Assembly: GCA_051530055.1 (NCBI GenBank)
Contig: CM121343.1
Location: forward strand, 1,892,389-1,956,388
DNA length: 64,000 bases
Source of the DNA: Neoechinorhynchus agilis
Lineage: Eukaryota; Animalia; Acanthocephala
Direction of reading: 5' to 3'
In this document: positions 1 to 64,000 of the stretch, piece after piece
Layout of the letters: every line of letters starts with the position of its first letter
Numbering within the stretch: the stretch's first letter is position 1
Translations under genes and position numbers: made by a program
Notes under the pieces: model-generated
What the model was told of the DNA's origin: nothing
Database searches by the model: none
What the model saw: the letters and a program-made list of their open reading frames with translations, nothing else

Positions 1-1421
1 TACATGTTCACCGCAGTCAAAGTAAATACATCAATGAAAATCCTGCTGGATCTCTTCGCACCAACTCATCCGTCTCCGCTGCCACAACGACAACATCCGG
101 CACTTACGGAAGGGTTTCGACCCACGCAGTGAACCCGCCACAAAGCAACGTTATTAACAGCTCTATTCGATAGAAAACATGTAAGCTGAGACATTGTCAG
201 GGGATAGCTCCAATACAGCCTGTATTTCCATTCTATCCAACTCCTCAAAGTGTGCAAGTCTTGTAATGACAATAAAATGAATTTCTGAAGAAAAAATCGT
301 AATGAATGCTAAACTACCATTTTTTCAATATGATACACATTGACGGCCAATAAAAATAAACCTAGAATTCAGTTTATAGAATAAATGGCACCGTAGGTAT
401 CTACAATCGTTTTTGTTAACTAAAAATAAATCGATAACTTTGGGAGTATTTCATAATCAGAAGCCTGATACCATTTGCAACAAATACAGAAAAATTTAAG
501 AAATCCACGCATCAAAATCTTTATACAAAATAAAAAATTATATGTTTGCGTTGTGTAGACATCAATAAATCACATTTGCTGCCAATAAAGTTCAATTTAA
601 ACCTGTTATCTCTCGCGGTTGTAACTAAAAATTGTGTAGCAAACTGATTATTAAAAAATTTTCATTTTTGATGGATGAATAACGGGACTGATTTCATCTT
701 AAGAACTTATATTTATTAAAACTTCATTGAGACAAAAAGTCTCATTGTCTCGCACATTTTTTTACGGGATGATCGCGCAATATATATTTAATATTTCCTT
801 CCGGTATAACTCAGTATTTAATTAATTATATTTTAAGGGCATGGTTTTTATTCGTTGCAAGAAATATGAGTCAATTAATATCGAATATAGCGAATTGCGA
901 TCGTTTAAATGCTAATTTGTTACGTGGATCAACAGAATAGTCAGAGATTTCCCATGAGCAATGCTTACAAGTAGTAAAATTTGCATTCAATTCCTTAAAT
1001 TACTCCGGTGAATAGAGGTGTAAGAGATTTTGGGACATCCTACAATTAATTTCAAACCAATTTCGTCTTTGCTGTGATCGCAGTTCTCAGTCACCTTCGA
1101 AACCATTGAATCGTATTTTTATCCTTGCTTGAAAAAACAATTATACTGGTCAAGTGTATATAAAACACTTCTTGGTCGACACCAACATCCCATCCGTAAG
1201 TATATTAATAATGGCTAACAGGAATTTAGCCCTCTCCCAATTAAGTACAATTCTTGAGATCATTGTTAAATGCCTTATTCGCATCAATAGCACCACCTTA
1301 CCATTCGTTACCTTAATATTTCCATCATGATTTATACCGAAAAACCTATGTATTTACTTGATCTTACCAACGTGTGTTTTCCAATAATTTAAATAACCTT
1401 TAAAAAATTTACTCTACCGTT

Positions 1422-1510
1422 CAATGCTGCTAGCGTGATAGCGACAGCCGAGGAAGGAGAGAAGCTCTAATTTTACGGACGGTGGTGATTGCACGTTTTG
1501 TGCTTTATTA
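1422..1510 (+). mobile_element. 3'-terminal fragment of a CRE-like (RLE) non-LTR retrotransposon
   Basis: Near-identical to the reverse complement of 34590-34680 (NAASVIATAEEG..., tail cacgttttgt). Confidence 0.75.
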
Positions 1511-1590
1511 TAAAGAGTTTATATTCTAAAAAAGCACTACTTCTACTTTTAGAAGAGTTTTTGTAAAGAAATTAATCATTATTGTTTCAA

Positions 1591-1858
1591 TTTCAATTAG
1601 CGATATTCACTCAGAAATAGATTTATATTGAAAATTTTCGGCCTTTTCGCTGGCCTTCTTCAGTCAGATCTACAATTTAAAAGGAACATTATCAATTAGT
1701 TTATCCGGTGGGACTCGTAGATTGAGTTTGTAGTCAGCTTTGTTGCCAACAAAAGTACCTGTTTGCTGGATCATGATGGCTTCCATGGTCACTCTGTCGC
1801 GTCTTACGTCACTCCTCGCAAGAACTTCGACGCCGTCAAAATTGATCTCATGCCCATA
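1591..1858 (-). mobile_element. Penelope-like element 3' remnant (GIY-YIG C-terminus plus pLTR)
   Basis: Minus strand reads YGHEINFDGVEVLARSDVRRDRVTMEAIMIQQ...KL*, typical of the end of a PLE endonuclease, followed directly by an HHR motif. Confidence 0.75.
1628..1667 (-). ncRNA. Minimal type I hammerhead ribozyme (PLE family A)
   Basis: CTGAAGA-A-GGCC-agcgaaaa-GGCC-GAAA-AT-TT-TCAA; helix I has one mismatch. Confidence 0.7.
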
Positions 1859-2103
1859 AATTGAAAAAATTTTAGAAGAGTCACGTGAACGAATTCGTCA
1901 AGTCATTCTGAATGATGGCAAGATTGAACCAGAATTAATGGCCAAAATACTTGAAAAATTGATGTTCCAGTGCTTAAATGCTTAGTTAGTTTCGGCATTT
2001 GATTAAAAGTTAAGTGTGCAAAATAAAACTAGTTTTTGTAAATAAATTATTCATTATATTTTCCGTTTCAATTAGCGATGTTTGATTCAGAAATAGATTT
2101 ATC

Positions 2104-2143
2104 CTGAAAATTTTCGGCCTTTTCGTTAGCCTTCTTCAGTCAA
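2104..2143 (-). ncRNA. Minimal type I hammerhead ribozyme (family A)
   Basis: TTGA-CTGAAGA-A-GGCT-aacgaaaa-GGCC-GAAA-AT-TT-TCAG. Confidence 0.75.
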
Positions 2144-2413
2144 TCTGCAATTTAAAAGAAGCACTGTCCAATAGTTTATGCGGTGCGTTTCGCAGACTAA
2201 GTTTATAGCCAGACAAAAGCACCTGCTTGCTGGCTCATGATGGCTTGCATAGTCACTCTGTCGCGTCTTACGTCACTCCTCGCAAGAACCTCGACGCCAT
2301 CAAAATTGATTCCATACCCACTGCCATTTATGTGAGACACTAAGCTGACTACAAACTTAGTCTGCGAAACGCACCGCATAAACTATTGGACAATGCTTCT
2401 TTTAAATTGCAGA

Positions 2414-2453
2414 TTGACTGAAGAAGGCTAACGAAAAGGCCGAAAATTTTCAA
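2414..2453 (+). ncRNA. Minimal type I hammerhead ribozyme (family A)
   Basis: TTGA-CTGAAGA-A-GGCT-aacgaaaa-GGCC-GAAA-AT-TT-TCAA; palindromic AAATTT in place of stem III. Confidence 0.8.
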
Positions 2454-3779
2454 GATAAATCTATTTCTGAATCAAACATCGCTAATTGAACCGAAAACTA
2501 GTTTTATTTAATGGCAAAGCATTATTCGCCCTTAACCATTCGTAAATATCGAAACGCGGTTTTGAGGCAATCATCTAGGGCTGATCAGACTTCTCGATGA
2601 ATTTCCACCCGAAGTAAATCACGAAAAGTAAATCATCAACATGCTCAAAACGTATCTAAGATAAAGAGAGCAGTTACAATTGTTGGTTTAGACAACAAAG
2701 CTACGAAATAACAAATACTTAAATTTGTTTGGTGATCATCTAAATGTCCTGCTCCTCCAGATACACTAAAATTTAGGTTCATGTTATTAAAGCAAAAATT
2801 AAAATACACGTAGCTAAACAGTTGCTTCTGAAATAAGAAAATTCTTTAGACAAAAGGTTTAATATTTTCCTTTGCACCAAAGAAAGTATGAGAAATCGGA
2901 TTAATTATACAGATCCTGGAAATAAAATAGTCGACAGAGGACACTAGTTGTTCTTGGGGTCCATTTCTCCCGAAAAAGAACAAGCTTGCCCCCACGAATG
3001 TCTTAATAATTGTAAAAACTAACCTTAACTTCATAGCTCTTATCACAAGAGCGCCGAGTTTATAAAAAAACATTGAAGAGTTGTGTTAACAGTTTTCCGG
3101 ACGATAGAACTCGGGTAATCAATGCACAAAACACAACTCGATTTTTTTAAAGTTAAGCGCTCCTCTATTAGAATGAGCTTGTAGTTTAATATTAAGACGT
3201 CTTCCTAAAGCCGAGGACTCGCAGAAGGCGATAATTAAAGATTTGCCCTTGCTTAAAAGCAGGTTAGTTGTCTTAAAGATTTTATTCATTTCTAGAAAAG
3301 TCCAGTTAACGAGATGCAAGACTGTGTTAGCAAGTTTTATCGTGGATAAAAACAAAAACATCATCCGCATAAACCAACGGACAAATGTATTTGTGGTTCG
3401 GAAATCCTTTAAAATATATGCCATTGCGATGGCAAAGAGAGTGGGAGATAAAGGAGATTATACTCCATATTTGCTATCGAGCTTGTAAAAAATGATTCTG
3501 TCTCTATCAAATATTTGATCTTCAGAGAGAAAAAAATTTGAGTGTTTAAAAAATTCCATCGCCTAGTAAACTACAACTCAGTCAATGAGCCGAATGCTTC
3601 TGAAATATCCATTTGGATTAAAACCTTGTTTATATGGGATATTTCATTAAAATGTCGATCTGTGAGGTACCGGGGTATTTGATTAGAATTATTGTTTATT
3701 TCTTCACCTGGTAAACAATTTGTTATTAAAAACATTTCGAACATCGTCGGGTTCATAATCAGATATCGGGTGTAGGGAC

Positions 3780-4230
3780 TCCTAAATGGCGGGGGGGGCG
3801 TTTGAGTCGGTAGATTTTAAAGGTATTGCGTTTGAGGGAAACTGTAATGCGCGAGTCCCATTTCAGATTTTATTGAAATTGCAGACCCGTAATTCTGAGG
3901 TTAGTGACTTCTCGGATGTCATTTGGAAGATCAGGGCAGAATATGGGGTCGCGAGAGAATGACGGGTTCAACTCGAAGCATTTAGAGAAGTTCTGGTGGA
4001 AGTCGACATATAAGAAAAGTTTAGAGTGAGAGAGGTTTGAGGTCGTTTAAGAAAATATAAAAAAGAAGTGGTGACAGGACGGTACCTTGAGGTACGCCTT
4101 TGGTGAGGGATAGGATGATAGATGAGGTAGAACGGCAGTGAATTTATTGTTGACGATTGCGAAGCTAAGATTCCAGCCAGTGGATCCGCCACAAGTTTAG
4201 ATCGAAATCCGTGTCGATTTTTCATTGGGC
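3780..4230 (-). mobile_element. Decayed LINE reverse-transcriptase fragment
   Basis: Frameshifted HGFRSK and KGVPQGTVLSPLLFYIFLNDLKPLSHSKLFLYVD; same family as 48737-49375. Confidence 0.7.
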
Positions 4231-4574
4231 ACTACACTGAAGATAGAAACGGTATAGTCGTCAAAACTATGCATTTATTGTGAAATAGATAATCTCTATA
4301 GCATATCGTTCGAAATTTGTATCTGCAGCATGTTTATGATTTCCGTTTCACGTGCGAATACACCTCAAACCAATGACATTTAAATCAAAATGACACACAT
4401 TTACCTTCCGGCATATGTGAGCTTATTGGGTGATAAATTGGAGCCGGTATGTACCCAAAAGTCTTTATAAATGTGGATCAGCGTGAGGCTTAAATAGGGT
4501 ATCTTTAACATTGAACATGAAAACTGACATATGTGATGATAATCCCGGATAATAGATATTTTATTGATAAAAAA

Positions 4575-4608
4575 ATATTTCGCAAAGTAGCCTTGTTTCA
4601 TCAGTAAT
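4575..4608 (-). ncRNA. Degenerate hammerhead motif
   Basis: CTGATGA-A-ACAAG-gctac-TTTGC-GAAA-TA-TT; the stem II closing pair is broken. Confidence 0.4.
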
Positions 4609-4779
4609 CTAAAGCGGTTTCAGTTACCTTGTATAATATTGCTCGGGTTGGCGGCATCACCATTCCCGAGGTTCGAGGACCGTATGTATATAATAATGAT
4701 TTATTCGGAAAGGCACACGCTAGTATGAAAAATCAAGAATGTGGGTCACAAGAGATAAAGACGCTCACATATCTTATCC

Positions 4780-7700
4780 ATTTAAGCATTTTTGTCGCGG
4801 GCCAAGAGGCGTATTGACCGAAAGCAGGCGTTGTTCTGACGGTCTGCCTCTAGAGAAGAAGACAAGGCCCGAAATGGCCCAGGAATTTCAGTCCGATTTG
4901 ATTGCGTTTAGTCCAATACATAGACTAAATGCAGTTTTGCCTTTGATTCTGGCAATCTTCAGCGGTTTCTTGAGCTTAAATATGTCGTGCGTAATACTCA
5001 AATTAGTACTGAAAGTAACTGGAGAGGCTATCCAGCTTAAAGAAGTTCGAACAGAATTCTCTAACTTTGTGTTTTTGTAGCACAGATTTAGATTTTAAAA
5101 TAAATTTTAGGCCCATCAGAGAAAGCTTATCAATGAGAAAGGAAAAAGGCTGGATAATTTCGAGATCGCGCCCATATAGTTGGGCTCCTTGATGATGACA
5201 GTCAGATCATCTGCATAGCAAGTGGAAGACTAGCACATTGAACAGTTCTGTACAATGAATTGCGTGGCCAGACAGAATAAAATGGGCGAAAGTGGTGATC
5301 CTTATGTTAAGCCCTTGAGAGAATAAAAAAGGTTTTAGATAGATCATCACCGAAATAAAATTTGTTGACCTCAATGTGTTATTGACACGAGCAATATTAT
5401 TACATGGAAAATTAAAAAAAGTAAGATATTAGCGACAAAGTCTAAGTTGACTCTGTCAAATGCTTTCTTCATATCAAAGGATATTAAGACATTCATAGAC
5501 CGGACATCGTTAGAAAAATTGCTTATTATTTTTCTTATTGTTGTGGGCACAGATTTCCTGGGTAAAAAGGAATGGCAGCGGTTATCGATGCAGCCGTGTT
5601 CCATAGCGAAACGTAGGATGAGCTTCGCAAAAGCCGGCTCATGAATGTTCACCAAGGAGTTTTGAATGGAAATGGGCATAACTTGATCAGTTGAAGTAAT
5701 GGCTTGGCGTTTATTTTTCAGAAAAATTCGTTTAGCCATGTTAATCTGGGACTATTCCTCGGGGAAGCGGAAATCAACAATTGAGAGAGGAGCCCTACAT
5801 TTGGTACATTAAGGACATTAGTTGCTTTAAATGGCAAGGAAGATCCGTTGTGAGAAGAAAGATTCTTTGAAATCCACGAGTTCGAAATATCCGACTGTTT
5901 TAAATCAAGCCTCCTGTGGACGATTGGCATAAAAGCGTCACCGAAGGGGAGGTACGACAGCCTTCAGAGTGAAACTCAAAGTCTTGAGGACGTTGTCAAT
6001 ACCGAGGTTTTTAATCCATCTTCCATCAGCTGCTGAACGCCAAGAACGAAATGTTTTGCGCGAAACCACTCTCCACCAAGAGGAGGAATATCCCCCGAGA
6101 GAAGCTAATTTCATCTTGTCCAGGCAAAGTTGGTTTCACGCCCGGCAAGGCCAATATAAGGAGCTCCAAAACTTTACAGATGCATTATCGCCACACTCCT
6201 TCGCTAGGAGGTAAAGCCCCACAGAGGGAAAGCAATTTGGGTTTAGTTTGAGATGATAACGATCGATTAGCCGTGGTAAGAAAAGCAATACTGTATTGGG
6301 CGAGGAATCCGTTGATATCGCCTGGCTTAAGAAAAACAGAGCCGAAGCATTAAAAAGGCTTATGTTTAGGGAAGACAATTTAAATTTCTTATTTAGAAGA
6401 ATATTATCGAAATTCCACACGATCAAATCGTGCCCTGCCCGGTGGAAGAGAGCAGTCTGGGAGGTCACGACCGGCTTTATTGAGCAAGTATTTTTCATCA
6501 ACAAAGGTCCAAGTAGGACATGGATTAATGAGTCGTAAAAGTTGGGTAAGGTGGGATGATAATCGAATAAGAACGTGCCGATCGAGTGATTGATTTAATC
6601 CATTTATGAGACGGATCATTATAGTCCCCGAACAAATAAGCTAAATGGACTTTACCCGGGCTTATATATACGTTAGCTAAGAGAAACTTCCTCCCTGTAA
6701 TAAAAATTGAAAATATCGTATGAGAGATCCGTAGAAGAGTACTCGGATACCCGCGACGGGAGCAAACTGCGTCAAACGATCAATAAAAGGCCCTGTAAAT
6801 GATTTGAAAGAGGCGACATAATTTTGATACAGGAAACGAAATTTATTTCAAATATAGAAGATCTTCCTTCCAACTTCCAGAGCTTATCCAATGATTTCTG
6901 TTTCTTGATAATCTCGATATCAGTCGCTGACGAATTCAAATTGGTTGCGGCCTTTGCGGACGTTTGTATGGAGCCTGACGGACGTATCGAATCGAGGTAA
7001 GCTAGTATTGATGGACGCCAATAGCGAATCGAAGTGGTGGTTGGTTAGGCGCTTTTCGAGGTTTTGTAACGATCAATAAAAGGCCCTGTGAATGATTCGA
7101 AAGAGGCGACATAATTTTGATACAGGAAACGAAATTTATTTCAAATATAGAAGATCTTCCTTCCAACTTCCAGAGCTTATCCAATGATTTCTGTTTCTTG
7201 ATAATCTCGATATCAGTCGCTGACGAAATGAAATTGGTTGCGGCCTTTGCGGACGTTTGTGTGGAGCCTGACGGACGTATCGAATCGAGGTAAGCTACTA
7301 TTGATGGACGCCAATAGGAATCGAAGTGGTGGTTGGTTAGGCGCTTTTCGAGATTTTGTAACGATCATAAAAGGCCCTGTGAATGATTCGAAAGAGGCGA
7401 CATAATTTTGATACAGGAAACGAAATTTATTTCAAATATAGAAGATCTTCCTTCCAACTTCCAGAGCTTATCCAATGATTTCTGTTTCTTGATAATCTCG
7501 ATATCAGTCGCTGACGAATTCAAATTGGTTGCGGCCTTTGCGGACGTTTGTGTGGAGCCTGACGGACGTATCGAATCGAGGTAAGCTACTATTGATGGAC
7601 GCCAATAGTGAATCGAAGTGGTGGTTGGTTAGGCGCTTTTCGAGATTTTGTAACGATCAATAAAAGGCCCTGTGAATGATTCGAAAGAGGCGACATAATT

Positions 7701-8950
7701 TTGATACAGGAAACGAAATTTATTTCAAATATAGAAGATCTTCCTTCCAACTTCCAGAGCTTATCCAATGATTTCTGTTTCTTGATAATCTCGATATCAG
7801 TCGCTGACGAATTGAAATTGGTTGCGGCCTTTGCGGACGTTTGTGTGGAGCCTAACGGACATATCGAATCGAGTTAAGCTACTATTGATGGACGCCAATA
7901 GCGAATCGAAGTGGTGGTTGGTTAGGCGCGGTGCTGCTGCATCATTCGATCCAAATTGTCCTGTTGGACATCCGTGGATCGAGTAGCAGTTATACCTGTT
8001 GATACGAACGGTATCGGCGTCTACGCGTGATGAGATTGATTCGAAGGAGGAGTCGTATTTGTGCGTTTTTGCCATGCCGTGCCAACGTTGACTGCGGCTA
8101 GTTGCTTCTGTTGAGCCCAGAAACGTACTTGGTTTGGTGAACGCGTAGTGGCCGATTTGACCGCAATTAGCACATCTCCGGATACTTTTCGGACAATTGT
8201 CTGCAGTATGCTCCAGTGCACAGAATGGGCACCGGATTTGTTTATTAGGAAATTTCTGCGTTCAGTGGCCCCATTGTTGACATTTGTTACATCGCGGATA
8301 ATGAAAATCATCGGAGTGAGATATCTCATTTGCTATAAACTTTATATGCACTCGTGAGATCGTCCCTGATGTGGGCAGAAGCCTTTACTACGGCCAGTGG
8401 AATCGGAGCGTTCGTTTTGCTCAGCTTCAGAAAAAATAATATTTGACAGTTGAATTTGTTTCCGAACTCCTTACGATCAGCCATATCGACATGAGGAGAC
8501 AATCCTGAGACAATGAACGTCGAATCATAATTTCCGATTGATAGAGAGGTTCCTGTCATGTCGCAGTTCTTGACGACGAACTCCTTAAACTGCTCAAGAT
8601 GATTTTTGTCGACAAAGTGTATTTTTAGCTTTCCGCCATAGTGTGAAATCGACCGAACTCGCTCACGATCGTCTTTGATTTTTTTAGCCGTGGCGATAGC
8701 ACTCGAGAGTGCAAGCTTTCTCGTGGCAGAATGGGTTATGAATCGATGAAGGCCGCATTTGGCCATCTTTTGGTAGGACGATCGATGTAGCAACAATCGC
8801 CATTTGAATTGGGTTGTATCTTGTCCGATGAGACAGGAGTAGGATCGGAACAATAAAGTTGAGAAATGGATGTCCGCTTGGCACCCTCCGCCGCCGCCAT
8901 AACAGGTAGCGGAAACATGTTGTAGTGGCCGTATATCCGCTGGAGTACCC
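4780..8950 (-). mobile_element. Decayed near full-length LINE (gag-like ORF1, APE, RT; I/Jockey-type architecture)
   Basis: ORF 8326-8853 aligns with ORF1 at 50145; APE FGDYNDPSHKW; RT SFDMKKAFDRV, GSPLSPILF, YADDLT; many frameshifts. Confidence 0.85.
6775..7928. repeat. Tandem array of about four 292-293 bp units inside the LINE
   Basis: Units start at 6775, 7068, 7360 and 7652 (aacgatcaataaaaggccctgt) and are about 97% identical. Confidence 0.95.
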
Positions 8951-8959
8951 CCTTCATTG

Positions 8960-9800
8960 TATTGTGTTTTTCATTGTTTTTTAATAAGTCGGTGGCCGTT
9001 CGTTTTAAGCTAAAGTTTTTTCCTTGTGATTGCTTGTTTATGTTGAACTATCCTCTTCTTCATGCAACTCTTCGTTTGTCCGATATGCGCTCTATTACAT
9101 TGTACGCATTGTATTTTGTAAATCCCGTGAGTCGTATCAGAGCGTCTCTTCTTTGGAGCGTTTCCGAGGGTTATCCCTTTATTGTTGTACAATCCAGTCT
9201 TTTTCTTCGTAATAAAGTGGATTTTGTGATTTGTTTCATCGTTTATGAAGTTCACTCTTTCGAAGGCAATGGACTTTGTAGACGAATTTGTGTTGCGTTG
9301 TCGGTAAATGGATCCAGCGGAAATAATCCTTACTTCCCATTCCTCTGCCATGGAGCATAAAAGCTCATCGAAAATAAGAAATGACTGCGGAAATTTTATA
9401 CCTCATAGATGTTCACCATTACACTTTCGGCTTACGAGATAATGCACTGAACACTTTGCCTAGTGCTGAACATTTAATCAGAACACCCAAAAACGAAATC
9501 TCACCATCACCATTCTCGCTATTGATCGTCCATGGCATGTGTGGATCTTGACCATTCAGAACTGCATTTAGTTAGTCGTTGCTCTTTTTTTGAATCAACC
9601 TCGTTGGTCGTTCAAGTCTTTTTTAATTTATCGCCTAACGTTATCGTGCTCAGGTGCTATAATCATAGATTGATTGAGTGGTCAGTTTGTTCAACGCTGC
9701 TGTACTCAGCGTAGCTTGTGCTCGACCAATCTCGTCTTCAGATTCCGGTCTGAACTGAACATCTTATTAAAAACGTGGTCTACAAAGTGAAGACCAAAGC
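8960..9800 (-). mobile_element. PLE remnant (RT thumb region plus GIY-YIG)
   Basis: LNGQDPHMPWTINSENGDGEISFLGVLI...RKP, then GIYKIQCVQCNRAHIGQTKSCMKKRIVQH (ORF 9010-9351). Confidence 0.8.
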
Positions 9801-10366
9801 AACAAATTTAATCAACTTCCCCCTCCCCGGTACCTCACCTATAAACGTTATTTAAGTCATTTTTTCCGTTTGATATAACGCCTTGGATTTGAATTGATTA
9901 ATTTATTACCTTGTGACAAGACCTTGATAATGTCGGAATTGACGAAAAAACATCGGTAATAAATTAGTCAATTTAAAATGACTACCAAAAAAAAGTATAT
10001 TTCCCCCAAAGATAACAATTCAAGACATTAAGTCATTTTATTCTTGATTTTGCATGAGATGTGAAGAGATCTATCATAGTGATGATTTATTCTTTAATGT
10101 AAGGTGGTGAAGTGGATGTGTGAGATGGAGACACAGCAATATTGAGAGAGAGATGAAACATTGTACCTATTTCAACTCGCATAACGGTGCAACAATGTGA
10201 TTGCAAATCAGAGTACACGCACAAGAACTCAATGGCACGTACGCACTTATTTGTTTTCTACCATAAGCTGAAATCCAATTGTTTTTGTTGTGATTGTGGG
10301 TGGATGCAACTGAGCAGCGAGCGAAAGATAGGTACACAAGCATCACTCATATAAATTCGACTTTTC

Positions 10367-12166
10367 TTAAACGATACTTTCTTCGAGCAAATAGGCTACT
10401 TCTTCATTATCATTATTGATCACCTTCGTTTGGATGTGATTAGCAGAAGACCACTTGTGAATCGTGTTAGCAATCAAATAGTTTTCAAATGAACTTAAAG
10501 AGACCGGAGCGGAGTTGGAGAATATCTTGACCATACTTCTTGCCTTCAACACATAATTAGAAGGTAGATAGTAACTTATTGAAACGTTGTGATCGCTAAC
10601 TTGCACCACTGACCATCCGGTCATGTCAACGTCTGCGGTGTATGAATTGTTTCTAATCGAAATGAAATTCTCGTTGGGGTCACATTCTTCAATGGCAATC
10701 GGGCCCGTGCTCCGCTTCTGTATCACTTTCCTCTTTGTCGTATATAGCTTTCCAGCGCCGCTCGACGACAATATGCCACCGTACAACTCGCTACCAGCAG
10801 CCGTGGCTGTGCCTGATGAATATGTAGAAGATCCACTGATTCCAGAAGCGTCAGCTATACCCGCTCCACCGACATTATAACGATAACTCTCCGATGAGCG
10901 TCCTACACCAACGCCCATCGATCCAGCGGCTGCACTATGAACTCCTGAAATTGAACCGGCATTAGATGTGAGGTGAAACTCTTCACTTTCCAATAGACGA
11001 CGGTAGGTGTTAATTTCGAAACGCAAGCTAACGTTGTTTTCAATAGTGGAACGGAGGGAATCTTGATATGATTGAATTTGAGCATTGAGTTGCATCAGTT
11101 CCATTTCCTTTTGGGCATCACGCCTTTCCTGTTCAGTTCGAATATCCATGATATCTTGCTCGATATTTCTTAAAGTATTCTGAAGAGAGTAGTTTTCATT
11201 TTCTAGACGCCCGCGTTCGTCTGTCATATCCTTAAGTGAGTCCTTAAGGCTACCTAAATCCATGACCTCAACCCTACCAAAAGCCTTTGCTTCTTCTATT
11301 TTTCTCTTTTCATCCGCTACTTGATCCTTCATTTCCTCCGTTCTGACCTTATAGTAAGCCTCAATTTCATTTTTCTGGACACTACTGAGAGTTTCGAAAT
11401 CCCGACGAATATCATTTATAGCTTTGGTGAGTTCACTTCTATAGAACTGTGAAACGTCGAATTGGGGAACAGCGAGATGCTGAAATTCCCTGATTTCCTC
11501 CTCATGGAGTGCCCGCTGGAACACAAGTTGATCTCCGAGGGTTTGGATCACATTCTGAAGAATGATTCGTTCATAAGTGCAACTGTCGAGTTCGTTTTTG
11601 AGATCGTTCAAGTTATTTAGATTGGTATCAAGGTCACCTTTATAGCGTCTCAGTTCAAGAAGAGTATCTCTATATCGATTTTCCAGTGCGTCCATTTCAG
11701 ATAGATACATTTCACGTTGTTGGGTAAGTGATCCAAGCTTTTGCCGGTCATCATTGATAAGGTTGTAAATGAAATCGATTTTGCCATTTAGCAGGTCTGC
11801 TTCGTATTCAAAGCTTTTCATGAATACTTCTGACCTGCACTTGACACGTTCTGCATCATCTATCTTTGCTCTAAGGTTTTGAAGCTCAGCGTCGTACTGA
11901 TCGCGGACTTTTCCGGTTTCGAATCCCCATTTTTTCTTAATATCATCTAGTTCCGCTTCCAGTTGTTTATTCTGGTTTTCAAGCTGACGGACTCTACTCA
12001 AGTATACACCGAATTTCTCGTTCAGATGTTGTAATTCACGCTTATCGTTTTCATGTTCCACGGCCATGCTTCTGATTGCGGAACTTCCTAGGACGGCACC
12101 GGCCTTGGTCTTTTCTCGGACGCCACTTTCAATAATAGTACGACGAATGATAGATGGACTGTCCAT
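10367..12166 (-). CDS. Cytoplasmic intermediate filament protein, protostome type, 599 aa, single exon
   Basis: Coil 1A LQHLNEKFGVYLSRVRQLE; rod end EINTYRRLLESEE; lamin-tail domain GPIAIEECDPNENFISIRN; no CaaX box. Confidence 0.93.
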   Translation of the reverse strand: MDSPSIIRRTIIESGVREKTKAGAVLGSSAIRSMAVEHENDKRELQHLNEKFGVYLSRVRQLENQNKQLEAELDDIKKKWGFETGKVRDQYDAELQNLRAKIDDAERVKCRSEVFMKSFEYEADLLNGKIDFIYNLINDDRQKLGSLTQQREMYLSEMDALENRYRDTLLELRRYKGDLDTNLNNLNDLKNELDSCTYERIILQNVIQTLGDQLVFQRALHEEEIREFQHLAVPQFDVSQFYRSELTKAINDIRRDFETLSSVQKNEIEAYYKVRTEEMKDQVADEKRKIEEAKAFGRVEVMDLGSLKDSLKDMTDERGRLENENYSLQNTLRNIEQDIMDIRTEQERRDAQKEMELMQLNAQIQSYQDSLRSTIENNVSLRFEINTYRRLLESEEFHLTSNAGSISGVHSAAAGSMGVGVGRSSESYRYNVGGAGIADASGISGSSTYSSGTATAAGSELYGGILSSSGAGKLYTTKRKVIQKRSTGPIAIEECDPNENFISIRNNSYTADVDMTGWSVVQVSDHNVSISYYLPSNYVLKARSMVKIFSNSAPVSLSSFENYLIANTIHKWSSANHIQTKVINNDNEEVAYLLEESIV

Positions 12167-12589
12167 TGCTCTTCTTCTATAATGAGAGATTTGAAAGGAT
12201 ATTCCCGCTGATTAGGCTTACTGGAATCGATGTGGCTGAGTATCTCTCGCTCGCAGTGTGCTTCTGGCCCTTTGTGAGTTGGTGTGCGTGGTGCGCGTCT
12301 ATATATATAAGCATGAGTGTGCGAATGCGCAGATTTGAGAATGAGCGACAAAGAACGAGGCATACAAATGAGGCTTTCGTTCAAAAAAGCAAGCGAGTGT
12401 GCATGTGAATGTGTCGCATTGTGCAGCGAAACGCGGTTTCGTCCTTCTGAGTGATGGCATGTGAGCGACTTCTTATAGGGTGGAGGGCTGCCTTGTTTTA
12501 TTCTCTCAGATGAAGATCAAATGCGAAAAACGATGATTTTTGCGCTTACTGTTGTTGGTGCCACCAGTGTGCCAGCATTACCACACCCC

Positions 12590-12840
12590 TACTACTTCTG
12601 TCACCACCGCAGCCACCACCACCACCACCGCAGCCGCCGCCGCCGCCACTGCTCTATTAGTGTGCGTTCCGTAGTGGTGGTGGTGGTGGTGGTGGTGGTG
12701 TTGACACATTAGATTCTCGGGATGGTGTAGGAGGTTGCCGACATTGCTCCCTTGCGCTACTGGTGGTGGTGGTGGTGGTGGCGGTGGTGGTGGGTTAGAT
12801 GGCGGCTGTAAGAGCTGCAGCAGCAGCAGCAGCACATCAA
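12590..12840. repeat. GC-rich trinucleotide microsatellite cluster
   Basis: Runs of (CCA)n, (CCG)n, (GGT)n and (GCA)n; no long open frame on either strand. Confidence 0.85.
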
Positions 12841-13431
12841 TACTCGTCGGGGGGGAACTCTAGACGACGCTGTATTGGAAAAGAGACGGGGAAACATTGT
12901 CGCATGCATTCGCATGGAATTGCGCAAAACAGCAGCTGCCGGCAAAAAGATTCATCGCAAAATTTATAATGTGATCATGTGGCACACAAACCTTCCCCCT
13001 TCCCAAATCGTCCTTCGAAGGACAAACAATCGGCAACGAAATTTCCATTTTAGGAACTCAAGCATTCGAGCGCTGCATCCACTTTAAAGGTCTACGCACA
13101 AAGTTTAACCCGTCTCTCCACAGAACCACTTTTCACACGCCATCCATGAGTAGTCGTTTGCGAGTCATCGCCTCTTAGAAGAAAAAAAGCGAACTCACTC
13201 ACTGTAGCACGCTCCGAACCCATAGTGCTCGCTAAAATCAATCAAACGCATTGACGAGCAACTAATAAATGCTAAATCAACTACTCAATAATCACCCATT
13301 CTGCGGAAGGAAACTTCTTCGTTGTTACCAATACGTCATTTGTACGGAAGAAACATCCATCTGTTTGTCAAAAAAAAGCTGGAGGAAGGAAACCTTTCGA
13401 ACGGTTATTTTACTTATTCATTATAGTTTCC

Positions 13432-13639
13432 GTTTCAATTAGCGATGTTTGATTCAGAAATAGATTTATCTTGAAAATTTTCGGCATTTTCGTTAGCCTT
13501 CTTCAGTTAATTGTTCCGTAAGCTTTTTCAACTGTGAATGCTTAAATACCTTGCAAACAATTGACTGAAGAAAGCCAATGAAAAGGCCGAAAATTTTCAA
13601 GATAAATCCATTTGTGAATCAAACATCGCTAATTGAAAC
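13432..13639. mobile_element. Foldback of two divergently oriented family-A pLTR/HHR fragments
   Basis: Arms 13432-13513 and 13558-13639 match 2067-2150; both HHRs are partly degenerate. Confidence 0.8.
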
Positions 13640-13829
13640 TGAGGTTATTCCACTTTATCTTAAATCAGTTCGCATTTTCCTACAATCTCGTACAATTTAG
13701 AATTTATAGGAATCTGAAACACTTAAGTTAATGAAAACCTCACGCAAAAGATTAGACCGTTCGCAAGTATTTTCGCCCGAATGAACCGAAGTTTTAATGG
13801 TGGTGAACATAATCCCCCTATTAAAGATT

Positions 13830-14010
13830 CCTTTATTATTAGGAAATATTTTGAAAGAGGAAGCATCTCGCCTCATCAGAACCCCAACCTTGCTAATGGT
13901 GTACCTGTTAACCCGAGATTACAAGACTAAACAAATAAAAAGAACTATCACAAAAACCTTTTTAGATGACTGATGAGGTTTCCTCTTTCGAAATATTTCA
14001 TAATAATAAA
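13830..14010. repeat. Inverted pair of degenerate HHR-like motifs (second family)
   Basis: Reverse complement of 13830-13880 (ctgatgagg...ttcctctttcAAAAtatttcctaataataaa) matches 13970-14010 (ctgatgaggtttcctctttcGAAAtatttcataataataaa). Confidence 0.55.
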
Positions 14011-14110
14011 TTCTGACCATGGCCACACATAGATACTTAATAGAAAAAAGCTACTTGCTGGCCAGACTTCAAAAATTCAATGGCCTAGAGTTAAAAAAAT
14101 TAAAACTGGC

Positions 14111-14550
14111 AGAGTTTGTACATTCCGTAGTTGTGTCGAGGTAGTCTGGTGGACTAATGCCCTTGATCCCAGTTAAAGATCAACTGGTTCGAATCCGTTA
14201 CCGTGTCTAGTGGACTAATGCCCTTGATCCCAGTTAAAGATCAACTGGTTCGAATCCGTTACCGTGTCGAGGTGGTCTAGTGGACTAATGCCCTTGATCC
14301 CAGTTAAAGATCAACTGGTTCGAATCCGTTACCGCCAATGACGTACAACTAAAAAGGGGACGAAATACTGCTGAAGGAGGGAATCCCGCCTTCTGAAGGT
14401 ATTTGAGGATCCGGACGGGGATGTATAAACTCTTTACCGTATGGTTCAGGGTATTAAAGTGGTTTTATACGCTTCACTGAACCAGATCGGTGGACTGTGT
14501 GCCCAAGGAACAAAATTACCAGCCGTGAAAAAAATGCCGCACATAGATAC
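14111..14550 (+). mobile_element. tRNA-derived SINE-like element with triplicated head
   Basis: Heads at 14133-14202, 14203-14263 and 14264-14333 with A-box-like TGGTCTAGTGG and B box GGTTCGAATCC; homologous to 42151-42430. Confidence 0.8.
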
Positions 14551-15684
14551 TTAATAAAGTAATCTTGAACCGGGGGATTATGTTCACCAAAATTCAATAT
14601 ACATAAATATCCCGAAGGATCTTGATATAATTTTTTACTAATGTTTTGGGCGGTGGTCTCAAAATCTTTTATCCACAAAATGACGAAACTGCAATCCGAG
14701 CCGCTTTACATCACAAGGACATTTCACTCGAATTGCATAGTTGAAGCGCGGCCATTTATGCGGTAGCTACCATGATTTTAAAAATTATAAATGTTTCTTG
14801 TCTCAAGTTTTACGAAATTTAAATAAGACATGCCGGTTTGTGTCACAAGATCGTATTGTTCTTCTTGTGGAATTCACCTTGGACATTACCAAAAAGTCTC
14901 TAATGATATCGCTTAAGGAGCCGGAAAATCTGAGATGGCGAATTTCTGGATCTGTGTCTATTAATTAGGATTGAATGACTTTTGTTCTATTGTTTGAGGC
15001 ATTACTACGATGGAACAGACTATGAAAGATTTTGAGTAGTGAAAGAGCTTTGCTGATACGGCTTAAAGCGCCATCAATAGGATTTTTATCATAGCAGTTC
15101 AGAAAATGAAGATCTAAAAGTTCGCTTTTCAAGACTTACAATGGTTTCAAGCGTTGAACCGAAATCCATCGTGATTTACGATCAGTGTATACATCCACAA
15201 TGGAAAATCTATGCTGAGCACTGTTCAGATTTCTTAAAGGAAGAAATCAGTGTTATTTGAGAAGGCACGAAACGAAAAATGGCACTTTTCTTAAAATTAT
15301 CATCCTAAGAGAAGCGCGGTTCCTTGCGAATGCGGTAATCTTTGGGTTATCTGTTCGTGAGCTACAGTTAGTAACAAGCAGCAATTCAAATATTATGGGA
15401 AAAGCCTTGGCCGTAATATGGATAATTGACGGCCATATCATCTCACATGTACGTTTCCTACTTGAACGCCATCGTACTTATACACTAATTTCCTTTAGAG
15501 TCCGAAACTGCAAGACGAGGAAGTTACAAATGTCCAAGAATTATTCTAGCGGCCCTTATCAATGATTTTATACAAAAAAACGCTATGGGAACTTCAATAC
15601 AAGGATATGGGATAAATTGTACCCATTACCAAAGTCAGGTTTAGCCTCTTGGTAGATCAAAGGTTTATTTTTGAAGATTGAATT

Positions 15685-15928
15685 GTTGATGTTTATTTAT
15701 GGCGTAAAAATTAAAAGAATTTATTGATTCCGATATTTCGGAACCGTAATCTTGTACGCGTTTATCAAGGTTGTTTTCGGAGAAAAATAAAGGGCCATAT
15801 AAAAACAATAAGGTTTATGTTTTTATATGGTGGTCCGAAAACAACCTTGATAAAGGAGTACAAGATTGTGTCGATATATCGAATTCAATAAATTACTTCA
15901 TTTTTTTGCGCCGTATAAAAACATGAAC
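15685..15928. repeat. About 240-bp imperfect palindrome (MITE-like foldback)
   Basis: 34-bp arm pair matches 32/34; inner 13-bp perfect inverted repeat ccatataaaaaca/tgtttttatatgg; outer arms about 75% identical. Confidence 0.75.
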
Positions 15929-16379
15929 AGAAGCAATAAGGACCAAACTCCACACCATTAGAGTGTGTCATCTAATCCACAAATGTTACAACAAAGAAAA
16001 TAAGACAAAAGAAATTGTAAAATCGGAATGAAATGGCAATAGACGACCGATACCGAGCGATTACTCACAGTCCGTTTCGTGACCTACCGCGGCTACTTCA
16101 TATCAAAAGCGAAGAAGCACGCGGAACTATAACAAAATAACTTTACCACGGAGTAAATGTTCTGAGATTAGATGCGATAGATATTTACTTTAGATGGATT
16201 AGAGAAACCCCTGCAATTTATCTAGGTCGATGTGTTCGTACTACTTTGATGGCTCAATTTAATGTTTATGAAGAGGAAAAGCATTATTTACAGTGTTAGC
16301 AAGTGAAAGACAAATGCTAAGATGTGTTTAAATCAAAGGGTTCAAAAGCGACGGTCGCTCAATGGAAAAAAGGATTTCT

Positions 16380-16634
16380 TCAATATTCAAAAATGCAAAC
16401 AACATACAAATCCTCCACTATCGCGTATAAATACCGTTTGCATTGGTGTAAAGCAAACACGTTTTTCTTTATGCCGATCATACAGGACCAATGAGAGCGC
16501 AAAACCTTTTCTACTTGTTCCTTTATCCAAGTTGCTCCGTCATATCTATTTTCTTTGCAGTACTCCTCAAGGATACTCTTCACTTTGTCATGATCAATAG
16601 GTAACATATTGGTCTTGGTGACAACGACTAACAT
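16380..16634 (-). CDS. Divergent dynein light chain LC8-family protein, 84 aa
   Basis: KTNM...ATWIKEQVEKVLRSHWSCMIG...RYLY matches the LC8 pattern [21 protein letters not shown]...HFIY; ATG at 16634. Confidence 0.7.
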   Translation of the reverse strand: MLVVVTKTNMLPIDHDKVKSILEEYCKENRYDGATWIKEQVEKVLRSHWSCMIGIKKNVFALHQCKRYLYAIVEDLYVVCIFEY

Positions 16635-17432
16635 TGAATCTCTTATTACTTTGCCTCTAACTAAGACCAACTACGTTACTAGGCAACTGCGGCGCACAAT
16701 CCAACAATGAAAACTAATAAAATCACACAATCAAACACTTCAGGATCGCCTGGACCTTCAGTCGATGCTTACGAGAAATATAACAAAATTATGTGCCGTT
16801 CAGCTTTACAAAACGAAAAAACGTACTAACCGGGTTTTTGTCTCTCGCCGAACGAAATTCGAATATGGAATACAGTTCAATAATTAAAAGAGATGAGCTC
16901 CTTGAAATATTGGGATAAACTCAAATGGAACGTAGCAAGTAGTCTCAATTAATTTCGAACAATTACCCTATTTTTGCTTCATAAATTAAACCTAAGAAGC
17001 TGTAAATACTGCAGGTTACGTTTAGTGTCCCTGGTTTCATTTTTAACCAAGTACTGGATCAATGGCCCTCGAGCGCAAAGATTCGGACGAACTTGTTATT
17101 AAAAATATAGGCAAATAGCATCATTTATCACGGTGGAGCCCTACCCATGGAAACCTTGCAGCGCTTTGAACACTCACAATATCTAAATATCGACGTGCCC
17201 ATCGATGGTCACAAGCATATAAATAAAAAATGTCTGGAGATCTTTAATGCACTGGACGAGTTTTATATTCAATGTTTTTTGACGATGATATTCCCTTAAG
17301 AGCGGGTGTATATTGTGGACCGTTGTTTAGTGATCATCGATTGAGGTTTTTCGGTTGAAGCAATCAGTCTGTGGTGGAATAATAAATATAAATTAGGGAT
17401 ATTGATACTATTTTCAGCAATGGTACTTGTTT

Positions 17433-18936
17433 TTATGTTTGCTTGTTTAACAGTTGAAGAATACTCTTTAATGTACGCAGCAGGAATCTTTCGATATGTC
17501 CTGGACGAGTCGCTGAGAAGACCATTCTTTGATTCAGATTGATGTTTTTTATTGAAGGAAATGGCGATAAAGGCAACTCAGCGGTGTTAGAGTACCGAAT
17601 CGTCTGTCGACATGTAATTTGATTTTCAAAAGCATAGAACAGTGGAAGGACGTATTTGAATCTTTTTATCGATCGAGCGCTGAACATTTCTGGACAATAG
17701 CAGAGGACGTGATAGTAAGTAAAAAGACGCGAGGATATGACAATCGCGAGTACTACGTCCACTGTATAATGGAAGTGTCCAAGTAAAATGCAGACTGCAC
17801 CAAGTCCGCATGCAGACCAGATAAGAAACGGAAATGCCAGCGTCCTTTTGGGAGCGTCTAAAGAAGAATATGAGACAAATAACGATGCAATTTAAGTTTA
17901 CACTCGGTCAAGAAGTGGGCAAGCACAACCAGCATGCAAGTATGTCCGCTAAATATATAATCTCCACACATCTGATTCCCGTTTATTTCCATTCCTTGAC
18001 TTAGCATAACATTTGCAGCCCGCTTGATTCGGTCTTTTATTGTCACCGGTTTCTAAACGTGTAAAATCATAACATTAAATTTTTTAGATTTCTAAACAAA
18101 CTCTCGAGCTACAGATCAGGTGCGGTCCAGTCATTGGCATGGATGTGACTATTACTGTTAAACCTCGAAACAAATATAGCAATGAGAGGATTATGAAGCA
18201 CCTCTGAACTATTAGACGGCTAAATAAGTATGTTTCTTAATATATAAATTTCATTTGCACACACTAACCGACACTTGTGAAATATGACCATTATGACAAA
18301 CATTCCAACAAACATGAGAATTGTTACTTCGGATGCTCTTGCAGCCCACGATATTCTGTTGAAATTGTCCATAAATACATCCGGTAACGGTTTGTAGATT
18401 TTCGGATTCGGAGTCCGCTCGTCGGCAATTGCCACTGAATACGAGGATGCCGCCCAACTTAGAATTAGAAGGACGACTGAAGCCATGAATTTTTTTAGCG
18501 CTGTTGATGATTCTTCATTTTCTGGCAATTTACTCAAATCTTCATTTCCTGAAAATGGCGAATAGAGTGGACATGTCAGGTCCTCCTGTACTTTCTTGTC
18601 CGACAATTTATCCATATTTACAAAATCACGATTGTTCGTACAATCATCGATTTTAATCGCAATAATCGTATGTTTCAATGAATCTGGTTGATTTTGGCTT
18701 TCGTCATTATTCGTTGAATTCGCAATCGAATTTTCTTGACTTCGTCGTTGGTATTCTGGAGGTGTTAATGTAACTTTGGAATATCCTTTTTCAGTTTCAA
18801 AAAATGAAAATGCTGTAGCTGAGAATGACCGCCTGTGTTCCGGTTCAACTCCGAATCGTTTTAATTTCAATCGCAAGTGATCGGTCGATGGTGTCGATGT
18901 GACATCTAATTTTTTTTCGTTAGCATTGCCGTGCAT
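17433..18936 (-). CDS. Sphingomyelin synthase family protein, 4 exons (18269-18936, 18102-18219, 17902-18052, 17433-17857), 453 aa
   Basis: Motifs PLPDVF, CGDYIFSGHT and HYTVDV; GT-AG introns of 49, 49 and 44 nt keep the frame; no SAM domain seen. Confidence 0.92.
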
Positions 18937-20899
18937 GTCTACAATTCGAAGAATAGATCTTTTTACTACAAATGTTGTTCCAACGCGTATATATAGCTAA
19001 GAGGCCATCAATTGTGTGAAAAGTTACTATCAATGCAAACGAATGTCTTAGCGTTCATCAATGTGAAGGAAAAGGATAGGAAAGCGATCATACCCACGCA
19101 TCTACCTTTGCTTTCGTTTGAATACATGGAAACACGAGGTTAAAGTACTTGCTAGCAAACTATCCAAAACGTAGAGATGTCATCCTTTCAGTGAAATGCA
19201 AAGCGCGTTCTAAATCTAGACAGTTAAAAAAATCTCGTTTGCTTGCAAGGAGAACATTCATACGTCCAATCTGCGAGTTGAAGAAATAGCTTACATTAGA
19301 TCATAAAAGTTACTTGAGTCCATGGAACTACATTGACTTTATTCCTTGCATTATAAGTATTTTTCGACATTTTTAATATCTTTTGCTGCGATAACGGCGT
19401 TAGTACAACTAAGTATTCAAGAAATCTGTCAGCATAATTCCGTCCAGTGGTAAATCTGATACACGTACAAAAGTCCGACATCTTTGATCTTGAATATTGT
19501 GCATTTGAGGTATTTCATTAGGCATTTATTTGTTGTGATTTTAGATACTAGAACAAAATCTCAGGTATTGATAGCGGTATTCCGTTTTTAGAAGCTGCCA
19601 TCGAAACCGACATTTTAATTTATTCATTTGATTTTGCATTCAGCAATTTTAAAGTTCATTATCATGAAAGTACAACGGTTGAAGAAGCACCAACAAGTGC
19701 ATTAAAGAAAGCTTGCGAAACGTATTTCATTTTAAGAAAATCACAGAAATTCATTTAAATTGGGACCGAAAACCTTAATCAGGTCGAGTATTTATGAATA
19801 CACCCTGATGCTAGTTTTTCAAGAACGCTATTATTGTTGTTATACACAACAACGTTTGAATGGTTTTTTTATCATATTTATAATACGGTCTAGAGAAATC
19901 CTAGCTAAGTATTCGAAATAAAAAACTGGATTGTACACTTTTTCAAAATGCGATAATCTAGGCTAGCGAGCAAAGTAGTGATAATTCTCGTAAATAATTC
20001 AAACTTGCAAAGGTGATGTACATTAAAATAAAAGCTATATGAATTTACGTGAGTTCAAAAACAAACGAAATGAACACTTGTATTTGATGGGAAATGATTC
20101 AAGCTTTAAAACGTGTGCACCCTAAAAATTGTAAATTTGGAACGAGCGCAACTTCCGTCAATGTTAACAGGTTAGCGCAGCTGCAGCCATTCGCAACAAC
20201 ATTAAAAATCCATTTCATAAATCAAAAGCATGATTATATCTTTCTAATTTGTGATCGGCAAAATAACCATTTACATAAAAAAAGAGGTTTAATTTGATTG
20301 TCCATGAGAATCGATTTGATAACCGCAAACGAATAATGTTTGTCAACTTCTCGTATATTGTGAAATTGCCTCTTTAGAACAATGGCATTCTTGCTATCGT
20401 TTCGCATAAATTGTAGCATAATAGACAACTGAATATAACGGCATGGAGAATCGTAGAATGGTCTTTTTGCCCGGAAATCACATTCGACAATGAAACATTT
20501 CTGTTGTTAGATTAAAATTTGGTGCACTGGATGTCGGTTCACAGAATTTGTTCACATTCGTCGTCGATATATATATCGTTAATTAGTTAAAAACATACTA
20601 ATCAATAAAACTCACGATGATTGAACTTCACAGTGGAGTTCAAAATTACAATTACTGATATTCAATTCCATTAGTGATGGAAATTACTTAGTTTAACAAA
20701 AAACAAACGTTACCGAGAACTTATTTGCGAGTTCATTTGTAACGCAAAGCCATTGTACACTGGATTACAGAATAAATACGAATTCAAAATGTCAATATGT
20801 GAGTTACCGGAGTATATGATTAGGATTATTGTTTAGGTCTTCATCCGGCAAATAATCCTAATACGAATTCATCGTTGCACTTTAGTATAATCGAACGTT

Positions 20900-21430
20900 A
20901 AAATAAATTCAGGCTTTTAATATTAATGAGCATTATATCGTCCATCGTTTGTTTGCTTAATCTGTAATAACCCGAGAAAAACTTGCGCTTCTTAACGGTT
21001 CTTCGTCTGAACTTACACGATAGACCGCCATTTGTATGAGAAACTTTTAAACCAATTCGTGCTAATGTTTCAAATGATTTGCCCTTTCGCAGTTAGCTCT
21101 TTAACTGTACGCTAACTGAATTTTGTTACATAATAAATAGCGAATCTACACCATTTTAAACATACTTAACTTTAAATATGGAGTTCCGTTGGGATCAACT
21201 CTTTCACCAAAACAATTTTTATTAACCATAATGTACATTTTTAAACTAATTATTGCTCTCGTTTTATCCATTTTATCATCTACGTCGATGATATTTTCTT
21301 ATTTTATGTTGTTCGTCTTTGAAATAGCGCTTTATCCAATTCCATTAAAGAAACAAATTTAATCATTAACTTAACAAAACGTTCATTATCTCCTTCCTAT
21401 ATCCTAAAGTCAAAGGTTTCACACAAATTT
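20900..21430 (+). mobile_element. Highly decayed RT remnant
   Basis: Fragments YGVPLGSTLSP and IIYVDDIFLF, followed by an HHR motif. Confidence 0.45.
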
Positions 21431-21480
21431 TGGGTGCCAAGGTACTTTTAAAAAAATAGCGTCTATTACTACTAACAAAC

Positions 21481-21520
21481 AAACTGATGATGAACCCGAC
21501 GAGGTTCAAAACGTCTTTAA
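21481..21520 (+). ncRNA. Hammerhead motif (family B), G12A mutant
   Basis: CTGATGA-T-GAAC-ccgacgag-GTTC-AAAA-CG-TC-TTTAA. Confidence 0.6.
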
Positions 21521-21573
21521 TAAATAAAACCCCGGCACCTCACATATAAACAGTACAAAATTTATTTCCTCTT

Positions 21574-21816
21574 TCAGTCAATCGATGATTTGGAAAATCC
21601 TGAACTCCGAGGAGCACTCTTGCTATACACTGACACTACATATGTAACGACAAGTGCCATGTACAAAATAAAGGTAAGTACAAAAAGCACAACAGCCAAC
21701 AAACGGTACCAATCAATACCATACTTTCGGCAATTGGGGCTGGTTAACTCACGCTTCTTTTCAGCAATATTCAATGTTGTATTCGTTGCCATTTTACTTT
21801 TTAATTGTTGATACAT
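21574..21816 (-). CDS. Small single-pass membrane protein, copy A (80 aa)
   Basis: Open frame with one hydrophobic segment; paralog at 22100-22354 keeps both frame and hydrophobicity. Confidence 0.6.
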   Translation of the reverse strand: MYQQLKSKMATNTTLNIAEKKRELTSPNCRKYGIDWYRLLAVVLFVLTFILYMALVVTYVVSVYSKSAPRSSGFSKSSID

Positions 21817-21980
21817 AAAGGAAAGCTGTAATGTCGTCTCTTAGCAACGAGGATTTCATTGCCAAATTTAAAAGTAGACAACTTTCATATGGACAAAAAT
21901 TTAAAAATAAAAAGAATCTAGAAATATTGTCGATCGACGCTCTTTGATTATAAATGAAGGAACAATCAATCATTTGTATT

Positions 21981-22023
21981 TTAGGACTGATGATGAACCC
22001 TACGACGTTCGAAACGTCTTTAA
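21981..22023 (+). ncRNA. Minimal type I hammerhead ribozyme (family B)
   Basis: CTGATGA-T-GAAC-cctacgac-GTTC-GAAA-CG-TC-TTTAA; core intact, helix I weak. Confidence 0.7.
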
Positions 22024-22099
22024 TCTAAATAATCATTTTCCGCGGGTGTAGACTTCTAAACAATATTCCCCGGCACCTCACATATAAACAGTACAAAAT

Positions 22100-22354
22100 T
22101 TATTTCCTCTTTCCGTCAATCGATGGTTTGGAAAATCCTGAACTCCGACGAGCACTCTTGCCAGACATTGACCTTGCAAATATAACGACAAGTGTAATGT
22201 ACAAAATCATGGCAATTGCAAAACCAACAAACGCCAGGAAATGATACCAATCAAAACCATCCTTTCGGCAATTGGGGCTGGTTAACTCACGCTTCTTTTC
22301 AGCAATATTCAATGTTGTATTCGTTGCCATTTTACTTTTTAATTGTTGATACAT
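22100..22354 (-). CDS. Small single-pass membrane protein, copy B (84 aa)
   Basis: First 31 codons identical to copy A; TM segment diverged but still hydrophobic. Confidence 0.6.
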   Translation of the reverse strand: MYQQLKSKMATNTTLNIAEKKRELTSPNCRKDGFDWYHFLAFVGFAIAMILYITLVVIFARSMSGKSARRSSGFSKPSIDGKRK

Positions 22355-22519
22355 AGAGCAAAGCTGTAATGTCGTCTCTTAGCAACGAGGATTTCATTGC
22401 CAAATTTAAAAGTAGACACCTTTCATATTGACAAAAATTTAAAAGCCTAAAGCATTACTATAAAAAGAATCTAGAAATATTGTCGATCGACGTACCACTA
22501 AGGCCTAACGGCATGTCTT

Positions 22520-23035
22520 TTGGTAGCCTTTCGGCGAACTCACATACTTCGGAGGCATTCATTCACACTCGAAGGCACAAGGCCAACCCACTTTTAGGGC
22601 CTATGGGCGATCTAAAACCTGACCCCTACCCTTCCAGCAGCCTCACAACCCCCGACAACCCAGCGACCAGTGGACTTGAACCAGCGACCAATCAAGCGCA
22701 TTTTTCATCGCGCACAATACTGGGCACCAGTAAGGTTTATTTATTTCATAGCCTCATACAGTTTTTCAGTTCGCAAACATTCAGGGTCTTACTACATCTT
22801 CTTTTAAGCTTCTCAGCTATATTCCTTGGGAGCGTCTTGGCTAACTCACACTCATCGAAGGCGCTCAGCCGCACTCGAAGAAACAAGGCCAACTAACTTT
22901 TGGGGCCTTTTCAGCGATCTCAAACCTGACCCCTGCCATTCCAGCAGCCTCGCAACCCCCCGTAGAACCCAGTGACCAGAGGACTTGAACCAGCGATTAA
23001 TCAAGCGCATTTTTGAACGCGCACACCACTGGGCC
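22520..23035 (+). repeat. Diverged direct duplication (about 22520-22740 and 22825-23035)
   Basis: Shared blocks cactcgaag..acaaggccaac, aaacctgacccct and ggacttgaaccagcga; roughly 75-80% identity. Confidence 0.7.
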
Positions 23036-26000
23036 ACAATGTAGTTTTTGCACTATTATCGTTTTATTGCGTGCCTCGATAAAATTTATACAATAACACG
23101 CATTCCATCGATAACCATAACGCACTGCTGGCCCATCAGTAACAAAAATAGAAATTGGCTATAGTCTGAGAAATGTCCTCCTGGATAATTACACAATATG
23201 GAGATGGATGGTGTTCCTTCGACGATCTTGATACTTTTGATCCAGGAGTACTGCTTGAGGGGTTGATTGCGCCGGTAAGTAGTACTCAAAAAATCAATTA
23301 ATCTCGCGTTTAATGTTGAGGTAACGGAAAACTCAGTTTGGGGCAGCGGTTCATCAAAAAAGTATAAAGACGTCATTACAATCACCTCTAGACGTCAAAT
23401 GGAGTCAATGTTCAATCTGGGACATCTATTGATGAGTCTTTACTTTGGACGTATGGAAGGCCAAACATTCCGTGACGTGTTATCCATGCAAAGTAGGGCT
23501 GTGGACTTAGGTGAGATATTTAAACAATTTTAATCTAATCTGGTAACCCACAGTACTTGAGAATCCCACAATATTGACGCAGTACAAGGTTTTAAAGAGA
23601 TTATGCGAGTCCATAGTTGAATCTGGCGGTTTGTTAGTAATTTTAAAGATGATAAAGGTATGAACTCTGCCGTAAGAGATCACTACTAAAAGCGAGGTGT
23701 CACCAGAATCCAATATTCCCACGGGTTCGGTTGAGTGCAATATTAGTGCTAAGCGTTATGATATCAAATGTGAAAGTTGCGGATTGGTTTGCTTCGAAAG
23801 GAAAGTGGTTCTTGAATAAAATCGTGATCTGGTTAATCAACACACGAATTTCATTATGAAATGAGGGCTTCTTTTTGTTTGAAGAATGTCGAGTGTACGA
23901 ACAAAAAGAAAATTTCATATACAGGACAAACTCAACTCGCTAAGGTTTATACAATGCTTTAACGCTCATGTCGTAAATCGAACACGAGGTATGATTTTGC
24001 TTTTTTAAAGTGGCTATGGAAAGCGTTTATAGATGTAATTTTTAAAGTAAGACAAAGAACAAACAGAAAGTGAAATTGCCTATAGTTCACAACGAAAATT
24101 TGCCAATTGTAGTCAAATCACGTAAGCAAAAATAGAGCTAGAAACGAAATTTTGCATCCATTTAAGTTATTGCACTGTTGCGATTAAAATTGTGATTTTT
24201 TAGGATGGTAGATTCTTGAGAAAGGGGTTTAAGTTCTGCCGATCAGCTTAGTTTTCCATGCACTTAAGATAGAAAAAAGTCATTGTTTAAGCGCAATGTT
24301 TTAGATTCTATGCTAAGCTTAAATGCTAATTAAAGTCGCTGTTATACAAATGCTTTAAATAATTCGATTCTTACTCAAATTTAAGCACTGAGGTATTCGA
24401 TCGAAAAATGGTGGTTTCAATTGATTGTAAAAAAAAGGCTAATAGATGGCTTAATAAAGATCTTGGTTTATCACTCGAGTAAAAATCACGACTCAAATGC
24501 CTTACGACATTTCATTATATTTGAAATTTTTGTATTCAAATTGATTGGTCAGATTATATGCAATCAAGAATTTTTCAACTCACTCTGCCCTTTAACTATG
24601 TAAGTAATTTATGCTAATGTACTTGCAATAACGGCATTTAGTGAAAATCTGGTACAGTACATTTTGATTATTTTGCAATATCGATCAGCTGGTAATGAAC
24701 TAAAATCAAGAATCAATCATATTAAGTATGCAACTCAAAATAACTTACCGCATTCCTTGCCATTCGCATTGGTTGTTCTTTTATTCATTGTTTGCTACTG
24801 GTAATTTTATATGTATATAAAAGGAATAAACTAAAGTTTATTAATTAGCTGTAATCAACGAAACAGGATATATCGTAGTAATTACGTGTCGAATTTATTT
24901 GGCAATCTTTTTGCGATGCATACAAATAAAATTAATACCAGGTTTATTTGGCTTTTATTATTTGCCACAATTTAAGTTTTGTTTAGCATGGATGTTGCTA
25001 CCATAAAGGGTCTAAAATGCATTGTAGAGCAATGCATATTACGCCAAAACCTCACATTAACGATGCAAAACGTACAGGATAATGAATTCATTGAAGAGCG
25101 TTCATCAAAATGTGAATTAATTAAACGGAAAAAGAAAAGAATTATCGACTCACGAAAAGTGTTTACAGACAAAATACAAAATGGAACTGTGTTTTAACTA
25201 CTTCGTCTAATTGCAAACTATCAAGCTCTTTCATCTTCTTATTTAATGAGAAATAATCACGGCGCAATCTGAATTATATACAAGCATAAAAATAAATTTA
25301 TCGATGTGTTTTGATTGCTCTTTAAGTTCACATTGAATGAAATATTGTTGGAACCTGGATAATAATATTCTAGTGAATCGTTATATTACCCGAGAAAGCT
25401 TCGTCTCCTGAGACTTAAAAGAAATTTGGAACGGCTGCAACTCACAACCGCGAGATAATGTCATAATGTCATTAAATATGAGTTTTTACAAAATTTCGAA
25501 GTCTGTCGCCTTGAATTAAACGGTCTTCGACCATTCGATTTGCCCGTTGCTATTAAAATAATCAATCGAAATAGTCACCTATGAGCTGTAGTGAACCAAA
25601 AAGGTACAAAATGGTTGTTTCAAGTATTGCCTAAAGTCAGGGAAGGTTTTGACAAATTAAATTAGCAAGCTTCAACTATTTACAGAATCCACAAACAGTG
25701 TGGGGGAACTGGTTTGAAACCAAAGAAATTTTAACAGAAATTCGCTCCCATGTTCCTTTTAATTTTATGAGGTTGCTTTTTCCTCGTTCACAAATAGAAA
25801 TATTCAAGTATTTGATGTCAACAATAGCAAAATTGGAGCAATTCTCGTTTTAAAGTAATTTGGAGCAGCTACGGCATATTTCTTTAAAATGTTTATCTTT
25901 TATTTCAGAAAAGCCCCATTACGGAAAACGATTTCAGCCGAGAATTATGGCGAGATTCTCATATGCCAGTATAGATTGAAATACACCAAACGATAATCAA

Positions 26001-26212
26001 TCAAACTTTAATGTATCCAATTCTTACCAGGAAACTGCCATCACAGATTGAATAGCTTATTGAAATCGGCGAAATAAATTATACATTTTGTACAATTCTG
26101 CGATCTTCAACTCGGTGTATAGCAAAAGTCGGAAAGTGCTATAAACAAAATTATTCAACAGGTTTAGGGAGTAGTTCAAAAAGCTGTACGAAATCGGTAA
26201 GCGAAAGATGTT

Positions 26213-27204
26213 TTATTTAATGTTCCATAGTTTCAAGCAATCTCTTTGTTTTAATTTTTGATCTTCTGATTTATCTCGATTTTCTAAGGTAATTTTGATT
26301 GACTGATCGAATTTAGTCACAGATTCATCTTCATCGTTGCCGCATATTTCCGACTTGATTTTGAAGTCTATATCATCAATAACAAACTCATTTAGCTTTA
26401 AGTTCGGTTCAAGTTCAAAACTCTTTGGTGGGGAAAGAGGACCAGTCAATGGAATAGTACAGTTTAGAAGCAGAAATTCTTAGGCGTTCAAATGAATGAT
26501 TAAAACATTTTCGTTAATCGCACCTGATCTTCTTGGTTGGAATTTATCCACAATCAAAGTTTTAAGACGAATAAACTATATAGCTCAAGACCTAAATTTC
26601 GTTATTCATAAAATGCTTCATGTTTATAGAAACGTTCTAAGAATATATGCATTAATATGCGATCTTGTATGGATGGTAAAATATGAGTGTTGGATGCAAC
26701 CTCCTTGCGACTAACGCAAACGAATCTGACCTCCTCGTCGCCCACGGGCTCGGTTGCATTGTCCATAACCTTAGGAGTCGATGGTTCGTCCTTCGGAATA
26801 AGCGCATCTTGTAGGGACGGCAAAGAATGGTTCAACGAACAGTTTCCCGATGACTCGGTGCAATGCAAACAGAGGTCATTTGTGTCCATGGAAAATGGAT
26901 CAATTGTATCGCTAAAGTTATTCATTTTACCATCATCATCAACAACAACGTGAGTAGTAGCGTTTTGTATATGATCGAGCATAATCTCTTTCACTTTTAT
27001 CAATCGCTCCCGTGCTTCAGAGATAAGTGAATTAATCTCTGGGCTCCTTGAGAGTTCTTCAATTGTACGATCAAAGTCGAGGCAGCGACTAATCCTTTCA
27101 TACAAGTTTATCTCTTGGTCGGCCATTAAATCTGTGAACAAAAACTTTACAACGGTTTTGGCATCTCCTGTATGAACGATACGTCCTAGATTATTTTTGA
27201 ACAT
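26213..27204 (-). CDS. Uncharacterised multi-exon host gene (partial)
   Basis: 200-aa and 78-aa open frames with globular composition; an approximately 45-nt GT-AG intron near 26480-26525 joins frames; family not recognised; ends uncertain. Confidence 0.45.
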
Positions 27205-28099
27205 CTGAAGTCATTGAAAAATCGGACTAATAGGTAAATCGAACAGTATAAATGTTAAAATCAGGGAAGCGTGGTTTCCTAGCGCTGGTTCCATTGAGCA
27301 TTAGTTGAAATTTAGGTTGCGATGAAATCAACGTGCATCACTGAATCCCTAAAATTTTGAAGTCTTTTAATCCATGTGCGTGGTGGGAGACGAACAATTA
27401 TACCGACGGTACTATCATGGCGGTGAATAAACATTCCTAAGATGAAATCCCGTGACTTAACTCGCTGATCCTTCTTTAGACAATTACATTCACGATAAGT
27501 AAAATAGTGAGTCAAGTGCTGTCTTCAGCATATCCATTGCCTATTTCCCTCAAAGTTAAGATCCACGGGTTGCAGAGTTTTGTTTTGAATGTTTTCAAGG
27601 ACAATATTGAGCGAATTATCGATAGAAAATATTCCGGGATAATCGATTCAAAATTGCGGAGAACATACTTCCGAATAAAAACATATTATATCTATTTGAA
27701 ATATTTCATAAAGTAGCCTTATCAATCATTGTAGATTAATCTAATCGACAGGCGAGGTTACCTAGTGAAATTCCGCAATTCTGATTGAAGGAATTCAACA
27801 TTAACGTACTGCGGCCGCAGCGTCGGTGGAAATCAACTCGGTTTTTTTGTTTTCTAGTTTTTAAACCACAAATACACTCATGTGTATGTGCCAGCGGCCG
27901 TTAAATATTCAACGTCAGCTGACACACTCACCACTACACTTCTCGTCGTTTCAAAAAGCCATCATAATGGGCGGTTAGGCTTTCTCGTAGACAAAACTGG
28001 TTTCGTATCCTAGTCAGCCGAATCTTGAACAATTTGTGGATTTACCCCTAATGTTTAAGGTCTTCAGTCTATGGGGTTTACTCCCCTTTATGTCTTCGT

Positions 28100-30830
28100 T
28101 CTCCCTTTTGATTTCCATTTTGTCCTTCACGATGTCTAATAAAATCAGCACCCTTTCATCTTTGAGCTGATAGGATACAGGTCCTTTAACTTCAGTTATG
28201 CACCCGCTTTTCCGTTTGTTGTTTCGATCATATTTAAATCAAATCGGTTCTTACTGCTGAACGTGATCATCCTATTTCTGAAATTGATTTCTCCTCTTTG
28301 GCTATATTTCAATCTTCAGCTTGTGTTCGTATGATCGGTTTTAAATTACCGTAGTCGGCGATCGATCATCAAGTCAGGTTGTGCGAGTATTCCTATACAT
28401 TAATAGAAACTGTTCCACTTTCTATAACTTCATCCCTTCTCCTAAACGTTCCTATGAACCTCTCGGCTAAGACGTTAATTCTAAGTTCATAAAGACCCGT
28501 TTTCGTGTGCATTATTTGGAACTGCTTGCAAAACCGTGAAAATTCGTTTGTCACAGACTGCGGTCCATTATCAAACATTAATGGATACGGCATTCCACTT
28601 GAATGGTCGTTGAGTTGCGACTTAATAGCTGCTAACATCAACCACAATCAGAGAGGTTGTCCCTGCCAATTCCTAATGAAATCTCTCCCACAGTTCATTT
28701 GACATAATTCAAAGGTCGTGCTGGCTTGTCTGATCTCTTCCTGTATCCTATACCATAATACACAATATCGACTCAATGAAATGACCGTTTTCAAGTGCAT
28801 AATGATCCACTTTACTACACTGAATTCGTCTTTGTGCTTCCAAAATGCGTCCAGCAATGTCGTATATATAGTTTAGAATCATCTATAGTGGCGGATGACT
28901 CATCGTTGTTTCCGCAATGATTTTTCATCCATTATCATTCCGATCTGAATCTCCTCTTCCCATCTATAACTTCAGATCGAACTAAATGATTATTAGTAAT
29001 CTTTGACAGTTCTTGTTTTTCGTATATATTTATTTGAAATCTCATTACATCGAAAATCAACGCTTCCTTATCAAGAACTGAGTAATTCCTCTCGGGTTTC
29101 CGCAATACTCTCGAAGCGAATATAACTGAATTTTTCATACTATTTTCCAATTAGAGCGTCACAATTGATAAATCTCTTCTTTTCCAAATCGTATAGCACG
29201 AGATTTGTTGCACTTTTCAATACCTCATTAATTCGACTGAATGCTCCCGCATGTTGATGTCTCGACTCAAAAACGTGTTCTTTGCTTCGTGAGCTCATAG
29301 AGCGGCGTACAGATTAGATAAAACTCTGGCACATATCCCTCTTATAAATTTACTAATCCAAAGAAACTTTTTAATTACTTGAGATTGCGAGGTCTTGGTG
29401 TCTCCAATAAATCTTTTCATTGGGTAAAGGTAAATGAATCGTTGAAATAGTTCTGGTGCGCATTTGATGCCGGGCATAGATAGTGTCAACAAATTGATGG
29501 AACGCATCTTGCAAATCCAATTTAGAATATTCCTTTCCTAGCGCGATTTTGTGCACCTTAGGTATTTAATAATTGTTGACTACTACGATTGGTGTTGCCC
29601 ATTGTACTTGATCTTTGTAATCAAGGACCTCGATAGTATCTTTCGCTATTAATCTTTCCAACCCTTTCTTAAAGAGTGCTTGAATAGCTAACGGTTTCAG
29701 TCTTAACTTGCTGGAATAATTTTTAATTACTGTATATGGCTCGTCGAAAATCCTCAAATACTATCTTTTGATGTCCTATTCATTTCAGCTTTTAAGAAAC
29801 ATACTAGCTTCTAGTAATTCGGTCCAAACCGATACCAAGTGTTAAAAAGCACTAACACTCCCATTGATCATTTACCATGTTGCTGCCGAATCCTATAAGC
29901 TCTTTTTCCGTGAACAAGTGTCGGCCGTTGAATATTTTTTGCAAAATCAAACGGGTAATTACACTCATCTTCTCTGCATTTGCAGTTTACATTATTGATC
30001 TTGACCATGATATCCATTCGTCTGTTCCTGCTCTTATTCATCGCGTTTTGAAACCTCGATATTTCCGTTAAAAATGTCCCGTTCATTGACACTTATAGTA
30101 TTGTGTTCGGCGTGGAAACCAGCATTTCGCACATTTTCTGCTGTTCAACCTTCAATCTTTCGTCCATACTTCGCGATTTTCATTTGCCGCTCTTCTATTG
30201 CATTTCTTCAATCTATTATATTAACTTTACATTTGATAACCTCCTTTCTCCCACTGATTACATAATGTACTTTCTCACTTGGTTCCATACCTACATGGCA
30301 GATCTTCTTAAGGCTTCGTTTAGTGTATTGAAAATCACCAGGTCCTTAATGTGGCCATCCACCGCTTTCCTCTCATCAGTGATTTCTCTTGTCTTTGAGT
30401 TGAAGATGTATCTTGCCAGTATTTCTGCTACTTTTGCTTGAAAATATTCATCCACTAACCGAACAATGTCGCTGTATTTGAACATCGATAGCTTTTTTTG
30501 CCGCTGTCAATTTCTTGATCACTTTGTATTTGTCGTCGGCACAAATCCATCCGATTAAACTCGCCTTTTTGCATGAATTTTCGTGCACTCCATTCGCTTC
30601 CATGTATTGATCCTTCTGTTTGCCTAGATGAGTTATCTTGATCACTTCCATCATTGCTGGATTCTGCTATTCCATCTATTCCCTCATTAAGTTTGCTCGA
30701 TCCTTTATGATTTGTAGCAATTGCAAACCCTCGTCGCCAAATTTGGTCGGAGCGTCCGTGGACATTAACTCTGCTTTTATGGTACTCGATGAAACATCTA
30801 CACACTCATGTGCATGGTAAGCGGTCGTCC
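28100..30830 (-). mobile_element. Decayed Ty3/gypsy LTR retrotransposon internal region
   Basis: Order gag, RT (WATPIVVV, KLDLQDAFHQ), RNase H (FASRVLRKPERNYSVLDKEAL), integrase (DNGPQ...AERFI, GPVSY); no LTRs found. Confidence 0.85.
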
Positions 30831-30879
30831 AATATTCAACAAAAATGTCACGCGTGCCATATTTACATATAAAAATATT

Positions 30880-31048
30880 TCAATGTGTGGCCTTTTATCA
30901 CACGGCTGATAATTTTTGGGCACACAGCCTACCGATCTGGTTCAAAGTAGTAATTCAATTACTTAATGCACTGAACCATACTCTGAACCAGGTCTGTGGG
31001 CTGTGTGCCCAAAAATTATCAGCCGTGTGATGAAAGGCCATACATTGA
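30880..31048. repeat. Long hairpin: 65-bp arms, 39-nt loop
   Basis: 30880-30944 versus 30984-31048, 5 mismatches; arm sequence resembles the SINE tail at 14477-14545. Confidence 0.9.
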
Positions 31049-31199
31049 TATAAGTTACCGGCTAGCCAATCTTCATAAACAAAAATATTTGTCTGAATAT
31101 GCTTTTTAAATTATGATAAATATAGTGCTGTGATATCCAAGAATAGTTAATCTCCATCCCTTGCTGAAAAGCTTCCTTATCCTCCTGAAGATCCAAACG

Positions 31200-32850
31200 G
31201 ACTTCTTATGGAGTTTAACACAGTGGACGGATTCTTCGACCCCTTTCTCAAAAGATCAATCAGCTCGTTTGTGAAATGCTCTGCCTCAAAGGATAATTTT
31301 CTCATAAGAAATGCTAAGAAAAACATGGGAGAATATACGCATTCGGGATTAAGTAGGAAATTTTTCCAAGATTACTTAACTCTAATAGAAAATCATCGAC
31401 TTACTCTAACACGTTTCACACAATGGTGGTGTTTATGGTCCATGAGGGATGGAATAATTTAAATGCACAAAGAGAGTGACATTAAATTTGACTTCTCTTG
31501 GAGATAACCTTCCTCATGTTGAATCCTCTTTTGGACTTATCTCCAGAGGACTTCAATTCCACCGACAGAAATATAAAAATAAGGCCAATCAAATGCCTTT
31601 ATCAGATAAAGTCTTCGTCCCCATAATCAATCCTGTGCTAGAGTACGATCGATGTGGCTGAAATTATCTGTCGAAGCTCCAGCAGCATTTTCTCCCATTG
31701 GGCAATCTTTTCAAATTTCAGCGAATCGATTCATGATTTCAATATGACCTTATGTCAGAATTGCACTCATTGGAGGCATTATGCATCGTCTTGTTTAATC
31801 ACCCGGATGCTTGATGTATGGAGACTCACACCAAAGCCTCCTGTCCGAATTCAGATAAAAATGCTGCAATTGCGGCCTTCCCCATGAACACGAAAAAAGG
31901 TTTTCAGTATATTCTAATGCGTTTCCGCCCTCTATGGCGAATTCGAACGGGATGGAGACCCCTTTGTTTCCCCTCCTGTCGCAATGTTCATAGACTGAAA
32001 CCCAAAAAACTCTTCTTCCTTCAGAGATTCCTCGAACACTGACCAACAGTGGAATTGTGAATCCAGACGGCGATGGTCCCGGTTAGCCCCTCTTTCCGAC
32101 AAAGCTCCACCGTGGTCTACTAAACGTTAACTTTCCCATCACTCTGAATAAGCGGAGAACAACTTCAGGCAAAATACAATGACAAACACGAACAATCAGC
32201 ATTTTAAATTTATTTTCGTAACATATACAGATCAAGGGTCTTTTTCCTACCGAATCATATTTTAAACAAAATTAATGATGAATATCCTGACATTTTATAT
32301 TCCCAAGAAACAGGTCCAAGATCGCTTGTTCAAAGTAATCTGTATGAATCATTCTCTCCCCTACGAGCAGTATTCAACGTGGTTTGTCGGGTGGTACAAT
32401 ATTTGAGAATTCAAAATCACTTTCATAAAATAAGTCCAATGTCCGATCAGCTACTTTGTATTACAAATATTTATATTAACCCCAAGAAATCTTCCCCTTT
32501 TATCGAATCACATATTAACAAGCTTCTATTCTGGATAATGATTTTATGGTAGGAAATTTTAAAAATAATTATTTATCGGCGTTTCAAAATACTTTAAAAA
32601 TCCACTCAGTACTGTTACCGAATTTTCCTTCTTTTCATAATTTAACGTGTAATTCTAACTCTTTCCTAGAAGCATATTCTATCAAGAAAACTCTGAACAT
32701 TAAGTTTTAGCCAACAATCTAACTTCCATCTCAGCAACTAATGGGGCATGATCTTATCTGCTTTTAATGGGTTAAATATAAGGGATCGAGTTATTGTCAA
32801 TGACATGTTTCCTTTAAAATTTGTTCGATTGCCCTTATTTGAGCACTTTA
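31200..32850 (+). mobile_element. Decayed LINE ORF1 and endonuclease remnant
   Basis: Zinc-knuckle remnants CQNCTHWRHYASSC and KCCNCGLPH, then an APE-like VGNF region. Confidence 0.5.
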
Positions 32851-32879
32851 CGTGATTAAGAACAATATTTTTCATTTTG

Positions 32880-34560
32880 GACCGCTATTTCAGAGTTTTA
32901 TCCCTACTTCAGAGTCCTGAAAAGCACAAGCGATCTACAAAGGTACGGTTAGAAAGAGGTCAGTGGGGAAGTCAAACCATCTTTTTGGTTAAGCACCATA
33001 ACGCAACTCACGTTGGCCATTTCCTCCCTACGACCATAAGTCCCAATTTTTCACCTCGTTCTGGATAAACAAAGCTTCTGCGAGCTAAAGTTCCAATGGG
33101 CCTCTCGCTTGGCACTACACGGCCGTCGAAAGCTTTGTTCCTTGACCTCAGGGATGGAACAGTGAGTGGTGATTGACCTATAGAGGCCGCGTTTGGGTTC
33201 AATGCGTTTCTTAAGTGTTCACAAATACTTACGTGGGGGAGCCTCTCCATCTTTCTAATGTAGATACCCGGATGTCTCATAGACGACATTCTTGCCGGAT
33301 TCATGCGACCTTGGACATTGCCACCCGTGTGCTTGCACCTGAGGCACAATATCGGACACTGGCGCTTCCTCGTGGTGGGCTGTTTATGCTAGGATTCGGC
33401 GTAATGTTAGAGCACGCCTTTGGACCACTCGAACCTCTAGATTTGTCTATTTTAGGAGCCTTTTGATGTCATTTGTGAATTTTTCGCTAATAAATGGGAT
33501 CCAGAGGCTCGGCTAGGAATTGCTATTCTTTTTCTTCTTCCTCGAACGTCCGAAAATCAATACCACTCGGCGCTAAAGCCTCTTAATTTCCCGATCCCCA
33601 TAACCGTTTTGAGCAGCAGCGGTCCTTGTAGCCTCCGACAAAGATGAGCAAATCTTTGCAGTCTTATGCATCGCAGTATAGATCTGCTGGGAATCTCGAT
33701 GCAATGATTATGGCCTTCTTGCAAGGTATCGTCGGCCTTAAATCGCAAGCTGAGGAAGGTAAATAATCTGCTGGGTTGTCCATAGTCACTCATAACCGTC
33801 TGGTTGTGTCCATTGTATTAAGCCTCTGCCCCAATTCATCCATTTCAGAAGTCTCCCTCTAGGACAGTTGCACGTCGCCCACAAATCTCAAGTAAATCCG
33901 TTTTTCGGCAATGTAGGGAAAATGTGCTGTCTCTCCAGATCGCTCAGGAATAAAATGGCCAAAACTGGAGCAAAGCTGCCGTTTCCCATAACCAATCCTC
34001 GGACTTGCCGGTAGAGCCTATTCCCATATCTGAAGAGATTGCAGTTGAGGATTAAGCGTATGAGTCATATAACATCCACTATCTTAAAACCATGAAGGTT
34101 GAGATGTCCTTTCGTCTCCAGCAATCTTTTCTTCATAGCTCTTGAAGCTTGATCATTGTGGACGCTTGTGTATAAGGCGTCACAATCAAAAGACATTAGT
34201 TGGCATTTAGATCCTCTCACCGGGAATGCAAGGATTCCATCAGTCCCTATGCATTTTGTACATATGATCTTGTCGTTCGGAGGAGTGAACTAATGTCATA
34301 GATTACAGCTTTGAGACTCGATATCCCTGCACTTTAGCAATGATCCAGTTGTCCCTGTGATGGAAACCTCTGGCATATTATGCGTTTTGATCATTGGGTG
34401 CATCATTGAAGAAAGTGCAACGGTCCTCGGATGTAGGCGTTGAACCCTATAAATTGAAGCCTCCTAGTAATGTCGACATCATTTCCTCCTCTACACTTCG
34501 CCTGATTGAAACCAATTCATCACCTTTGTACCCTTAATGACCCATTTTGGATCGCTTCTT
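32880..34560 (-). mobile_element. Decayed PLE related to the 37-39 kb family
   Basis: MSFDCDALYTSV, LILNCNLFRYGNRLYRQVRGLVMGN, C-terminal VLNQKDGL, and an HHR-like remnant at about 32882-32925. Confidence 0.8.
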
Positions 34561-34584
34561 TGATCGATTTCAAGACTTTGAAAT

Positions 34585-36085
34585 CATAACATAATAAAGT
34601 ACAAAACGTGCGATCACCACCGTCCGCAAAATCGAAGCTTCCCTCCTTCCTCGGCTGTCGCTATCACGCTAGCAGCATTGCATCGTTGTACTGCAAGCGA
34701 GATATTCTGTCGTAGGAATACACCTGCTCGTGCGTCGCCGGTCGTTTCTCTCAATTTCTTCGAGAGATCCAGGAGCAGAGTGAGTGCAGAGCTGCTAAGG
34801 GCTCCATACATATCTACTCCGAAGGGGACAAAATAGTGGGTCCTTGCTAATTCTCTATATTTTAGTACCTTCCTCGGTTCCGCTGCACTGGCTGCACCTC
34901 CAGAGGTTTCGAGAGAGTAGGGAATGTTGCCCACTGCGAGGGTGTCCACACGCGTGGCGTCCCAGTAAAGGCATATGCCTTCCCGCCACGGAAAGACCGA
35001 AATTCCGTCAGGTCGACGACCGTCTAGTCGACAAAGATGGGCGGGTTCCAAGATGTTGGGGAAGTTCGCCGTTCTCTCTCAGAATGGCGTGAGAACCTTC
35101 CTCCTGACTTTCGGCAAACGAGACCATGTCGCCCGAAAGCAACAACCAAAGACCCACATCGACAGCGATGGGGCGTGCATATCGGGAGACCAAGTCTTAA
35201 GGATACTGCGATCCTCGTTACCTCATCAGTAAGAAGAGTTCCCACTGATGTCAGAGGAACAGCCTCCAACCACACCCCCGATTCCCGTGTCCAAACTGCC
35301 AACAATCTAGCTCGGACGACCATATCGCGAGAACCTGAAAGTGGAGAACTGTGAGCTCTCTCGACGAGAAGTCTGTCCCAGATCGACTGTCTGAGGCCAT
35401 TCACGGGAACATGGTTAGCGCCTGTCTGCTGGCACCATTCTTCAACTGCAAACTTTTCCCTCCGAATTTTCTTCGCTATCGGTTGACTCCCCTCATACGA
35501 TCCAAGAAAGGCTGGCAAGGTCTACTAGCGCCTGAATGCCCAATCCCCCAGATGACACAGGCAATGAAGCTTGTCGCCACGCATTATCTGAGAGCTGGTG
35601 GACATTTAAAATAAGCTTGAGACAAGCTCTCACCTTGTCGTCGAGCTTAGCCAATCCTTCCTTATGTTTGAAGAATGATAACAATTTTGGGATAGAGAGT
35701 GCGTTCTTTATCGGAAATAACGCTTCGTGAGCCGAGAGAGCGCTCACCCTATCGCACAGCAACGAAAGTTTCGGTATAATACGACCGATCTCAGCTTCCA
35801 CATTTGAATCAAAGACGCAACTACCAAGGAGGCTGAGTTGCTCTGGAGTCACGAGTTTCAGACCTGGAGCTACTGCCTCGAACCCATCCATTAGCCCCTT
35901 GACTTTGGTGGCGTCTTCGATATTTAATACTAGGAGCTCACACTTTCCAGCATTAAGCTCAACGGCCAATATCACAGTCTCCCTAATCAGCGTCTCCAAA
36001 TCGCTCAGTACAACTGAGGGATCACCTCCGAGCGTGACGTCATCCAAGTACCAAGCGTTGAAGCTGGAATATTCTGTTTAAGCCA
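34585..36085 (-). mobile_element. 5'-truncated CRE-like non-LTR retrotransposon (RT, CCHC, RLE)
   Basis: WYLDDVTLGG, WRQASLPVSSGGLGI, CRCG...RH, DGRRPDG, FLRQNISLAVQRCNAASV; frameshifted. Confidence 0.88.
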
Positions 36086-36479
36086 AACGCGGTCGTAAAA
36101 GGTGAACTGCTCAATCGTTTTACTCTTCTGTATAGCGCCAAGATTGTAATTTAAATTTTTACCGTTAATACTCCGTAGATAATTGCGTTTTATGTGTTTC
36201 CTTGAACTGAATGGGCTATTCTTGAGTAATCTACTTATGTAACCAACTTTTCGAATACTTGACCGGTAAATACGATTTTCGGCTATAATCATTGCTTTTA
36301 TCAGCTTGCCTTCGCCATCGCTTTATTGTACTTTTAATGAACAAATCATGTAATCGAGCGTAATGGGCGAATCGTCATAGCCGTGAATTGTTTTAGCGAC
36401 TCAAAACGTGAGTAAAAATCTTTAATTGTCGAATCGTCAAGCGTGCATTAAAGGGATAGTTCGCTCCATTTTCCAGGCA

Positions 36480-36900
36480 ACTAAAGCATACCACGTATGC
36501 AATCCTGATTTTCCCCGCCTTCAATCCTCTCTTCCTCATCACATTCTCAACTCGTACAAACTCTCAAACTCCGACCTCCTTGCTACACTAAACTCTATCA
36601 ATGCGCAACTTTTCGAACACAAACAAACCATCATCGCCTTCCAGATCTACATAAGTGTTCTCAGCTCCTACAGCTTCACCTCCCATGATTTCCAAGTATG
36701 ATATCCTCATGCTTCTTCGGAAACTACCACGCAAATCATTTCCTAACTCTACCATTCCCAATTGGGCTCTACGCTTTATCATCCCAAATTTAATTGATCC
36801 ACTTGCACCATATAATCAACCAAAGTCTGTAAAGCACTTAATGCGAGGTCGGCAAATATTTTCAGTACGTTTGCCTAATTTTTCCAGCTTAACCATACTT
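36480..36900 (+). mobile_element. LINE remnant, same family as 48540-49960
   Basis: IPNWALRFIIPNLIDPL matches IPNWVLRCIIPELIDPL. Confidence 0.65.
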
Positions 36901-36949
36901 TTGTGATTTTATCTCGAAGTGAGCATCGCAAAATTATCAGATTTTTTAG

Positions 36950-37147
36950 CCAGAACCACCGACGACACCGATGCCACCACCACCGACGACACCGATTCCG
37001 TCCCCTCGCTTCGTTTGGAACCTAGATGCTAGGCGACAATATGAAGACGAAAACCTGTCCGCCCAAAACGAGCCAAGTGAATATAAAAACGTCAGTGTGG
37101 CAATTTCAACTTCGCCAGTCATGGATAAAACACGAACGAGCTTCTGA
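36950..37147 (+). CDS. Possible terminal exon, Pro-rich, unknown gene
   Basis: TTTTAG acceptor, 65 open codons PEPPTTPMPPPP...TSF*; no upstream exon identified. Confidence 0.3.
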   Translation, partial: PEPPTTPMPPPPTTPIPSPRFVWNLDARRQYEDENLSAQNEPSEYKNVSVAISTSPVMDKTRTSF

Positions 37148-37163
37148 GAAGGATTCTGTGTGA

Positions 37164-39070
37164 TATCTAGTGATGATTGTTTGATAGACAATCCGACTGA
37201 AAGATAGATTTTATTCAAACACCAAGCTTTCGCCGTCCAACGGCTTCTTCAGGGTGTAATCTGCAATGCGAGTGGAGGTTCACAGGAGATTCATGACGGC
37301 AGACAACTCATCCTTCTGGTTAATGAGTGTCCTACCGACCGACCGGTGCCCGCTAGAGTAATCACGATCCCGGGTCTCTCGGGAGATGATCAGCGCTTCC
37401 GCTATCGACAGTTCGACGGGATCCTGCGCTTTGTACATTATGCGCGTGGACAGCCGAACTGTTCCACCCGGGTGGACTCGCGAATAATGTTTCGCCCACG
37501 GTGTCGTCACATACGATTGCGCACTTGGGTTCAACGAGTTTCGTACATGCTCGGTTACTCTTTGGCGAAGTGGCCTTTCTGTTTTGCCCACGTACGTGAC
37601 CAAGTGGCCACGGTCAATCCGACACCGTTCACATCGGATCTCGTAAACCACACTGCTCTGATCGCACATCTTCCAGTCACGATCAACTGCGTGCTGAAGC
37701 TCCTCCTCGTCCATCCTCGCACCTGCTGCGTATCTGCACATTAGGCACGACCGAGGGCATTCCTGATGATCCTCATGATGCCTCGTTCTCGTCAGCATCC
37801 TCCGCTGCGTTCTATACCCTCTGTGCACAATACGCACATTCAATCCTTCTTGCCCGAGCAGTACTTTGACTCTCTTCGTGAACATTTCACTAACGTACGG
37901 AATTCGTAGGATCGGCCTATCGTCCTTTCGTTCCCTCATGGGTCCAACGTCCCGTCTAATTCTATTTTCCACTTCTCGCTGTAACCCTTCGATCTCCTCT
38001 GTCGAATATCCGTTGTCCGCGAAGATCTTGTTTACTGCTTCCACCGCTCAAAGCTTCGCTTCCAACGACGATGGGCTGGTGGTTGCCGATTTATGCATAC
38101 CAGCGTATATCGCCGCTTTCATCGCCCAAGGATGGTGAGAATCTCGGTGCATCACAATCGACTTCCTGCATGGTTTTCGATACCAATTGAAGTTGGATAC
38201 ATCGTCGAATTTGAAGTGGAGATTGAGGAATGGCAGGTAGTCCGAAGGTTGGTCTCTCGTAACCCGAATCCTCCTATTCGCGTCCATTGAATTTAATAGT
38301 GACTCAATGGTATCGACCTCATTATCCTCGGTGAAGGTCAGCAACACATCGTCCACATAGCGGAGGTAAACTAAACTCGACGCTAAATGTGGATAGATGT
38401 GGTGTCTTTCCAGGTCATCGAGGTAGAGGATGGCCAATACCGGAGCTAAACTATTTCGCATTGCAAGACCACGAACTTGCTTATATAGCTGGTTTCGATA
38501 ACGAAAAAGGTTGCACTTCAGTACCAATCGTGTCAGACCAATAACATCGTCTAGAAGTAGACCGAAGAGGTCAAGATCCTCATTCTCCTTCAACCTTTTC
38601 TCCAGCGCACGTACTGCTCCCTCGTTGTCCACATTGGTGTACAATGCTACGAAATCAAAAGACATTACGCCACTGTTGGTCAATTCATTCTGTCGCGACC
38701 GCAGGGTTGATAGCAGCTCATCAGTATTGCTCACTAATGCCCGTGTCCTCCGTAGCAATGGACCGATAGCCGAAGCCAGGAAACGAGAAACACGGTATGC
38801 TGGTCCATTAACCGCAGATATGATTGGTCTGCATTTCAACAATGAGGCTGCTTGCGGTGTAATCGGACCAATATGCATCTTGTGTGTCTTGACCAATCCG
38901 TACATCACCGGCGTACGTAATGGACCGTGTGTGAAACTGCTCATCCCTTTCAACTCTCGAGCCGATATCACTTTTCGAAGAGCAGTATTCAACTCCTTGC
39001 GCTGTTGCTCACATTCGTCTTTTGTCGCCATTGTATATGTATCAATATGACCCAATAACGTCCCCATCAT
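37164..39070 (-). mobile_element. Penelope-like retroelement (RT plus GIY-YIG), 5'-truncated, one internal stop
   Basis: PVMYGLVKTHK, RPIIS, SFDFVALYTNV, RYVDD, then VVYEIRC...YVGKTERPLRQRVTEH; ORFs 38048-39133 and 37280-38044 are in one frame, separated by TGA. Confidence 0.93.
37219..37257 (-). ncRNA. Intact minimal type I hammerhead ribozyme (family C)
   Basis: ACACC-CTGAAGA-A-GCCG-ttgga-CGGC-GAAA-GC-TT-GGTGT; perfect helices I and II, palindromic AAGCTT stem III. Confidence 0.88.
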
Positions 39071-39249
39071 CGCACGATTTTTTAGAATTTTTATATATGG
39101 CTCAGCTGGTAGCTTTTGATACATTTTTTCCATACACGGCCAAATGGGGACACACAGTCCATTGATTTCGGTCTGGAAAGCGCTGGTCTGCGCTCAATGC
39201 CCCAAGACCGTACGGTTATAAGTTTGTACATCCTTCCGGATTCTGCGAT
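39070..39249 (-). mobile_element. 3' half of the tRNA-SINE family
   Basis: Reverse complement matches 42320-42430 and 42000-42112. Confidence 0.7.
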
Positions 39250-40408
39250 TGATAATCCTCAACCGCAACTTTCGGTGCTGTGCGAACGAATTAATGAATT
39301 ATCTTCACACGAGCCTCTGTTCCAGGTCAAGAAAATCCTCTTCATTCCATAATTGTTGTATAAGCTGCGCACAGCACCTTTTCGGACATAAGGATAAGCT
39401 GGCAAAGTTAGACCAGACGGTGTCGGACGAGGCGTGGCGTCAAGCGTCCTTGCCTGTGTCGTCCGCCTTTTTGGGTATCCGAAAAGCAGCCGATATTTCT
39501 TCCCATTGCAAGACCACGAACTTGCTTATATAGCTGGTTTCGATAACGAAAAAGGTTGCACTTCAGTACCAATCGTGTCAGACCAATAACATCGTCTGGA
39601 AGTAGACCGAAGAGGTCAAGATCCTCATTCTCCTTCAACCTTTTCTCCAGCGCACGTACTGCTCCCTCGTTGTCCACACTGGTGTACAATGCTACGAAAT
39701 CAAAAGACATTACGCGACTGTTGGTCAATTCATTCTGTCGCGATCGCAGGGTTGATAGCAGCTCATCAGTATTGCTCACAAATGCCCGTGTCCTCCGTGC
39801 GAGTAGGTACCCGTCAATGGTTGCAAACAATCAGTTTGGGACTCACCCCTGGTAGCGAGAATCCATAACTCTCTTATTTAAGATTCTCGTGACCTGGTGA
39901 ACCGAGCTTGATTGGGGGCAGTCTCTACAAGAGAATCGGGTGCTTGGCTCAACGCTATCCCGAGCGCTTCTGTAAGTATTCTTCTCTCCGACGAGTCCGT
40001 AAAGAATGCAGATTAGGAGTACCGACATCCCATCGCAGCCGCTAAGGAGCGACACTGGAACCATTAGGACGCCATGGTCTCGTTTGTCGGCAATCAGGCG
40101 GAATTGCTCACGGCACGTCGAAGTGAACTCATTTCTTAGTCGTGCCCTGAATACTATGAATGCGCCCAACATCCTTAAAATTTGCCGACTTGATGGCCGT
40201 AGACCGGACGGTGTCAGTATTCCCGTGGCGAGAAGGAAAATGTTTTCTTTGGGACGTCAGGTTCATGGACACGATCGCAGCAAGCAACATAAAATTCGCC
40301 ACTATTAAGCCAGGGGGAGCAGCAACTGCCGCTGAGAAACTCAAAAAAATTAAATACAGGGGCCTGAATCGAAATCATTATTTCGTCCCCTTTGGCGAAA
40401 TTACCACA
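39250..40408 (+). mobile_element. CRE-like fragments (39250-39500, 39799-40408) interrupted by a PLE RT piece
   Basis: DEAWRQASLPVSS; ESGAWLNAIP; CRLDGRRPDG; WDVRFMDTIAAS. Confidence 0.8.
39503..39797 (-). mobile_element. Second copy of the PLE RT core
   Basis: About 97% identical to 38461-38755; retains GLAMG where the main copy has GLAMR. Confidence 0.88.
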
Positions 40409-40439
40409 CTTAGCATATATTTTTATTGATGATTTAAGG

Positions 40440-40670
40440 ATGGAAAACTTGGGAAGGACGACCATCGTCGATTATTTGCCTCCTTCACATACAAAAAGTA
40501 CTTGCAGGTATGCGATTCTCGTCTTTGAACAAAGAGATAAAGCAATTCCATGGAATTTAAAATTCAAAGCACTTTGCACAAAATATAACCGATTACGGTA
40601 TAAAAAACTCACATGGTATTACAACTTTGTCCCACTCTACACACTGGAGTTCAATGTAACAGCCGATTGA
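40440..40670 (+). pseudogene. Orphan 3' exon of a PEBP/RKIP-family gene
   Basis: VDYLPPSHTKSTCRYAILVFEQ resembles PEBP YxxPxPPxGTGxHRYxFLxYEQ; TTTAAG acceptor upstream; 5' part replaced by CRE DNA. Confidence 0.6.
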
Positions 40671-40790
40671 TTTGAAGTTCCCATTGTTAAGGTAACGAAT
40701 ACTCAAGGGTTTTAAAAATAAACACTCTTCCACACACAATTCTGAAGTTTGACCAATTAAGTTTATTAAAAGCTTGAACATAACCATTAA

Positions 40791-41183
40791 TTACGGTCCT
40801 GTAAAGTTCCTTTGGTTGCCTCCATACATGCCTCCGAAAAAATACGGCACCACGGGAAGCCTTCCACGGCGGAATAGGTATAGCCTAAATTTAAAATTAG
40901 ATCGTATTTTAGAACAGAAGAATAAATACGTCATAACGAAGGCCAGCGGAATTGTCAATATGCCCACAATCGAAATTACAATACAAAAAATATATAACCA
41001 GGTATCATCCATCTTCTAAGTGATATAAAGTTCGTAAGTCTAGAGTAGTTGGTAAAGATTTTTAGGTCTTACCTCGAAATGAATTGCGTTCGTCAAACCG
41101 TGAAAGTTCGTCCCGTAATACAGAAAGACGAAAGCAACTAAAAATAAAATCCGTCTTGGTCTTAAAAAAAGCCTGTACAGCAT
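40791..41183 (-). CDS. 111-aa membrane microprotein, copy A (exons 41073-41183 and 40791-41015)
   Basis: ATG, 37 codons (signal/TM1), 57-nt GTAAGA...TTAG intron, in-frame exon with TM2 and basic tail. Confidence 0.65.
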
Positions 41184-41999
41184 AAAAATTGTGCCGTCCT
41201 TGTAGTTTCGAAATTACAGCCACAATATTAACAAACTATGATGTTCAAAATTATCCCATTTTACTGTTTTAGAATTGCGTGCTCTATTCTGATCACCCAC
41301 TTTAATTTTAAAACTATTATTTTCCAAATAAAAAATGCTTAGAAAGGCTATGAATATGCAATGAAAATAAATCATGACAATGTGAATTAAACCAAATTGC
41401 AGCTTTGTCGAGACATTGAAGTATTAATTTCAAGCTTGTAAACACTTCAGATCGCATTTAACCTTAGATTAAATCGATGGCTGTCATTTATGTCATCTTT
41501 AAGATAATAATCGTTTCAAGTTTTTTACAATTCATAACATTTATTGTGATTTATTGTAATACTGACATGCTAATTTCTCGAGTTCGCCAAGGAACGTCTA
41601 GAAAAACAAGACCACCTTATTGAAGTGTGATATAATTTGTAACTAGTCGTTTTAGACCTCATTGCCAGGGAGAGCTTAATAAAGAATGGATAATCGGTAT
41701 TTTATAATTGAAGCATGATCAAAAATTACGAAAAATAAAACACTTGAAAATTAATTTTACTTTGACCAATTTGAAAATCGTCCCGTGATTATTAAGTAAC
41801 TTCGGCATTACCATTAACGTGAACTCCTATACGATCTTCGACTTCGTTTCATCAAATTCTTGTATTCAACCCATAACCACGATTAGTTCAGTAGCCTTGA
41901 GTGCGGAATAGTTCTTATAAACTTCATTCGGCAATATCTGTCGAAAATTTGGGACAATAACAACACGTTTTATTATAATAACATTTTTTAGAATTTTTT

Positions 42000-42112
42000 T
42001 TATTTTTTTATGTGGATCACCCAGTAGTCTTTGGATATATATTTTTTTCATATACACGGCCGAATGGACAGTCAATCTCCCAATTTTTGTCTGGGAAGCG
42101 CTGGTCTACGCT
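42000..42112 (-). repeat. Inverted copy of the SINE tail upstream of the SINE
   Basis: Reverse complement gagcgtagaccagcgcttcccagac matches 42371-42430. Confidence 0.7.
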
Positions 42113-42150
42113 CTGAAGAATCGGAAAGCTTTTCCATGCTAAAGTAGCAA

Positions 42151-42430
42151 AGTTTGTACATTCCGCTATGTGCTGAGGTGACCAAGTGGACTAATACTCC
42201 AAGTCCCAGTTAAGGATCAACGGGTTCGAATCCACGACCACCGATGACGCACATCAAAGGGGATGAAATACTGCTGAAGGGAGAAAACTCACTGATGAGT
42301 CCCGCCTCCTGGAGGTATCCGAGAATCTGGAGGGATGTACAAACTTATAACCGTACGGTCTTGGGGCATTGAGCGCAGACCAGCTCTTCCCAGACCAAAA
42401 ATCGGGGAATGGCTTTCCATTCGGCCATTA
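42151..42430 (+). mobile_element. tRNA-derived SINE-like element with hammerhead core
   Basis: B box GGTTCGAATCC; GGGAT-GAAA...CTGATGA-GTCCC; enclosing inverted repeat 42151-42164 and 42332-42345. Confidence 0.8.
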
Positions 42431-42509
42431 TAATAACATGTTTATTTTTAATAACAGGATATTTCTTTAATCATAGATGTCACGAAATCTTTCACGCCAC
42501 CGCTATGGA

Positions 42510-42935
42510 TCACTCAGCTGCCGTCCTGGTGTAAAAATCGAAAGGGCGGATGCAGCGTTCCTTCCCCGGTCACAGGGGCAGACTAATGTTTTGTAGGAGG
42601 AATGCTTCTACCCTCTGATCGCCAGTGATTCGTCTCAATCTCTAAGGCAATTGCTTGACCAGTTCCTGCGCCGCGGTACCAAACGACCCGAGTGTCTCGA
42701 CGCCAAAGGGAACAAAATAATGATTTCGACTCAGGTCGCAGTATTTAATCCTTTTGCGGTCCTCAACGGCGGTTGTTGCTCCTCTGGTTTAATGGTGGCG
42801 AATTTAATGTTGCTGGCTGCGGACCCTTCTTGCCACGGGAATACTGTGAAACAGTTCGGTCTACGGCCATCGAATCGGCAAGGATTGCTCGGCTCTAAGA
42901 TGTTGAGCGCATTCACAGTATTCAGGGCATCAATA
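42510..42935 (-). mobile_element. CRE-like 3' fragment
   Basis: NILEPSNPCRFDGRRPN...FPWQEG. Confidence 0.8.
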
Positions 42936-43398
42936 TGGTTTTACGGTCGCTCCGCAACGGCAGCGATGGGATGTGCAGTTCAATAACCATGTTTTGTATT
43001 CAGAAACAATACCCACTCCGAATGCAATAGTGATCACCATTAGAAGACATTCACCAATAGACGAGACGGTGAAAGCATCGGCGATAAATGATTTTGAACC
43101 CCTTTGACCCTGAAAAAAAGGATGTCATTTACGACGTTTAATCGTACAAAGCTAGATTTAAACGATCTTATTTATTGATTGTTTGTACCGTTGCTGCAGT
43201 CATTAAGCAAAGCTGATTTTATTTCCAGTGCTAAAGAGAGCAATTGCTTATAAGTAAACTTGAATTGGATTTAATTACAAAAAAAACAGAACTAATTAAG
43301 CTTAAATACGTTGGCTCTACGGATTGATCACCATGGCAACTAAATATCTAATATGTTCAAAATTTAGTAGTGGGACGTTCATCAACTTCGTCTTCAGA

Positions 43399-43740
43399 AT
43401 GGAAACACCGTGCCACGACTACCCACTCCAAGGCATGTACGTCGTCAATTTGGAAGTTCAACACGGTTCAACGATGTTGCCGTTGTACTTGCAAAGAGAT
43501 AGACCTATCAGAGTATCGGATCTCCAAGAGAAAATCGCGAAGGTTTCATGCATTCCTATGTGCATGCAGCGAATTTACTTTGAAGGACAGTACCTCCATC
43601 GATGGCCTAACGCACGGCTCTTGGACTTTGGCGCCGTGAATGGAGTTCGTTTAACTCTTGCCGGCACCACCTGCACAAGACACGATCCCAAGTGCACTGA
43701 GTGTCTCGTTTGTAAGGATGCCAACGTTTGTTATCACTGA
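43399..43740 (+). CDS. Ubiquitin-like domain protein (BAG1-type UBL) with Cys-rich tail, about 113 aa
   Basis: VSDLQEKIAKVSCIPMCMQRIYFEGQYL...LLDFGAVNGVRLTL fits the UBL pattern; the start may be preceded by an exon. Confidence 0.65.
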   Translation: METPCHDYPLQGMYVVNLEVQHGSTMLPLYLQRDRPIRVSDLQEKIAKVSCIPMCMQRIYFEGQYLHRWPNARLLDFGAVNGVRLTLAGTTCTRHDPKCTECLVCKDANVCYH

Positions 43741-44231
43741 GGGCGACAGAGTTAAAATTATTTACTGAATAAAAATAAGCTTTTTGAATGAGTACAATGC
43801 TTTTGGAAAAATAGGGATGGATTGCAAGCTTTGCGGCCAACTATTGAGTTTCGTGGTCAGACTGCCAGTAATATCAATGGCGGAAAACACTAATCTGGGG
43901 AACACAAAGAGACGCATCCACGCAGTCTGTCAATATAGAGGTGAATCTCTTTGCGGCCTGATATCACGCGCCCCTTGGGATTATTTTAAGAACGTCTCTA
44001 GGCAAAACTCGTACAATATTCCCTTCAAATGGAATTTAATTTTGTACTGGTGATAGGATTTTTAGGCCTCCAATCAATGGACTTTGGGGATGAACCGGAA
44101 CCGCTGCAGCGTGAATCACGGGGTCATGAACCCTTAGAACTCTTGTTTGCATCAGGGAGAAAATTTCATCACAAACCTCACAGATTCGGATGAGATTACT
44201 AAGCGCTGCTTGGTTGTTCAGCCGCATGTTT

Positions 44232-45159
44232 TATCTAGTGATGATTGTTTGATAGACAATCCGACTGAAAGATAGATTTTATTCAAACACCAAGCTTTTG
44301 CCGTCCAACGGCTTCTTCAGGGTGTAATCTGCAATGCGAGTGGAGGTTCACAGGAGATTCATGACGGCAGACAACTCATCCTTCTGGTTAATGAGTGTCC
44401 TACCGACCGACCGGTGCCCGCTAGAGTAATCACGATCCCGGGTCTCTCGGGAGATGATCAGCGCTTCCGCTATCGACAGTTCGACGGGATCCTGCGCTTT
44501 GTACATTATGCGCGTGGACAGCCGAACTGTTCCACCCGGGTGGACTCGCGAATAATGTTTCGCCCACGGTGTCGTCACATACGATTGCGCACTTGGGTTC
44601 AACGAGTTTCGTACATGCTCGGTTACTCTTTGGCGAAGTGGCCTTTCTGTTTTGCCCACGTACGTGACCAAGTGGCCACGGTCAATCCGACACCGTTCAC
44701 ATCGGATCTCGTAAACCACACTGCTCTGATCGCACATCTTCCAGTCACGATCAACTGCGTGCTGAAGCTCCTCCTCGTCCATCCTCGCACCTGCTGCGTA
44801 TCTGCACATTAGGCACGACCGAGGGCATTCCTGATGATCCTCATGATGCCTCGTTCTCGTCAGCATCCTCCGCTGCGTTCTATACCCTCTGTGCACAATA
44901 CGCACATTCAATCCTTCTTGCCCGAGCAGTACTTTGACTCTCTTCGTGAACATTTCACTCACGTACGGAATTCGTAGGATCGGCCTATCGTCCTTTCGTT
45001 CCCTCATGGGTCCAACGTCCCGTCTAATTCTATTTTCCACTTCTCGCTGTAACCCTTCGATCTCCTCTGTCGAATATCCGTTGTCCGCGAAGATCTTGTT
45101 TACTGCTTCCACCGCTCCACGCTTCGCTTCCAACGACGATGAGCAGGTGGTTGCCGATT
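44232..45159 (-). mobile_element. 5'-truncated PLE copy (GIY-YIG plus 3' end)
   Basis: About 99% identical to 37164-38091 and shares the exact 3' end. Confidence 0.93.
44287..44325 (-). ncRNA. Family C hammerhead, G12A mutant
   Basis: Identical to 37219-37257 except GAAA to AAAA at 44299. Confidence 0.8.
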
Positions 45160-46819
45160 ATTTTAACTTCGTCGAAGATATTCAAATCAAAGCAACGCTT
45201 TTATAAATATAAGCTACGCACTTAGATTCGATTGAGTCTTGAAAATTCTAAATCCGATCACTCGTTTAAAAAATCTACTCATTCTTGTATGTTTTGATGC
45301 TCAGATTATTTTTAAATGTAAAATTCGTTGGGTCTGCGAGAAATCCGCGACCTCACATATCGACAATCCAATTTAATTTTACATATTTATTAGGGGATTT
45401 ATTAGATGCAAGTAAACAATATTTACAAATAATAATTAAAAATTTAGACGATTCAATTACAATTTTTGTTGAAAACTGTAAGTTATGAATTTTTTTGTTC
45501 AAATATTTTTTTGGGTTGATTTCAAACTCAACTTTTTAGTCGCGTCTTTCTACAAATGAAGGTGGACGGGCGCTGTTCAATGCTAAAACGTGCATAAAAT
45601 ACCCAGTGAATATTCCTTCACTGGATTCTCTGATATTCATTAAAATATCACAGAAACGACCATCGATGAGTTCAAGCTAAAAGAAATTGGAATTTTCATC
45701 AAGATTTAAAAAACTGAGATTTACCGTTATGACAGTTGGACGTACGCCTTCTATGCAAGGACGAATAATGTGCTTTCGAACGATAAGATGAGAATATCTT
45801 GTAACTCGAATTTCCTTACAAATAATATTTTTAGACTTGTTGACGCATTCTTGGATTATTTCCGTATTTAAATATGTGTCCGATGGAGAATACATCTAAC
45901 GAAAAGAAAGCGATCGGTTCTATAAGCAAAATTTGAAGGAGCAAGAAAATGAATACTTTTCTATACGTTTATCTGAACACTTTTTTCTCCAGAAGATATA
46001 GACCCTTTTTCGCATGAATGTACTTTATTCGTATTGCTCTTTTTTTAGCTTCTAGCCAATGAGATTCGTTTCAAGGGTCGGTGATGGAGGCACGTGATTT
46101 CATTCGCAAATTTATGTTCGTCTTCACGACGTGGTCACTTTTTGTTTCTAAAAACTTTGGATTTGAATTGAGCAAACACTTTATTCTTACAACTTTTAAA
46201 TCTCATAAATTGGTCATTTTAAAGACTGAGAACTTTTAGTGGAGCTTGAAATACTTAAGAAATTTGATTTATGCATTTATTTAAGAAAGACTACTTTAAT
46301 TGTTTTTGTATTTAAAAAGCAGGAAAACTACAATTAATAAATAATTTCATTTTTGAATCGGTCTATTTCTCGTATTTTCATCCGTGAAACATTAGTCATC
46401 GCGGTAATGTGAGACTCTAAATCGAGAAATTAGCATGTCAGTATTACAATAAATCACAATAAATGTTATGAATTGTAAAAAACTTGAAACGATTATTATC
46501 TTAAAGATGACATAAATGACAGCCATCGATTTAATCTAAGGTTATATGCGATCTGAAGTGTTTACAAGCTTGAAATTAATACTTCAATGTCTCGACAAAG
46601 CTGCAATTCGGTTTAATTCACATTGTCATGATTTATTTTCATTGCATATTCATAGCCTTTCTAAGCATTTTTTATTTGGAAAATAATAGTTTTAAAATTA
46701 AAGTGGGTGATCAGAATAGAGCACGCAATTCTAAAACATTAAAATGGGATAATTTTGAACATCATAGTTTGTTAATATTGTGGCTGTAATTTCGAAACTA
46801 CAAGGACGGCACAATTTTC

Positions 46820-47212
46820 ATGCTGTACAGGCTTTTTTTAAGACCAAGACGGATTTTATTTTTAGTTGCTTTCGTCTTTCTGTATTACGGGACGAACTTT
46901 CACGGTTTGACGAACGCAATTCATTTCGAGGTAAGACCTAAAAATCTTTACCAACTACTCTAGACTTACGAACTTTATATCACTTAGAAGATGGATAATA
47001 CCTGGTTATATATTTTTTTTATTGTATCTTCGATTATGGGCGTATTGACAATTCTGCTGGCCGTCGCTACGACGTATTTATTCTTCTGTTCTAAAATACG
47101 ATCTAATTTTAAATTTAGGCAATATCTATTCCGCCGTGGAATACTTCCCGTGGTGCCGTATTTTTTCAGAGGCATGTATGGAGGCAACCAAAGGAACTTT
47201 ACAGGACCGTAA
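46820..47212 (+). CDS. 111-aa membrane microprotein, copy B (exons 46820-46930 and 46988-47212)
   Basis: Same structure as copy A, with intact frame and splice sites. Confidence 0.65.
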
Positions 47213-47332
47213 TTAATGGTTATGTTCAAGCTTTTAATAAACTTAATTGGTCAAACTTCAGAATTGTGTGTGGAAGAGTGTTTATTTTCAAAACCCTTGA
47301 GTATTCGTTACCTTAACAATGGGAACTTCAAA

Positions 47333-47560
47333 TCAATCGGCTGTTACATTGAACTCCAGTGTGTAGAGTGGGACAAAGTTGTAATACCATGTGAGTTTTT
47401 TATACCGTAATCGGTTATATTTTGTGCAAAGTGCTTTGAATTTTAAATTCCATGGAATTGCTTTATCTCTTTGTTCAAAGACGAGAATCGCATACCTGCA
47501 AGTACTTTTTGTATGTGAAGGAGGTAAATAATCGACGATGGTCGTCCTTCCCAAGTTTTC
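47333..47560 (-). pseudogene. Second PEBP exon copy, lacking the acceptor
   Basis: Same peptide as 40443-40670 with one synonymous change. Confidence 0.55.
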
Positions 47561-47685
47561 GTGCAGCGGGGCAATGCGGCTAGCATTTTGGCCAGCGCCG
47601 ATGAATAGGAGCGTCGAAGAAACTATAAATTATGTATGCGTGCTTTTGGTTAAATAAAAGTAGAACGTCTTTAAAATAGTGTGGT

Positions 47686-48167
47686 AATTTCGCCAAAGGG
47701 GACGAAATAATGATTTCGATTCAGGCCCATGTATTTAATTTTTGGCACGAACACCTGATTTGGTGTGTGCCAAAGCGCCATCTGACAAGTTTGCCCTATT
47801 GCCAGAGGCATGGGCCTTCGCGGAAACGGAACGCGGAAAGCGAATCAGGCTGACCCTTCTGTTCTTGATGAACGACTGTGGTCGTCAGGAGAAGAAGGAA
47901 TTGGCGTTTGAAGTCTTGGCGGACAATCCTGGTGTAGCCTGCACCTACAGCGATTACCCTCATCAGCTTGGAGGTTTACACAATGTTCAGCTAGCGGATG
48001 GAGTGGCTCCGCAAGCTGAAACGCATGGTTGTCTTCTTTGAAGAGTGTGCCAATGTTTATCGGAGGCGCACGGCCAGAACATTACTCCCCGGCGCATGCA
48101 AAGGCAGTGCAGGTTCTCTGTCATGCGAGTTTGCAACCATTGACGGGTACCTACTCGCTGCCTGAAT
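47686..48167 (-). mobile_element. Rearranged CRE-like fragments
   Basis: 47686-47742 matches 40345-40408, and 48138-48167 matches 39799-39828. Confidence 0.6.
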
Positions 48168-48184
48168 CACCACACCAAAGATTA

Positions 48185-48460
48185 AGCGCCTGATTGCTGC
48201 CACACTTATAAGTGGAAGTCGAACAACACATTCAACACTCGAGTAACCTTTAAACATAGCGCACAATCCCTCATAAAATATAACCAAGCGATATGACCCA
48301 GTCATGGATACAACAAATCCCTTCAGGCGCTTGACACGATGTTAAAAGACCTGTGGAATAATAATAAACTGATGGTACCAGCCCTATTGCTCTTAGCTGG
48401 TGACTGAGGTAAACGCTTCCAATAATAGCCAGATCAACAACGGCTATCGAAATTAAAAAT
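48185..48460 (+). mobile_element. Helitron/PIF1 helicase remnant
   Basis: IAATLISGSRTTHSTL and QALDTMLKDLWNNNKL...LLLAGD...TLPII match PIF1 motifs; stops present. Confidence 0.7.
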
Positions 48461-48539
48461 GATAATTACACGTTTTATTGTTCAGAGTAGAGGAACCATG
48501 CACCTCTGGGTCCTCGCGAACACCAGTCGTGAGAGGTTC

Positions 48540-49960
48540 CTTGAATGTGTTTGTTTATTTTTGAAGTGAGACGGTTCTGGTCGGGTGGGTTTGTTGGTAG
48601 TTATTGTTTATAGGAGAATTTGTGAGTCATTTCAAGTTAAGATATCCGAGAAGATTGGGTAGTTTGGCAGAAGGAGCGGAGGTATAGGGAGGTCCGAGGT
48701 ATTGGAGAATGAAAGGAATTGGGATTGAAAATGGGTTTAAAGGCGTTGTGATTGTTTGTTGAAAATCTTATAAGGGCATTCGGTGAGAGGAGGAAAATAA
48801 ATTGTGCAAATTTTAGAGGCGTTTCTATGAAACTTTTCAAGGCGACGGATTTGTGATTTGGAAAGGATGCAAAAGACGGGATAGCCGTTGGTGGGGAAGG
48901 CTAAAATAGAGCTGTAGTAAAATTTGGAGAGATCGGCCGAAGGGACTCCTAAATGGCGGAAGATTAAGAGGCTGTAAATTTGCGTTTGAGGGTGAATTAA
49001 ATATGGGAGTCCCATTTCAGATTGTGTTGATATTGGCGACACAGAATCGTTGGATGTCGTTTGGAAAATCGGGATAGGATGTGAGGTTGCGGAAGAGAGA
49101 GGGATCATTTCGAGGCATGTGAAGAAATTCAGATGGAGTTTGTGATTGTTGCAGAAATCTTTTATGTCTGAGATTTCGTTAGATGTTAAGGAGAGGGAGA
49201 GAGATTGGATAGTGATTGAGGGATGGGGGGTGATATTGTCGGCATAAAAGAAAAGTTTAAAGTGATGCGAGAGAGGTTTAAGTTCGCTTAAGAAAATATT
49301 AAAAAGAAGTGGTGACAAGACAACACCTTGGGGTACGCCTTTGGCGAGGGGTTGGTTGATCGAGAAGGTGCCCATGTAGTTAATGTATTGTTGGCCACTG
49401 CGAAGATAATATGCCAGTCAGTGGATCTGTGACGCGTTTAGACCAAAATCGGAACAGGCCTTGAGTAGTAAAAGGGCCATAGAGCCGAATGCTTTCGATA
49501 AGTCCAATCGAATGAAGCGGGTGACGTGAGATGGATGATTGTCGAGGTTGCGTAGGAGCATGTCGTAAATGTAAAGTAGGGCAATCGTTGCTGAGCGTGA
49601 GTTTTTGTTAAGAAATGGAAAAGGGCGTGTTTTGAATCATTTTTCGGCAATTTTAGAAAAAGCGGGCAAAATTAATATTGGACGGAATGATTCGGTGGAA
49701 ATCGGATGTCCATTTTTCGGAAGAAGGATCACTTTAGCAGTTTTCAGACATGAAAGGTAGATTCCATATAAAAAGCTGCGATTTATAATAATGGTAAGAG
49801 GATCTATAAGTTCGGGGATGATGCAGCGAAGAACCCAGTTTGGGATTTCGGATTGAGGGGATGAATTTCTTGAGATGGAGGTTGACTTCACATGACGGAA
49901 CATCCAGGGCTTCGTGAAGTACGTCGGACCATTTCAACATCCGCAAATTCTTGTCCATCA
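48540..49960 (-). mobile_element. Decayed LINE RT (CR1/L2-like)
   Basis: RPILILPAFSKIAEK, KGVPQGVVLSPLLFNIF, YADN. Confidence 0.82.
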
Positions 49961-50029
49961 GAATTAATTCGATTGTCTTCCAAATCGTACCATTATAGCG
50001 TTCGCATTGCTCTGTGGGTGAAAAGCGGC

Positions 50030-53000
50030 CGTGTGACTGAGGGTCGTCAGGTCACATGTCAACTAACGTTCAGGCGTTAGCGGAGGGTGGCATTCGGCCA
50101 CCCAATACACTGAAGATACCGTATCTTCTGCAACAAGAGAGTTATTGCTCTCTGAACTAAACAATCCAACCAGCTCGTCCGAGGAACTCGTCTTCTTGGA
50201 GGCACCTTCGAAGAAAAAATCCAACGTTATATCTTTAAAAGCTAATCCCGTTCTATCACGAGAAGAACTATTTAAACGATTCCTGTCCCCGTGGCTCAAA
50301 ACGCTCAATGATGACATCATAAGAATCACCTCTACTACATATTTCGCCGGCCAATTAAAAATATACTTTAATGACAGTCTTCATCTCAGCAACCTTCACA
50401 AATTCATCGAAATGAATTGCGACACGTCTGGCGTCCAAATTACAAACGCAAGCTACTATTCAACCTTCCTAGTGAATCGATTGTCTCCCGACATCGATGC
50501 TGCAGACAAAAAATCGTTCGAGAACAAGTTTGGTTGTGAGATTCTATTCTTCCTCAAATCGGCCCGTACAGCCAAGCTTATTCCTAGGGCGGTAGTAAAA
50601 GCTCCGGTTGATCGGAGAGATGCGCTAATAAGTGAGAGATACTGCTTTCAGGGAATGGAAATCAATTTTTCCATCAACGAGATATCGAGACTGGACGACT
50701 TCACGTTCCCACGTTGCAGCATCTGCCAATCCTGGGGACATTGGTCACAAAGATGCCCTACAAAAAAGTCCGTTTGCGCATTTTGCGCGTGCAACCACCA
50801 TTCATCAGCTTGTCCGAAGGATACAAAATGTTGCGCCAACTGTAAGAAGACAGGACATTGCGCCTTTTCGAAATCCCGTCCGGTTTTCAAGCAATATCTC
50901 AATTGGGCTCAAACGAAACCGTCCGCAAACAACAATGCTAACATCGTACGTCAGGCACCAAACAAGCAAGTAGTCCATGAATCTGCCCCTCCGCCATCGA
51001 ACGAATGGCGCTCTGAGCGAGTGTCACCCAACCAAGATTCTATCAATGGAAAACTTCGCCAATTTTCGGATAGGATCATGCAGATGGTAGATCTCCGGAT
51101 AAATATGGCTATACAAGGACTCGAGAAAAGATTGGCCTCTCATCTGGACGCACTAATGGCGACTATATCCGCACGACTGGACAACATGTTTCCTCATGGA
51201 TCTATCGACAGCCCGATTTCCTGCAAACGTATCCGTAAAGCGTCTCCCGTCAATCCGAACTTGCCCAACTCAGACGTTGAGATGTCCGAGAACGAACTCT
51301 TCGTTCGGGATATTATCCAAGAACAATCTCAGGTTTGTGTCGCGGGAGATCACAAACCTATTCAAAAGTGCGCAGCACGGAGTTAAGGATCGTGCAGTGG
51401 AACTCTGGTGGACGGCTAAGTATCCATAGACTGCTCTCAGAGGCCTTGAGGTGCAGCACCATCTTTATTCAGGAGTCCAAGTCTGTCTATAATGTTCATG
51501 ACCTACCTCAATGTCTCAGCTCACTGACCGAACAATTTGTCATATTTTGTACCCCTCCTCATTCGCCGAATTCCCAAGGTCTACTGTCTTTTTTCCGGCC
51601 TTCTCTCGGTCCCACACAGATCACATCGTATTCCTCCGATGATCTGTCTTATTCAATTTTTTCAGTTTGTTTTAATGGCTCTAGACTTTTATTAGCAAAT
51701 ATCTATGTCCGGCCTCATAAGATACATCTCCCTTGTAATAAGACCATACTAAAGAACATCTTAGGGTCCGGTATTGACTATTGTTTTGGCGATTTCAATG
51801 ATCCTTCGCATAAATGGATCAATTCTATTAATCGTTCTGGAGAGTCCCACAACATTATTATGCCCGATTATCCTACTTTTGCTGACGGATCTTCATCCTC
51901 TTACTTGGATCTATGCATATACCGCAAAACTGGTTTTTACAAACCTATTTTAATTTCTCAATCTTCTCCCTTTCGGGTCGCTGGACACGACTTGGTAGTT
52001 TGGGAGCTCGACAAGAACGTTCTTTTATCGCGAAAGTTCAAATTGGGATGGTTGAATGTCAGTCTCTTCAATGCTGTTACCCGCTTTTTTTGTCTGGTTC
52101 AAAATCCACCGAGCTTAACGATATCAACAATTTTCTGGCTGACACTAGTGACAGTTTCCTTACCACCGTCAGGGGATCCGTAGGAATACCTCGGAAACCC
52201 AATCTATTATCCCTTTACGGTAAGGAGCTCTTTAAAGCTAAGGCAGCGGGCGACACCAGTTCCTCTAAGTTTTGGTCATCTCTCTACTGGCCGTGCAAAG
52301 CCAGATTCCAGATAGCCCAAGATCGCGAAATGATCAGCTCTTACCTACCCCACTCAGTAGTAAACCGGAAGCGCTCCTTCCCATGGAAAAGGGCAGCTGC
52401 CGCCTGGATCAGAGCTTTAGGCTTTGACACAGTCATCAGTGCACTTCGCTCCAAACACTCCAACGGTGCCAGTCCGATTCCCATCGCCACTAACTTCACA
52501 CTTCCTAAACCACGGAGACTTGATCTCACCAAAAAAGATTTTTTACAATGGTGGACGTCTAAGAATCTTACCTCATGCAACGGCTCTTCAGCTTGTTTCA
52601 AAGCAACCAACGTCTTGAGTAGGGATAACATTTCATTATTGGCCAGTGTCATGCTATTAGCCTCACCTGAAGAATGGTCCGAAATTAATATTGCGAAAAG
52701 GATTTTCCTACGCAAAGGTAAGGTTCGATCAATATCTTCTCCGGGAGATGTGAGACCAATTTTCATTCAAAACTCGTTGGTCTCCATCTATGAGAGAATA
52801 TTGGCAAAGCGGATCGTCGCGTTCTCCTGTGAGCATAATATCATCGATAAGCGATGCAATGGCTTCGTTCCCGGCAAATCAGTCCACTCTGCTATGAACG
52901 AAATTATACTTAATTTTGGCCAGAACCGTCGTGTTATGAATATCTTGATTTCTTTTGATATCAGCAAGGCATTCGACAATATCGATATTGATTTTATCCT

Positions 53001-53740
53001 GAGTATTTTGCGGTTTTTTAATTTTCCTTTCAATTTCATAGCTACGGTTCACAATACCTTGAAGTCCAAACGGTTCTTTTTCTCGGACGACCCCGCTCGC
53101 TCAGTTTACTTTCAGGTTAAAGGAGTTCCCCAAGGCTCCCCTCTATCACCGATTCTTTTCTGTTTGGCCTCCCAATATATTGTTCAAAACTGCAAAGTCT
53201 GTCATTCTATCACCATGTACGCGGATGATCTCACCGTGGTAATAAAAGAACGCAACTATGTGCAAGCTCGAGCGAAGCTTGCTGCAGTTCTGAATTTCTT
53301 AAAAGAAAAACTACCTCACATGGGTCTTGCCTTAAATAATAAAAAGACCAAGTTTTTAATAAAATCAAAATCCGTCGTTGAGAGACTTTGTCAAGAAGTT
53401 TTTCGCCCTTGATTTTTTCCCGGTATATCAAAGACTCAACATTCTAGGTTATACCCTTACCAGTAATCTTTCAGTCTCGGCTGACATAAGATGAAACGCC
53501 TCTTCAAATGTGCCAATGCTAACGTGCTGCCCGACTAGGCCTCAATCCAAGGACTTGCAGATCTATTTGAAACTCATGGGCCATATCTGGTCTAGTCTTC
53601 TATTTTAGAGGACGACCGCCCGAACAACGCCAGAGCTTTCTCCACTCTCCCTTTCGCATGGGCCAACACCGTCGACTGGACTGCCAAAGTGGATAAATGG
53701 ACAGCGATCGCCAATGAATGATACGTTCGATTTATTCAAA
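50030..53740 (+). mobile_element. Near full-length LINE: ORF1 with three zinc knuckles, APE, RT; several frameshifts
   Basis: CSICQSWGHWSQRC, CAFCACNHHSSAC, CANCKKTGH; WNSGG, GDFND; FDISKAFD, GVPQGSPLSP, YADD. Confidence 0.92.
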
Positions 53741-53759
53741 CTATCTCACGTGGTCCTTC

Positions 53760-54330
53760 TGCGAATAAATTTTTTTATGACGGAACTGGGGAGTCTTGAA
53801 GAGCTGACAGAAGTGTCAGCTATGGTAGTGATAGTTTGTGTCGAGTCTAAGATGGTGCAATGGCTGTAATTTGAGCTAGGGTCGAGGGTCCAGAAGAGGA
53901 CAAATTTGAGAAGGAATCAAGGTGGCGTAGGCCAAGAGAGTTCTCGACAGCCCGTCACCATTTTGAATTTCCGCCTGAACGAATTTTAGAGGAAAGGAAA
54001 TTTTTGCAGGCAACAAGTATTTTGTTAGTGCTTTTTGTAAACGGGGAAAGTCCTAGGATTTATTGTGATGGGCCGTATATGCTTGATTTTTAAGGAGTTT
54101 AAAGATGGGGGTTATCCATGGTGGGTCACGGTTTGATATTCGAATGAATTTCCTGAGTATTGTCGAAGTTAGAGAACATTTTATGATTGAGATTAGGTTG
54201 CATGACCAAGGAAGCGTCATTTATTTTGGTAGAGTCGAGGGTGCGAATCATCGAATTGAACAATTTGACAAGATTGTAGATGTTTTCCCCTGTACATGTC
54301 ACCTACGGCATAGAACACTGAACGATGCCC
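53760..54330 (-). mobile_element. LINE endonuclease-RT linker remnant
   Basis: DPPWITPIFKLLK-type motif; similar to 36480-36900. Confidence 0.5.
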
Positions 54331-54559
54331 CTGAAGATCTTTATCAAATACCACAGCAAATGTGAAAATTACAATAAGTTACTCCTAGGCAACTCCGGGT
54401 AAAATGGGTTTTATATAACAAAGATGTATTTATTGTTAGCTTTGCTTACTTGATTTTGCTTATTGCACCTTTTAAAAAATCTTGGTTTATCTAATTAATT
54501 TCAAGTGCAAAAGTGTAATTTATTTATTGTGAATTACATCAAATTATTCTCAATCGTAC

Positions 54560-55330
54560 TTTACCGTCCCCAAGACGCTCGCTGCGCTTCCTCGCTGGAT
54601 AGCCAAGGATATGTTCTGCACTAGGAACGAACGAGCCCTCCTGTTATTGGTCGAGTTGATCAGTCGATGCCCTAGTTCGAAAACAAAACTCCTCGCCGCA
54701 CGTCCGAAAGCTCCTAAGGTTTCCACTGCGAAGGGGACAAAATGATGAGAATTCGTAAAATCAGCGTATTTTGCAACCTTACGGAGCTCAGCTGCTGATG
54801 CGGCTCCCCCAGCCCCGGAGGATGCATCTCGCAGATTGCTGGCTGCAAGGGAGTCGACGCATGTTGCGTCCCATAGGAGACATCTCCCCCTGCTCCAAGG
54901 AAAAACGGTAACTCCATCCGGCCTACGGGCCCATCAATCCTGCAGATGTTGCTAGGCTCGAGGATATTCGGAGAGTTAGCCGTTTTCAAAGCGCGGCTCA
55001 GCAATGCGTTTATTTCGACGTGTCTAGCAAAACGGCCACTTGAGCGTTTACAGGCTAATCCGTGCCTGCCCGAGGGGTCAACTTCCGTCCCGCATCGGCA
55101 GGTGTGAGAGATACAAACCGGGAGCCCGAGCCTCAGAGACACTGCGATTCTGAGAGCCTCGCCGTCTAATCTCGAACCGAGATTTGCTGATGGTACAGCT
55201 TTCAACCAGGCGCCGGACTCTTTGCAAGAAACTGCAGTTAATCGCGTTCTATCCACGTCGGAGAGCGAGTCAAAAAGTGAAGTGTGAACACGCTCCACTA
55301 ACGGAATGTCCCACGGATGGGTCATAAGGA
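54560..55330 (-). mobile_element. CRE-like 3' fragment
   Basis: ESGAWLKAVP, CRCG...RH, VPFAVETLGAFG, FLVQNISLAIQRGSAASVLGT. Confidence 0.88.
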
Positions 55331-55545
55331 TTCTAGCAGAGTTTAAAACCTCTAGAAAATTCCCTATGCCACCCTCAGAATTACTAAGTCAAGAGTCATG
55401 AAAAAGACGATCCAAATACCATTTCCAGTTTGTCTAAGTCAAACCCACACAGACACCACAGTTAATTTGAAATTTACTAATAACCAAAAGATGCATCTAT
55501 GGACCGGTGCTTGTCGCCAGATAATTCTCGTCAAATATTTAACTG

Positions 55546-58500
55546 CTACAAATCACGCTGTTTCATTGATTTGACATGCACGTCAAAAACAACAATCATA
55601 TCACCATTTGAGTTTACAACCCGAACCTCATAAATACCGGCATCGTTCATGGACACCTTGTTTATCTTCATCAGAAACGAATTGGTAGAATTACTTGTCA
55701 TATAAAAATGATCTCCTTCAAGTAAAGGAATGCCGGATTTCGACCATATAGCTAAATACAATCAGGTCTTGAAAATGTACTGGAAATGAGGATGCTCTAC
55801 CGGACATTGGCTCTGATCCGATTGCAACACATCGAAAAGTCGGAGAATCATCAATTGAAACGCAGACTGATTGAGGAAAGGCAATTATGCAAGGATCGAG
55901 TGTTGGTGTCTCTGAACCTATACATTTATGTTAGCAAGGCGCCAAACGAAATTGGACTAATTTGCTAACCTTTGACGATAATTGAGCAGTTGGAACTAAT
56001 AACGGTTCCATCAGGTGATGTATGTTCGACTGTAAATACACCACTGTCTTCAGGAAAAACAACCGGTACACTTAATCGGTGAATTTTTCCTTTTGATGTC
56101 TTCTCGAATTCAACACTATCGGGCACAGTTTTATTGTTTCGATACCATCGAATTTCGTCGATATCTAAAAATTGCACAAAATGTAACCAAACCGTATATT
56201 CACAATTCTCATTGTTTACTGCGAATTGATCGACCACGTAGATCAAAGTTCAGATACCAATATTAATTGCTGGTCAAAGCAATTAATCAAAATAAGAAGT
56301 ATGAATAAAAGAAAACTGACAAAAAGATGTCCGAATTCTACGATGCAGATCGACTTTTGGTACTGCAACTGATCACAATTTGTTAAATATCGAATATCTC
56401 GAGTACAACAAGATCCCCGAAAAATATTTATCCTTTATATCTGCTATCTACAGTTTCAAAACTAACACGATTCGATGGGATATTTCTACGATAGGTTAAT
56501 TAAAAATTATGTTGAGCTAAAATATGAAGTTACTGAATATGATAAACTAAGTTATAAGGCGAACAGATACGAATTGGATATTAATGGCACAAGCGTGGAT
56601 TGGGCGTCTAAAAAACTCAATATGAAGATAATTTAGTTGACTCACCGCTCTCCCTGCTTGTTTCTGCAACCAAATTAAGTGTATCGCCCTCATTTAATAT
56701 CATGCTCTTCAAAAATTCATGAAAGTATTGAGGCTCATTGATTGAAGTCTAAGTTGCAAAAGGGATATGATCAAGCTCTTGAAAAGACCACATTCGATAG
56801 CATACCCCATCTAAAGCAATGCGATGTCCGTTTGTAAAATCTTTAAGTTTTGCAAATTCAGATGGAGAAGCAATACGAAATTCCGAGGATGCGATATTGA
56901 TCGCACTTTCGTTTCTATTAGAGTGCTGCCGAAATACAGTAGTAGTTTTGGTGGAGATAATGCTATCATCTTTATTGATGACATGTATGGACGCTGATGA
57001 TTCCGCATATCCCCTTGCATTACTTAGTCTACATCGATACTGCCCGCTGTCGCTGAGAGTTGCATTTCTAATAGTCAACGATGTTTCAGAACTCGAAGTA
57101 TACAGACAGAATCGATTTTGATTCTGGGATGCTGGCAAATCAAATCTGATTAATTGACCATTTTTGAACCACTCAATCTCTGGTGCTGGACGTCCCGTGA
57201 ATGTACATTTTAATATAATGTCAGAAAATTCTTCAACGCGACTTGACTCAAGATGGCAAACAAAATTCGGGGGAGAATTAATGAAAACATCTCCGACAAG
57301 AGATCCTGCTCTACTTCCACTGATCGAAGGGGACAATGTGCCGTATCGCTCTACAACACTCCTTTTGATCGAAAGTGGGCGAGTTCCATATGACGATGTA
57401 AAATCCTCGAAGTAAGAAGATCCTTGCTCTGTTTGGTAATTTAGTGAGCTACCTATCACCAATAGCTGGGATGTAGTCTCAGCTACGCCTCGCTCATTCT
57501 CAGCAACACATCTATACCAGCCTCCGTCTGTGGTTGGGTTAACAGCAGCTATTTCAAGGGAACATACTCCGGATTCATTGAGTATCAGCATGTTCGTTTC
57601 ACCGGTTTTAATCTCAGTCGCGTCCTTATACCATTTTACGGAAGGAGTGGGTTTTGCCGTCACTGTACAGGACAATTTAACATTTTGTCCAGCTTGAACA
57701 ACTCTTGATCTCAAATGGTAGGTAAACATTGGTGCACGGTCAGGCTCGGACCAAATATCATCCAGCTCGTATTGACTTCTTCGGTATTCAATAGTCGGTG
57801 ATTTTTTCATGAGCGGTCGTGGTTGGGCAACAGCTAAATGCGATTACTGTTACCTTCGCTTATTAGCAAAGGAAACTTACGCTGAACAGATAAATTAACT
57901 GAAATTAATGTTTCACCAAACGAGTTAGATGCACGCATTTCGTACTTTCCTTCATCTTCCAATAAGCACTTCTTTACTTCAAGGCAGTACGTCGTGTCAG
58001 TTGACTTTTTAGAATACTTTTGGGACTGTCGCAGTTCGATTCCATTACGGTACCTTTTAAAACTTATAAATCAAGCCATAGACATTAGTAACTTTACCAG
58101 GATATGATCGGTGGTGATAAAGCAACTATCCTGCATTCAAACGTTGCGTTATCACCTTCCATACAGTAAGCATTGTGTGGTTTGATCACGATTCGCGGGC
58201 ATGCTTCCTGCCGATCTTGTTAGTGATTAATATTTAGAGATGAACAACTTTTTATTTTGCTCTAAAAATTGTCGGTACATACCAAATCTAGTAGAAATAT
58301 AATCAGCACTATTGAATTCATTGATGCTAACGTAGTTTGCTGTCCTACCAATCGAAGGCATCGTCCGTTTGCCACTCAATCGAATTTCCTAAAATGTAAT
58401 AAACATAAAAGTTGATTTCTTTGAATTGAGCATATTGTACCGATTTAGAGAGGTATTTCATTTTTCTGTCTTTAGCTGATACTTCATCAATTATCAAGTT

Positions 58501-61500
58501 ATCGTTACATGTCCTAGACTGCGTTAACCATTGATGATTCAATGCTTCACTTGCCGTCATGCGAGACCTATGCTCCATTTATGTAAATAATCAAGGAAAA
58601 TAAGCGTACTTTGCTTCTTTTACTAGTAATTTTGAAATGAAATCTTTGCCTTCCTCCGTTATTCCAGCCAATTTTGATTGATCGAAAACGTAGCTACTCG
58701 TTTTACCTTTCGTTTCGCCGTCCTTTGCGGGAAAAGGAGAATCGCCGGTAAGCCTAAATCAGCAGATTTGTATGTTAGCTATAATTATTATTTTATATAT
58801 AACTTTTTTTGAAAATGTTTGAACAAGGGCAGAAATTAAATATTAAAATAAAATGTAGTGACGTATTTTGATTCCGTATTGGCTTTAGTCAAGATATCAA
58901 AATAAAAGCAACGGATTCACATCGAAGGTAGATTGTCCATTGTACTGCATAAATGATAAAAGTTGTGAAACTCAAGGACGGATCCGTTTTCAATCAAAAT
59001 TTTAACAAAGTCCGTATCAAACATGGGAAAACCACATCACAAAATAATTGGTCTTTATTGAAATTGGTGAATACTTACAGAAAATGAGTTAGTGTGCCAA
59101 CTGCCCACATATCCGTATAAAATCCAACCGGCTTCTCTTCAAGTACTTCAGGTGCCGCAAACTCAGAGTCTTCGATTGACAATTTAAAGGTATCATCAAC
59201 GTTAAATTTGCGAGCTGATCTCATATCAGCGATTTTTAAGTATTGACCTTCGTTGCTTTTATCGAAGAGTATTCCAGTTGGCTAAGATTTGGTTCAATGG
59301 AATGTTTTCATCGAGTTTAAAAATACCTTTATATTCAAGTTTACAATATTTTTCTCGTGCATATGACGGACACCTTCGCAAATTTGCCTAATGTAATCAG
59401 CCACTTCCTGTTCAGTGAGCGGACTAAACATCCGATCTAATAGGTCACCACCACTGGCACTAAAGACCGGAATCATCATAGCAGTCCTCATGTCAAAATT
59501 AACTAACAGTTCGTAGACAAGTGCCGTATTTGGCTCTGCGTCTACACTTAATGGCTCGAAAACGTCGTGTAGATTTAGAATATTCTTATGTTTCAGTTTT
59601 TTTCCAATCGATATTTCTCGATCAACCATTTCCTTGACTGTTTTGTTGCCGGTATCATAGAACTTAACAATGTAACTTCGACCTGTATTTCGTTCTACTG
59701 CTCGATGTATAGAACATTCGGCAGTGCTTAAAATCTTTGTTGCAAATGCCTACTACAGTTCTAAAATACCTGGATATTTCCTCAAACACATCGTAGTAAT
59801 CATAGATGCTATTCCGCTTAGTTATTGGTGAAGGCGGCTGACCATGCATCCAAATATCTTGATCTAAACAAAAAAGATATTCAAAAGGGCATTGACATTT
59901 ACGTAAATACATACAGCACTTATCATAATTCAAGGGGGTGTGTCCTTTTAGCCCCCTAATGGGTTTTCCGTCGGAATCTGCACCGTAGACTCCTAAAGTC
60001 GCTTTTCTCTTTAATAGGGAATCTATTGGGAAGGAGCGTGGAAACATAAAATATTACACAAACTAACTTTGTGTAGTTACGAATTCGGTAGTTTCGGATG
60101 GCACCGAGCGTCCATACATATTTTCGGCCATGACACGAAATCTATAGCCGTGTCCAGGTTGTAAGTGTTCAATGTTTAGCTTGCAAGCTCTTCGTACAAA
60201 TCCAGATCTAACCCAGTCATCAGAACCTTGTTCCTGCCGCTCTATAACGTAGTTTGTGATCTCGCTACCACCATCGAATTTAGGTTCTTTCCAAGAGAGA
60301 CTAATCATCTCATCCGTGATTTCATTGCAAGCTAGATGTTCTGGTGGATCCGGATGATCGACTACCTTGATGCGAATGTCCCCATTCGCTGTACCAACAT
60401 CGTTAGTTAATTCAATCCCATATACACCCGTGTCGCCCACTTCGGCTGAAGGTATTGTGAGTGTTACGAATTTGTCATCAATATAATAATCAATGCGGGC
60501 GTCTTCGGGCAACGATACGTTATCCCGGGTCAACTTCACAGAAGGGACTGGAACGCCGTTGTACGGAATTTGCACTTTAATCTTTTCGCCCACTTTGTAT
60601 GTGACCATTTCAGTTAAACCTGCTGTCGCATTCAACATTAGCTTCGGGGGAACTGCTCAAACCAATGAAATAAATTGATATAAATTAGAAAAGTCGTTTA
60701 CAAACCATTTACTTCGAGAGTTCCAAACGTCGATTTAACACCAGCCTTATTTTTAATTTTTATGGTATAAACATCCGCGTCGCTTTTTTGGACATTGTTT
60801 ATCGCAATTTGACTGCTCATCTTATCCGTAGTTATTTTGTATTTACTGGTAAAATCATCGAACAACTCAACGTTATTCTTGAACCACGCAACCGAAGTAT
60901 CCGTTCCCTCAAATTGGACTTTAAACGAGACAGTTTCTCCCTCATTGACTTGTTGATTTCTCAATCCAGCTTTTATCGTAGGCGGCAGAAGCAAAGATTC
61001 CTCTTTTATGGTTACATATTCGGTCGGAATGGAATTTTCGGATTCACCAGCCTCGTTAAACGGTATAACCCGAAACTGGTACTTGCAGCCTTCTACCAGA
61101 CCTCGAACTGTATCTGCGTTTAACGATGTTGCTGGACAAGAGTTTAACCGGATCCAATTGTCGGAATTTTCCTCTTTGCGTTCAATATAATAGCCTACTA
61201 TAGGTGTACCTATTTTACAAATTAATAATGAGTGTTTAAACTTTATAAGATATTGTACCGGCTTTGAGCATTGGTGCATCCCATTTTAGCCGAACACTTG
61301 AGCTTGTTGCATCGCTAACTTGAACCGAGGTGACACCAGTCGGCTTGTCTAAATCGATTCACAACGTAGTGTTTATAAATCCCCGTTCAAGTAAAATCGC
61401 CTAAGATTGTTCACTTTTCCTTGAATGAGCGAACAAGCTAACGAAATAATCTTTAAAACCCCTTAGCTAGTGTTTAAAGGATGATGTTGCCTATGCCATA

Positions 61501-64000
61501 AAAGGACGAATTAAACGACTACATTAAATACTCGATAGAGTAAAGGACTCAAGCTTGCATCTTAAATCAATCGATTTGGTGCAGCCTATAACAATTTAAC
61601 GATAGGAATTTCACATCGTTATGCCTTTTTCGTGTATTTGAGTCACCATTACGATCCTCCCAAAATGGGATAAAAAGCGACAGTACGGAAAGATAGAAGA
61701 TTTTAGAACTAACGCGAATGCTTATATGTAAGCTTTATCAACAAACTAATTGATAATTTTCAGTTTTGTGTGTAAAGATCCTTTTTCGGATAAGGTGAAA
61801 TGATTTTTTATCTGCTTGGTTCAGTCATCTCGTGGACTAATCAAAAACAACAACAGTAAATATACAAAATTAAGAATGTTCACCCTGAGAAACCACCAAC
61901 GTCACTTACCGTAGGGCAAACCAATCGTAATTGCCTCCTGCGTACTTTTATATTCTCCGATTCCCTGAGCGTTAATAGCGGCGACTCTAAACTCATATGA
62001 ATGCCCATTGTTAAGACCAGTAACAGTGCATTTGCATTCCTAAACGTAGCTTGTATTAACAAATCGAAAAGTCGTATTTGGGTGGACATCACCTTAGTAC
62101 TGTTCGGTACGAGGGTCCAATCACTATCGGCCTCATTAATATCTCTTTTTTCGACTGCATAATTTGTTATCTTAGAACCGCCATTATCATTTGGCCGTTG
62201 CCATGTTATTGTGCACTCCGACTTGCCAATGTCCGTGACAGCTAGCGGTCCCTGAACCTTTCCTGGTACGTCATGTACATTTAGATTAAAGGGAGCATTC
62301 AAGTTGCCCGAATCGCCAGCGATATTCAAAATATATGCTCCGGCATCAGCGCGACATGCATCGTCCATTGAAACAGTAACAGTTCCGTCGATTTCAATCA
62401 CCTTGATCTCATTTCCCAAGCGAACTGTTTCGCCATCTTTAGTTAGTTTAAACGTAAAAGGTCCTTCTCCACGCACTGGCAGCTTCATTCTAAAGGTTTC
62501 ATGAGCACTCACGGACTGGTCCTTTGTGTATTCATCGACTTTTAGGGGTTCTGCATTGCAATGCTTTTAATGGCAATTAACAGCATTTAATAGACTGACC
62601 TTTCAATCTAACAAAGCATTCACTTCTCGCGTTACCAAATGGGTTCTTGAGCTCGCAACAAATGCTTGATCTGTCATCGCTTTCCCATACATCTGATATG
62701 CGTAGTGTTGATGAGTTATCCCCTTTTTCTAGTGAATATCTCAATCCGGGCGTTATCATTATTCCGTTTTTGAACCTAAATCATGAGCGCTTCATCTGTC
62801 GTCAATACCAAAAAACCAACCATGTAACTTCAGGAGCAGGCAACGCTTCAAACTTGACCGAAAATACGCTAGGTTGATTAACTAATATTTCCTGATCTTT
62901 CAATGATTCAATAAATTCAGGTTTGCAACCGTCTAAATGAGCGCACTTATTGTTGGAGGCGGCGTTGAAAATCACTCGTACTCGAAAATTGAGTTATTCG
63001 TATAGGTGCCGTCGATAAACTAGCTTCAGATTCCCCGGCATCATTAAGTGCCTTTAAGCGGAACTCTTGCAGCGAATATTCGGGAAGCCCACGGATAGAG
63101 ACGACATCAGTTAGATCTTCGGCTCTTATTGTATCACCCGTTTTCCAATCTGCGTCCGTCGGACTCTTGTATTCAATTTTATAGCTTGTTACTGGATAAC
63201 CAGGCGATTCAATGGGTACGTCCCAGTTTAATGATACAAAATCCTTGCCTACATCCACTATATTTGGCTTGTTTGGTTTAAGCGGTTTCTCTAGTTTTAA
63301 TGATTGAATCACAAATGCAATTTTATTTAATGGTACATACTTATTGATTCCTTCGTCATGGCATCCCTGTCTAATTCAGTAGGCTCACTGAATCCCGCTT
63401 CATTTTTTGCTTTTATTCGGAATTCATAGATCACCCCTGGGACTAGGTTTTCAACTATACTGAGATTCTTTAAATTTACAAAAGTAAGACGTTTAAATAC
63501 CTTTGACTTCGCTAACTCTCGGCTGAACATGTTGAATAGGCATCCAAACTTCCTCGCCCTTTTTTCTCATATCTATGACATATTCCGATATTTTTGAGCC
63601 TCCATCGCTTCTTGGTCGTGCCCAAGACAAATCGATCGATTGTAAATCGCTTGACGTAGCTTTAAAATCCAACGGTTTTTCAGGTGAGGCTAAAGAAGCA
63701 ATTTAACCTCGAGTGTAGTTCAAACTACTCTTACAGAAAGGAAAACGCGCTACAATTGGATCGGACATTTGTAGTGGTTCTGATAGACCGCACAAGTTTT
63801 CTGCGAATACTCGGAATTTATACTGGTGTCCAGGTTCTAGATCCGAAACTTCGAACGATGTGCTTTTGCAAGTTTTAGAAATTGACTCCCAAAAGTCGGG
63901 ATTATTCAGGTCAGTCATCTCAATAACATAATTGGTAATGCTTTCACCTCCGTCATGCTAGCACAGAAAATGTTACCACAAATTATTTCGGTTAAAATTA
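55546..64000 (-). CDS. unc-22: Twitchin/projectin-like giant muscle protein, 3' part (Fn3/Ig repeats, kinase domain, C-terminal Ig domains); continues beyond the window
   Basis: Many Fn3 (WxxP..DGGS.I..Y..E) and Ig exons; kinase segment EFAAPEVLEEKPVGFYTDMWAVG closely matches twitchin; short introns plus larger ones at about 58754-59078 and 61349-61909; 3' end provisional. Confidence 0.9.

Follow-up and report, generated by a model that had tools for sequence, protein, structure and literature searches.

Results

What leaves two nearly identical copies of a short piece of DNA sharply different in one small part of a candidate reading frame? The question is raised by a transposon-rich, retrotransposon-dense intergenic stretch of Neoechinorhynchus agilis (assembly GCA_051530055.1, CM121343.1) surrounding both copies, which we analyzed as a 64-kb window (the whole stretch of DNA, within which all positions are counted) containing no Ns and no gaps. 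The first-pass annotation had proposed diversifying selection on a duplicated membrane microprotein or, alternatively, gene conversion from further paralogs. With a probability of about 0.47, we favor a young inverted duplication next to a Penelope-like retroelement, carrying a recombination-mosaic patch over an unconstrained ORF.

The two copies are arms of a young inverted duplication

Self-alignment of the window revealed an inverted duplication spanning about 1.3 kb, about 0.7% diverged and with a spacer of 4.8 kb, whose arms differ by 22 mismatches over 1142 ungapped nucleotides (98.07% identity, Table 1). Several other young repeats with about 0.65% divergence are present in the same TE-dense window. 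Where copy B has 117 nucleotides of its own, copy A has 32 unrelated nucleotides (40411-40442), and this difference, partly TE-derived, indicates that events beyond point mutation have occurred. Both arms end in one common junction with the 5' start of the Penelope-like element, which implies that their shared origin, or a conversion, postdates that insertion. Within the 64-kb window, tblastn and sensitive blastn found no third copy of the unit or its ORF.

Table 1 Features of the locus (positions within the window; copies A and B lie in arms A and B).
Feature	Position	Strand	Remarks
Arm A	40443-41584	-	1142 nt, ungapped against arm B; window self-alignment
Arm B	46419-47560	+	Window self-alignment
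Further shared segment, copy A	40345-40410	-	98% to 47678-47743; 13-nt junction and retroelement 5' start
Further shared segment, copy B	47678-47743	+	66 nt, 98%; retroelement homology ends at 47743
Copy-B-only segment	47561-47677	+	117 nt; resembles 3' end of non-LTR retrotransposon ORF at 34632-34691
Divergent patch, copy A	40835-41006	-	172 bp; 15 of 22 differences, 8.7% divergence
Divergent patch, copy B	46997-47168	+	172 bp; same 15 of 22 differences
Candidate exon 1, copy A	41073-41183	-	37 codons, signal-peptide-like; identical to copy B
Candidate intron, copy A	41016-41072	-	57 nt, GTAAGA...CTTAG; ORF model
Candidate exon 2, copy A	40791-41015	-	74 codons and stop; hydrophobic helix, basic tail
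Candidate exon 1, copy B	46820-46930	+	ORF model
Candidate intron, copy B	46931-46987	+	57 nt; acceptor AG is that of the in-frame TAG bounding the exon 2 ORF
Candidate exon 2, copy B	46988-47212	+	ORF model
Antisense ORF over patch	46984-47229	-	81 codons; open in both copies
AATAAA	47236-47241	+	24 nt past stop; same in copy A (40762-40767); one of three in the arm
Penelope-like retroelement	37164-40397	-	Reverse transcriptase (RT) and GIY-YIG nuclease; directly downstream of copy A, same orientation
Penelope-like element fragment	44232-45159	-	928 nt, 99.35% identical to 37164-38091; between arms
Third copy of retroelement 5' start	42701-42974	+	More diverged (75-88%); no duplicated unit before it

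Like the upstream pseudo-LTRs of Penelope-like elements, the duplicated unit lies directly upstream of the element's 5' start in both copies. Unlike them, it matched neither the element's 3' part (37164-38100) nor any other place in the window, and the third element start lacks it; the unit is thus flanking DNA and not a pseudo-LTR. We also rejected terminal inverted repeats of a DNA transposon, as a target-site duplication is absent, the A-side boundary continues into the retroelement, and truncation is seen on the B side only. A homology search with the RT ORF of the Penelope-like element returned only distant relatives (nematode and Logan, 34-40% identity). For two TE ORFs of the window, exact look-up in the protein collection gave no called gene, and a tRNA scan called no tRNA gene in a tRNA-like 70-bp array.

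Most of the differences fall in one patch

The arms carry 15 differences in the 172-bp patch (8.7%) versus 7 in the remaining 970 bp (0.72%), which agrees with the roughly tenfold excess noted at first pass. In a permutation scan, such clustering was reached by 1 of 200,000 random placements (p about 5e-6), and Fisher's test gave p = 1.7e-8. The earlier count of about 6 differences in some 917 bp outside the ORF segment becomes 7 (0.76%, outside exon 2), while the strong contrast stands: exon 1 and the intron are free of differences, and one difference lies at position -1 of the first ATG. The patch resolves into two subclusters, of 10 changes in 74 bp and 5 in 48 bp, and lies wholly within the 225-nt exon 2, for which the chance is about 5.5% if a tract is placed at random in the 1142-nt arm.

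The 15 changes comprise 10 transitions and 5 transversions, in both directions, and thus have a mixed spectrum. Four are transitions at CpG, as had been noted; discounting them, as had been suggested, is unneeded because the local CpG observed/expected ratio is 1.1-1.2. Mutagenesis of the diversity-generating retroelement type was rejected, since both copies have a mixture of bases at the 15 sites, with no specificity for adenine.

The patch overlies a candidate membrane-protein ORF with no detected relatives

Each copy contains an unannotated, spliceable ORF of 111 aa, with exon 1, the 57-nt intron, and exon 2 arranged as the first-pass annotation had them. The intron length fits the local real introns (44-55 nt) and is typical of this genome. 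An in-frame ATG exon followed by a GT..AG intron of 40-70 nt was found in 14 of 276 comparable ORFs, both copies included, and only these two copies among the 14 have a GTRAG donor; none of the seven local real donors seen is of that type. The Kyte-Doolittle maximum over 19 residues is 2.65-2.82, in the top 2% of random ORFs. A hydrophobic stretch of at least 19 residues is followed by basic residues (SKIRSNFKFR), and a membrane span is predicted there; the predicted structure has helices at 9-37 and 42-86, at low confidence (pLDDT 62). The codon-usage score of the ORF is -0.05 to -0.08, below the random-ORF median, whereas local genes mostly score +0.10 to +0.21. When both translations of the antisense ORF were compared, it too showed 12 amino-acid differences between the copies.

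No relative of the ORF was found in 5.8 billion proteins (word index), in 1.84 billion representatives (exhaustive HMMER profile search), or in JGI metagenomes (metagenome locus scan), and the ORF is absent from the source's own gene set. Pfam gave no match above threshold for the ORF, the antisense ORF, or the other small ORFs of the unit; the sub-threshold matches on the ORF itself were TMEM128 (E 0.0046) and GPCR_Srz (E 0.052). An Rfam search returned no match at gathering score, nor with E values as high as 1, and a double, compensatory change was found in 0 of 63 predicted pairs on consensus folding; neither result supports a structured RNA.

The coding changes resemble those of random mutation

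Thirteen codons differ between the copies, two of them with two changes each, giving 12 amino-acid changes and 1 synonymous codon (Y83), and nine of the amino-acid changes fall in codons 3-27 from the internal Met, eight of them inside the hydrophobic helix (TM2 of the first-pass annotation); these counts reproduce the earlier ones. Exon 2 thus has 13.5 nonsynonymous versus 1.5 synonymous changes, and dN is about 11 times the flank divergence. The NG86 dN/dS of 2.7 is not significantly above 1 (Fisher p 0.26; simulated probability of at most 1 synonymous codon, 0.08), and simulated random mutation produced at least 12 amino-acid changes with a probability of 0.18-0.23. Third codon positions account for only 2 of the 15 changes (binomial p about 0.08). 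Silent sites look raised too: on just 1.5 changes, exon 2 diverges by about 3% at synonymous sites, compared with 0.76% for the flanks. Purifying selection was rejected (omega of 0.2 or less, p below 4e-4), and the patch is therefore either unconstrained DNA or positively selected.

That frame and hydrophobicity are kept, as stated at first pass, is true of both copies and is expected by chance: with 15 random mutations, the frame stayed open in 63% of simulations and the hydrophobic helix was kept in 99%. A random 172-bp span has at least one open frame 20-45% of the time. Given the kept frame and hydrophobicity, the nonsignificant dN/dS, the lack of homologs, and codons that are not gene-like, the case for selection comes down wholly to the contrast with the flanks, and this contrast is explained equally well by a recombination mosaic. 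The diversifying selection that had been proposed was not demonstrated, as a ratio of 2.7 is compatible with 1, the ORF has no homolog, and the antisense frame is equally open. The first-pass interpretation is thus partly supported: the changes look like random mutation, selection on a real membrane microprotein is possible, and gene conversion from further paralogs would fit everything seen in the sequence.

Discussion

A young inverted segmental duplication in retrotransposon-dense intergenic DNA gave rise to the two copies, and we hypothesize that the patch is a recombination mosaic formed in either of two ways. One arm could have received a short gene-conversion or patch-repair tract whose donor, a more diverged third copy, would lie elsewhere in the genome; or homogenization could have erased the differences to the left and right of an older stretch that escaped it. 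The small ORF that overlies the patch would then be unconstrained and happen to be open on both strands, and its mostly nonsynonymous appearance would be the ordinary effect of unselected mutation on any reading frame. We counted in favor of this mosaic the clustering, the mixed spectrum, the neutral-like dN/dS, the silent sites that look raised too, the open frames and hydrophobicity expected from random mutation, the codons unlike those of genes, the absence of relatives in the collections searched, the TE-dense setting, and the difference of 32 versus 117 nucleotides; against it we counted the absence of a donor copy from the window, the confinement of the patch to exon 2, the gene-like look of the ORF, and the third-position share of 2 in 15. 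That interlocus conversion can leave duplicates unevenly diverged is well documented (PMC3924837, PMC3924818), and a divergence peak inside converted duplicates is also a published signature of selection against conversion (PMC3924837).

The latter signature bears on a doubtful but sizable alternative, a real lineage-specific gene pair for a small membrane protein (predicted to start with a signal-like sequence, cross the membrane in one helix, and end in a basic tail rich in Gly, Tyr, and Phe), with the patch kept or driven apart by selection, either through fast diversification after duplication or as a divergence peak shielded from ongoing arm-to-arm conversion. It would account for a patch lying all within exon 2, the nonsynonymous excess and elevated dN, and the exclusion of purifying selection, and it draws on the high hydrophobicity, the two predicted helices, the rare in-frame ATG exon and intron with its GTRAG donor, the fitting intron length, and the AATAAA beyond the stop. 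The pattern also matches the divergence-peak signature of the red/green opsins (PMC3924837) and the Tigriopus GOT1 paralogs (PMC3728101). However, dN/dS is not significantly above 1, homologs and a place in the source's gene set are lacking, the codon usage differs from that of genes, the antisense frame is just as open, and hydrophobic ORFs arise easily in T-rich DNA. The intron acceptor, moreover, is merely the TAG stop that bounds the ORF, the local real donors are of another type, the structure model has a pLDDT of only 62, and transposon debris surrounds the locus. Of the 12 changes, eight lie in the membrane helix and not in an exposed part, an unusual target for diversifying selection; that a taxon-restricted 111-aa microprotein pair has its transmembrane helix driven apart, or held apart against arm-to-arm conversion, by selection seems to us unlikely. 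If true, it could reflect, for example, pairing with different membrane partners or an intramembrane arms race.

Three further accounts are less probable still. One is a single local mutational burst, in which a double-strand break or collapsed fork in one arm, possibly with the inverted repeat as the trigger, would have been repaired in an error-prone way. This is improbable: the changes all lie within 172 bp, in two subclusters, no donor copy lies in the window, and inverted repeats are fragile sites, but a density of 9-13% far exceeds known repair-associated clusters and the spectrum is mixed, neither strand-coordinated nor adenine-specific. We consider it quite improbable that an arm or the patch is a misjoined or mispolished mix that draws on different alleles or on another copy left unassembled. 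Young repeats abound in the region, and the sequence comes from a single assembly; against this, the window has no Ns or gaps, the arms have different unique flanks, copy B has a private TE-derived insert, and cross-mapping in polishing would homogenize the copies and not diverge them. Arms of 1.1 kb with 98% complementarity around a 4.8-kb loop in a TE-rich region could be transcribed as a long hairpin RNA feeding small-RNA production, with the ORF irrelevant and the patch a tolerated bulge; this is very improbable, as Rfam matches and compensatory changes are lacking and the clustering of the differences is left unexplained.

Several known systems resemble the locus in part. Large palindromes, such as those of primate sex chromosomes, undergo arm-to-arm gene conversion and have arms of tens of kilobases to megabases. 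They share with this locus inverted arms of about 99% identity, a spacer between them, and an expected homogenization; the arms here are only 1.1-1.3 kb and lie within transposon debris. In snake venom PLA2 and conotoxin genes, mature-peptide exons evolve fast while introns and UTRs are conserved, so that, as here, an exon is more diverged than the surrounding noncoding DNA by mostly nonsynonymous changes. Those families, however, have many members, secreted cysteine-rich products, and a robust dN/dS above 1, whereas here there are two copies, changes in a membrane helix, and a nonsignificant dN/dS. Closest in form is interlocus gene conversion with a divergence peak between duplicates (Teshima and Innan 2008, reviewed in PMC3924837; Tigriopus GOT1, PMC3728101). 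The opsin and GOT1 paralogs likewise are closely linked and have near-identical flanks, including noncoding DNA, around a short, sharply diverged exon segment. They differ in being functional genes with orthologs that date the duplication and with functional residues under the peak, whereas the present ORF is an orphan known from its sequence, and conversion would be the presumed process.

For short ORFs in AT-rich DNA, a nonsynonymous excess and a kept frame and hydrophobicity are weak arguments, as random mutation reproduces both; the sole strong signal at this locus is the contrast with the flanks, which gene-conversion mosaics leave just as characteristically. Should selection prove to be at work, the locus would provide a clean and very young case of a new orphan membrane microprotein whose membrane helix is diversifying, in an invertebrate lineage that has received little study, and a compact locus on which to try the peak-of-divergence method.

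Divergence between the arms is concentrated in a 172-bp patch

The two arms of the inverted duplication, A and B, align without a gap over their full 1142 nt, are separated by a spacer of 4834 nt and differ at 22 positions. Fifteen of these differences lie within a 172-bp patch (8.7% divergence), while the remaining 970 bp of the arms carry seven (0.72%). When the 22 differences were placed at random, only 1 of 200,000 placements reached 15 in any 172-bp span, and Fisher's test for the clustering gave p = 1.7e-8. The cluster had been claimed in the first-pass annotation from by-eye counts, and it is borne out in every detail of importance. This 12-fold contrast between patch and flanks is the sole strong signal, and it has two classical causes: a recombination mosaic, or selection holding or driving the target region apart. 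DGR-like mutagenesis was ruled out because the substitutions in the patch are not adenine-specific, and an editing-like origin because they lack strand coordination.

Coordinates of the arms, the patch, the candidate gene and neighbouring features in the window
Feature	Position	Strand	Remarks
Cytoplasmic intermediate-filament gene	10367-12166	minus	single exon, 599 aa; lamin-tail domain, no CaaX end
PAP2_C-domain gene	17433-18936	minus	453 aa; three very short introns (49, 49, 44 nt)
Penelope-like element	37164-40397	minus	RT and GIY-YIG nuclease with inserted Cys motif
Arm A	40443-41584	minus	1142 nt
Patch, arm A	40835-41006		172 bp
Third 5' start of Penelope-like element	42701-42974	plus	75-88% similar
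Penelope-like element fragment	44232-45159	minus	928 nt, 99.35% identical
Arm B	46419-47560	plus	1142 nt
Candidate exon 1, copy B	46820-46930
Candidate intron, copy B	between 46930 and 46988		57 nt, GTAAGA...CTTAG
Candidate exon 2, copy B	46988-47212
Patch, arm B	46997-47168		172 bp
Segment private to arm B	47561-47677	plus	117 nt; resembles 3' coding end of non-LTR-like ORF at 34632-34691 (70%, E 0.002)
RT fragment from related non-LTR element	48737-49375	minus	opposite strand to the non-LTR retrotransposon
Non-LTR retrotransposon	50145-53412	plus	zinc-knuckle ORF1 and RT ORF with frameshifts
Twitchin/titin-like Ig/FN3 gene	56.7-64 kb

Genomic setting and history of the duplication

Retrotransposon debris makes up most of the window between 34 and 56 kb, including a Penelope-like element and its fragment together with non-LTR elements. 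The Penelope-like element is duplicated internally (38455-38753 and 39500-39798, 98%), and ahead of the third copy of its 5' start lies an RT piece in inverted orientation (42322-42400, corresponding to 39166-39244). Beyond a replaced segment at the end of the arms (32 nt in A, 117 nt in B), homology returns for 66 nt at 98% (40345-40410 and 47678-47743). A three-way alignment with the diverged copy at 42701 resolves these 66 nt into a 13-nt junction and the retroelement 5' start including its ATG, which on the A side continues into the Penelope-like element and on the B side ends at 47743. Since this transposon-insertion junction is common to both arms, the arms arose from a common source, or were last homogenised, after the insertion. 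The segment private to arm B is, judging from its resemblance to a non-LTR-like coding end, probably a severely 5'-truncated retrotransposon insertion. The duplicated unit had no match anywhere else in the window, including the 3' region of the Penelope-like element, which rules it out as a pseudo-LTR of that element; the arms as terminal inverted repeats of a DNA transposon were rejected on our own reading of the alignments.

Among the surrounding genes, the filament protein has its closest named relatives in a bdelloid rotifer, at 42% identity, and in an acanthocephalan, at 37%; relatives this distant point to a poorly sampled invertebrate host, probably close to Syndermata. CpG observed/expected is 1.07-1.22 across genes, repeats and intergenic DNA alike, which suggests that CpG-methylation-driven mutation is absent from the host genome. 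The window also holds a tandem array of a 293-bp unit at 6775-7929 (3.9 copies, 97% matches) and tandem repeats of a 70-bp unit that carries a tRNA-like T-arm motif (GGTTCGAATCC) at 14144-14334 and 42141-42280, copies related to which sit just upstream of arm A. An ARAGORN scan of this unit called no tRNA, and the repeat may be tRNA-derived and SINE-like. A 138-codon ORF between the arms (43324-43740, plus strand) has a weak ubiquitin-family match that falls under the Pfam cut-off (E 0.0034).

The candidate gene over the patch

The gene model of the first-pass annotation, a two-exon membrane microprotein, proved exactly reproducible, with the same exons, the 57-nt intron and 111 codons in each copy. 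Thirteen codons differ between the copies, giving 12 amino-acid changes and one synonymous change, and eight of the 12 fall in the hydrophobic helix. A word-index search of 5.8 billion proteins returned no relative of the ORF, which is therefore absent from the source's own gene set, and neither an exhaustive HMMER search of 1.84 billion representatives nor a scan of JGI metagenomes found one; Pfam gave nothing beyond sub-threshold noise. The codon-usage log-odds of the ORF (-0.05 to -0.08) lie under the median of 175 similar-sized random ORFs, whereas genuine genes nearby mostly reach +0.10 to +0.21. Random 172-bp spans are free of stops in at least one frame in 20-45% of cases, and the antisense frame across the patch is also open in both arms, with, on our own reading of the two translations, 12 amino-acid differences.

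Several features of the model are gene-like. An in-frame junction to an ATG-started upstream exon of at least 30 codons through a 40-70 nt GT..AG intron is available to 14 of 276 comparable ORFs, both copies included, and among those 14 only the two copies have a GTRAG donor, with the caveat that the seven real donors observed in the vicinity are of GTT, GTC or GTAAAC type and none is GTRAG. The PAP2_C gene served as the local splice-site yardstick (donors GTTAGT, GTTTGT and GTAAAC; acceptors TTTAG in all three introns). The candidate intron is in keeping with neighbouring genes, whose introns measure 44-55 nt, although the AG at its acceptor is no more than part of the in-frame TAG delimiting the ORF. 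An AATAAA lies 24 nt past the stop, and the predicted peptide is coherently laid out, with a signal followed by a short linker, a helix and a basic tail. The 19-residue Kyte-Doolittle score of the helix (2.65-2.82) places it among the top 2% of random ORFs, on a strand whose T-richness favours hydrophobic codons, and AlphaFold models two helices with low confidence (pLDDT 62). On balance we find it doubtful, though by no means fanciful, that the ORF is a real gene.

Substitutions in the patch resemble unselected mutation

NG86 analysis of exon 2 (S = 49.8, N = 172.2, Sd = 1.5, Nd = 13.5) gave dN/dS = 2.7, and Fisher's test of nonsynonymous against synonymous changes gave p = 0.26. In neutral simulations, in which 10 transitions and five transversions were placed randomly in the patch, 62-64% of all runs were stop-free; of the stop-free cases, 8% had at most one synonymous codon and 18-23% had at least 12 amino-acid changes. 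A helix-grade hydrophobic stretch survived in 99% of simulations. A kept frame, kept hydrophobicity and changes that are nearly all nonsynonymous are thus expected from unselected mutation. All three had been reported in the first-pass annotation and are present, but they are weak evidence of selection. By our own calculation, the one or two synonymous changes observed compare with 0.3-0.4 expected at the flank rate and about 3.4 at the patch rate.

Mosaic or selection

We favour a neutral recombination mosaic, with a probability of about 0.47, because the ORF has no independent coding support, the ratio of nonsynonymous to synonymous changes is neutral-like, the changes lie in the membrane helix and not in an exposed part, and the region is recombining transposon debris. 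The mosaic could have arisen when a more diverged copy donated a short conversion or repair tract, or the patch could be an older stretch that stayed unconverted while both flanks homogenised; at such divergence, the mismatches themselves would impede further conversion. The serious rival, which we judge unlikely but weighty, is selection on a real microprotein, driving or keeping the patch apart between duplicates that are elsewhere subject to mutual conversion. In its favour, the patch lies wholly within the 225-nt exon 2, for which a random tract has a chance of about 5.5% by our own calculation, and the ORF looks more gene-like than chance ORFs; on this reading the patch would share the peak-of-divergence signature of selection seen in red/green opsin exon 5 (PMC3924837) and in the copepod GOT1 paralogues (PMC3728101). 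Among the minor alternatives, a mutational burst appears improbable and an assembly artefact distinctly so, while a hairpin-RNA locus is the most improbable: Rfam gave no match at either threshold, and none of the 63 predicted base pairs carries compensatory changes.

Purifying selection on the patch is excluded, as at least 13 nonsynonymous changes of 15 has p = 3.6e-4 at omega = 0.2; with omega = 0.5, p is 0.01-0.05. That leaves two readings of the patch: unconstrained DNA, as it would be in the favoured neutral mosaic, or a positively selected sequence, and not a conserved gene that has merely diverged.
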